DNA of 64,000 bases from Nageia nagi (lineage: Eukaryota > Plantae > Pinophyta). This document shows positions 1 to 64,000 of the stretch, piece after piece. The notes beneath the pieces were generated by a model, which was given only the letters and a program-made list of their open reading frames with translations, ran no database searches and was not told the origin of the DNA. Numbering within the stretch: the stretch's first letter is position 1; every line of letters starts with the position of its first letter. The stretch spans positions 58,962,001-59,026,000 of the forward strand of contig JBITNC010000001.1 of assembly GCA_050084985.1 (NCBI GenBank), read 5' to 3'. The translations under genes were made by a program, and so were the position numbers.

Positions 1-3000
1 TTGTCCTCATCGACCTCCTCCAACACAACCTACCATTAGGTACTAAAAACCTTTGTAACCCCAACATTATCTTTATCAATCGCCTCATTTGTAGTATTGT
101 CCATCTTAGGATTAGGCTTTACATATACTAAAGGCTCAAGACCCTTTACTAGGATAGTGTCCTCTTGCTAATATTTGGTAGGCTCTAGAAGAATATCTTA
201 CATAATCCCAAACTATCATCTGACATGGTCAAACTAAAAGTACTCTTAAAAATCAATCCATTCACCAGTGAGAATCCTTTCCTATTTAATTCCTACTACA
301 TCAATCTCTAGCTTGTCCCATACTAGATACAAATGGTATGGGCAAAACTTGACATGGTTAGGAATGAGGTGACTCAACATGTCATGATAAAACCCAACAT
401 CATGATGAACTCCATCAATGGTATGGATGTAGAAATCCTCCATCCATCATATAATTCCCATGGGATACTTTGCATGAGAGGAAAAACCAAGAATAAAAAG
501 TTCATGAGGGCATGCCATGGAGATATGCTCATACTCCCATGCTTATAGAGTAACAGTAACTATCAATGATGTTCTATTACCCTAAGAGTAAAAGAATAGC
601 TCCTTGTAATATTGTACAAAAAGAATCAGATCCTAAGAAAAGATGGTGCCATATTACATTATGTACACTACCATTGGAAGTAGTTATTAAGGAAAATGGC
701 CACTGCTATTATTAGGTAATGCATAGCACTAGATACATCCTATAAAAAAAGAGAATTGAATGATCCCCTACTGATCATTGTGCTAGTATTGAAGATACCT
801 AATCCCACCTAAGCTAATCTTAGACATGATCATATGAACTTGATCTACCTTGTATAAATAAGAGATGGTAGGTATGATGTTGTCTTGATCGATGACATAT
901 TGGATCCTCTAACCCTAAATGGGTAATTTGTATAGATGGTGGATATCCTCCATAGTAATATTCATCTAACCCTTTAGGATATAGAAAGTCAATTTGTAGA
1001 GTCCCACCCCTCGAGCAAAGTCACCATGAGAGGGTAACAAAGCCTAGGGTTGAAAATAACTCAAACCTAAAATGCAAAATTAACTAAGTCAAAAAAAAAA
1101 TCTACCTCTAAGATCAAACACTGGAAACCCAAAGACTAGGTCACCAATCACTAGAGACCTAATGATTAGGTTGCCTAGTTATAGCATCCACTATTTAAAT
1201 GCTAAAGACTATGAAATAGTTCATCCCTAACTAACAAATGCAACCAAGATGGATGCAAAAGGGTAAAATATGAAAAATGCACTAAAAAAGGAAATCTAAA
1301 CTGTTGAAAGGAGTCTAAATGCTAAAATAACAAAATTAACAAGAAACTAAAATTAGGATTTTAAAACCCTACCTCCTCTTTGATTGGTTGCCTATGGATA
1401 GTTGGTCTCCCCCTCGATGATATACTATCCTATGTAATTGATAAGAAGAGAAATAGGTGGTCCAAGATAGATAGTGTGACAAGTCAACTAGAGCTCTAAA
1501 AAACCACAAAAGATAAATAAAAAAATGATAAGTCACTTTGTCTTTTTATTTTGATCGTGCCTTGGTATATCGATGATTTTATGCTAGACATTAATGATTT
1601 ACATGGTATGTCAATAATCAAAACCAATTGTCATCGACCCATAAATTTATGCACATACTAAAAAGAAAAATAGAGAGAGACAGTATTGGTGAATAAAATA
1701 CTTAATCCCTTTTTTTGGTTCATAAACAAGATGAAAATAATAAAACACATCAAAAAATGAACAAGACCCCTATTTGTTAAAATAGCTTAAGTCATATGTT
1801 TAAAGAATTCAAATCTTGTAAATAGTTCATATTCAAAAAAATCAAACATGATTAACAAACATGATATGACCTTCTACATAAGATCATCATGTACCCTAGC
1901 TAATAGGATAGAAGATAGTAATATCAAACCAATTGTATACTCAAAACTCATACTCTATATCGTAGTAGCTTTGACATATGTGGATGACATAGTGTCCTCA
2001 TGTACATACCACAAATAATAGATAAAGTATTGATATAGATATGAGAATCATTTTGGTGTACATGTATATACAAAACCTGTAATTTATCTCTTACTAGCTT
2101 TGACATACATTAATGACACAATGTCATCACATATCTATCACAAACAACACATAGTATTGGGATAGATACACACATCATTTTGGTTTACACCACAATGGTT
2201 TACAAAATACAATAAAAAATTAAAGTGAATAAAACATGAATTGATCATGATTCGACTAATCAAATTTGACTTATTCATGGAGACTAGGTCAACTTTAAAC
2301 ATCGACTAGGTATCGACATAAGTTAAAGGACTTAAACAAAACCCTTCCCAAAAAAAAAAGAGAATATATATATAAAATCACAAAACAAAAATAATAAAAA
2401 AATTTAAAAATAAAATGTATTAAATTTTAAGCCCTTCCTTCTATTTTATGTTTATCTTAGGTTTATATCACAAAATACAAAAAATATTTAAACCTTTCTT
2501 CTAGCATAGGAATCTAGATGAAAAACATATACCCTAGGTCCCTTAAGAGGTACATCAAGAAAACTATTATTAATTCCTTACACCCCTAAATACCTTGGAA
2601 CCTTTTTGTATATATATATATACAAAAAACCCTAAAAATTAAAAAATATGTCAAAGACAAAATGAAATAAGTCTTTTACTTGTTGATTTGACCAAGGTTA
2701 ATTGATTTGAAAAAAATAAAACTTATGCATAATTCCAAATTTGAGACAATTACCCTTATTTTGACAAATAAATAAAGTATGGGATTGGGTATGACTAAAA
2801 ATATTGTATGAACCTTTGCATAAGATCACCATGTAAGCTAACTACTAGGATAAAAAGCAGAACAATCAAAACATTGTATTTGCAAGGCAACTTATTTATC
2901 ACATTCTAGCTTCGACATAAATAGATGATACATACATTCATAAAGTATCTACCATAAATAGTACATAGTATAGTGATATCGATAAGTTTTTTTTGATAAT

Positions 3001-4162
3001 ACAACCACACTACTTTCAAAATGCTTCAAATAGAAAAGATCAAAAAATGAATTTGATCATAATTCAATCAATCAAACTTGGCTTATTCATTGAGAATAGG
3101 TTAATCCAAAATATTGATTAAAGTAAAAAATATAAGTGAATAAACTTGAATACACCAATCTTTAGAAAAGGTAAGTTTTTGAATTATCCTACACTTAAAA
3201 ACTAGCAAATAATTCAAAAAGGGGCAAAATGTAAACACCCAAAAATGACCCTTCTTTCGAAAGATGAAGGAAGATGAAAAATTAAAGTAAAATTAAAAGA
3301 TTTACTATGTTATACCAATTTCTAGAATCTAACTTCAATTATCGATGACTAAGGCTAGATGTCAACTTTCGATAATTAGACACCAACAACTCTAAAATTG
3401 GTAAAAGTAAAATAAAAATAACAACTCTTGAAGAATCTTAGGAAGAAAGCAAGGGATAATAAATGAATCATTATCCATTCTATGCATCCCAGCTTTGGAT
3501 CACAACCATGAAAAAGCTAGATAGGATTTTCTATGCTGATTTTTTTCCCAAAATAAAAAACTTTATTTGTTTTCAAAATATATAAATAAAACCCTCTACA
3601 GTGATATAGGTGACTTGGTTTGAATGCAAACTTACTCTATCAAAATAGATCTAGGTTTTACTAAGTTAGATGTATTATTGTGTTATGTTTTACATGTTTG
3701 TTTATGTTTAGTTTTATGTTTATTTTATGATATGAATGTGTATGTTTGATATCCTTTTTGTTCGTATGTGTGTAGGATCCACAAGTGAGAAATAACTGAA
3801 CTGATAAGAGAAAGTCAAACAAAATTGGAAAAGAGAGAGATTTAGATTCTTTTACATGTTTCAAAAAATAATTTTTGAAGCTTGCACACATTGAAAATAG
3901 GCCTATAAAGGCCTAAACATTACTTTGTAAAAGCCCTTTTACAAGGAAAAAAATTTAAATAGACTCATCACTGTGTCATTTGAGGTCTACTCAAGAGTAA
4001 TAAAGAAAATGTTGGTCGTAACATGTCTTATCTTATTTGCTAATAAGGTTACTTTTTGAGTACGACATCTATAATTAATGTAATCCATGAGATGGTATCA
4101 ATCTATTATATAAGTTTCCAAACTTAGCATGCATGTCTATTGAATCATTTTTCATAACAACA
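1..4162 (+). mobile_element. 3' part of a Ty3/Gypsy (Tat/Ogre-like) LTR retrotransposon: antisense PMD ORF, repetitive 3' UTR, PPT and 3' LTR
   Basis: Purine tract AAAAAGGGGCAAAA at about 3216-3229 is followed directly by TGTAAACACCCAAAAAT at 3230, a typical Tat/Ogre LTR start. A duplicated block occurs at about 1865-2330 and 2805-3150. The LTR end at about 4162 (..TAACAACA) is a guess. Confidence 0.55.
505..1032 (-). pseudogene. Plant Mobile Domain (aminotransferase-like PMD, PF10536) remnant, antisense accessory ORF of a Gypsy element
   Basis: Manual minus-strand translation with frameshifts and stops gives LMVTLLEGWDSTN..FYILKG*MNITMEDIHHLYKLPI*G, matching PMD LITALVERWxxETxTFHLPxGEMTITLEDVxxLLGLPIxG. 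Further on, VTL*AWEYEHI matches LLQxWxxEH. Confidence 0.7.
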
Positions 4163-5039
4163 TAATAAGGTGTTATATATATATATATACCTATCATAGT
4201 ACCAACATGAGTCACCCCTTAGAGCATGACTCCCTCGATGTACTATGCAACAACCTGCATATAGAGTTTCAAGCATCCTACCCAGGGTAATCCTTATCCA
4301 TCAATTCCATAGTCACACACTACCCAAGATATCACACCTTTGAGGCATATATCGATCTCTAGGAGCACCAAGTTCATTTGGCCACACACCACCATAGTGA
4401 CCTTTTAGTGTAGTTTCAAACTACACTCTTAGGTTATGTTAAGGCATTATGACACCTTATAGAGGGTGGATAATAATTTCCCTAATAGATCAAAAGAGGG
4501 TGACTTATAAGCATTCTAAAAGACCTAAGATGATGGTTTTAAACTATTCTTGAAGGAATAAGTTATGATAACTTTTTTAGATTAGTTAATCACCCCTTTA
4601 TGATGCTAACACTTATAAGGGTAGTTTTAAACCATGATATATATCCTTTGTGATTTAGAATTAGGAATTAGATAATCTAAATATAGAAATAGGGAGGAAG
4701 GTTCATTTTTATTTGATTTAGTCTTTTTTTATGAGATAATTACCTTTTATAAAATCTTATTTATTGAAAATTTCAAATGAGATTATTGAGAGAATTTTTG
4801 AAGTAAAAATTATAGATTATAATAAAAAAACAAAATATTAGAATACTATATTAAGTAGTATTCTAGATAATCAAGATAGAAAAGAATTAGAAGATAAGAT
4901 TTAAAATATGTTCACCAACAACTATAGGAAAAACATGTTTATTTAGGATGTAAATTCCCATATATATATTATACATTATAAACATTATTTTCTTTTGATT
5001 AACCAATAAATTTGGTATTAATAAAAAAATATGGAATTT

Positions 5040-6830
5040 TAAAGGATCTTTATAAATTCAAAGAACATAATCATCTCAAAGCTATATTGAGATATCCCTA
5101 GATGCTACATTCTCCTCTCTCTACCAAGCAAATTTTTGAATTTTAAAATGAACAAGCATAAATACTCTATTTATAGTTTGACCTTCAAACCTTATTAACT
5201 TGGATAAATAGAAAAATGATAAACCTTCAACTTTATCTGCAGATTATTTTTACCATTCTAACTTTATCCATAATTTAAATAATTTCTTCCCTAGTATCAT
5301 GAAATAATTTAAGACAACATTTGATTTGTTTTTTCCTATCAAAATTTGAACATAAAATTTTACTTTGCTACTCATCTTCAAATTTGAATTTTAAAACTTC
5401 ATGTTACATCATCTCTACTCTTCTTACTTTTTCTTGGGGGATCAAGCGTGGGTCATTGTATGTAAATTCCTTTGTCCACCTTCCTGGGTTCAAAACTTGG
5501 TTATGGTCTTTTTCTATACTTTGTTATTCTTATTTTGAATCTTCCACTTTCCCTTCATTAGATAGTGAAGGATACTAGTGTTGTTTATTTTGCTTCTAAT
5601 ATTCCTTATTTTTAGCATTATTTTATTAGGTATTTGGTCGCTCTTCTTTAGGTCCTCTTCTAGAGATCGATAATTGCTAATGATGTCTTGCATTTTCCTT
5701 TTTAGTCTGAGAGGGAATTTGTATATTGATTTCTTTATCAGATTGTTCCATCATCTTGATTTTGTTTGCTTGTAATATCTTTATCCTTACCAATAGATAA
5801 GATATGAGACTTTGCTTTCTCATCATGGTTGTTAAGTGCTACACTTTCTTCCTTTTTGTAATGTGCCTCACTCTTCTCCTTAGTAGTGGAAAACTTGAAA
5901 TGATATAAATAATATAATCTTTTCTTTATTTCCCTTCTTAGATAACACTTTTGAAGATGCCCCTATTGTTAATAATTGTATCATCTTAATGTATAAATTT
6001 CATAATCAATGGTTTGGATCCATATCCTCCAAGGTGAAATTAGTGTGATTTTGCTTAGCCAAGGTGAAGATGTCTTCATCCATACCTTGATTCTTTCCTT
6101 GGTCAAATCCTTCTTCTCTACTACATTCTCTTTTATAGGATTATCTATATCTATATATTGTCCTATAGAGTTTGCTATCTAGGGTATAGATGTTGTACTC
6201 CAAAATTTGGTTGGGAACCTATATAGGTTAACCCAAACTAGGTACCATGGAACCTTTTTAATGAAGGGATTAATATCCCTAGACCACTTTCTAATATAAA
6301 GACCCTTTTATCCATAAAATCAATGAGTATTATGTTTTAATACCCTTTTTATATCATCCATGTTTTCAAAAATATATATGAAAAAGTTACATGGAAGAAG
6401 CACAATTTGAAAGTCATTATCACATTCAAAAGTATTTCCTCCATATTGTATTAAATCTTCTCAACAAGATTGCCTACCTTTCATTTTATAGATGATTGTC
6501 TTGCTTAGTTATTGCATATTCAATTCTATGTCTATTTCCAGTATTATCATTGATATTTGTGGTTCTGATCCTTTACATGTTTCTTCTCTTTGGTTATTTT
6601 CCTTCTTTAAGTCTTGTGCTCCATTTGTTCACTCTTTTTCAGGAATCCTCTTTTTGCTAGAAGCATTTTGTTCTCTCTGGTGAAGAGGACTTATTACCTC
6701 CAACTTCAATCCTAGTGATTGCCTTGATTCATCTTTTTATTGTGCTTTTTATCCCCTTCCTCCATCATCTACTAATGATTGCCTTGATTTATACACTACA
6801 AATGTGGATAACTTCTAAACTAAAACTATA
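5040..6830 (-). mobile_element. Degenerate L1-clade LINE: ORF1 (DUF4283) and probable start of the endonuclease
   Basis: Minus-strand translation at about 6120-6400 gives FFIYIFENMDDIKRVLKH..KGLYIRKWSRDINPFIKKVPWYLVWVNLYRFPTKFWSTTSI..IANSIGQYIDID, a classic plant L1 ORF1. Weak APE motifs occur near 5090-5210. Confidence 0.7.
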
Positions 6831-7015
6831 AGAAATCTATAATTTGAAACAAGTTTTGGAAAATAAAAAGTCTATAAAATGTTAGGATTGTTATATGGTT
6901 AGTATTTTATAAGGTGATTATTACATGGGATAAGCTTAGTATAAAATGATTTTAAGGCCCTAACTAGTATAATAAGTAATCAAGATTAAGAATCAATTTA
7001 ATTAGCTACTTGGAA

Positions 7016-7793
7016 CATGCAAATTGATTTGGAAAATTAATAGTAGTTTATTAAAAACTTTATAACAAATAAGAATATTTTAAAGTTGATAAAATACATT
7101 AAATAAAAATTCACAATTTGTACAATGTATTACCCAATTTAAAATGATAATTATAAATTAAAGTACACTTGAATTATATCAATATATACATTATGACTGA
7201 ATTAAGTATGAAATAATGATAAGTTTTAGTAAGAAGTTGAAAAATACTAATAATATTTTAAATTATAAGTTAAAAGTAAAAATGATTTTTTAAAATTTAA
7301 TCCAAATTTAATAAATTTGTAAAAATTTTTTGCACATCATTCATGGATAATTCTCTTTCTCTCTCAAATCAAGATAATTATCCAAAATACATTTTAATTA
7401 TATCATGCAAGCTGATTTGGAAAATTAATAGTAGTTTATTAGAAACTTTATAACAAATAAGAATATTTTAAAGTTGCTAAAATACATTAAATAATAATTC
7501 ACAATTTGTACAATGTATTGCACAATTTAAAATGATAATTATAAATTAAAGTACACTTGAATTATATCAATCTATACATTATGACTGAATTAAGTATGAA
7601 ATAATGATAATTTTTAGTAAGAAGATGAAAAATACTAATAATCTTTCAAATTATAAGTTAAAAGTAAAAATAATTTTTTAAAATTTAATCCAAATTTAAT
7701 AAATCTTTTAAACTTTTTTGCACATCATTGATGGGTAATTCTCTTTCTCTCTCAAATCAAGATAATTATGCAAAATACATTTAAATTATATCA
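7016..7793. repeat. 388-bp tandem duplication (2 copies), plus degenerate partial copies to about 8060
   Basis: CATGCAA.TGATTTGGAAAATTAATAGTAGTTTATT starts at 7016 and at 7404, and the copies are nearly identical throughout. Confidence 0.9.
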
Positions 7794-8144
7794 ATTATTA
7801 ATTATGATTGAATAGTTATGAAAAAATAAATAATATCATTATAAGTTTTAGTTAAAAGATTAAAAATGCTAATAATCTTTTTAATTTTAATCAAAAGTAA
7901 AAACTTTTCTAAATTTTAATCTAAAATTTAAAAAATCTTTAACTCCCTCTCAAATCAAAATATCTATATAAAGTACATTTAAATCTTATTAACTATAAAG
8001 ATTTACAATGAGAAGATGAAAAGTACTAATAATCTTCTAATTTTAATCAAAAGTAAAAATACAGTTAGCTGTTACTTGTTTAGCAGAAGAATATTAGGGT
8101 TCGTTGCTGATGATCTGAGAGCATCTGCTTCGGAGCCCATGGTA

Positions 8145-8605
8145 TACATTGAGCAGAAAATCATGGAATGGATGTGGGATGAGGTAGAAGACTAGCTGAG
8201 GAGAATGTCATGGACACTATGCACCAGAAAGTGTTCTTTGCTAATGACATTGATCTTTATTGTTTTCAATTTCTTTTGCAGAGATTTGAGTTTTTGATAT
8301 TATTGAATTGACTAGGTTTGACATAGATTACGTTGAGCAGAAAGTTATGGAATGTGATCCGTTATCATCCATTTCAATAACCCCTGGCAGGTAGTCTTCA
8401 ACGTCATCCTACATCCCTTCCATAACTTTCTGCTGAAAGTAATCTATGTAAAAGTAGGAAGCTGTTTCTTTTTGAAACATAGTAAATGCAGTTATATCTC
8501 AAACTTAGATCTGTACAAAAGAAATGAAGGTAAGAGAGATCAAGGTCATCGGATTCGGACGAGACACTTACTGGTGCAGAGGGTCCATGCAAATCTCCTC
8601 CTTTA
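8145..8605 (-). ncRNA. Inverted-duplication hairpin derived from the TPL-like gene; candidate pri-miRNA / hairpin-siRNA precursor
   Basis: 8321-8352 is the reverse complement of 8418-8449 at 30/32 nt. Looser complementarity extends over about 8197-8320 versus about 8475-8603 (exon 1 end plus intron 1). 8145-8198 is a second inverted copy matching 8388-8441 at 45/54 nt. Expression and processing are not demonstrated. Confidence 0.55.
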
Positions 8606-8660
8606 GAAACTTATGAATGGTATATACAAATTCAATGTTCAATACATGAGCCGCATCCAT
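8355..8660 (-). pseudogene. TPL: TOPLESS/TOPLESS-related corepressor 5' fragment (LisH exon, phase-2 intron, start of CTLH exon), truncated
   Basis: ATG at 8660 gives MDAAHVLNIEFVYTIHKFLKEEICMDPLH, then a GTAAGT donor (intron 8479-8571), then FQKETASYFYIDYFQQKVMEGM*DDVEDYLPGVIEMDDNG. This is colinear with TPL MSSLSRELVFLILQFLDEEKFKETVHK|LEQESGFFFNMKYFEDEVHNGNWDEVEKYLSGFTKVDDN, including intron position and phase. The acceptor is mutated (TAT|G) and Trp has become TAG at 8409-8411. Confidence 0.85.
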
Positions 8661-8741
8661 TGCCACATCACTCAAAACTCCAGAGACTGGGGACGCTCAA
8701 ATGTGCTTGGCTTTCCAAATTCCAAACCTTCCTCTTCCCTT

Positions 8742-9361
8742 CTTAAAAAACATAAGCAAAACTGAGATAGACAAATATCCAATATAAGTTAAATTGCTCT
8801 AAATACAGATCTGAAAATTAAGCAAAAACAAACAATTGGAAAATACAGCTAAAACTTTCATCTTTTCCAAACCGCCTCATTTAAAAACAAAAACCATAAG
8901 CAAGGGCGATCCTTAAACTGTTAGCAAACTAAGAAATAGACATATATAACGGATCTAATAGAGGATTTATGGAAGAATTGATCTATTCGTTTCCACAGAT
9001 CATACTAATAGTAGAAAAACTTCTCCGAAAAGACGCCATTCGATAAATCAGACTATCCGGATAACAGCATGATATTGAAACCTACTCACTTTTGCAAATA
9101 TTGAGAATAAGCACTAAGAAATGCACTATTTCTCCATGAATTGGCATATACAATAAAAAATGAAAATTCCCAGAGCTCACAAAGAGGGATCAACAACAAT
9201 ACAAGACGGTCCAGTTAGCGCACATACCCACACATTACTGAGCAATGCTTGGTGGCTTGGATGGCTGGAACCCCTATCTGTATATAAATTCAGCTAACAC
9301 AATGGAAACTCTTGGACGTTCGAACTACCCAAACCTAAGATCTTGATCATCCTATTTATAG
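8742..9361 (-). promoter_or_regulatory. Putative Pol II promoter and 5'-UTR intron of the TPL-derived locus
   Basis: Minus strand shows CTATAAATAGG (9351-9361) and TTTATATA (about 9281-9288), a GG|GTATGT donor at 9227, a U-rich intron and a TTATGTTTTTTAAG| acceptor at 8742, about 80 nt upstream of the ATG. CpGs are retained here, unlike in the flanks. Confidence 0.55.
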
Positions 9362-10499
9362 ATGATCTTATACATGAGTGATTCCTACACCAGCACATTC
9401 CTTTATTTTACATATTAGTGTATATAATGTGATCACACTCTAATAGACCCATGGACTATATTGTGGCCAATATTTTTTTTTGGATATTGTACAAATTCGT
9501 AACTGGTCTCTAACATGTATTCATCACATTCATCTAGATCAAATTTTAGACTTATTTAGTCCATCTTGGAATCTATCACTAACAACGTGTGAAACTTGCA
9601 TAATATGTTAATATATTTGTCATTCTATGTAATAATGGTATGATGGGCTTGTTACATATGGTGAACAATGATTTGTTTTTCTAAATTAGGATGCTTATGA
9701 ACAGAAAACTATGTAAAATTAGTGACACATCTAATTAAATATTATGCATAATAACAAAACTATGTAGAATTATTATTTATAATAAATGCTAGTCAAAAGG
9801 TTTTTTAATTTTATTTATTTTATTGTATCATTGAATATTTTTATTATTATGTATTTTATTTTTTATTAAAATAGAAGAGAGGGTTTTTAAAGGTTTCCTT
9901 CAACATTTACAAAATTTGAACTAAGTTTTCGAGTAAACATTCTTCATATCGTTGTATAAAAAAAATTTAAGCCCTTCTTATGGTAATTGAAAAACTATCC
10001 CAATAATTGAATAAAAATAATAGAAAGAAAATACATAAACATCTACAAACCTAATATACACAATAGTGTCATATAGGTTTCTTTCCCTTTATTGAAACAT
10101 ATCCTAGAGTTCCATCTCTTATGAGTCCCATTCTACACTTGAGCTCCTTTACTTGGAGTTCTACTTTCTTAGAATAAATTACTCCCATGCAGTTAGTATG
10201 AAAAAGAAGAACCAACACCTTCTTCATGTTCTTCATCATATCTTTGGTACCAATTAGGCTTCAAGATAAGGTCATTTGGATGGGATTTCCATAGATTCCC
10301 TTGAAGCTTCCATAAGGTGATCAACAATGAATGATGTAGCCTCGTTGACCAATGCTTTCATAGGACTTAAACATTAATGGAAAGGGAATTTCCCTTTCAA
10401 ATGTATTCTAATTTTGTGATTCCTCCTTTTTTCATAATGTTTACAACCTTAGGAGTTATAACATCCATAGCCTATACCTCTTCCCGTATTTCCTCTTTT

Positions 10500-11150
10500 T
10501 GAACTTATTGTGGCTTCTCTTCTTACCAATATGTAGCCTCCATGGGCTTTAAAGCCTTTGTAAAATCCAATTCATTCTCCTCCACACATCCAAAATTTGA
10601 CTCCTTTGTGTTTTTTAGAGTGTATGAAGACAAATTTACAAAATGATAATCATATCCAATCTTAATCAAACTTTGATGCTTTGGGGTGCTCACTTTCTTC
10701 CATTCCACTATTAAATTTTGTAATGACTATAATATGTATATCAGGATGTTCATTGGTTTATTCCTCTTGAGAACATTGAGTAAGGTAATGTTGTAGTTCC
10801 TTAACCAATGTATAGAACCATCCAATGTGAAATAGCCAAAACTACCACCATGGAATTTTTTCTATTTTAGGGTCATGGACTATCAGTTGGAACCTCTCTA
10901 CAAAATCTATATATTATCATTTTTTCCTTTAAATAGCTAAAGTTTGTTATCCATTAAGTGCTTCTCATTTTTTATTTTCTTGCACCCTAGTGATGAGCCA
11001 AATGCCTTAGTTGTGAAATTAGGAAAAATTGTAAAGGTCAAACCTTGAACCTTGATCTTCATGTCCTTTCATGATGCAATCATCTCCATGGCTGATTCCA
11101 TATCTTCTCCTATAACAAATATATAGGAAGAGGATTTATTTTACTAGTAA
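10500..11150 (-). pseudogene. Degenerate retrotransposon accessory ORF (putative plant transposon protein / env-like)
   Basis: Fragments ESAMEMIAS*KDMKIKVQGLTFTI and KHQSLIKIGYDYH resemble accessory ORFs of plant LTR elements. Heavily decayed. Confidence 0.3.
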
Positions 11151-11619
11151 AAGAATCCCCTTAATCTATTCATCCAACATAAGCAATGAAGGCTCTATTG
11201 AAGTTGATATTGCAATTGTGAGCATAATAGAAAAGTTAGGAAAAATAGCATGCCAACTCTACCACCTTAATTTAACAAAGCTAAAAATTACATGAGAGAC
11301 CACTTATCATCTCATGTTCATTAAACATCATTCCTTATACCTCAATTTATAAAATATTTCTCACCCATGTAAATTTATTATTTCTAAAGCCATCACGAAG
11401 GTTTGCACACGAACATATTGAAAATCACATCACACCACTCTATATTATCATTTACAATGATGGTTAATGAGAAAATAAAATAGATCATATTAGCTAGTTG
11501 GAGGTAATAATGATTGAATTTGGATTGTTATAGTTTAATTATTGTGACCATCTTCATCAAGAGTCCCACTTCAATAAGGTTCGAGGGGAATTCCTCCTTC
11601 CAATTTTTGAGATCCTCTT

Positions 11620-11810
11620 TTTGCACTTACAAATTGGAAAGGATATTTGCTGAATCATTCCCTTCTTTATACATATGACAGAATACCACTTTTAGCCATG
11701 ATCCAATTATGGATTGATATTTTTATATAATGTCTTCTAGCATCTAGCTAGAAGGTTGAAGTCCTTTTAACATATTGATAATATTCAAGGATTCATCTTT
11801 TATGATCACC
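11620..11810 (-). pseudogene. RNase H (RVT_3-type) remnant of an L1 LINE
   Basis: Minus-strand VIIKDESLNIINMLK ... LKVVFCHMYKEGNDSANILSN matches VxVEGDSxxII ... HIYREGNxxADxLAN. Confidence 0.55.
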
Positions 11811-14540
11811 TTTTGAGGGGAAAGTTTTGTCAAAATGGAATCCTTTGGAAGAGAGCCCTTGCCTCCACACACTAGCTAGATTGATTGTAGCTAATAAATT
11901 CCCCATTTGTTACTAGGGGAATCTCTTCTTTATTTCCTATTACACCTCCTAGTCTAGCTGATCATAGATTACCATTGAAGGCTTAATCAAAATTTAAAAA
12001 CCTCTCTTGTGTACATTATCAATCGTAAGGATTTTAGTTTAGATTGCTAACTAAAAAAGTATTTGATATTTGAAATGAGGAATTTTAATTGAAATGTGAT
12101 TAACTAGAATCCCTCTTAAAGGATAAGTATGTAGGAATTCATGAACTCATTTAACTAAGAAGAGATTTCTTATATATCCAAACTATATCAATGAATCCTC
12201 CTTTTAAGAATTAGGAATAAACTAGTTCTTAATGAGCTTGTATAAGGAACTAGTCATTATCCTAATTTCACAAGAAAGATAATACCCTAGGAAGGATTTT
12301 TATTTCCCCCTCTTCAAAAAGGGATCCATGAAGGAATCCACTTTATATTTGAAGTGTCCTTGGGTTTAAGGGTCTGAGCCTACAAATATGGGATCTTCCA
12401 CTAATAAAATACTCTAAATCTAAGGATCCCTCTAGGAAATGATCTTATATTCCCTATTTTTATGTACTTATCCCTATTTAGGAGTACTTAGATCTTACAT
12501 GTATATTTTAGTAAACTATTTTTTTTTATGATCCTTAATACCTCAAGACTCCTTCTTATTTATATTTGAAAATAATTTAGATATATAAAAATATTGGTTA
12601 AAACTTCATTTCTTGAAAAAATCAAAATCTATATACATGAACTACTTTTAAAACTTAAAACTTTTATCTATGATATGAATTCCTATAATATTTTATATAT
12701 TATATTAACTATTTTAAAAATTTGAGAAGATGGAGCCTATACATAAAAAAAAAAAATCAAGATTTTTTTACTTCTTTTAAAAGCTAAGTTTTTAACTTCA
12801 AGAATAAATGGATTTAATGAATATGTGGATGCTTGAAAATTATTTATTAATTATTTAATAACTCATATTTTAGACTTCTTCTTTAAGAAATAAAAAAATA
12901 TTACACAATTCAAGATAATGATATATTTACAAGGCAATATCATGTACTAGGTGCAATGCAATATCATTAACCATGATTTGAATTTACAAGTATCTTGAAT
13001 ATTACAATGATGATGTTATTCTTATAAGTTGGAGTTAACTAATTTTTATATCCTTGCAGGTTATAAATGGAGGAGGTAGAGGTTGATATTCTTATTGGAT
13101 CTCTCTGATAGGTAATTATGGTGTCTGTTTATGTCACATATCAAAGATTCTATTATGCTCTTAGCTTAAGTTACTTGATGTCTCTTTTGTACATCTTAAC
13201 TATGTAGGTTCCATAATGTTTGTAGTGTGAAAGGGATTGTAATGATGGTATCTATGTCATAAGTATTTATGATCTAGGGTGTAAGATCTTGAGGGAAATG
13301 AGGATTGAGCTAAGAAATAAAATATCCTTGAAGCCTTTCCTCATATCCATTATGATCCTTTGCATATTAGTACTACACATTGAGGATTATAAATAGATTT
13401 TACATCATTCTAAGTGCACACTTTTCATATATTATTTAGAGTCATTTAGAATAAGTATTTTAACCCTCAAAAAGAGACTTTATAATTATTATGTTTCTTT
13501 AATTTAACCATAATTTAGGCTATACATATTAGTGAACCTATTGTTTTCTACACTTAGATACTCATTTTAAGGCATCCCTTTCAAAGTTATATAATTTTAG
13601 GATAAATAAAATGATAATTTTAAGGTTTGTTCTACTTTTATCTAAAAGGTATTTCTATTTGTTGAAGAAAAAAAAATAATTTCTAAATGGAGGATTCATT
13701 TTGATGAAATTAGATGAAGTAATTAATTAAACCCTTACCTAAATAGTTTCATGAACTAGATCCTTATGATTGACTTGTAATTGATGAAGAAAATTATTCT
13801 AATTCCATTAATTTAAGCTGAATGAGTATTATTCATAACACACCTAATAGGTTTCAATATGATATTGATGAAGATGAATTTGAAAGTGTTAATGTAAGGT
13901 ATTTTGTTGACTTATCTAAAACACCTAGTGATCTTGATGTTATACATTCTAATATTAAATATGTAAATGAATTAATAGCTCTTAATGATATATTAGAATA
14001 TTATGTTACTAAAAACATTGAAGCTATCATTGACATATTGATAAGATATGAAATGCTTGATACCAATATGGAGCATGAAATTTTGTACTCTTAAAATTTC
14101 TTATATTAATACGATAATGCATGATATTCAAAATAGAAGGTCTCTGTACTAAAGAAACATAATTTCGATGTCATGCCTATTTGAAATAATAGTGCAAGCA
14201 CTATGGAATATGTACCTCTTAACAATTCACAACTAGTACAAGGTAAAAAAGAAGATGAATGTGGTGACTTAATACTTTCAAAATACTAATAGAACCACCT
14301 AAGAAACTATAAATAAGTATGAATCCTAAATTTGTTCAACAAGATAAAGGTAAGAAATTTTAGCTGATCCTAAACCATCTAAAAATATGGTAAATTAAAT
14401 TGTTACACTAATCACCAAAACTTACAAAAATTAGCTAATTGAACTCAATAGGAACATGTTATAAAAATTTATATGCTCTTATAGATGCATAAGAATATGA
14501 TAGTTTTTAGAAAGCTACTGATGAGTGATAGTTAGATTAT

Positions 14541-15230
14541 TATTACTCACATAGTGAGACTAAGAAGGGGGTTGAATCATTGTGATAAGTTAAAACTGAA
14601 ATCTTTAACAATGAAAGTGAAAATAATGCAAACATTAAACTAGATAAATTTAAAACACAAAGAGAGACTAACACAACATAAGATATAAAAAGATTCACCA
14701 ATATGGCTACATCTCTAATGAATATTGCTTTGATCATGATAAAAATCTAGTCATTGTAAAGCACCAACTTTTCAAATAGTTTACTAGCATCTGTTGGAAG
14801 GAGAACCAACCCTTTATTTTTGCATAACCCATTGCAAGGAGCACTAACCCATCAATTTCGAGCAACCCCTCATACCCAAATCCAACTTGAAAAAATAATA
14901 GTTTAATAATTTTGATAAAAGATTATTATAGCCATATTAAAGATCCTCAATGCTCTAGCTAATCAACCTCTTCGTTTGTCTATCTCTGGCTAATTCTTCT
15001 AATTACTCCTTGTGACCAATTTATTTCCCTCATTTTCATTTGAAATAATTTAGTACTTACAATCTCTTTTCTATCTTAGTAAAATATTATCAACAATACT
15101 GCTAACAATACTACATATCTTGTTAACTCTATAAATTCATCATTCTCATTTTTTATACACCTCTATCACAATATACCCTTCAACATCCTCTCTATATATA
15201 CATATCTTAGTAGCTTCTATTGGTCAAATT
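14541..15230 (-). mobile_element. Copia-type LTR fragment (U5 end) related to the LTRs at 16325 and 29480, in opposite orientation
   Basis: TATTACTCACATAGTGAGACTAAGAAGGGGGTTGAATCA is the reverse complement of the family LTR terminus (ATTCACCCCCCTCT..GTCA..TGTGA.TAACA). It shares TTCACCAATATGGCTACATC and GCACCAAC motifs. The right boundary is approximate. Confidence 0.6.
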
Positions 15231-15559
15231 TGTGAGTTTTTAAATCACAAAAAATTATCTTATTCATATATATTTATTATTGGGAAATGTTTGTATTTTT
15301 AAAGGTTATATTTTTTAAAATTGTATATTTATACCATATTTTTGTTAATAAAGAACCCTAGGATGCCTATAGGTATTTAATATTTAATTTTATGTAGTGT
15401 TAATGCTATGGTAGTGGAAAATTATAGTGCTAATATTAGTATCAACACCAAAACTAGGTAAGCAAATCATTTGACATCTGTAACCTTTGAATTCTTAAGA
15501 TGCCAAAAGATAATTTATGGGTGCCTTAGAAATTAAGATGGTGTATAACTCTTTTTATA

Positions 15560-16324
15560 TTGAAGATAAGGGATATCTGATATGAATAAAGATTTGTAAT
15601 TCTAAGATCATAGTTAGAGAAAAAGAACCAAAGTTATAAAAGTATAATGGAGAAGGTTTACCTATTATTCATTTTCCAAGATTTGAGTACATCATGGAGT
15701 TAAAGTGTGAAGTTAATGATAATCTAAAAGCTAAGTATTTTCCTATGAGTTTCATTGGAGATACTAAAATAAGGTTTTATTCTTTAGATCTAAGTATAAT
15801 TACTTCCTTTTAATAGTTAAATTTTTTTTTTGTTTAAAATTCATTTGAAATTCAACATCAAGAACTCTCTTACTTTGATCGATCTCATGAGTTTCAAGCA
15901 AGTTTCAAATGAAATGATAGAGAAGTATGTTCCTAGATTTTATAAATATCGAGATCATTAGATGAAACTATTTTTGAAAAAATGGTGGCTAAAGTTTTCA
16001 TAGAACATGTTATCACACAGTTGTAATCAATTAGCTATGATGATATTCATATGCCATTTTCAGAGATGACTTATCATTTGATTGAAAAGAAGAAATATAT
16101 GATTAAGGTAGGACAAGTCAAGCATGCAAGTAATAAAAAGCATAACTCTAAGAAGTTATATACTCTGAAGAATGAGAGGCATGTCAATATGGTAATATCT
16201 CAAGTTTCAAAAATGTTAAATAATTATTTAGCAAAAGGATTGACAAGGATAAAGAATAGAAGAGAATATGTTGAATATAAAAATAATCCTTGTAAGTATA
16301 AGTAGACTAATCATTTCTTATATT
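15560..16324 (+). pseudogene. gag: Ty3/Gypsy gag (Retrotrans_gag) remnant, left part; continues at 32456
   Basis: LKCEVNDNLKAKYFPMSFIGDTKIRFYSLDLSIITSF is visible. Removing the 16325-32455 insertion rejoins FLY|HQVKCHSTKGCVEMKKKLHELLE, a CxxHxxxGHxTxxC-type Gypsy knuckle. Confidence 0.65.
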
Positions 16325-18870
16325 TGTTGATCTATGACATTTTCATTATTATAAAATTGATAATAGTGATAAAAGGTACTATTACTATTTACAAAGATAT
16401 ATTTGATCACAATATCAAAGGTGTATATGAACCCATAATATCAATGAATGTAAAGTGAAGTTGAGTGCAATAATGTGGATATGGCTGTGCACATGTTAGT
16501 GGCTATGGTAGTGCATTCATGAAGTACCAATAGTAAATATCCTATTATTCAAGTACAATCAAGCATATGAATGATGTTACCAAGTGTAAAGAACTGGTAG
16601 TGAAGATATGCCCTATTAGGAAAAATTCATATAGTACCAAGTAATGCACTTTTGGTAAGTGTTAAGGTTGGGTGTTAATATTGGTTTTTGATAGGTTGAA
16701 CAAGTGAATACATAGACAAATGCTACAAGAATTGTATTCTCAAATGATGAAATCAATAGAGTTGTGCTTATCCAAAGTACTCTATGGTCACTTGCTTAAA
16801 AGGGATGCTAATATGTTAATCAAGTGAATAGATAAATGAATAAAGGAAATAGACTAATTCTATCATAGGATGTAAACATAGAGATACTCATTCAAAATAT
16901 ACTATGTCTAACACCCTAGTGAGAAAATAAAATAATCCAAGAACTTTATGATCGGTAAGCATCAAAATCATAAAGGTGTCTATTAGATAGCATTTATATT
17001 GTTGATAAAAATATATTAAGTCTGATGGTGCAAATGAAAAAGTGTAAAGGAAAAGAATTTAAGGATTGGTATAGGAAGATAATAGCATAGGCTACCAGTG
17101 GATGATGTAAGAAATGCAAAGATGACTTGAATTATTCTAATTCCAATGGAGTAGATAAAAAGACATAAAGGAGGAAGCGTTGAGGACTAGTAAGATAAAG
17201 GAATAAAAGAAGATACCAATGAATGATATCAACACAACAGAGAAATGTAAAAAGTACTAAGTCTTACAATTAAGAAGAAAAGGCTTATGAGAGACAAAGG
17301 TTGAGTACCATTAAACAAGAAAGAACAAAGATCCTTTGCTTGATGATGTCAATGAATGGATGATATTCAATAATACAAAAGATCTAATACCATAGGAAAG
17401 GAGGGTATAAAATTAATAATTGATAGAGCTTGTAATTAGAATAAGTTCTTATGAGTGATGTCAATAATTTAATGATATGTAAACAAGGCACTAAGTCCAA
17501 TGATTTGCTTGAAAAGGCTTAAAGGTGATCAATTTTAAGTACCAATAAATAATATAAAGTGAAGAATGAAGGTAAGATATTGAAAAGTGATATCAACAAT
17601 GCAAAAATACATTGATTCCAATGATTTAAATAAAAAGGCTTCAACGTAATCAAATTTAAGTATTGATGAAGTGATTTTTATGAAAAATAAGGAAAGGAAT
17701 TTGGTAAGTGATGTAAGCATTCCATGCATTGAGTTATCTATATCAAAATAGTAGTTTAAGAACCAATAAGATGTTTACAAGATCGTATTGAATAGTTACT
17801 GATATATTAGATGCTAAAGTGAATTAGAATCTATCAGATATCACTGTAAGATATCATATGATAAGTTAAACCTCTCTACACTAGCATCATTGTTAGATTG
17901 AATATGTAGGTCATCGAATAAGAAAGAGTTTCAATGGGTAAGATGAAAATGCATTGAAAATAGATGAAGACATATATGATGGACCACTCTAGTACTGACA
18001 ATCAAGTATAGGGCCTAAAAAAAAAAAAATATGACAAGAGACATCTACTGTGTACAAGTTATCATAGAGTATGTAGCACAACCATATAGTAAATAATAAT
18101 ACCATTGAATAGGCATGAAAGAGGATAATATATAGAAGTAATGAGAGTAGAGATATTAAGAAGCATAAAGATCAACTCCTATTGTAATTTGTGTCAATTT
18201 GTTAATGTTGTATGTCATGTAGTAAGTAATGTAGGCATTAAACAAGATAAAAATGGGTAAATCAAAGTGGAATATTCATTGTTAGAGCATGAAGATGAGT
18301 GATATCTAGGTACATATCATCATGAAACTTAAAATATATACTACTAGAAGTAGTTACAACAACAATCATAATTGAAATGGATAGTGCGAGTGATAATGCA
18401 CATTTTGAATAACTTAATTGTGAAGATGCTAGAAGTAGAGAGTAAGAGCATACAAGATGTTGGAGACTATAAATAAGATTTGAGCTACAATGAATATTCT
18501 TGAATGAAAAATATAAATGGGAGGCTATCATTTTTATGAGGTGTTAAAGTGTATGAGTTGCAATCAATATGTTTGGATGAAAAACTTGAATACATTATAT
18601 TTTTAGAAGTATAAATAATGAGGAGGTGAAGCATAATAGAGAGAGTGTTCTTTGAATAAGTGAGTGAGATTTTGATTAATACATGTAGATACATATTATC
18701 AAATATTATAGTGTATTATCTATGAATACTAATTGAAAGTTTTAGATAGAGGTAGTCAGAGGTGAAGTTTGATGAGCTATAGACTAGGAAGGGATCTAGG
18801 AACAACAAGGGCATCTTTAAATGTCAAATTGATTATTAAGATTTGAAATCCAAATTGGTGTTTGACATAG

Positions 18871-19050
18871 GGGTTGGTGCTCCTTCTAATTGGTGTTAGA
18901 AAAGTAGGGGTTGGTTCTCCTTCTGACTGGTATTGGTAAAGAAAGGGTTGGTTCTCCTTTTGGTTGATGTCAGTAAAGTAGGGGTTGGTACTCCTTTTGA
19001 TTGGTGTTAGTAAAGAAGGGGTTAGTGTTCCTTATGGTTTGTACTAATAA
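18871..19050 (+). repeat. 37-bp tandem repeat (about 5 copies) inside the LTR
   Basis: GGGTTGGT(G/T)CTCCTT.T..TTGGTGTTAG.AAAG.AG units start at about 18871, 18908, 18945, 18982 and 19018. The partner LTR has fewer, partly deleted copies (32060-32190). Confidence 0.8.
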
Positions 19051-19859
19051 ATGATTATAAATTTGGTACTTTACATGGGATGAATTTGCACCATGATATA
19101 AGAAATCTTATCAAGATATGTAGCCATATTTGTGAAATTGGTTATATCTAGTGTTGTGTGATGCTCTCTTGATGTGATTTCCTTGCTTTAATCTATTTTA
19201 GTTTTTATCTTATAGGGCATTAGTTTTATAAGTTCATAATTTGAGGTTTAAAAATATAATACAGTAATTCACCAACCTCTTAATGTCATTATGTGACTAA
19301 AAATTGGTATCATCTTGGGAAGATCTTGTACCAATACATAATGAGAAAAAGGAATGTATAAAAAAATCATGTTAGTTAAATAAGTTATATCTTGAAGAGT
19401 GTATATAAGAATTGTTAGAAATGACTCTATAGGCAAAAAAAGATGCATAAATTGGTGCAGATTCATTACAAGAGACCAATAATGGACTTAAGGGGGTAAT
19501 TTTAGTTTGTGAATTCAATAGACAAAAATGACCAAGAATAAAGAATTTTACCAAAAAATGCAATATTCAATTATTCTGAATCTACACTACCTCTTCCAAG
19601 AGGATTACAACACCTTTATACCCAAATTCCACCTCCAATTTTACCTAATGAAACTTACTAAAAATAGTAATTTTATCACACATAGAAAAATATGCTTACT
19701 ATTTTTAGAAAGGATACAAATTTAAAAGGATAAGAATACTGAAGAATAATAGAGAGATAACAATGTTATAGCATGTACCATACTAGATAAAGAACCTAAA
19801 TGAATGCAAATTTAGGATTTTCATAAAATTGTTAAGGATATAGGTCTACAACTTGAAAA

Positions 19860-20676
19860 ATCCAAGAATATTGAAGATGCTTTGAAATCATAATTGAATG
19901 GTAATGATCATGTATAAAGGCTTGTTTGGTTGAGGAAGAAACTTGAAGTAGCTAGGGAAATGGAGAAAGCCTTGATATCACAAGTGGATTAATGTAATAA
20001 GTATGAAGAGATAATGAATAAAATCATTAAAGATCTAAAGTTACAAATGGAAAAAGTTAGAAGAATTGAAAAAGACCTTAAATTCCAAACTAAGGAGAAA
20101 GATGTGCCCATTACGAACTTGAAGAAGAGATTATTTTATTGAGGAAGCAACTAGATGAAATAATCAAAAGTTGACCACAACCCTTAAGTTTGAGAAGAGC
20201 ATAGGGTTGCTAGATGATATGTTGAGATAAAAAAGAGATCCCAAGATCAAACATGGTCTTATCCTATTCATTAGAGAAGCACATCATAAAAGGTATCATA
20301 AAAATATATAGTAAGTCAACACTAGTAAAATAGGTTTTATCCTTCTAACCCTATATATAATAATGTATTTTATGGTCACCTTTTTAAATGCAATCTATGT
20401 GGACACAAGGAAGCCAAATGTAAATCAAATATCATGCATAGAGACCTCACTAGGCAAAGATCATTTAGGCCTATGCTAGGTGACAATATAAAATGCTTTA
20501 GATGTAACTGGTATGGTCATAGAGAAATTAATTATAAAACAAACATTAGAACAAAAAGTTATATTGATATAAATACATATACCTTTCAAATTGAATATGA
20601 TGTAAGATGTTTTAAATATCATAATCATGGGCATATAAAAATGTTTTGTAGAATCATATTTGTATCAAATAGGTAG
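19860..20676 (+). pseudogene. gag: Degenerate copia Gag C-terminal region (coiled coil + 3 zinc knuckles)
   Basis: FYGHLFKCNLCGHKEAKCK, IKCFRCNWYGHREINYK and VRCFKYHNHGHIKMFCR, preceded by an E/K-rich segment and LKFEKSIGLLDDML..RDPKIKHGL, similar to the Gag at 27025-27624. Confidence 0.7.
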
Positions 20677-21472
20677 AAAGATAACAAATTCCATCAGTCA
20701 TAAAGAATGTAACATAGATAAGGTAGAAACTATCAGGTGCATAAAAGAATGAGGAATAACCTTCCATCAAGAATGAACAAGAGATAATCACCAATGATAA
20801 ATTCTTGGAATATTGAAGAAGATAAGACTAATGATATATCTAAATCCAAGAACAAGAAGATTTGGAGAAATAAAATAATAAAGGAGAATTGTCTCATTAG
20901 CAAATTGAGTAAATCTAGACAATGCCAACAAAATTTGGGATTGGTTATACTTCCACACCATTGAAATTCTTACAACCATGTATGATGCAGTTGTTTGATG
21001 CTAGATGAAAATAAGTTGATTTTTATTGGTAAGATTATGCTAAGTTATTTAATGCCATGTTATATACCAAAGATATCATATTGTTATTGAATTAATAGAT
21101 AAGAATGTGCTAGTGTTATTGGGTAATGATACTACTGGTAATCCATTCATACTTGTACTACCTAGGTCCATATCAATACTATTCAATTGTATGTATATCA
21201 ATGATGTCAAGTTGTATTTTATTAAGTTGTATTTATGTATGTGCATATACTAGATAAAGTATGATGTGTAAAGTAGATACAATTAATGTAGTTGCAATTA
21301 TTATTATTATAATATTAATGTCATATATTTTGTGTTATTTATTTGAAAAGAGAAGGATGGTGTATATTTAGTCATGAAGAATAGGTTATTGATGAGTGAT
21401 AATGAAGGGAAGATGTTATTCTTATATGCCATTACATGTTGGATATCTTGCATTTGTATCTGAAGAAAAAAA

Positions 21473-23191
21473 TGTTGGACTTCGAGTGACACTGAGAGGG
21501 GGGGGGTGAATCAGTGTATATAAAAATAATCAATTTAACCTTCTTAAATAAAGATAGATTAAAAGCCAAAGAAAATTGAGCAAGCACACTAGTACATCAC
21601 ACAACACCAGATGTAACGAGGTTCACCAGATTGGCTACATCCCCGAAAATGATTGCTTGGACACCAATCCAAATCCAGCCATTAAAGAAAGCTTACAGAT
21701 TCATAGCACCAACTGTGAAGGGTAGCACCAACTACCACTTTGCAAATAGCAGCACCTACTGCTTGGAGCACCAACTCCAGCTCTCAAGCACCCACTTGAG
21801 ACAACATTCAAAAAGGAGGAAAGAATATAGTTCTAGAAGACCCTCAATGGTCTAGCTCTAATGTTCACTATTTTATCTCTGCACACAGCTCCAAAGTAAC
21901 ACACTTAAATAATCACACTCCTATCTGCATATTCGTTTTCTCACTTCACGTTCTCTTGATACTCCCCTCTTTCACCCTATTACCTCCATGACCACTCTTC
22001 TCTCCACTCTCCTCTCCTCTTTCACACTCTTACCACCTCAATCACACTTCTCTACTCGGCCATTTTTACTTCATCTATAATCCACACTTCACGTACTTTC
22101 CTGCAACCATTACACATCAAGAAAGCCCCTCATAAAACTATTCCTGTCATGACACATTACCAAAAACAAACTTAAAAGGAATCTTTATTTGTAACTGCTC
22201 CTGCACTAAGAGAGTTCACTATCTGAGACTGTAACTGCTGTAACTAATGAATGCTCCTCTTGCTCAAATAGAGTTGTTTAGACACGTATACCTTTTTCTC
22301 CACTGATTTTGGAGATTTGATAGTATCTGATTATTTTTGATAATTCTGAACTCTTTTCTTCTTCATAATGGTATTTTTGATAATCTCAGACTCTTTGTCT
22401 CGCTTACCAGATGTTTATTGTATACATCGTGATGTCATCATCTCCAGACTCTAGAAGTAGAGTAAAATGCTTCCTGCATGATGTCATCATCTTCGAACTC
22501 CAGAAGAGAGTTCCAATGTATCTACGTGGCTTTTTAGACTTTTCAACACCTACATCGTGATGTCATCATCTCTGGACTTCAGTCCTTACCAAAATGTGAC
22601 TATCTTATCCTTTGTGACATCATCCTTTTGATCCGGAACATTTTACTTCTAGAACATTTACTTTATGGACTCCAGATTTTCAATCTCTCTTTGTTGATCT
22701 CATCTCTGCATTTCAGAATGCTTTACTCACTGGCTATTTGATCACTCTTTGCTGACCTCATCATCTCCAAAACTTAATTCTATTAAAGAATGTGAACATT
22801 GTTCTCCCTGTGACGTCATCTCTTACTTCTAGAATGTTTTACTCGCTGGCTCTGACTCTTTTAGTTGCCCCTTGCTGACCTCATCGCTTCCAGGATCTGG
22901 TTTTAGGTTAAGACCCGAAATCATTGATGTCATCTTCATATTTCCGGAATGCTCTACTTTCGAAATACTTAATTAACTGGTTCTAGCTCCTCAATTTCTC
23001 TTTGCTGACCTCACCTTCTTCGGAACCCAGATTTTTCACAACTGAGCTTTATCATTTCATTTCGGAACGTCATCCTGGGGATCTTAAAATGAACTTATAC
23101 TACTACGCAAAGATATAGCCAAAACCAAATGGACGTGAAGACACAGCCAAAACCACGTGTTGACAACAATGACAATCACCCATGCTCAACA
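21473..23191 (-). repeat. 3' LTR (1719 bp)
   Basis: Both ends match the 28553-28718 LTR. It is followed by the PPT (plus strand ATCTCCCTCTTTGG). Confidence 0.95.
22425..23075 (-). promoter_or_regulatory. U3 array of repeated TGA(C/T)(G/C)TCATC and TTCnnGAA motifs
   Basis: About 9-10 TGATGTCATC/TGACCTCATC/TGACGTCATC units at roughly 50-80 bp spacing, several followed by TTCTAGAA, TTCCGGAA or TCCGGAA. Confidence 0.5.
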
Positions 23192-23392
23192 ATCTCCCTC
23201 TTTGGAATTGTTGGCAACACCACTTGATTAGACACCAACATCGGGACTTTTCTCTCCCCCTTTGTCAACAATAACAAAGGGCATTTACAGACTCCCCCTG
23301 AGTCCATACATGACATTCTCAGGAAATCAATAGTATGCACATAAAAACAAGATACACAGAAGCAATATAGGAAAAATAAACACTCCCCCTGA
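23192..23392 (-). promoter_or_regulatory. Multiple polypurine tracts upstream of the 3' LTR
   Basis: AGGGGGAG/AGAGGGAG tracts at about 23193, 23251, 23292 and 23383. The related element has the same arrangement at 45290-45560. Confidence 0.75.
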
Positions 23393-23413
23393 GAATGTGA
23401 CATCCAGAACTAG

Positions 23414-26400
23414 CTAATGCTTGGGAAGGACAACAACTCCTAGCTTGTTTCGAAGATTTTCGAAGATGTCTTTGGGCAAAGGCTTTGTAAAGATGTCTGC
23501 TACTTGCTCTGTGGTTGGAACAAAATCCAACTGTACTTCTCCTTGCACCACTCTTTCTTTTAGAAAGTGATATCTGATTGCTATATGCTTTGTTCATGAG
23601 TGCATAACAGGATTTTTTGAGATATTGATTGCACTTGTGTTATCACACAGAACTGATATGGGCTCGTTAATCTGTATACCAAAATCTTTTAGCATCTACT
23701 TCATCCATAGAATCTATGTGTAGCAAGAAGTTGCTGCTATATACTCTACTTCTGCTGTAGATAGGGATACTGAGTCTTGTTTTTTACTGTGCCATCCAAC
23801 AAGATTATTACCCAAATAAAATGCTCTTCCACTAGTGCTCTTCCTATCATCCACGCATCCTGCCCAGTCTGCATCTGAAAAGGTAGTAAGTGTAAATTCC
23901 TTTCCTCTAGGATACCATAAACCATATTCTACTGTACCTTTGAGATATCTAAATATTCTCTTTACTACAGTAACATGTGTTTCTTTGGGATTTGCTTGAA
24001 ATTGAGCAACCATACATACTGCTTGAAGAATATCTAATCTAGTAGTTGTCAAATATAATAAACTTCTAATCATTGACCTGTATTGTGTTTGATCTACTAT
24101 TGGTGCTTTATCATCCTTGCTTAATTTGCAGCCTGTCATCATAGGGGTGCTCACAGGTTTACAGTATTCCATGGTAAACTTCTTCAGCATCTCCTTAACA
24201 TACTTGGTTTGAGAAATGAACATGCCATTCTTCAACTGATTGATTTGTAGGCCGAGAAAGAATGCAAGCTCACCTATCATATACATCTCGAATTCTATTT
24301 GCATGTTGTCAGCAAGATTTTTACATAGTTCATTCTTGCTTCCTCCAAAGATTATATCATCTACATAGATAACAACAATTAGCTGATTTCCCTTTTCTGA
24401 TTTAATGTATAAATTGCTATTCACCATTCCTTTTCTAAAGCCTTGCTATTGAAGATATGTATCAAGTCTGGAGTATCATGCTTGAGGTGCCTATTTTAAA
24501 CCATACAGAGCCTTCTTTAGTTTGCATACCAGATTAGGATTCTCTCCCAATTGGAAACCATCTGGCTGTTCAATATAGACTTCTTCCTCAATTTTGCCAT
24601 TTAGAAAGGCTGATTTTACATCCATTTGATAAACTTTAAAGTTTTTATACACTGCAAAAGCTAAAAACATGCGAATAGCTTCTAATCTGGCCACAGGTGC
24701 AAAAGTTTCTTCAAAATCAATTCCTTCAACTTGAGCATATCCCTTGCAAACAAGTCTAGCTTTATTTTGAACCACTATCCCATCTTCATTCAACTTATTG
24801 CAAAAAATCCACTTTGTGCCAATCACATTTTTGTTGGCTGGTCTAGGAACGAGTTCCCATGTTTCATTCTTTTCAATTTGAGTGAGTTTTTCCTCCATTG
24901 CTTTCATCCAGTTTTCATCTTGGCTAGCTTCTGAGACATTTTTAGGCTCTATACTGGATAGGAGAGAATAGGTGCTTGAAACCCCTCTACGAGTTTGGAT
25001 GCCTATATGAAACTCACCGATGATTTGCTCTTGTGGATGATCCTTGTGCCATCTATTTGGTGGAGTTTTTGAATTTTCATCTTCTTCTGACTCATTTTCT
25101 GAAACACCATTTGAGTTACTTGGTGAATTTGAATCTTTTGGTTTCTTTACTTGTGATTGCTGTACAGGAGGCTTAGATTTGTTTTTATTCTTTTTGTCTT
25201 CTTCAATTGAATCTTGATAGGTAGGAAGATCATCATCATCATTTCTCTCGGGAAGATCTCTTTGCTCATCAACACGAACATCAACACTATCAATGATTGT
25301 TTTTGTCCTTTTATTGTAACACCTGTATGCTTTGCTCTTCGAAGAGTAACCAAGAAAGATACCTTCATCAGATCTATCCTCAAACTTTCCTAAATTTTCT
25401 TCTATTCTCTTGATATAGCATTTGCTACCAAAGATCCTGAAGTGCCTCACTGTAGCTCTTCTTCCAAACCATAATTCATATGGTGTTCTATCCTCATGTG
25501 GTCGCATCATACATCTATTTTGAATATACACTGCAGTATGCACTACTTCTTTCTAGAACCTATCAGCAACCTTGCTTTCTATCAGCATGGTTTGAGCCAT
25601 TTCTTGTACTACTCTATTTTTTCTTTCAACTACTCCATTTTGTTGTGGAGTTCTAGCTACAGAGAATTGTGTTTTAATTTTGTGTTGTATGTAAAACTCA
25701 GTAAACTCATCAGAAGTGAACCCACCTCCTCTGTATGAGCGAAGACATTTAATTCTCCTCTCTATCTGATTTTGTACTTGATTTTTAAATGCTTTGAACA
25801 TTTCAAAAGCTTTAGATTTATGTTTTAAGAATTGCACCCAAGTCATTCTTGAATAATCATCTATGAACAGAATAAAATACTTATCTCCATTGAAGCTTTG
25901 TGTTCTCATTGGTCCGCATAGGTCGGTGTGTACGATTTCCAATGATTTACTTGTGTGATATTCTTTCACTTTGAACTTTGCCCGAGTTTGCTTTCCCTTT
26001 TGGCATGAATCACAAATATCATTTGCTGGTGTGCTGATACTGGGCATATCTCTTACTGCTCTTTTTGAGCAAATGTTCATCAAGTTTTTAAAATAGATGT
26101 GTCCCAATCTCTTATGCCATAGCCAATCATCACTCTCCTTGCCTAGAAGACATGATCCCTCTGAAATATCTGATAAGGTGTATAAATTGCCACAGGTTCT
26201 TGTACCAACTGCTACAAGTCTACCACTATTTGCCCTTCGGATCTCACAGCCATGCTTTTTGAAAATTACATCATGTCCTTTGTCACATATTTGACTAACG
26301 CTCAACAAATTATGCTTCAATCCCACAACAAATAATACCTCTTCGGATCTGATGTTTCCATCATTTATTTTGACTGTCCCTTTGCTGATAATCTGTGCAC

Positions 26401-28488
26401 CATCATTGTTTCCAAATCTTACTGACCCACCTTCATATTCCTGTAGTTTTTGAAATTTCTTCTTGTCACCTGTCATGTGACTTGAGCATCCGCTGTTTAA
26501 TATCCATGGTGATGGTTTGTCTTGAGCTTTTAATGCTGTTTGAACGATTAAGGACTCTTTATCCTCTCTAAGTTTCTCCTTTTCTTTCCAGACTTGTTTT
26601 ACTTTTATTTTAGCTTCTTATTTTTTATTATTCTTTTCTACTTCCTGTGGATGACTGCTCTAAAACTGTTTATTCTGTCTTATGGAAGGAAATTGTCTCG
26701 GTGGAAAGAACCTCATGCCATGATTATTTCTGTAGAATCGGGCAATGTGTCCATATTCATGACAGTTGTAACACTCAACAGGATACTCCATTAGTGGGCC
26801 GAATGCATTCCTAGTAACAAAGGTTCTTGGAGTGATATTATACTTACATTCAGAAATTTTGTGTCCATATGCATTGCATTTGAAATAGTATCCATTGAAG
26901 GGATGGATGTATCTATTATATTGCTGAGTACTTCTTGGTCCTGCATAGGGTCTTCTTCTGGAATGCACTTGAGTGAAGCCATCATCCTCTAGTCCTGAGC
27001 TATCTTCCTTCTTCTTGGTTTCTTTTATGTTTTCCCTTTTATGTCATTGGAAGATTGTCCTTGTTCATATCCTAGACCAGATTTATCAGAAAACATTCTT
27101 TGACTGTTAATGATTTCACTGAGTTTAGTCGACCTTCCTTCTAGATATTCAAAAGAGCTGATTCTCTTGGTGACTTCCTCTAGTTGCATACGTAGCCCAG
27201 TTATTTCTTCTTCAAGCTTACTGCAATTTTTAACTTTCATAAGAAGTTGTTCCTCCAAACTCTCATTTATCCTCTTAGATTCTTCCACTTCTATTTTTAA
27301 GGTTTCTATAATATTACTTGCATCATCAAACCTTTTTGAGAGTTTCTTATTTTTCTTTACTTCTTTATTCAGTTCATTCAATGCTATTATTAGTTCTTCT
27401 TCAAGATCAATCTCAATCTCAAAGCCATTTTCTTCATCTGTCTCTTCCTTTTTATGTTCTTGGGCATTTTGATTATCTTCATTCAGTTTCTCTTCAAATG
27501 CCATAAACAATGCTCCATTGTATTCTTTTTCTGATTCATTATTGGAATCATCATCAGTGGAGCCTTTATTTCTAGATATGAAGCTCTGTCTATTTGACCT
27601 TCTATTTCGAACATGAGATTTCATTTTGTGGTTTTTCTCAAAATATGATTCTTGATCATCTTTATCAGTTTTTCTATATGGACATTTTGAAATGAAATGA
27701 CCAATACCACCATAGTTAAAATATTTAAACGGTAGCTTGCCTTCATATTTACCTTTTCCCCTTTTTAGCTTTCTAACAAAATTTGCTTCTGCTCCATCAG
27801 ATTATTCTTCATCATCAGAATCTATTTTGGCTTTGGTACTATTGTTGGCTTTAAACGCTGCTTCCTTTTCTAAATGCTTTGCTTTTCCGATCCTCATTTC
27901 ATAAGCAGTCAGCGATCCATGCATTTCATCCAAGCTGAAAGTTTTCAAATTTTTTGCTTCTTCAATAGCAGACACCTTTGAATCAAAGTGAGATGTGAGA
28001 GATCGCAGTACCTTTTTCACAATGACATGATCTTCAATTTCTTCCCCAAGACCTCTGATTGCATTAGTAATTTCATTTACTCTCAACATGTATGCTTCGA
28101 TGGTTTCATCTTCATTCATCTTTAGAACTTTGAATTGAGCTCTATAAGTTTGGAGTTTTGCTTCCTTGACTTTATCATCTCCTTCGTGAATGCTCTTCAA
28201 CTTATTCCATATTTCTTTTGCAGATTTGCATGCCATAACTTTCACCAGTTCGCTATCCACTAAACCACACATTAGAGCATTTCTTGATTTTGCATCACAT
28301 TCAAATGCCTTTCTTTCTGCTTCATCTAATGGACCTGTAGGGGGAGGAGTGTATCCCCTTTTAACAACATCCCAAGTACCAAAACCCAATGCATTGAGAT
28401 AAGTCTTCATTCGAATTTTCTAGAAAGCATAATTATTTCCATCAAAGAGAGGTGCTTTGTTAGATGAGAAACCTTCTCCGCTTGCCAT
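23414..28488 (-). pseudogene. gag-pol: Copia Gag-Pol polyprotein (UBN2 gag, CCHC knuckles, coiled coil, protease, GAG-pre-integrase, rve integrase, RVT_2 RT, RNase H), with about 10 stops and one frameshift near 27020
   Basis: ORF-track pieces 27802-28410 (gag), 27025-27624, 26660-26968, 25553-26476 (WHKRLGH, HTDLCGP, IDDYSR, TPQQNGVVERKNR), 24491-25543 ([28 protein letters not shown]) and 23714-24427 (YVDDIIF, SDADWAG). ATG at 28488, stop at 23414. Confidence 0.95.
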
Positions 28489-28552
28489 AGTGCCACTACC
28501 AGGATCTCCTTAGCTGTTATAGCCTAAGTAGGAACCTTGCTCTGATACCAAT

Positions 28553-28718
28553 TGTTGGACTTCGAGTGACACTAAGAGGGGGGGGGTGAATCAGTGTATA
28601 TAAAAATAATCAATTTAACCTTCTTAAATAAAGATAGATTAAAAGCCAAAACCAAATGGACGCGAAGACACAGCCAAAACCACGTGTTGACAACAATGAC
28701 AATCACCCATGCTCAACA
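28553..28718 (-). repeat. 5' LTR, internally deleted (166 bp)
   Basis: It equals the first 98 bp plus the last 68 bp of the 1719-bp LTR, joined at AGCCAAA, with 2 substitutions in 166 bp. Confidence 0.95.
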
Positions 28719-31058
28719 AAAAATAGAGAGTGAAGACTGTTGAATGTTGGTGTATGCCTTTGATTTCAAAGTAGCTTGAAATAAAATATATGTACTTAGG
28801 GGGATCTTACAAAATCTCTATATCATTGGTGTTAAAGGAGGAAAATAATTGGAAGTACTAAATATTATTACTAATTATTCATTGGATAAGTGTTGATATC
28901 AAAGCCTAGGATGGAATGCATGGTTTCATGTCTATGTGTCATTGGTACCACTCATGGTGTTTGATATAAATGGTGCTATTTTGTGGTAATGGAGATTGAT
29001 TTATCCCTCTGAGTTGGTTTAAAACTAGTAGTTGAGGTTTAAATATGAAGTGATCTTTCTTGGATGAAGTAATCTATATATTGTTGTTATCATAATGTTA
29101 TGTATTAGAATTCCTTTTTTGCATATTTATCATGGAGACTTATATGTATATTGATGCCATTAGTATTGTCATAGTAGATATGCTAATGGGATAGGTTGAA
29201 GTGCTCATGGTAAAGATTCTAATGTGCTTCTTATGTTTTTCAGGATGGTGTTGCTACTAGTATGAAATTATATTATTGATTCATATGGAAGTGAAGATGC
29301 TAATGTATTGGTTTAGTAATCTATATTGAAGTGGAATTGTTGGAGTTATTGTTTGTTTAGTTAAGTGATTTGTACTTATATAGTGTTATTATGATAAAAG
29401 CTTGCATCATTTCCATTGTTTACAAAAAGGGGGAGAAGAGCATGACTAGAGTTTCAAAAACAATATGAAAGGTGGAGATTGTTGACCTATGGTGTTATCA
29501 TTATTGTTAAAGATATAAAAATGATAAAAAGGTACTGTTAAAGTTGATAAATATATATCCCATCACAACATCAAATGTGTATATGAATCCATATTGTCAA
29601 TGAAGGTAATATGAAGTTGAGTGCAAAAATACAAACATGGTTGTGCAAATGTTGCTTGCTATGGTAGTGTAGTTATGAACAACCAGTAGTAAAGATCTTA
29701 TTGTTGAATTATAATCATCATTGAATGATATTATTGAGTGTAAACAATTGATAATGAAATATAGGTTACCAAAAGTAAATATATGCCATGCCAGGTGAAA
29801 GTTATATAATAATGGATAATGAATAAGTGTAGTCACATTATGATAGGTAGAAAGAATGGATGCAAAGTGCCTTGATATTAATGCTACCAACTATTATTGG
29901 AAGATATATGATGTGGCTAGGTAATTAGAAAATGTTGTCACTAGGTATTAATATTGGTTACCAATAGGTTAAACAAGTGAATACTTAGAAGAGTATTGTA
30001 AGAAGTGTATTATCAGATGATGATATCAGCAGAGATATCTTTATTCAAATTCTTGTATGGCTAGGTGCTTAACATAGATGTTGTTATGTTGATCAAGTGA
30101 ACACATAGATGAATGAAGAAAATAGACTAATTTTAGCACATGATGTAAGCATGGAGAAAGTTATCCAAAATACACTATGTTTAAAATCATGGTTAGACAA
30201 TCAAAGAATCCATAAACTTCAAAATCAATAACCATTAATATTAAAAAGGCATCTATTAGATGACATCACGATTTTTATGGTTGATCAAAATACACTAAGT
30301 TCAATTATGTGCATGATAGAGTATAAAAAAAAGGTGTTAAGGATCACTGAAGGAAGAAGACAACACATACAACCAAGGGGTGACATAAGAAATATGAAGA
30401 TGACCTAAATTATTCTAAGTTTGATGAAGCAAAAAGGAGGGCACAAAGGAGTAAGCATTATAGATTGGTAAGATAAAGAAATAAAAGAAGATATTGATGA
30501 ATGATGCCAACATAATGAAGATATGTAAAAATTAATTAATTCTAATAGCGAGGCTCATGAGAGACTAAGGATGAGTACATGTAAAGAAGAAAGAATAAAT
30601 AGCCTTCAATGGATGACATCAACTAATGGATGATGTTCAAAAATACAAAGGATCCAATGCCTTAGGTGGAAAGGAAAGAATGTGGAAAAATTAAGGATCA
30701 ATAGAACTCATAATTAGAATAGGTTTTTATGAGTAACATAAAAAATTCAATGATACAAAAAATGGTACTAAGTTCAATGATATAGTTGAAAAGGCTTAAA
30801 AGTGATCAAGTTTAAGTACTAGTAAAGAACATAAAGTGAAGAATTAAGGTAAGTTACCAACAGGTGATATCATCAATGTAAAAATACACTGATTCTAATA
30901 ATTTAAATGAAATGGCTTGAAGGTAATCAAATTTAAATACTGGTGAAGTGATTTTAGTGAACAAATAAAGAAATAATTCTAGCAGGTGATGTAACTAGTC
31001 CATGCAATGAGTTTTCTATATAGAATTGGTAGTTCAAGTATTGATAAAGAGTTTACAG

Positions 31059-31525
31059 TACCTATGATGCACCTTATTGGAGTCATAAATTTTGATCATG
31101 ATGTTCATTTGACTTGAAATTTAATGCTAGACCTTCCAAAAATCATGTTTTTGGGACCTAACTCTACCATATAGCATCCCAAAGTTAGCATTTACTTTAT
31201 GTTCTCCAAATTTTAAGGTTTTTTGCATGTTAGAACTTTAATATCTTTTGTTTTACATTTAGTTAAGTATGAATATTTTAAATTAAGGCTAATTATTATA
31301 AGGGGATGCAGATGCAAATTTTGGGGGCATAATCTGACTCATTTCTATCTTTAGTAGGTTTCTATTTTTAGAAGGTTACTATATGAAGGATTGTATTCTC
31401 TTTAAGAAGAATGTTGAATTCAGAAATGAGAAGATAATCATTTACAAGTTTCTTCATTTATAATACATTTATGTGATTGGAGTCCATTCTGTTGGTCATT
31501 TGCAATTGAATTCATATAAATTTGA
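31059..31525 (+). repeat. About 470-bp insertion in the 3' LTR, homologous to 44155-44580
   Basis: It is absent from the partner LTR at about 17778. It shares TATGA.GCACCTT.TTGGA..CATAA.TTTTGA, GGACCTA.CTC..CCATATAG.ATCCCAAA.TTAGC and AATATTTTAAATTAAGGCT with 44155-44580. Confidence 0.75.
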
Positions 31526-32455
31526 CTGAATCATCAATGATATATTAGATGTTGTACCAAAGGAGAATATACTAAAGATCACTACAAGGAACCATATGAT
31601 TAGTTAAACCTATATGCAATGTATTGCAAATAGAGAATAAGAGTGTACAAGATATGAGGGATTGTAACTAGGGTTTGAGCTAAAATGAATATAATTAAAT
31701 AAAAAAGATGAATGGGAGGTTATCTTGTTCATGAGGCATGAAAGTGTATGAGCTGCAGTAAGTATGCTTGAATGAAATACTTAAATAAGTTGTATTATTT
31801 TGGAGTATAAATGTTGTGGAGGTCCAAGATAAGAATGACTACATTATCTAAAATAGTGAGTGAGATATCTATGATGATATGTAGAGATAGATCGGCAAAG
31901 GTAAGAGTGTATTAGCTATGAATATTTATTGCAAGATTCAAAAAGAGGTAACCTGAGGTGAATTTTGATGAGCTATAGATGAGGAAGGTATTTATGAATA
32001 GTATAGTGAATGCATATTTTTATATCAAGCTAATTATTAATTTTTGAAGTCCAAGTTGTTGCTCCTTCCAAATGCTATTATTAAAGTAGGGGTTGATGCT
32101 CCTTCTTATTGTTATTGGTAAACCAAGGGTTGGTGGGGTTGGTGTTTCTTTTGATTGGAATAGATAAAGGAAGGGTTGGTGTTCCTTTAGGTTAGTACTA
32201 GTAAATAATTATAAAGTTGGTGCTTTATAGGGGCTGGATTTAGACCATGATCAGAGTAGTATTATCTAGGGATGTATCTATATGGGTGAACCTCATTATA
32301 TCTTATATTATGTAATGCTATCTTAATGTGCTTGCCTTGCTTTGGTCTATTTTAGTTTTAATATTACATGGTATTAGTTTTATAAGATTAACATTTAAGG
32401 TTTCAATGTATAACACAATGATTAATTCCCTCTCAATGTCAATGTGTGATTAATA

Positions 32456-32760
32456 ATATCATCAAGTTAAATGTCATTCAACTAAAGGGTGTGTTGAAAT
32501 GAAAAAGAAATTGCATGAGCTCTTAGAAACTAGAATGTTCAATTATGATACTAAAGAAGGACTTAAAAGTGAATATGAAGAGTATCATGATTATAACAAA
32601 ATGATAAATATGATCAACATGGTCAATGAAGAAGGAGATTGTGCATATACCAAACCAAGAAAGAAAGGAGATAAGACTAACATTATCATTGATGAGTTAT
32701 ACATATACCAAACCAAGAAGGAAAGGAGATAAGACTAACATTTGGTTATCATTGATGAGT
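32456..32760 (+). pseudogene. gag: Ty3/Gypsy gag remnant, right part
   Basis: Continues 15560-16324 across the TSD: HQVKCHSTKGCVEMKKKLHELLE. Confidence 0.55.
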
Positions 32761-35121
32761 TATACATAATATTTTCAAGAATTTCATTGTTAATACTAAC
32801 ATTATCATAAGTGGTCTTACAGAAATGTTTTATTCTTTCAATAAGGATAATTAAGAAGATTTTGCATCTAAAGCTATAAAATATTAAATTGAAAGTGTAT
32901 CAGAAAAAGAACCTAAAAGTGAGTTTGGAAATGAAGACCAAGAGTATTCCATCCATGATAAAGATAAAGAAGAAAGTTTGTTGGAATAAGAAGATGAAAT
33001 TACAAAATTTGATAAACATTTTGAAGACATTGCTTAGGTAAATCAAAATTTTGAGGCACTTTCATATCAAAAACTAAATAAACACCAACAATCTAAGAGA
33101 AGCATCGATATTAGGGGTAGCATTAATGCTATCATCATAGAACTATGGTATGTAATGATATAGACCTATGGTATGTAATGGTATTTAGGACACATGGATA
33201 TTCTATGATAGTCTGCTAGTAGATCTTCATCATCTAATTCAGCTAGAGATATAACAAATTAAATAGGAACAAAGGTTGTAAAGTTTGAACTTGTATCATG
33301 CATGAAACACACGTGGCACTCCCACAAGATCCTCCTAGCAAATGAAGGATGGAAAACCATTCATGTTAGCATATGAAAAAATTATGTACCATCCAAAGTA
33401 TGGATTTATTTTGCCTTACTTTATTTTTAGGATGAAAAGAAATAGTACTTTGTTAGCACCTTTTGAAGTGTAAATTTCCTTCATATTATGGTATTTTTGA
33501 GATGTAGAGAAATGTTGTGATATCATCAATATTCAAAGTGTATATTTCCTTCATATTATGGTATTTTTAGGGTGTGGAGAAAGGTGGTGATGTCAACAAT
33601 ATCCAAAGTGTGGATTTCCCTCATATTATGGTGGTTTTAGGGTGTGGAGAAATGTGGGAGCATTAACAATATCCAGAGTGCACATTCTTCAGTAGACACT
33701 ACATAATAACCTGGATTCGATATAGATTCCATTAGGGAGAATGTAAAAGAGTTTATCTGGCCATACAAGGGCTTATGCAAAGGTGTAATTGCTTACATGG
33801 AGATAAAATATGTTATGCAAATAGGTAAGGGATTATGTAGAAGTTGATGTAGAGTTCCTAAGTCATTATGCAAATAGCCCAAATCTTATGTGAAGTAGAT
33901 TAATGTTATGTAAAGGAGAAAAATAGTATGCAAAGGGAACACAGCCTTATGATGAGATATTATGTAGAAGTTTAAGATATTATAAGGTTGAGAAATGTCT
34001 TGTATAGTGATGGAACTAGAAATATGTAATATCAAAATCTTAAGTGGAGGCTCAAGTGCTTATGCAAAGAAGGAAGGCTTATATGGTTAGGTGTTATGCA
34101 AAAGCTAGAATATTGTGTCAAGCTACAAAGTGTTATGTAGTAGTTTATAGTTTTATGCAATAGTTTAATGTATTATACAATAAAGCATATATTCTAGCTT
34201 ACAATTATGGGATTATTTGTAAAACACTTTTGAAGTTTTGATTGCTCCTTGGATACTTTTATCAAGTGTTGTAGTTACTTTAGGATGTTACAACTTCTTG
34301 AATTTTTAGTTTTGTAACTAAAACAAAACCACTTGTAACTGAAAGTAAAGAAATTAGAGAGTAGTTACAATGATGATGGATTGAAGAGAAGATATATACA
34401 AAAACATTATGTTTAAGTAGTTGCTATGAATATATAATAAAATGAGAAAAACTTTAGTTGAGGGAGGATTGTAATATTTTTGATAAAAATATTAGTATTT
34501 TGTATGTGAAAGGGATTGAAATACATATGAGCTACAATATGGTGAGGTGAATATATGTGAGTAGACTACCATTAATAATAAGAAGATAGCATAATGGAAA
34601 TGAGGGTAGAATAATGGCTATAACTATTGATTGCATATTTCTTGAAGAGATAATCAGGTGATGAATGTGTATGAGCTAAAGATCATTAAAGGATATATAT
34701 ACATTAAAGTCATTTTTATATTAAAATTATGAATCATATTTGAATTCTAGGTTGTTGCTTGGATCTAGGGTTGGTGTTCCTTATAGTAGGTGTTGTACAA
34801 ATAAGGTGTTGGTGCTCCCTCCAAATGATGCTTTACATTGGTTGGATTTGGACCATGATCCAAGTAGTCTTATTTGTAAATGTATCCATATTAGTGAACC
34901 TCATTACATATTATGTTGAGTGATGTTCTTTTGTCATGTTGGTTTACATGATTTTATTATTATACTATTTTATTTTATGTGGCAAAGTTAAAGTTTTAAG
35001 TTTGAATTTACCATGCTGATTCACCCCCCTTATCAGTTTCACTTGGTGTTTATCAATTGGTATAAGAGGTAGGCCTTTGTATCAGGACTAATTGAATAAG
35101 GGTGATCCAAGGAGTGATATT

Positions 35122-37951
35122 ATGACAAGTGGAGAAGGTTTCTCATCAAACAAAGCCTCTTTATGTTATGGAACAAATTATGCTTTTTGAAAGATAAGGA
35201 TGAAAGCTTATATATGTGTTCTTCATTTTCATATTTGGGAATCAGTATCATCTAGTTATATAGATCCTACTACTCCTCTAACTAATCCAACTAGAAATAA
35301 AAAATATGATAATGAATCAAAGGCTAGAAATGCTTTAATGTGTGCTTTGGTTGATAGTGAACTAGTAAAGATCTTAAGTTACAAATCAGCTAAAGAAATC
35401 TAGGATAAACTAAAAAAAATCTATGGAGGAGATGAAAAAATAAAAAAACTAAGCTACAAACATTCAGATATCAATTTGAAAGTTTAAAAATGAATAATGA
35501 AGATGATATGTATACATACTTACTTAGGGTAAATGAAGTGATAAATAGAATTAGAGTATTAGGGAAGAAGATAGAATATAAGGTGATAGTTAAGAAAATT
35601 TTGAGATCCTTAGTACCAAGATTTGATCCAAAAGTGTCTTCCATTGAAGAAGCAAAAGATGTAGGTACATTCTCAATGGATGAAATGTATGGTTCTTTAA
35701 CAACATATGAAATGAGAATAGGCAAAACTAAGTCTACTACTAGAGAGTCGGTGTTTAAATCATAAAAAATTACTAAAGGCAAATTGGATCCTGAGGAAGA
35801 AGATATATCTAATTTCATTCAGAAGCTTAAAAGGGGATAAAGAAAATACAAAGGAAAATGACCTTTAAAATTTTTCAGTTGTGGTGTATTAGTCATTTGC
35901 CCAAAAATTTCCATATAGAGAAAAGAATTATAATGATGACTACATAAGAAAATCAAGGAAAAGTAATTACAAAAATAAAGATAGAACTTATAAAAAGCAA
36001 AATTTTAGTAAAAAGAAGTCTCATTTCTAATGAAAGTGAAGATGAATCTATTGATGGTTCAAATAATGAATTTGAAGATGAATCTATTGATGGTTCAAAT
36101 AATGAATCTAAAGATGAACATGCTAAAGCCTTGTTTATAGCCTTTATAACCAATAATGAGAAAAACAAAATGTTGAAAATCTTGATGAATGTGAAGAAGA
36201 AGTTGTAGTTGATCTACAATTGGAGCTAATAGCTTCTTTAAATGATCTTGATAATGAAAGAAGAAAGTGTAAGAAATTGACCAAGAAATTAAATAATACC
36301 AATGATAAAATTAAAGAAATAAAAGCTTTGTTAGAAGAGTTCTAAGTAATTGAAGAATCTCTACAAGTTTAGTTGATTTATAGAATAGACATCTATCAAA
36401 ACTTGGAAGAGGAAGTTATCATTTTAAGTTAAGAGATTGAAAAGATATCTCAACAAGTTAAGATAAATGTTAAGTTTGTCCAAAGTTTAAAATAATTTGT
36501 TCAAATACTAAGAGCATAGAGACATCCGAAAATAAAATTTGATGTAGGATTTGAGCTCCTAGAAACCTCAAGGGTAGTTGAGCAATGCCTACTCAACACT
36601 GAATCAAAATATACTCAATTTGATAGTAAAATTAAATAAGAGGTAAATAATAATCAATCTATTGATGGTCAAGAAGATAGTAATGATGGTTTCATCCAAG
36701 TTGACAAGAAAGCAAGGAGAATGCCAAGAAGAACAACAAGCCAAGTTTATCAACAAAATAGGTTTTTAAATTTCTATTCTAATTATGGAAATCAATTTTG
36801 TGTCTATTGTTATAAATGCAATTCTTTTGGTCATAAGATAACATTTTGTAGAACGAATTCACATCCAATAAATTTTGTGTAAAGAAATGGTTTCACTCCT
36901 TTTATAAATTTCATTATGGAATGCTATAAATTCCATAATTATCGGTATATGGTAAATTTTGTAGAAGCAAGTTAACCAATTTATCCAATACGAATAACAA
37001 ATATCCTAAAATATTTGAGCCAAAAGCTAAAGTGAATAATATTGTAATTAAAGGAGTCTAGAAAAAGAAAGATAACAATGTAATTGAATCATTCATTTTT
37101 CAAGTAGCTCCTAAAGTTGAGAAGAAACCAAGAGCATGGATTATTGATAGTGTCTACACAAAGCACATGACTAGAGACAAACAAAACTTTGAAAATCTAC
37201 AACAATATGAGGGATCAATCAAGTTTGGAAATAATAATCTTGCCAAAATAGTTGGTAAAGGAATTATGCAAATGGAAAATAGAAAGGTGAAGTCTATAGA
37301 AGCTTTATTTGCTACTGGTTTAGAACATAACTTATGGAGTGTAAGCCAAATATGTGACAAAGGTAATGATGTGATCTTCAAAAAGCATGGGTGTGAAATA
37401 AGAAGATCGAAAAGTGGATGACTTGTAGAAACTAGAAGAAGGACAACTAATAACTTGTATACTATAATTGAAATATTTGAAGGATCTTATCTGTTTGGAC
37501 AAGAAAACACTACTTGGTTATGGCATAAAAGACTTGGACACATCAATTTTGAAAATCTGAAAAAAATTAGTATAAAGGAGGTAGTAAGGGATATGCCAAG
37601 AATCTCCAAGCCTTATAACAACATATGTTCTTTATGTTAGAAATGTAAGCAAACTAGGACCTTTTTCAAGACTAAAGAATATCATTCTAGCAAACCCCTT
37701 GAGTTAGTTCATACTGATTTATATGGACCTACCAAAATTCAAAGTATACATGGACATAAATACTTTATGTTATTTATATATGATTACTCAAGAATGATAT
37801 GGGCAGACTTCCTTAAATTCAAATCTAAAGCTTTTGATATATTTGTGAGTTTGAAGAATATGATTAAAAATTAGACTAGTAGAAAAATCAAATATCTCAA
37901 ATCAGATAGAGGAGGAGAATTCATTTCTAAATCATGGAATTAGAAGATAAT
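35122..37951 (+). pseudogene. gag-pol: Copia gag-protease-integrase, left part
   Basis: ARNALMCALVDSELVK, KVSSIEEAKD, WIIDSV, WHKRLGHINF, HTDLYGP, DRGGEF; many stops and frameshifts. Confidence 0.9.
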
Positions 37952-40900
37952 TTTCACAACCCACTCAATTGCACTATTTCCCTCAAATACCTTCGAGGAT
38001 GCGATCGTGACCAAGTTTGAAATATTTTTATGTAATGATGAATTTTAAACTGAGAAAAGTATTATTTATGTTGATTTGATGTTAGCTTCAAGACTTTGTG
38101 ACATAGGTAATAGGTCACATCGAGATGAAAGAGCGATCAAAGGACTTTGAGGACCCGTGGTGAAGTGGTGACAGGAACGGAAGGGTAAAAAGGAGGAAAT
38201 GATTAGCATTGGATCACTGATAAACCCTAATGCCCATTATAGATCATGTAGATGCATGATAGAATAACTAGTCATGATTGTGGATATGCATGATGAATTT
38301 GTGATTGTAGATGTGTGTGGACTAATGATTTCACCTTGCAAGATGAAGGGATCACCACAGGTAAATGTGTGATCAAATCCTTGTTGTGTATTTTCAAAAT
38401 TTATTTTCAAAGGGAAAAGGAATATTCTGTATTTTTGAATTCAAATTTCTACTTAGGGTTTTAGTAAATTAATTTAGTAAAGTGGATTTAAAATTTAAGG
38501 TAAAATCTAAAGATTTAGTGGAAGGACTATTGCCACATTAAGGTAATAGTAAAAAGACTATTTCTATGATTTTAATATTCTAAAGTTATTTTGTTGGTTT
38601 GTGTAATAATTGAGAAATTATTGAATGATGGTCTCATTTATCTTGTTTTCACATATGAGGTGTAAAGAAATAATTAAAGGTAATAGTAGCCTAACCTAAG
38701 ACTAGAAAAATACTCCCAAAATGAAATGACACCACCAATATTTACCTATGAATTTATTAGACCCACTTTAAAAAAATAATATATTACCACTATACGCACA
38801 AAAGTGATGCACGAAGGAGAAGAATAAGCATATGTTTGGAATTTTTATAACTCCCTTGGCTATAAATACAAGGGTAGAACCTTGTGAAAATCAAGCACTA
38901 CCACCTCAATATTATTTGCAAAGTCTTGGAGCCCAAGAAGAAAGGAAGCCTTCTTCTTTCCCCTTCTGTAATTCATGTGCTCCCATACTCTTTTGTATTT
39001 TAGCTATTGTCTAGTTAAGAAAAATAAGGATTTTGTGTTTATACTTATCCAATTATGACAAAGATTGTTTGAATATAATATATTTGATGACGGGATATTT
39101 GTTATTGAATTGATATTTCACGTGAAGTATTAGAACACGAATAGATTATTTAAATCTGTTTTCAAGGATACTATTAAATAATGTTTAATTTATTACCTCT
39201 TATGTTTGGTCAGCTTGACCAGTCCCTACACCCCCATGCCTTGATGTCCATGGGAATCCCACTCAAAAAGAGTCTCTGGAAGACTCCTGGATTCCTCGCC
39301 ATTCTCGTTGATGATGAAGCAATTCTCGTGCCTTATGTATTCTTCCATAAGGGCACTCACGACCCTAATAGGCGATGAAACTACTCTCAACTATTATTTG
39401 ATGGATCTCCTTCGTCTAGAGGTCATATGGCGACCTATGCTGGAAGAATGCTGGCAAAACAATTACAGAGTTTGGCTCACTCCTGATAGTTTCTTTTCAA
39501 ACAACTGCATTTAGATTAGAATTTTTTCAAGCTCATTCCGTTTTATGCACCTCTTGTGACCATTGTCGTCCATGAAACTTTGTTTGCATCCTGCATTTTT
39601 GTTCAAACACTTTTCAGACCTTTGTGTGTTCCCCCACATTTTGCAGATATGGCTAGTAGATCTGCACAGCCATAGTATTCGATGAGAAACCATTTCCAAC
39701 AACTCTTTGATGGATCTCTTTACCCTCTTCTAGAGCTCCCATACTGGCACATGCTAAAAATTGCTGGCAGAGATTTCTGAGTCTGACTGCGCCTTCACAA
39801 GAAAACCCATTTAGTGTGTATTCGCGATCATTGTGGTCTATGAAACCTTTATTTACATCACACATGTTCCCAGGCCCTATTTGTTCTTCCACATTTTGTG
39901 CTATCACGGCACTCACAGTCACACATTTAAAGAAAAATCTTAGTCTTGATGGGTTGTCGTATCTTCTTTGGAGCTCCTACGATGGCTCATGCTGAAATAT
40001 CAATGGTAAAAGTTGCAGATTCTGGCTTTACGCCTGACCATTGCATTGAGTTGTCTATACCCTCTCAGAAAGCTCATTTTGTGTGTATTCAATGATCATT
40101 GAATTCCATGAGACAGCATTAGATATTTTGACAAAAAAATCGTGGTTCTTTTGAACATTCTGTTCGTGTTTCCCATACAATCTGAGCATTGTCTTCCTAA
40201 GCGCATCCATATTTGCATACATTTCTACCCAACGTATGGCTTTATGGTGTATTGGCAGGTATTTTTTCAAACACATCGTGTGCCTCTCTGCGCTTCTACC
40301 AATAGTCATTCTTTCAAACATTTTGTAAGCCTCCTCAGCATGTCCATATTTCGTATACATATGCATCCTCTCTAAGTGAATACATTTTGTATGTATTTCT
40401 CCCAGCACACTCACAACCAAGTTATTCTTGGTACATTAATTATGGTTGTTTACATGAAGAAACACACATGGTAAATTTTGAATGGTCGGGATGGTAATAG
40501 ATTGAAATTATCATTAAATTATAGACTAAATTCTGATGATTTTATTGAGAGGTTTCACCATGACTAGGTTAGTTATTTTACTATTTCCCTTTAGTTATAT
40601 ATATATAAAGGAAATTATTTCATTATATGTTCAAAGAATTAGCTACACATACATAATTTAGACAATAAATGGAAGGGTTTCTAAATCTATATACTCCTTA
40701 TGTCTATTTTCATAATAAATTGGAAGTTTTGATCAAGCCTTACGGAAATTAGGTGATATGAAAGCATAGAATCGAACCTAATGCATTGCAAATGAATGAA
40801 TGAGGTTATAATATTATTTATGAGGCCAAGGAAGGGAGGTAGTCCATAAAGGACCTAAAATCCTCTTGAGGTCTAAGTTGAGTAAGATTAAAAATCATAT

Positions 40901-42505
40901 TGCATACATATGCTCAAGTTGACAATGTGGTTGTCATGATATTCCTTCCTTCCTAATACTCAATTCATCCACCTATGGTACATGAAATGTTCGATGGAAG
41001 AAGATAGAACGGACAAGATCTTAAGGGATGGATGAATATGAAGCATTAAACTATTAGCACAAGTTACCAATAATGATATACTTCATTTACTTAGTATATT
41101 AATTGTATTATTTCTCAATACTTTTGATAATTATTTGTGATCACTTTATGATGTTTTATGGTTCATAAAGGACACCATACATTATGATATGATGTATAAT
41201 CTCATGAACGAATGGTTTTACATTATGGATTATGGAATACATAGTAAATCATGGTTTAAATCATGCTTAGTATATATTGGATGTTTTATCCTGTGGATTG
41301 CTAAAATCATCTCTAATTGATGTTATATCCTATTTCATAAGTAGAATGAAGAATGGGGATTAGATAACACCACTTAGTACAGATAGTATAAAATTAATAA
41401 ATGGCTCAATGTGAATGTAACATATTTGATTAAAGTAATATGGTTGAACAAGGCTGATATACAAGACACTACAATGACTTTAAATACTAACTTATTTAAC
41501 TACCACCCCAACTATGTGGAATGATCCCATAATAGGAACTTAAGCCCAAATTTAAGTGTAGGATCAAACCTAAAATGGTGGGGATCTTTAGGGAATAAAT
41601 GGATGGGAAGAAAATAAAAAAATGCTAACCTAAGAGTATTGATCAACATTAATAAAGTCAAAAGCCTAAGGAGTCTACCAAAAGGATAACTTTTGAATGG
41701 ATACAATAATGTGAGAGATAACATGTAATAGGGTAAAAGAATATAGTCATGAGATTTAACTATGGTAACATTCAATAATGACCAATTAAGATCTAGTGAA
41801 TAACTAATTAGATTTTAATGGGAAAGGATGCCAAAATTATAGTGATGGTTCTAAGCTTAGGGTCTAGACCAAATGGGGACTATTTCAGATCCTTGGGAAC
41901 AATTTGGATCTTTGCAATCATAAAGGAAATAAATGGGATTGAATGGGATTCCATGGGATACTTTACAAAAATCCATATTCAAAATATTCTTTAGTGAACC
42001 AAGAAAGAGGAAATCATTTATTAGAGTCTATACCATAATTAGCTAACCACTTTAGGATAGCTTGGAGATAATGGGATTACCTTAAAATAATCCTATGGAT
42101 AAACCATTAGGATGGATCAAATAAGAATAATAATCAGCTATCTTGAAGACCGAAGCCAAGTTTTGAAGGTTTCAAACTAGGATAAGATTTAGAATAATGC
42201 TCTTGAGTAAGGGCCAAAGTGAAACAAGGACTTCTATTGTTAAGTAATAAAACCTCTTCCTTCCTCCCACATAAAATAATGGTACGATCACTTGATGAAG
42301 CCATTCGTAAAGGTAGGATTACTTGGAGATCGCACCCTTGTGCTTTTTACAATAAAACAAGATCTAATTAAAGTGGTTGAAACACCATTGCATAACCTAT
42401 GTGGGATAAAAGATCATGAATAGCAAACCAAGTGAATCAAATAGTAAAAGAAATTTTTGGTCCAAAATTTTAGAGGTTTAGACAATGAAAGTAGGATGCA
42501 TTACA
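37952..42505 (+). mobile_element. 4.55-kb non-coding insertion, probably a Gypsy solo-LTR-like element, carrying PPR gene fragments
   Basis: It splits integrase HGIRR(Q)|FSVARTPQQNG. Ends are TTTCACAACCC (degenerate TGTCACAACCC) and GGATGCATTACA, flanked by ATAAT/GTAAT. A TATA box GGCTATAAATAC lies at about 38860. Confidence 0.7.
39330..40430 (-). pseudogene. PLS-class pentatricopeptide-repeat (PPR) gene fragments, scrambled and frameshifted
   Basis: MYTKYGHAEEAYKMFERM, NAVSWNSMIIEYTQN, MQWSGVKPESATFT..SA, LACASMGALEEGKEIHQRVVGNGFSSN and FASILPA..KEIHQIIVESSF..VVSALM are P/L/S motif pieces. The region is GC- and CpG-richer than its flanks. Confidence 0.85.
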
Positions 42506-43525
42506 GTAATTCTCAGTTGCTAGAACACCACAACAAAATGGTGTTGTGGAAGAAAAGAAAATAATATTGCAAAATATGGCTAGAACAATGATGATTAAGA
42601 ACAAAGTAAATGATAGGTTCTGGAAGGAGGAAGTACACACATTTGTTCACATTCAAAATAGATATATGTTCAGACCATATGAAAATAAAATACCATGCAA
42701 ATTATAGTTTAGAACAAAGGCTATAGTCATACATTTCAAAACATTTGGGAGTAAATTCTACATAAGAAATACTAAAGAAAATATGAAACAGTTTGAAGAT
42801 AGAGGTGATGAAGGAATTTTTCTGGGTTACTCATGCAAAAGTAAAGCCTACCAAAGGTACAATAAGAGACTTGGAAAGATTATGCAAAGTATAAATGTAA
42901 AGGTTGATAAAGTAACTATTCAAATATCAAGCAATTATGATGATAATCCCATGTATGAACATAAACAAGAGGAGAAATCACCACCAATTTCACCTAAATC
43001 ATCACTTTTGTACTCACCTAGATCATCATCAATAATCTTTCCTCAAACATCACCACCACCAATATCACCTAAGGCATCAACACAAGAAACATTTGAACCA
43101 TCATCACCAAGCTCACCCAAAGTATCTAGCAAACAATAATAATTAAATCATCCTAACAAACATATCATTGGAGTTCTTGATATAGTTATTTGAATAAGAA
43201 GAAAGGTTTCCCAAATCTAGGAACATATAAATTATGCTTTGTTGTCTCATTTTGAACCCAAGAATGTTATGGAAGTAAGTAAAGATGAAGGTTGGGTTAC
43301 AATCAATGGAATAAGAGTTAATTTAGATTGAAAAGAATAATATATGAGAGCTTGTTTTTAGATCTACAAATAAGAATTTCATTGGTACCAAGTGTGTATT
43401 CAAGAACAAATTGAAAGAGTACGGCAAGGTTTATTGAAATAAGGAAAGATTAGTCTATAAAGGTTATGCACAATCCAAGGTATTAACTTTGAAGAAACCT
43501 TTGCTCCTATAGCTAGATTAGAAGT
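42506..43525 (+). pseudogene. pol: Copia integrase C-terminus, linker and RT start
   Basis: [54 protein letters not shown]. Confidence 0.9.
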
Positions 43526-44804
43526 GAAGGATCATTCTAGCCATGAAAGTTCACTAATAAGTGAATTTCAAAAATTCTAAAAATGGAAAATGGCAAATTT
43601 TTTGGGTTAGACCAATACCCATGTCGCAAAAAAAAAATTATTATTTTTTTCTCAACTTGGATTATGAAGTCAAATTGAAATTTTAAATTAAATTTTTATT
43701 ACATCACCAATATTTTGAAATAGTAAATAGCTGACTTCACCTTGAAATTACAAATTATTATTTATATTTTGATTAAATCACTCCATATAAATACCTTACA
43801 GTAGCATGTTTTAAAGATGATAGTAGTCTACCTTTAGATGGTAGCATGTTTTCTTTGAATGGTGGCATTCTACCTTCAAATGGTAGCAAGCTATTATCAC
43901 ATGGAAGTAGACTTATACCGCCTAGTGGCAACTTGCTATAGCCCGATGGCATCCTGCTACCATTAGTGGCATCCTAATACTACATTATGGCATCATGCTA
44001 CCTCCCAATGGCATCCATCTACTACTTGATGGCATCTTGCTACTGCTTGGTAGCATTCTAATACCTACTTATATCACCTAGTAGCATACTTCTACTACTC
44101 TATAGCACACTATTGTTGCTCAATTACAAATTATTTCCACTTGCTATTGCTTGGTATGAGGCACCTTTTTGGATCCATAACTTTTGACTATGATGTCTAT
44201 TTTTCTTGAAATTTAAAACATGGGTTTATGTGCATATTCTACATATGGATAAAGTTAGTTACAACAAAACCTCTAAAAATACATATTTTTAGGACCTAGC
44301 TCCTCCATATAGTATCCCAAAATTAGCTTTTGCTTTATGTTCTCAAGATTTTTATGCTTTTTTGTAAGTTATAACTTTAATATCTTTTGTTATACATTAA
44401 GTTGAGTCCCAATATTTTAAATTAAGGCTGATTATTGTAATAGGGATGTGTATGCCAATTTTGAGCACAATCTAACTCATTTTTATTTTTAACTATTTCT
44501 AAAAAAAGATGATTTAAGGGTTACTTTATGGTTTCTTTGGTTTTTTGGTCTCTATATGATGGATTGTATTCTCTTAAAGAAGTAGTGTGAAACTATTTCC
44601 ATCTAGTAGTAGATTGCTTCCATCTAGTAGTATAATATAATGAAACTCTTTTAATTTTCCAAAAAAATCTATATAAAATTTATTTTAGCTTCAAATTCAC
44701 CTTTTTAATTTTTACAATTTTTTTAAAATCACCTTACCTATGAATCTGATTCACCTAAAATTTTCCAAGTTAGTTTTGAAAAAGGGCTCTTAATATGATC
44801 CCTA
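43526..44804. mobile_element. Non-autonomous hAT-type DNA transposon (1279 bp)
   Basis: Perfect 8-bp TSD TTAGAAGT (43518-43525 / 44805-44812), TIRs GAAGGATCAT / ATGATCCCTA, and an internal array of about 21-bp GGCATC/GTAGCA units at 43800-44110. Confidence 0.8.
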
Positions 44805-44812
44805 TTAGAAGT

Positions 44813-45290
44813 TGGTAGAAACTTCACTCTCATTGCTTATGCAAATGCAAATTGGGTAGGTTGTGTGGATGATAGAAATAGTACAAATGGAGGTGCTTTT
44901 TTTCGGGAGATAATCTTGGATCATGGAAGAGTAAAAAGCAAGACTCATTATCATCATCTACACTTGAAGTTGAATACATTGCACCAGTCTCCAATTGCAC
45001 ACAAGTTTTATGGATGAAATAATGTATGAAGGATGTAGGAAAAAATATTAGTGAGTATATTCCTATCATGTTTAAGAATACTAGTGCTATCATTATTTCA
45101 AAAAATCATGTTATGCATTCAAGAAAAAAAAATATAACCATCACGTATCATTTATTAAAAGAGAAAGTAACAAATGGAGAAGTCAAGTTAGAATTTATGC
45201 CCATGGTAGAACAAATAGTTGATATCTTTACAAAACTCTTTCCCAAGGATGTTTTTGAATATTTGAGACAAAATTTCTTGGCTACATATT
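44813..45290 (+). pseudogene. pol: Copia RNase H remnant
   Basis: AYANANWVGCVDDRNSTNGG, WKSKKQDS, NTSAIIISKNHVMHSRKKNI, EQIVDIFTK. Confidence 0.9.
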
Positions 45291-48200
45291 CTCAGGGGAG
45301 CAATTTCTACTTTTTTTTTTTTGCTCCTATTTCTATCGAATTTTGTTTCTTTTTTCTAACAATAACTTGAGAATGGTGCATGGATTCAAGAGGAGCCCTT
45401 TGATAAGTATGGCATGTCAATATTATAGGAGAGTTTATTTTTTCACATTATTGGCCATGGAATAAGTGACACCCTTTTAAAATTGATTAAAAAAGGGGGA
45501 GAATAACATGGCATGAATGCTTGATACTTAGAGTTTTTTCAATAATGCCAAAGGTGGAGATTGTTGACCTATGGTATTATAATTGTTGTCAATTATTACC
45601 AAAGGATATTAAAATGAATAAATCATAATGTGAGAAAACTTGATGTTTGTTTCCCTATATGGTGGAGTTTGAGCTTATGTAGTGTAAACAAGACTTATGT
45701 GGTGACATAGAGCCTCATGCATAGAGGAATGGTGTTATGTGGAGAACTGAGGTCCTATGTAGAGAAGGAATGGCCTCAAGATACTTAGCTACATGTCATT
45801 ACCATGGTATCTTGCTAGCAACTATCCATGGTATACCATTTATAAATGTTGATGATAAGTCAAAGCTATAGCTATTAATAGAGGGTATATGTGGTATCTC
45901 AATGATGCACCTCTTATAGATGGAAAAAGAGCTAACATCAGATATTACTAAATTAAACAAAATTTAAAGATATAATAAGGTAGTATGGGCCATTCAATGA
46001 GAAGATATACTGATAGTAGGAAACAAATGGAGGCCTTGTGATGTATAATTGATAAATAAGACTTTGCATAGCCATAGATCACAAGGAAATAGTACAAAGT
46101 TTAAGAAAAAAGCAAATGTTGTGCAATGGTAACATGGAAATATGGATGCATCAAGATACATCATTGGAAAATAAGAATTTGCACAATTGTATATTGCAAT
46201 TAAATAGCACAAAGATTAAACAAAAGGGGATACAGACCTATAGTGTGTAATGGTATCTAGCACATGTTGACATTCCATGATAGCCTAATAGTAGATCATC
46301 ATCATCCAATTTAGCTAGACATATAACAAATTAAATAGGAACAAAGGTGGCAAAATTAAAACTCATAGCATACATAAAATACATGGAGCACTCCTACAAG
46401 CTCCCACTAATAGATGAAGGATGGTAGATCATTCATGTTAGTATATGGGAAAAATATGGAGTGTAGATTTCCTCCACATTACTATGTTTTTGAGATGCAA
46501 GTAAATGGTATGATATGGGCACCTTTCAAAGTGCAAATTTCCTTCATATTATGGTATTTTTGATATGTAGAGAAATGTTATGATGATAGCAATATCTAGA
46601 GTACATATTTCCATCATATTATGGTATTTCTAAGGTGCAGAGAAATGTAGTAATGTCAGTAATATCTAAGAGCACATTTCCTCCATTTTATGGTTTTTTA
46701 GGGTGGAAAGAAATGTCATGATATCAATGCTATCAAAAGTATGGATCATTCAACAAACACTGTGTAATGACCTAGATTCGATGTTGATTACATTAGGGAA
46801 AATATCAAAAGTATGGATTCTTCAATGAACACTATGTAAGGACCTATATTTGATGTTGATTACAATAGGGAAAATGTGAAAGAGTTTATGCAGCCATACA
46901 AGGGCTTATATGGAGGTGCAATTGCTTATGCAAAGATGAAGTTCATTATGTAAATAGGTAAGGGATTATGCAAAAGTTGATGTAGAGTTACCAGGTCATT
47001 ATGCATAGAGCCATATCTTATGCAAAGTATATTGATGTTATATGATGAAAACAAATAGTATGTAGAGGAAACAAAAACTTATGATAAGACATTATGTAGA
47101 TGTTTAAGAAAGTATGTGGTCAAGAAATGTCTTATGTAATGATGGAGCTAGTTATGTGGAACTCAAAATCTTATGTGGAGGCTCAGAACCTTATGTGAAG
47201 GAAGGGCTTATGCAATCAAGTGTTATGCAAATGCCAAAATCTTGTATGGAGCTACAAAGTGTTTTGCAAAAATTTATAGTGTTATGTGGTAGTTGAATAT
47301 TCAAGCTTACAGTTATGAGATTATTTGTATAAAACTTGTGAGGTTTTAATTGCTCCCTGGACACTTGTATCAAGTATTGTAGTTGCTCAAGGATCTTGTA
47401 GCTTATAGAATTTTTAGTTTCATAACTAAAACAAAACCTTTTGTAACTAAAAGTAAATAAATTGGAGGGAAGTTACAATGATGATGAATTGAAGAGAAGA
47501 TATATACATAAAACACTATGTTGAAGTAGTTGCTATGAATATATAATGAAATGAGGAAAAATTCAATTAAGAGAGGGTTGCAATATTTTTGTTATAAATA
47601 ATATCTATGATATTCTAAAGATGGGAAGTAATAATTTCAAGACATATTAGTATTCTATATCTAAAAATGATTGAAATACATATGAGGTACAAGACTATGA
47701 GGTGAATATACATGAGTAGAATGCCATTGATAATAACAAGATAGCATAATAGAATGAGGCCAGAATAGTGGCTCTAAAGGTTCACTCTATATTTATTGAA
47801 GAGATGTACATATGATGAATGCTAATGAGCTAAGGATTAAATAATGATATGTATACAATGAAGGAATTTTTATTTCAAACATGTGAATCATATTTAAAGT
47901 CCAAGTTGATGCTTGGATTAGGGGTTGGTGCTCCTTATAGGTGCTATAGAACTGAGGGGTTGGTGCTCCTTTTGATTGGTGCCAATAAATTGTTGTAAAG
48001 TTGGACATTTATATTGGTTGAACTTGGAACATGATCCAATTGATCTTATTTGAGTATGTATCCACATTGGTGAATCTTGTTACATCTTGTGTTGTGTTAT
48101 GTTCTTTTGTAATGCTACTTTACTTGATTTTATGATTGCACTATTTTATTTTAAGTGGAAAAGTTAAAGTTTTAAGTTTGATTTTATCACATTGATTCAC

Positions 48201-49292
48201 CCCCCTCTTAGTGTCACTTGGTTTTTATCATACATATCTAAATAAGATTAAGTAAATAAATTATCCATATTTGAAATATTATGCTAAAGTAGTGATTCAA
48301 AAATTGATGCTTTATTCAAAGTGAATATTGATTATAGTTACATTTTCATTATAAGATCTACCTAGTAATGTTCCCTTAATTTTTAATAGATGCTAGGATT
48401 GTACTTCATATAAGCTAGTTATCCATTTTCATCTAGATTAGATTACACTTTTTATAGAACCCCTTTGTTGGTTGGGGGCTTAAATAACAATAATTTATTT
48501 CTTTATGGCCAATGTGTTACAATGATATTAGTATTTTCATTTATGTTGGCTAATATTTATCAAATTTTCTATTCAATCATTATTTGTTAAGTTTGCTAGT
48601 TTATTAGTTTATCATGGTTGTCAATTTATGATTTCATTAGTCATAACCCAACATTTTCACTAGAGAAAACTAAGCATTTTAACAAAATCATTCTAGGGGC
48701 ATGTCATAAGGACCATAAAGGTATCTTTCCTTCCATTAACTCCCTTATCTTGTATATTTATGATTTATGATTATACTTATTATGATAAACTACTATTATA
48801 TTATTGTTATGATCACCTAATAATGTTCGTTACCTTTATTTGTTGAGTTTTAAATTAACCATCATTTTATGACCCTTTTATGATAATTGTTATGGCCACT
48901 TTATTGTGATCTATCCTTTTTGATAATTAGGGTATTAAAATTCACTATTATGATATGATTTTACATGATATTATGAGCTACCATGATGTATGTTCTTTAT
49001 GATCTATATGTTATCTTGGATATGTTCTTTTTTTTTCCTTTTCTCCATATTTTCTTTGCACTACCATTTTTGATGAAGGGGGAAGTTGCATGAGTTTTGA
49101 TGCATAGAGCAAATTTATTGTATTAACTCATTTGATAACTAACATTCTAATAATTAATGCAAAGAGGGGCCTAAAAATATCATAAAATTTTGATGATCCA
49201 AATCTTTTCAAAAATTATGAGAGTATTTTTCTCTCTCTCTCTCTCTATCTCTTTTCCTTTGCAAACATGATTACACTTTATTTCATTAAATT

Positions 49293-49945
49293 TGCAAAGG
49301 GGTGCATTTTGTTGAAATTTAGTTTTGATCCCCTTTGGTATCATAATTAATAGTTATATTACTTAGTTGGTAATATATTCTAATTTAATGTTATATCTTA
49401 CTTTATTATTATATGTATAGATATAAATACATTTTTTTTAGTTTTAATTTAATGTTATATCCTACATTATTATTATATAGGTCGACTTAAGTTACTTGTT
49501 TTTATCATCATCATCATCATCATTATATTCATATGTTTTCCCATTTATGATACTTTCCTCATGTTTGGATAATCCTTTTATAAGGTACCTTAGCATTAAC
49601 ACTTTTTCTATAGGACATGCATTTTGGGAGTTCTCTTGTGTATATAAAGGTGAACTCTAGACTTGAGAAAAGATATCTCATGGTTCTATCTCAATAGTTG
49701 CTACTTACACTTTTAGGTGTTCATTAATACCACCTATTGAGACTAGGATCTTTTGAACACTTAAAGCACTCTATCATTCCATATTTTCCATTGTATTCTC
49801 AACTCAGCATACCACTTCTATATACTACTCTAGGATTTTGTACTCTTACCCAATTTTATTGATTCCTTAGTGTAAAAACTTTTCACTAGAGTGGACTCTT
49901 TTGGTTAATGCAAATGCTTTTATCCTAGTTGGATCTATAAATCTA
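49293..49945 (+). mobile_element. Possible PPT + LTR of another Gypsy-type element
   Basis: GCAAAGGGGTGCATTT is followed by TGTTGAAA at about 49309, with TATATAAAG at about 49641. No partner LTR was found in the window. Confidence 0.3.
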
Positions 49946-50044
49946 TTCATCCTTAATAAGCACTAGTTCTCATATACCTATAACCTTACATATAAGGTAA
50001 TATTGATGTATCTTGATCCCTCTCTCAATAGTGCATAGATTTTA

Positions 50045-50125
<81 letters not shown>
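50045..50125. repeat. (AT)n microsatellite, about 36-40 units
   Basis: Direct reading. It explains the IYIYIY ORF at 49978-50166. Confidence 0.98.
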
Positions 50126-50131
<6 letters not shown>

Positions 50132-53100
50132 ATCATGATTTTGACTTGTGATACAATTTGTATCATTAAACATGAATGTTTTACTTAGGTATTTACTTAA
50201 TTTAGGACAACTAAAAATATTCAATAGAGAGTTATGGATAATTGCATGACCCATAATGCAACATTATATACATGTATTTTTCCTTGACTATATGGGGTTC
50301 TTATATGAAGTGAAAGACTTTATAAATAGCATGTTGATATTGGTAAGGGTTGGTTACCATAACTGCTTTATAAGATTATATCCCTTGATGTAAATGGAAT
50401 ACAAGGGAATTAATTATAGAAATATCATGTCTTCTTGGCCATGTTGGGCATTTTATGATGTAAAAGACTTCATATGTATCATGCCAATAAACTAATTATT
50501 GTAGTATGGAGTGGTTTGATTCGTAGCTTTACCAGTTTGTAGGCAATGGTGCTAGAGTCATATGCCTTATTCTTATTGAATTACTTGTATTTCCTCATAT
50601 TTATAAGGTTTGTTATCAATGTATGAATGATAACATCCATAAAATTATATAATTCATGTATGATTGACCTTGTTCATCATGTTGGCCATTTAGAGTTCAA
50701 AAAAAAATGATAAATAGCATAAAAATAAAACCAAAATGTAGTTTTTACATATGTATTCTTAGTACATTGACTAATTAGAAAGAAATGGTGATTCTTCCTC
50801 TCACAACATGTCTCCTAATGGAGTCCTTCATCATACTTCTCTATCACAAGTGGGAGTGGGAGGTAAAAACTTCACCAAAATTTGGGTAGGATGCTAAAAT
50901 TTTGAATTGTGGATGCTTGCCCAAATATTTTATCTCTTTTAATATTATTCAATTTAATATTGCATTATTACTTTATGAAATATTAGGGCATTTTATTATC
51001 AACTAAAAAAATTATCTTATATACTCAAGTAAAATTGTAATTTTAAATCACTTGCTAAAACAACTATTTATTGCTATATATAACAATAATTATAAATCAC
51101 TTGCTAAAATAACCATTTATTGTCAAAGCTTGATTTTGGTTTAGTGTTTTGTAAACAATAATACCATTTCCATATCATTTGACAAGGGAAGATCCATATT
51201 GTTTGATAAGGCTAAAGCTATGTTAATGATAAGATAAAGGCCATGTCATCCTAGATGGATATATAAAGAAATATCATTCTTATGTCTATGCAAATGGAGT
51301 ATATTCATATAGAAATATTAATCATAATGACTTATCACAAATATAAAATAAATGCATCCACATTTATGAGTAGTGAAATATCTATTTTTTTTCATTATAA
51401 ACTATAGAATTTTGAATGTAGTCTCTAGATAACCTTATATGCTAGATTGGGTTGTGAATGTTAATGATAGTATATTAAAAATTATATATTTCAATTAAAT
51501 ATTTTGAACAATTATTAATATCATTAAGATTTCATAGCTTAATCATTATGTAACCCAAATTTTTTAAAATTTTGCAAATTCTAATATTAAATATTACTGT
51601 TCTATACATGACTTAAGATAGTTAGTAGGAAAAATATTTATAGGTACAAAATAGGACTTCCACTCTACATATAATAATTTTTTCTATAGGTGTACCTTCC
51701 TTTCATGTTTCAATGTATGCAAAGCCATAAAAGTGTTTATAGCTCCATGTTCTACTGTAGGCTCTTTTTCAACTCTACATATATTACGATATGCTAGTTA
51801 AATAGTTATTATGAGAGATATTGAACAATAAATCCATCATAAAAATTTAATTTTTCATGCATTTTATTCTATTAATGATAAATACAAATATAAGTTTCTA
51901 CCAATTTTACCCCATAATTTATATGAGAAGGAGGGGGTGTATATTACTACAATTTTATATGTCAATTTAGGGGAGGTGGGTGGGGGTGGTCTTAAAGTCT
52001 ATATTGATAGCTCCCAATTTTTATATATTTACCTAAAACACCCCAAACAATAATTTATATAAATTACTTATCTTATTCTCATCATTTGAAGATATAATCT
52101 AGAGTTCCATTAGGTCATTTATTTTTCCCATTATAACAAGGGAAAATATTATAATAATATTTTTATTTTATTAGATAAAATATATCATAATTTTATTCAT
52201 AATATCATTTGCAAATATTATAAGAATGTATTTAGAAGCATCATTCTTATTTGTATATCTATGAAGAGCACCAATTATACCTTTTAGATAAGGAGAAAGT
52301 AGTAAACTAAGACTAATCTACTCATATCTTTGTATTAGGTTCTTGAATTTGTCTTCCATGTAAAGTGGAAGATTTTCATAAGAGATTAAATAAATTGAAT
52401 CAAGGCATTCAAATGAAGGTTATATTGTGTAGGTATTTAGGGATGATATCATTTCATAAATAACATGCATAACATAGATCAAATATGGTTGAAGTATGAT
52501 AATAGTTATTTATGTATTTGAAGTATTAATAGACCTCTTTCACTAATATTACATGACTATATGTAGATATAGCCTGAATAATTATAATAAATATTGAATC
52601 TAGTTGAAATTAGTCAAATTATTTTATTAAAACATTTAATATCCTTCATACCAAGCACCTTATATTCATATCTTATGATAATTGCAATCCATGAGATTAG
52701 GTCTCTCTAGTGCATCTAGTTAAAAAGATTTTCAGCTTCTGTAAGGAGCCCAATTTGTACTAAAAGAAACTCAAACTTTGATGATGACTAATTTACAATG
52801 TTTCATTTATGATTCTACACAACCATCCTAATATGAGGAATAAATGGTAGTTTTGAAGCACAAATTCACAACCACTCTAATATATTTTCATAGATGGTGA
52901 TTTTGTAAGGGTGAACTATAACTACCATTATATAAAGTAATACAACACATTATAATTGCTATAAATATTAACTCAAAAAAATAAAACCATTATGTGGAAA
53001 ATGTGATCACCAAAAAAATTGGTATTTCACCACCCAACAGCAATATCAAGGAACTCTATGAAAAAATGAGAGCAAACAAGGTGATGAGGGAATATCATCT

Positions 53101-53414
53101 CCACATTGTAACAATTAGATTTTATTAGTATGTGAAGGAGGGTTTGGCCATTTCCAATACCTTAATGTAATATGTAACAAAGGAGGGTTTAGGTATCTCT
53201 ACACTGAAGCAATTAAGGTTTTTTGGCATGTAATTCATCTTTGTATGAGTATTCTTTAATCATTGTGGGTATTTTATATGTGTTTTTAACCTAGTAAATC
53301 CAAAAAACAAAGAGAGGAAGGAAAGAAGTATAAGGGCATATGCAAAAAGTTGGATCCATTAAATCTAGACATGGGTGGGATAGCTGGTGAGTTTAGAAAA
53401 AATAGAATCCTAGT

Positions 53415-53560
53415 TTCAAAAAAATGGGATCCCATTTAGCTTTGGGTTCCCAAACCATAAAATAAAATGGGATCCCATTTAGCTCTAGGTTCCCAAACCA
53501 TAAAATAAAATGGGATCTTGATTTTTAAATTGGGATCCCATTATGGTTCAAAAACTTGAT
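53415..53560. repeat. Short repeat cluster built on the palindrome TGGGATCCCA
   Basis: AAAATGGGATCCCATTTAGCT.T.GGTTCCCAAACCATAAAAT occurs twice at about 45-bp spacing, plus further TGGGATC copies. Confidence 0.7.
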
Positions 53561-56500
53561 TTAATCAAGATCCTATTTTTTATTAAATTGGATTGCAATT
53601 TATTTAAAATATGATTCTATTTTAAAGAACTAATATCAAAATAATTAATGATATCAAACCTTAATTCCTAAGACTTAAACCCTATACCCTAAACCCTAAA
53701 TCTTAATCTATTAATGCTATGCTATAAACCCTAAACAAGAGGGAAATATATTAGAGGAACACACTAGATTAAATAAAATATAGGAATGGGAGGTGGAAGA
53801 GGTGGAGCTATTGGAGGAATATATTTTATACGTATATTGTAGGTAATTAGTGTTGTATTTAGTTTAGGGAAAATGTTAGCAGGTGGATCATAGAATGATT
53901 ATGGTGGAAAATAATATAAAGGGTAATAAATTGATAGCTATATGTAGATGGACATGAAAATGTATATAGGCATATAGGGCTTGTTAAAAAATTGATTGAA
54001 TTCTTTTGCATAGGGATTCAACATTCCTATGTAATCAAGAGAATTCTTCAACATCAAGTTATATATGGAATATTACTAAAATCATCCAACCTAAGCACTT
54101 TTTTTGGCATGTATTATAATTTTGAGCTAAGACTAATGGATGGATTGATAAATCCAAATACAAATTTTCATGATGAGCATATGCATTTAATTATCCACTT
54201 TCCTCCTATCTTTTCATTTACCTAAGATCTAAATTCTTTTCTTACCCATCTAGAATTTTTGCCAACTTCATTCACTACTTCTTGTAGTTGCTTGTATTAT
54301 ATTAATTTTCTTCTATGGAATGTAACAAATGTGAAGCTTTGAGAGCCAAGGACACTACAAAGAAGAAATTAATGATAGAAGATATAAAAGGGAGTTATAC
54401 ATTTTATCAAAAGGCCCATAAGTTGTACCCTTATATTGAGGGATTTTACCACTTGATAACTACCATTGAGATCCACCTTGTAGATAAAAAAAAAACTTGA
54501 CTCCTCAAGATTGATTGATTGGTATGCCATATTTGGGGTACATTTATCCTTTGAATATGATATATCATTCATTAAAAAATAATACAAAAACATAATTGTG
54601 TGATTTTTATGATGAGGGTTTCATGGGGAATGACCACAACAAAATGGGATGATAATGTTATAAAATTCATTTGTTACTTCAAACATTACTTTTACTATAT
54701 ATAAATAATCCCCTGACACTGTGCTAAAAACATTCAATGGAATTGTACTAGATATATTATTCTAGAAAATACTTGTGGGTACCTATGGTATGCCATGTTA
54801 TACTAATTCAATGGCTCTACATATTTCATAGATGGTTAGGAGAACTTCCTACATGAATAATTAATTCAACCTAGATATGTTATAATGTTGAAAAGCCTTA
54901 CATATTCACATTTTATTGTTCGAATATATGAACCAAGTGAAAATGAAAAAAATATCAAACATTGATATATTGTAAAAGAAAAGTCACCCTTATGTCATGG
55001 TGTAAAATTTATTTTGTGCACTAGTTATCGTCAAACATGTGGTTCCATAAATAAGCCAACTATTAAATAAGAAGAAGAAGAAGAATAAATAAGTATCCAT
55101 TGTTACATATAGAATGCTGCTTTTACATTACTAAGATCACATACACCAAATTTCAATTGCAATTAGATCACCCAATGTTTTTTTGATAGGATTAAACATC
55201 AAAGTACATCTTTTATAAATATCACAAAGTATTAATTATAATTGATACAATTATAGCTAAAGAGCATTGATACTATAGTGATTGAAATAGGAGAAGAGCA
55301 TGTAGATCTTGTAAGAAAAAAATTTATGACTTACAACTCTTTAATATCAATTGATGTGTAATTTTTCAAATTCATGTCCAACAACTTCACATATTTGATG
55401 ACTAAATGCATAGTTTTAACCTTTTTCTTAAGTTGAAGGTGTGATTTAAGTATAAAGGTTTGTGGATGATTTTGGTTTGGAGGATATTTCTTTATACTCT
55501 ACAAAAAGGATCAATTCATCAGGGGGTTATTAGTATGCAATTTTGGGGAGTCCCAATGGTGGTTTATGGGATATTTTATTATGGATGAGAATGATTTGGA
55601 TTCTAGGAAGTTTCCTAAAATAGATTCCAATTGAACATATATTGTATGTAAATCCTAAATATTTAATCCTAAACCCTAAACCTTATAACCTAAACATATA
55701 ATGTATATTTTATGTAATAGATGTTGTATACTATTTGGTGAAAATGTTGGCAACTAGATTCTAGAGCAGTGATAGTGGAGCGAATTTCTATGTACATGGG
55801 TATGAAAATGGGTATAAGTAGCTGGTGCTTGTGAAAATATGGATTTAATTCTTTTACACAAACCACATTCAATTTTCCTATGTAATTGAAAGAATTATTT
55901 TCCATCAAACTCCTCTTTCTATAGAGGTACATCCTAGATATGGAGTCACAATAATGCCCACCACCATTAATAGAGAGAATTGAAGTGGTGATAAAATATT
56001 AAAATGAATATTTATTTATATTTATTATGGGCATGAAAATAAGCATGAGCATTTCAAGCTTGTGAAAAATTGGAGTTGAATCTATTGATAGGATGAGGTA
56101 CTAACATTGTTGTGAAAATAACATAGTTTTCATGGGTGATTTTCATTTACAAGAGACTTCTTCACACTCTACAAAGAAGAACATATCATCAAGGGATACT
56201 ATGTTAAATTATTTTGGTAATTCAACATATTTAAAATATGGTTAGGAAGACTTTTAATTCTATCATTTAAAAAAAGTTCAAGATATTCATATCTTCATAC
56301 ATGTTCTGGATATTTATTTTCTTGTTCAAATTTTTGAAAGTATTAGAAAAGAAAATTAACAAGATATAGCCTACCCATTCAACCTAGTAGTGAATATGCC
56401 CATAATATTTAAAGTAGAAATAAAGTTTGTTATGGTTTATTTTTTGTAGCTTTACATGTTTGTACATGATTTTAGAGGCCCCAAGCCATTTGAAAAAGAT

Positions 56501-58814
56501 GAACTCCCTTTCTCACATAATATAGGTAAGTCTACATTTGGTCATTCAACTTGGCTTGTATGATAACTCTTCCTTCATCACACAATCAACATATTATATA
56601 AATATATTTAAGATTTTCCTTCTTTATCTTCACTTTGTTTATTTATATTAGATTACAATATGTTTCAAATGCATGCCAAAAGTTAGTAAAGCCCATTGCC
56701 TTTGTTAGGACTTTGAAGTTGTAGGTCTAAAGCAAAGGCTAGGTCACTAAACCTATTTTTGATCCTAGAACCAAGGGAAAAAGGTGGATGAAAATTTAAA
56801 TTTAAACATTGGGATTTTGGGTATTGAGATATCAAGGATTAAGATCTCAGTCTACGAGATCTTGACCATCACAATCTCAACCCATATATATATTAAAATA
56901 CTCATATAAAAGTATTTATGTTTTTATTCATATCCATTAATATTGTATGGAATTGTACGATCTAATTCTATAATTTTCTCTTCTTTTTATGACCTTTTAT
57001 TTATTTTTTGTGATTACAATAAGTTTGAAGCAAGGATAATTTAAAAAGGAGGTCATGTGATAAAAAAAAGTCAACTAAGGAAAGATTTAAGGAACTTGAC
57101 ACTTGAATAAGAAAAATCATATAAAGAGAGGGATGTATGATGAAAAAGAGAGAGAAGAACATTTTTAAGGTAATTGAGGGATGTGGAAGCATTAATTGTT
57201 CTAGTAACTAATCCCAAGGAGAACATTGAAGAGGAAATATTCGACTAGAGATTATTTAGGAGGAGAACATTTGACTAGAGAACATTGAGAAGGAGAAAAT
57301 TCAAGAGATGGATGTATATGATGCACATGTGGAAGAGGAGACTATGATTATATAAGATTCATATCCACCTATCGATATGAATCCATCGGGTATGTCTTCC
57401 AATCCACCTTTCAAAATGAATCCATTAGAAATGTATTCACATCCACCTTTGAAAGATAATGATAATAGTTTTTTGAAAATGGAAGGTAGTATGTTACATA
57501 ATTTTTCTAAATATAAGCTTCTATCTCAAAGAAAATATAAGAATAGTTGTAACTAATATACATGAGGAATATTTCAATGATAAAGAGTTAGGAGCTCAAT
57601 GTCAACTCATGTTAAAATTAATGAAAATGATAAAGGTAATGAAAACCTTAGGTATTAACATGAAATAAAATAAGGAATATGATCCCCTTAGACAAGTTGT
57701 TTCTACTATTTCTAGTGCCATTAGTTCTATTAGAGAAAAAAATAGACCTAAAGATAAGAATGTGACACAACAAGCTATAAAAACTTCTTTAGTAAGCCAA
57801 ACAACCTAAAAAAAAAGAAATATTAGTGAATTATTTGATGTGATTCATAAAAATATTAAAGGATATTTAAAGAGAATACAAAGAATTGAAATGCATCCAA
57901 TCAACCAATGTTAGTGTTATAGTGGTAGACTTTCGAGATATGACATGAAATTGACTAGTGAGATCAAGGCTATAATCGAAAATTTTTGGCATGGTAGAAC
58001 AAGGGCATCACCACATTCTAGATATGATTTGAAATTAAAACTTGGGTCAAAAGATCATGAATCCCATTCAAAATATGTGTTAGATATAACTCAAACTTAA
58101 TTGTATCAACAATTTGTAGAAGAGGGAGTGTTACAACAAATTAATATTGAAATAAGTCAAAGATCATTTGAGAAATATATGTTGGAAACCTAATCCTTAG
58201 GGATTAAGGTAATTTGTGATCATTAATAGTTTTAGGTGTGTGAGTATGCATGTATTTATAGGAGATCAAATGAATACAATATTTGGCTTTTGGAGTTTCT
58301 CCTTCAAGTGGTATCAGAGCCTTATTGGAGAAGATCTGGAGAACTCCATTGCCCATCCTCCTAAGATGAGGGTTTGAAGTTTTTTTGTTGGTTCATAGTT
58401 TCAGCTATGTTTATGAAGATTTGAATCTATTATGGGGATTTGAATCTGTTGAAGAGAGGTAGAGGACTACCTTAGAGATGTGAATGATGGCCAGAGGAGC
58501 CATGAGAGAAGATCATGCAGAGAAAGGGGTGTTGGAGTGCATCTCCTTGCATGGATCATGAGAAGAGCCTATGTGGTGAAAGGGGTGTGTCTTGGACTGC
58601 ACCTCCCCACATGGAGCCTGAGGAAGAGAAGAGAGTGCCTCATAGAGGAGGCATCGCATAGCTAAAAAAGGGATGCAAACTGTTTATTCAAACCCACGTA
58701 AGATTGAGCCACAAGGAGCTCAGTGTGGTGCCATGGAGGGTCTTGGAAGAGGTAGAGTTTTTTGGAATCTATCTGGAGAACATTAATGAGGAAGGAGAAG
58801 GACAAACACATTGT

Positions 58815-58883
58815 TTAATGGTGGAGGCTCCTCTTGGTGCAGAAGCTATAAAGTTCTACAAGCATGCATTTGGAGCTGTAGAG
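58815..58883 (+). pseudogene. Captured fragment of a VOC/glyoxalase-like gene (At5g48480-like)
   Basis: LMVEAPLGAEAIKFYKHAFGAVE matches the family motif LLVEAxKxxDAVxFYKxAFGAxE. Confidence 0.75.
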
Positions 58884-59051
58884 GCAAGAGAAAGAGTAGT
58901 TGTAGAAGTAAGGGAAAAGGTTGCTATTGAAAGGGCTACAGTAGAGGTGAGGCTCAGAGCACAGCGCACTGCTATAGAGAGGGCCACTATAAAGGTTTGT
59001 GAATGAGTGGCCAAAGCATTAACTGAAAAGAATAAACATGATTTTCATGTC
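58875..59051 (+). pseudogene. Captured fragments of an auxilin-related (J-domain clathrin-uncoating) gene
   Basis: EARERVVVEVREKVAIERATVEVRLRAQRTAIERATIKVCE*VAKALTEKNKHDFHV matches auxilin-like EARERAAAEARE..AAVERATAEARLRAERAAVERATAEARER and ERAAKALAEKNxRDLQV. Confidence 0.75.
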
Positions 59052-59635
59052 GACCAACACTGCTTCTCCTGAGGGTTTGCATTACGACATGGACATAATG
59101 ATCGACACGTAGGAAGAGAGAATGCCATCTAAAATTATGGATTTGAAGAAAAACATACTCTGTGAAGGGTAGTGCAGAGAACACTACAGAATGGAGGTCA
59201 ACATGTGAGGATGGGATGAGCAACCTGACTAGCTTTGGTTGGAGCCCTCACATGCAGGAAGAGAAAGTGATGGAAGTCCAGCATGCGGACGAGCAGCTGG
59301 CCCTGGTCGTAGTCAGGCAGAACGTGCACAAGAGAGAGTGATGTCACATAAAGTGGTTTGTCTAAACTGGGCTAAGAAATTTTGAGGGTGGTTTTTTAGT
59401 CAATGATACCAATAATAGTGTTGGATCTACCATGCTAGAAAGTCTACCGATGATGTGGAGCGAGGAAGAATGCCATGTGGGATCGATGAAGCCCTTACCG
59501 CTGTTTGAAGAGGATAAAGGTGGGGATGACAGTGGGGTCTAGAACAGAGCACCAAATGAACCCCTGATGAGTGCTAGACATGGTAGTTGGGAACCAACCT
59601 GACACCATAATGCTACTATTGGGCTCAGTGTAACG

Positions 59636-59722
59636 CCAGATGAGCACCAGATGAGCACCAGATGAGTGCCAGACTAGCTCCAGAAATGAGCTCCAGAAAT
59701 GAGCTCTAGAAAAGGCTCCAAA
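59636..59722 (+). repeat. 11-bp (CCAGATGAGCA) and 13-bp (GCTCCAGAAATGA) tandem repeats before the PPT
   Basis: Direct reading. Confidence 0.8.
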
Positions 59723-62700
59723 AATGTTTTGTAGCATCTATAGCACACCTAAAAGCATCTTTGAAGCATCTTTGTATTCTCATTTATTTCTTAATCCCTT
59801 ACGAATTAAAGGAGGGAATGTTGGAAACCTAATGCTTAGGGATTAAGGTAATTTGTGATCATTAATAGTTTTAGGTGTGTGAGTATGCATGTATTTATAG
59901 GAGATCAAATGAACACAATATTTGGCTTTTGGAGTTTCTCCTTCAATATAAACCTTGGTATGTTAGAATTAACAAGGAAAGAGTAATATGTTGTTGCAAA
60001 AATCATAGGCAATTTTGATATTATTATGATGCTTTTTAAAACATATATGGGAAGTTTCATAATAATGATTTGAGGTAAAAATGTTGTATTCATATATCAC
60101 CTAAAACCATCAAGGAGTTTATAGAATGTTTGCTTTGTCCATCTCCTCATGAGCAATCATTTTATTCAAATGCATGTATTACAAGATAATGTGATAAAAG
60201 TCAAGAATTTTCATTACTAGGATATTGTACACATGAAATTAGTATGCATGAATTTGGACAACAAGATGTGGATGTTATAATATTCAATAATGTTGATTAT
60301 GATTTGAAATATGAAAAAATTGGAAACCATGTTGATTTGATCACTGAAAGCACCAAAATACATAAATTCATAGATGATTTTAAGACAAAGTATCTACAAA
60401 AACATGTGAAACACTTCCAAAATGTTAGATGGCTTGATAGTCAATTTTGTTAATGTAGAAACACATTTCTAGTTGGAACTATATTATCAATTGTTGACTT
60501 TGTCAAAAATTATACTCTTAAACTACAAGATGAAATTCACTCTAAATATTATAATTCAATTCAAGTTGCCATTTTTGTCCATATTGTATATAGACATGCA
60601 GATGATAGTACTAAAGATAACATAAAAAGTTTTAGGGAGTACCATTTATATATGAGTTACAATTGATTACACTCATCATAGTTTTTCTAATATTATTTTA
60701 AGGTATTTTATAATAATTTGGATCAAAGAGGAATTCACATGGCAAAACATTTCATATGGTTAGATAATTGTATGCAAAAGTTTAAAAATTCATGAATGTT
60801 TTATTGCTAAGTAGAGTTTATAAAGAAAAAAATATCGAACATATATGGAGCTGTAGTGAAGCAAGACATGGTAAAGGAGAACATGATGGAGAAGGTGCAT
60901 GTGTTAAAATATATCTTGCTAGAGAGAAACTAAAATTTGCTTATGTAAGTAAATTTATATATGCCTGTGATTCTATGGAATGATTTAGTATAACATAGTT
61001 TATAAGATCAAGTAAGAATTCTACAATTCAATGATACTTTTTGTTAGTTGAAGAAGATGATATTTTAGATCATCCTAATTGTGATACAATTAGTGGATTA
61101 GCAAAGTGGCATGCATTTGGGAGTTTGAAAGAAAGCACTTGGACTATATGGAGAAGGGATCTTGCACATTTTTGTGAGAATTGTATTATAGATGATTCAA
61201 AACCATATGGAAACATAGAATGGGTTGAGGAATAGAAACAAATATCTTTGACACCTTCACAATCCTCTGATGATCAAAAAGAAATAATAATTGAAGATGA
61301 ATTATTTGTATCAAAAGATTGTGATCATATTTTAGACATTGTACAAGAAGGTAATTCAAATTCAATTTATTTATATTCTTAAAAATATATATTTTAATAT
61401 ATATTATGTTTGTTTTATACATTGAACACTTTCTTGATATAAATTTTATTTACAAGACATGTGTATGCCATTATTGTACTTGAAGGGAATGAAGATGGAA
61501 TAAGGTATTGGGTAGCTTGATGTGTTGAGAAAAAATATAAGTTAACTCAACCTCAATGTGATGATGATGGATTACTTTATCCAATAGGTTCATATATATG
61601 TATTTCTTAGTCTATCTTATTATCTACTCTCTAGATATTTCTTTAGACTATTTATCATTTTTTTTAGATTTTGATAATGATGGATAAATCATGGTTATAG
61701 CCAACAAGTTCTATGGTGGTTGTTGGCACATGACTACAAAATTATCTCACTAGGCCAATAACTGGTTTGCCTACATTCAAATATTATGAAATAACTAAGA
61801 GGATTCTACATTACTCACATTTGATATTTGCAACAAGTATCGAACTATTCAGACACAAAAGGAAGCTTGCTAATAGAGTGTTGTGGATCCTTTCATCGGA
61901 TGAGCTTGAGATGATTATAGATGCACTACAAAAAAAAGAGAGGATGCAAATGGTACAATGAATTGAAAAATAAAGGTAATCTTAAATAGTGAAATATTTG
62001 AATTTTTTAAATTAAATACAATTATGTTATATATGTTTCATTCACATTCCCTTCCATGTTTTGTTGATAGTTGTAAAGAGAGGAATCATACAAGTACATC
62101 ACTATCTAGAATCATCAAATGGTGTCTCTTGACACTACCTATCATTTTGGATTTGTACCTAGAATTATGAATATGATATATTTATGACCTGTATATATTG
62201 CATGATGATATTTTATTTAATGCTATATTGTGATGATATTTATATTAGAATTATGTATATATATTGATTTACTTCTTGAAATGAGGAAATACATATAATA
62301 TATAATTCCTTTCCCATTCTCTAGGCTATTCCCTTCCTAGTTCCCTAGGTTCTTCCCTTCCCCTTCCCCTTCTCCCCTTGAACAATTATAGAGTTAAACA
62401 AATAGAGCTAAAAAATGATTTTAGCTAAAAGCATTTTAGGGTCCTAGCATAACCATAAACCCTAAACCTTTAAAATCTTAAACCATAACTCCTAACCCTA
62501 GCTATTTAAACTAAATATTAACCCTTAAGGTTATCACAAACTAAACATTAATACATCTTCCCAATTGATCACCACTCAAATGTAACCCTTACAAGATCCT
62601 TTAAGGGTAATTTCATATTTTAATGTGCTTGATTGGTAGTGAGGTAACTTATTTAAATGATCATATAAATTAGATTTATGAATTCTATTCAAGAGTGACT

Positions 62701-62861
62701 AAGTGCTAACTGAATTTGGATGAAAATAATTTTCATTACACATACATTATACCATGATTTGACTTAGATGAATAGTTTGGGAAAGTAGTGATTTTCACTA
62801 GAAACTAATTGATATAACTAGAATAGTTTGACCATTTTCACTAATTTTTTTTATAGATTAT

Positions 62862-63260
62862 TAGGAGTATTTTTATACATGCCTAAGTGTTTTGAATGAG
62901 TACATCCATATGTATCTCATTAAGGTTGTATGAATGTGTTTAGGAGTATTTTGTTACATGCTTTACCTTAAGTCCATCAAGTTCTTGCTTAAGTATTTTG
63001 AATGAGTGCATCCATATGTATTTCATTAAGGTTTTATGAACATGTTTAGGAGTACTTTGTTACATGCTTTACCTTAAGTCCATTATGTTCATGTTTAAGT
63101 GTTTTGAATGAGTACATCCATATGTATTTCATTAAGGTTGTATGAACATGTTTAGGAGTACTTTGCTACATGTGCTTTACCTTAAGTCCATTATATTCAT
63201 TTTTAATTATTTTTAATGAGTAATTCCATATTTATTTCATTAAATTTGTATGAACATTAA
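62862..63260. repeat. About 106-bp tandem repeat, about 3.5 copies
   Basis: TAAGT.TTTTGAATGAGT.CATCCATATGTAT starts at 62884, 62990, 63096 and 63204. Confidence 0.9.
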
Positions 63261-64000
63261 ATTGAAAGTAAGTTATACATTTCCTAATCCACCTTTAATT
63301 TGTACATTAAGGTTGTATTTCATCACTTGGTTGTATTTTATCAAGGAACTTATTTAAGTATTTTGAATGAGTATATATTATTAAATCTATAGTTTTAACA
63401 AAAAGGTTGTATGAAAATTATAAATTAAACATAAATAAAATATCTATGTTAGTTCACTAGGCATCATTGTATCAACATATGATATAAATAAACATGTATA
63501 TCAATCCATCAACATATATCAAAATATAAATATGTATATTAGTTCTAATCCAAACTAGGCATCCACACATATGAAAACATGTACTAGTATCAAAATAATA
63601 AGAATATACATATAGTCCATATAGTCCAAATTTACTCCTAAAATAAAAATGGGCATCTATAAATCCATCAACCTATATATATTTATCTACTAAACTAGTC
63701 TTGACTAGGTGAAGGGTCATAGTCTAGACTCCTTTTTGTTCCATGTGATGTATCATGTGGAACTATCTCATGATGTATAAAAAAAATAATCTTAGAGTTA
63801 GTATAATTTAATCATTATAAATTATCATATGAAATATATGTACACTACATTTTAAAATGCATTATAAATTACCATGATATCATGTTGAGAGATTGAAGGG
63901 TCAACCATTGTAGGCTGCTTTAATGAGCCATGCACCTCATAAGAAACTAAAGGCTTAATCACTATAGGCTTCTCTAATGATTCATGTACCTATTAAGAAA

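Follow-up and report, generated by a model that had tools for sequence, protein, structure and literature searches.

Structure of the locus

The window, which is the whole 64,000-nt stretch of Nageia nagi DNA analysed here, contains at positions 8357-9360, as read from the letters of its minus strand, the beginning of a gene of the TOPLESS (TPL) family, built in the standard way. Two inverted partial copies of the coding beginning (B and A) follow this gene start, whose own, promoter-linked copy of the same segment is called C. In the order of the minus strand, the features are:

9353-9360, minus strand: presumed TATA box TATAAATA, read from the letters, with the presumed transcription start about 30 nt downstream of it
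9228-9325, minus strand: putative first non-coding 5'UTR exon, its 5' end guessed and its 3' end set by the donor TGG/GTATGT
8742-9227, minus strand: putative 5'UTR intron (GT...polypyrimidine-AG) with a length of 486 nt; 81 nt lie between its end and the ATG
8572-8741, minus strand: exon with 81 nt of 5'UTR and the LisH coding part, from translation
8479-8571, minus strand: intron 1 of copy C, 93 nt, from alignment to copy B and to the canonical TPL acceptor
8357-8478, minus strand: exon 2 of copy C, the CTLH exon in truncated form, from tblastn with TPL proteins
8353-8417, minus strand: unduplicated distal part of exon 2, which forms the 65-nt loop of the inner hairpin
8317-8453, minus strand: inner hairpin with a 36-bp stem containing 3 mismatches (8317-8352 / 8418-8453) and a 65-nt loop, from repeat search and fold
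8198-8356, plus strand: copy B, an inverted partial copy, from the arm alignment
about 8127-8197, plus strand: copy A, a second inverted copy holding the first approximately 20 codons of exon 2, from alignment and translation
8060-9600, no strand: island keeping CG and CWG (CHG) sites, with sharp bounds, from site counts (observed/expected)

The LisH exon has its ATG at 8658-8660 and runs for 29 codons plus 2 nt to a donor GT at 8570-8571, in phase 2. The TATA box and the splice sites of the UTR intron look intact in the sequence. Exon 2 breaks off at approximately 8357 and continues into copy B. Three segments make up this copy: 29 nt from the end of the LisH exon at 8198-8226, the intron at 8227-8315, and the beginning of exon 2 at 8316 to about 8356. 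In copy B the donor has changed from GT to GA, the acceptor AG is kept, and the exon 2 start carries a 24-nt deletion. Copy A has the Trp codon intact and a private TAG at 8193-8195.

The inverted repeat was recovered by self-BLAST with E = 4e-36 and no other match in the window. The full arm alignment, 8198-8352 on the plus strand against 8600-8418 on the minus strand, has 122 of 154 positions identical (79%) and indels of 5, 1 and 24 nt. These results agree with the initial annotation, which had described an inverted duplication of the exon 1-intron 1-exon 2 segment and a break in the gene start at about 8355, located here inside exon 2.

Origin from a TOPLESS-family gene

A tblastn comparison of five full TPL/TPR proteins with the window gave one clear match, from 8474 to 8361 on the minus strand to TPL residues 29-66 (47% identity, E = 1.5e-5), together with a weak match of copy A to TPL residues 38-54. 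Exons and pieces were also searched separately. The piece 8349-8408 matched TPL exon 2 with 9 of 16 residues identical (E = 7e-6), and the LisH exon matched TPL exon 1 over 24 amino acids, ungapped and ending at the exon end in both. In a scored alignment with shuffles this second match reached a BLOSUM62 score of 39 (P = 2e-4), a score attained by only one of the 1196 stop-free stretches of the window. For a profile of the three copies, from which the post-stop piece of exon 2 was left out since MAFFT had misplaced it, the first PDB matches were rice TPR1/ASPR2 and Arabidopsis TPL. Several searches with short queries gave nothing of use. The single exon pieces, at 20-31 amino acids too short, had no match among Pfam and PDB sequences, exon 1 and the first piece of exon 2 had no BLASTP match among the TPL exons, and the ESM Atlas search had none either. 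With the 30-amino-acid LisH exon as phmmer query, two spurious repetitive proteins were the sole matches among 1.84 billion representatives, and an exact look-up of five local ORFs in the protein collection found none of them (0/5).

The gene structure points the same way. Intron 1 has the same position and phase (2) as in the canonical TPL gene, with the donor CAT AA/gtaag compared to the canonical CAC CA/gtaagt, and the canonical acceptor reads tag/G CTT GAG CAG GAA. Among canonical TOPLESS/TPR genes (58 plant loci), as at our locus, a 5'UTR intron ends about 60-80 nt before the ATG, the LisH exon ends in phase 2 directly after a His codon, and an intron of approximately 100 nt is followed by the CTLH exon. 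The canonical 5'UTR intron measures 390-404 nt and ends 63-73 nt before the ATG, according to comparisons of the cDNA-like locus L006 with the genomic L009 and of L022 with L030. The locus and the canonical proteins also have in common the motif Y-F-E..V..G.W-D.V-E.Y-L.G....D-D-N. In contrast to canonical TPL/TPR, the locus has three extra N-terminal residues and only about 47% amino acid identity over residues 29-66, a region that is nearly invariant among canonical TPLs. Taken at the level of sequence, these comparisons show that the locus derives from a TPL-family gene, and the parent gene is an already divergent member of the family.

The resemblance stops early. TPL homology ends at about residue 66-67, approximately 20 codons short of the canonical exon end, and tblastn with the TPL/TPR proteins found no further TPL parts across the whole 64 kb. 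Over the next 8 kb downstream, 48 ORFs of the minus strand were scanned, and none carried a TPL or WD40 Pfam domain. In copy C an in-frame TAG (8409-8411) replaces the Trp codon present in copy A and in TPL, and AT stands at 8479-8480 in place of the acceptor AG that is kept in TPL and, at 8314-8315, in copy B. Compared to canonical TPL/TPR, then, the locus lacks the CRA and WD40 parts and has stop and splice defects. As judged from its letters, the locus is a TPL/TPR fragment and not a gene, with no CRA region and no pair of WD40 propellers in an open frame. It is also not a retrocopy, because the introns are present. The earlier reading of a TPL-type gene start with LisH and CTLH exons is supported by the tblastn match, the LisH shuffles and the shared intron position and phase. 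Its retained native structure (TATA, 5'UTR intron, LisH exon, phase-2 intron) follows the canonical layout, and the loss of coding capacity through the Trp-to-TAG change and the mutated acceptor was also found.

The foldback and its possible targets

The arms of the inner hairpin, 8317-8352 and 8418-8453, are 36 nt each, 65 nt apart and complementary at 33 of 36 positions (92%). The pairing noted earlier between 8321-8352 and 8418-8449 was recounted at 30/32 with a loop of about 65 nt, and it lies inside these arms. The intron-derived arms (8269-8327 / 8467-8525) are 76% complementary and so more diverged, as had been described. The predicted fold of 8190-8610 on the minus strand has an energy of -142 kcal/mol (z = -10.2) and that of 8300-8470 on the same strand -50.2 kcal/mol (z = -4.5). 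The foldback persists in the fold of the 642-nt model that had been proposed (reverse complement of 8100-8741). A minus-strand RNA, if made, could thus be expected from these models to fold strongly.

The MIRNA criteria of Axtell and Meyers from 2018 reportedly allow a hairpin of up to 300 nt and a duplex with up to 5 mismatches, no more than 3 of them in asymmetric bulges, and are said to ask for precise excision of miRNA/miRNA* with 2-nt 3' overhangs in replicate small-RNA libraries. At 137 nt, with three one-by-one mismatches and no bulge, the inner hairpin agrees with the structural rules for miRNAs; the full foldback of about 400 nt is above the 300-nt MIRNA size limit. The inner hairpin at 8317-8453 is the sole miRNA-like part of the locus. 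The Rfam 15 scan of 7800-9700 detected no miRNA family (best score 20.9 bits, against a gathering score of 76). The literature searched contained no TPL-derived hairpin and no miRNA against TPL, and Rfam contained no TPL-derived hairpin.

When the core was compared to the 58 canonical TPL/TPR loci, at least 11 of 27 nt differed and the best homologous 21-nt window had at least 6 mismatches. This means that only close paralogues could be targets.

Age, drift and mutational footprint

Copies A, B and C are about equally distant from each other, with identities of 80%, 79% and 82% in the three comparisons (copy A has 49/61 positions identical to C and 27/33 to B), and this equal distance fits one compound event. 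The stops and the splice-site losses are each private to one copy, from which it follows that the ancestor was open. By codon effect, 19 of the differences between copies change an amino acid and 1 is silent. Since almost all differences are amino-acid-changing, an origin of the arms from two functional paralogues was rejected.

The best-kept 36-nt window, with its 33/36 pairs, was attained in 39% of column shuffles (P = 0.39). The exon-derived stem is better kept than the intron-derived one (58/66 versus 59/82, P = 0.025), with no sign of coding constraint. All three mismatches in the core stem are transversions, and consequently none of them would be tolerated as a G:U pair. Judged by these patterns, the three copies are shown to drift neutrally. 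We infer from them an absence of selection on small RNAs, although the statistics, on approximately 150 aligned positions, are weak.

The CG observed/expected ratio is 0.51 in the island and 0.10 in the flanks (Poisson P = 5e-6 for the CG count), and the ratio for CWG, the CHG context, is 1.21 compared to 0.22-0.33. Counted together per 200 nt, these sites number 5-11 over 8001-9400, 3 in 9401-9600 and 0-2 outside. An old repeat pair of similar divergence in the same window (71-77%) has a CG observed/expected ratio of about 0.05. The arm differences do not have the transition excess of that pair: counts of transition and transversion type are 11:21 for the arms and 313:235 for the repeats (Fisher P = 0.016). 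As far as base composition can tell, the mutational footprint is shown to be that of DNA free of methylation over the long term, a history of avoided methylation decay that would be compatible with a promoter remaining in use. CG/CHG sites are likewise kept in other gene-derived pieces, at 39-41 kb and 58.5-60 kb of the window, so the island is not specific to function.

Of the initial annotation, then, the TPL origin, the inverted duplication, the gene-start structure, the dead coding capacity and the CpG island in depleted surroundings stand. Three of its claims do not. The locus had been called young, yet its arms are just 79% identical with three indels, and its copies have drifted neutrally. 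Special preservation of the 32-36 nt stem is not supported, given the permutation result, nor is action against TPL/TPR corepressors, given the mismatches to the 58 canonical loci.

Possible origin of the hairpin and alternative explanations

The locus is probably the relic left by the 5' part of a divergent member of the TOPLESS family, its hairpin being a by-product of rearrangement and not a selected small-RNA gene. It may have arisen at the original site of the gene, or from a partial copy made at the DNA level with its introns retained. A fold-back rearrangement may have cut the gene inside its second coding exon, with synthesis or repair turning back 65 nt behind the break and laying down the exon 2 start, intron 1 and the exon 1 end in reverse as copy B, after which a further jump would have added a second reversed piece of exon 2 as copy A. 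Neutral drift later brought the three copies to about 80% identity, and in the promoter-linked copy the splice acceptor was also destroyed and a stop codon appeared. If the old promoter gave rise to a transcript, this would form an imperfect hairpin, about 400 nt long and containing a single near-perfect 36-bp stem. We infer the mechanism of rearrangement from the layout and the use of the promoter from the sequence. The layout is like that of fold-backs from template-switching or microhomology-mediated repair, in which an inverted copy follows a short spacer (here 65 nt), a further template jump occurs and few bases are shared at the junctions (here at most 2-4 at each). The difference is that the junctions here are old and blurred by approximately 20% divergence. 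Against the relic reading stand the kept CG and CHG sites, the missing transition excess between the arms, the better-kept exon-derived stem and the intact look of the TATA box and the UTR-intron splice sites.

Perhaps the locus is instead a selected hairpin gene of the MIRNA-like or hairpin-siRNA kind, with a TPL-type promoter, a Dicer-like enzyme cutting the 36-bp stem, and close paralogues of the divergent parent being silenced. The strong foldback, the agreement of the inner hairpin with structural miRNA rules, the intact look of the promoter and UTR structure, the long freedom from methylation decay and the somewhat better conservation of the exon-derived stems would all suit such a gene, for which MIR161, MIR163 and 16 Arabidopsis loci provide a precedent (PMC1790633). 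We nevertheless consider it unlikely, given a core stem kept no better than chance, core mismatches that no G:U pair could absorb, canonical TPL/TPR genes that cannot be targets, and an island whose features recur in other gene pieces of the window. The natural acceptor is also dead, and a cryptic one could remove part of the 5' arm. That a long-lived, methylation-free, promoter-bearing hairpin gene would produce 21-22 nt RNAs restraining a lineage-specific TPL-like subfamily in this gymnosperm seems, on sequence grounds, rather improbable.

The scrambled pieces in both orientations, the short junction overlaps, the sharp compositional edges at approximately 8060 and 9600 and the further gene-fragment islands in the window might also be expected of a patchwork that a transposon (Pack-MULE, Helitron, CACTA) put together or that arose as filler DNA during break repair, with an intact parent elsewhere. 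This explanation is doubtful, as the block has no terminal inverted repeats or target-site duplication, only weak AT-rich low-complexity similarity, and its 1.0 kb from promoter to CTLH exon keeps native order and spacing to a greater extent than captured fragments usually do. Far less probable is a gene still alive, in which splicing would join the LisH exon to TPL exons outside the window, with the dead exon 2 and the inverted copies passed over and the hairpin left as intron content. Gymnosperm introns can be very long, so the downstream exons could lie that far away, and the island and intact start structure would fit a live promoter; but the break is inside exon 2 and not in an intron, a transcript without exon 2 would lack the beginning of the CTLH domain, and neither TPL nor WD40 signal was found in the 8 kb downstream, nor TPL signal elsewhere in the window. 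Finally, long-read libraries are known to contain fold-back chimeras as artefacts, and an inversion produced in this way or by the assembly would give near-identical arms. With 32 mismatches over 154 positions and three indels between the arms, and with a third copy of different extent, we attach almost no weight to an artefact.

Relation to known inverted duplications

Young MIRNA genes of Arabidopsis formed by inverted duplication of a target gene include MIR161, MIR163 and others (Allen et al. 2004, as cited in PMC1790633), and Fahlgren et al. 2007 (PMC1790633) regard drift and death as what probably befalls loci of this type most often. A rearrangement relic of the kind we favour would now be at this "drift and death" stage of the route. 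Both arms of the Arabidopsis loci resemble a protein-coding gene well beyond the 21-nt site, the arm criterion of Allen 2004 and Fahlgren 2007, and the arms of our locus likewise extend over the exon 1 end, intron 1 and exon 2 start of a TPL-family gene. As with MIR163, for which co-duplication of the promoter was reported (PMC1790633), the promoter of the gene of origin adjoins the foldback, and erosion has left one well-paired segment, as in the Arabidopsis inverted duplications. Unlike the young Arabidopsis loci, the arms here are far more diverged (79%), include an intron and are accompanied by a second inverted piece, and the parent is a TPL-family gene.

A natural inverted duplication that silences MuDR, Mu killer, appears among the references of PMC1790633. 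The locus also resembles hairpin-siRNA loci, which are processed by several Dicer-like enzymes, in its imperfect foldback of about 400 nt, its local inverted duplication and its adjacent promoter. Heterochromatic 24-nt hairpin loci attract RNA-directed DNA methylation. Compared to these, our locus has the opposite long-term footprint, its CG and CHG sites being kept.

Implications

If the hairpin is expressed and diced, a corepressor family would have spawned its own small-RNA regulator, and the locus would represent, in a gymnosperm, a rare intermediate step on the inverted-duplication route that has not yet shed the parental promoter and UTR intron. It would in that case be the first small-RNA regulator both derived from and aimed at the TPL corepressor family. 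If the locus is inert, which is the more likely view, it represents a cleanly resolved case of a fold-back rearrangement that killed a gene and left a hairpin-forming relic. CpG islands should be used with caution as evidence of function in this genome, which is heavily depleted of CG and CHG sites and in which an unmethylated-type footprint can persist in gene-derived DNA well past the loss of its coding role.

Structure of the locus and its inverted copies

The initial annotation had proposed an inverted duplication of a TOPLESS (TPL) gene start, and paired arms were indeed identified by a repeat finder. When 8001-9500 was compared with the entire window by sensitive BLAST, the span 8198-8600 proved to be self-complementary (E = 4e-36), with a second register at 8138-8448 and no further match to 8001-9500 in the 64 kb. 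Read along the minus strand, a gene start linked to a predicted promoter (copy C) runs into two inverted partial copies (B and A) and then into a tandem repeat.

Elements of the locus in minus-strand order, followed by the inverted pairs from the repeat finder
Copy C, minus strand, ending at about 8357: promoter, UTR exon, UTR intron, LisH exon, intron 1, exon 2
Copy B, 8198-8356, plus strand: exon-2 start, intron 1 and exon-1 end, all antisense
Copy A, about 8127-8197, plus strand: exon-2 start again, antisense; 49/61 positions identical to copy C and 27/33 to copy B
From 8060 down to 7007: AT-rich 388-bp tandem repeat
8317-8352 and 8418-8453: core inverted pair, 36 nt, 92% complementary, 65 nt apart
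8269-8327 and 8467-8525: intron-derived inverted pair, 59 nt, 76% complementary

Global alignment of 8198-8352(+) with 8600-8418(-) gave 122 identical positions out of 154 (79%), with indels of 5, 1 and 24 nt, and this contradicts the earlier description of the hairpin as young. The tandem repeat (7007-8060, about 17% GC) has two full copies of its unit, 94-95% identical, and then decayed partial units; its border lies exactly at 8060, the left edge of a block that retains CG and CHG sites. Immediately upstream of the promoter region, 9597-9748 contains a MITE-shaped 26-nt inverted pair (81% complementary, 100 nt apart).

Relationship to the TOPLESS family

Single short pieces of the locus found no match in Pfam, PDB sequences, a library of 1.84 billion proteins or the ESM Atlas. 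In a PDB search with a 25-column profile of the exon-2 start, built from the three natural copies, the leading matches were rice TPR1/ASPR2 (residues 35-54, E = 0.023) and Arabidopsis TOPLESS. When five full TPL proteins were searched against the window by tblastn, exon 2 gave one clear match, in which 8474-8361(-) pairs with TPL residues 29-66 (38 residues aligned without gaps, 47% identical, E = 1.5e-5), and copy A matched weakly; the remaining matches (E at least 0.7) are attributable to chance, and the window thus holds no further part of a TPL gene. The LisH exon aligns without gaps to 24 residues of TPL exon 1 with a BLOSUM62 score of 39 (shuffle P = 2e-4), attained by only 1 of the 1196 stop-free stretches in the window, the LisH exon itself.

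For comparison with canonical genes, 58 plant TPL/TPR loci were collected from metagenome contigs through the back-translated motif K-Y-F-E...W-D-E-V-E, including cDNA-like contigs with ORFs 1119-1131 aa long as well as genomic contigs. In one canonical gene (L001), exon 1 ends CAT AA/gtaag and exon 2 opens tag/G CTT GAG CAG GAA; exon 1 of our locus ends CAC CA/gtaagt, at the same codon position and in the same phase 2. The 5'UTR intron of canonical TPL genes measures 390-404 nt, with 63-73 nt between its end and the ATG; the predicted counterpart in our locus spans 8742-9227 (486 nt) and leaves 81 nt to the ATG. Given both exon matches, the intron position and phase and the layout of the 5'UTR intron, the predicted TPL-family origin and the gene model first put forward (5'UTR intron, LisH exon, phase-2 intron, CTLH exon) stand. 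All three copies carry residues such as Q-K-V/I-M-E where canonical TPLs have E/D-K/E-V-H-A/N, and because this divergence is common to the copies it is older than the duplication. The parent gene was thus a divergent member of the family.

Decay of the copies and probable origin by rearrangement

The claim that coding capacity is dead is confirmed in copy C by a TAG at 8409-8411 (TGG in copy A, Trp in TPL) and by an acceptor that reads AT (8479-8480), whereas copy B retains AG (8314-8315). Copy B has its donor changed from GT to GA and 24 nt missing at the start of exon 2, and copy A carries a separate TAG at 8193-8195, a position that reads TAC in copy C. Every defect is private to one copy, which indicates that the ancestor was still open at the time of duplication. 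The differences between copies include 19 in amino-acid-changing codons and 1 in a silent codon, so coding constraint has been absent since the duplication; the same ratio rules out the arms being two once-functional paralogues that became joined.

Canonical exon 2 extends to residue 87 and homology here stops at about residue 66-67, placing the break inside exon 2. The junctions (about 8353-8358 and 8195-8201), judged by eye, share at most 2-4 bases. Pairwise distances among the three copies are roughly equal, which fits one compound event whose mechanism we infer: copying would have folded back within exon 2 to give copy B, and a second template jump in the same event would have given copy A.

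Folding, stem preservation and possible targets

The predicted fold of 8190-8610(-) RNA has an energy of -142.1 kcal/mol, compared with -87.0 ± 5.4 in shuffled sequences (z = -10.2). The inner hairpin (8317-8453(-), 36-nt arms and a 65-nt loop) has z = -4.5 and conforms to the structural rules for plant miRNAs. In the 642-nt unspliced model, the RNA whose folding had been suggested as a check, the foldback between copies B and C is retained in both MFE and centroid structures and is not displaced by copy A. Rfam contains no family matching the hairpin, in agreement with the initial annotation, which had recognised no known miRNA family.

The reported contrast between a well-kept core and a diverged intron stem is real but not remarkable, since the 33/36 stem window was equalled or exceeded in 39% of shuffles of match and mismatch columns. 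Exon-derived parts, taken together, are somewhat better kept than intron-derived ones (58/66 versus 59/82, Fisher P = 0.025). Coding constraint cannot explain this, and the AT-rich intron may simply mutate faster or align less well. Substitutions between the arms (8198-8600) are unusually transition-poor, with none among the 8 exon-derived differences and 11 among all 32.

Across the 58 canonical loci, 11-14 of 27 nt at the homologous site differ from copy B, and even the best-matching homologous window of 21 nt shows 6-9 mismatches, more than plant miRNA targeting is known to allow. These loci come from other plants, yet amino-acid differences alone impose most of the mismatches. Targeting of canonical TPL/TPR genes is therefore contradicted, and candidate targets could only be close paralogues of the divergent parent.

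Retention of CG and CHG sites

The proposed CpG-retaining island was recovered, with CG o/e of 0.51 and CWG (CHG-context sites) o/e of 1.21 in 8100-9361, compared with 0.10 and 0.22-0.33 in the flanks, and its borders, near 8060 and 9600, are sharp. Methylation decay was gauged internally against an old direct-repeat pair of similar divergence to the arms (16324-19304 and 29479-32457, about 3 kb, 71-77% identical, CG o/e about 0.05). Transitions and transversions number 313 and 235 in that pair versus 11 and 21 in the hairpin arms (P = 0.016). Site retention and the lack of a transition excess indicate that the locus escaped methylation-driven decay throughout the divergence of its copies. The footprint is not specific, as three other islands in the window retain CG and CHG sites.

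Other CG/CHG-retaining islands in the window
21.5-28.65 kb: young copia element
39-41 kb (39000-41000): CG o/e 0.42-0.52
58.5-60 kb: GC-richer, containing a glyoxalase-like ORF at 58.7-59.0 kb

Gene-derived DNA generally seems to keep this footprint here. The Ty1/copia retrotransposon (21470-28650(-)) has gag, pre-integrase/integrase and RVT_2 domains over at least 5 ORFs and 101-nt terminal matches that are 98% identical; its CHG o/e (0.9-1.5) and partial CG retention mark it as young relative to its surroundings. It is flanked by the 3-kb direct repeats, which probably represent the LTRs of an older element that received a nested insertion. The 100-aa ORF at 58704-59003(+) resembles the N-terminal domain of glyoxalase At5g48480 (E = 9e-8) and may be a gene or a fragment. 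A tandem array at 18871-19055 has a 37-nt period (reported by the repeat finder as 74-nt copies that overlap at an offset of 37 nt, units starting GGGTTGG), with inverted matches at 14655-14820. In 1-8140(-), 1 of the 48 stop-free stretches has a match (E = 5e-4) to DUF4283, a domain common in plant retroelement-related proteins.

Interpretation of the locus

Judged from sequence, the origin of the locus is supported in the TPL-family gene start, the inverted duplication, the retained promoter structure and the dead coding capacity. A small-RNA function of the hairpin is unsupported. An active Pol II promoter, here a predicted one, would leave such a methylation-escape footprint, and the footprint argues against a heterochromatic 24-nt hairpin-siRNA locus. 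A selected small-RNA gene seems very improbable; production of any small RNAs at all has a somewhat better chance, and is still doubtful. Most likely the locus is a rearranged gene relic, with the hairpin as a by-product. For inverted-duplication loci, "drift and death" is probably the commonest fate (Fahlgren et al. 2007, PMC1790633), and it is to this branch that a relic would correspond.
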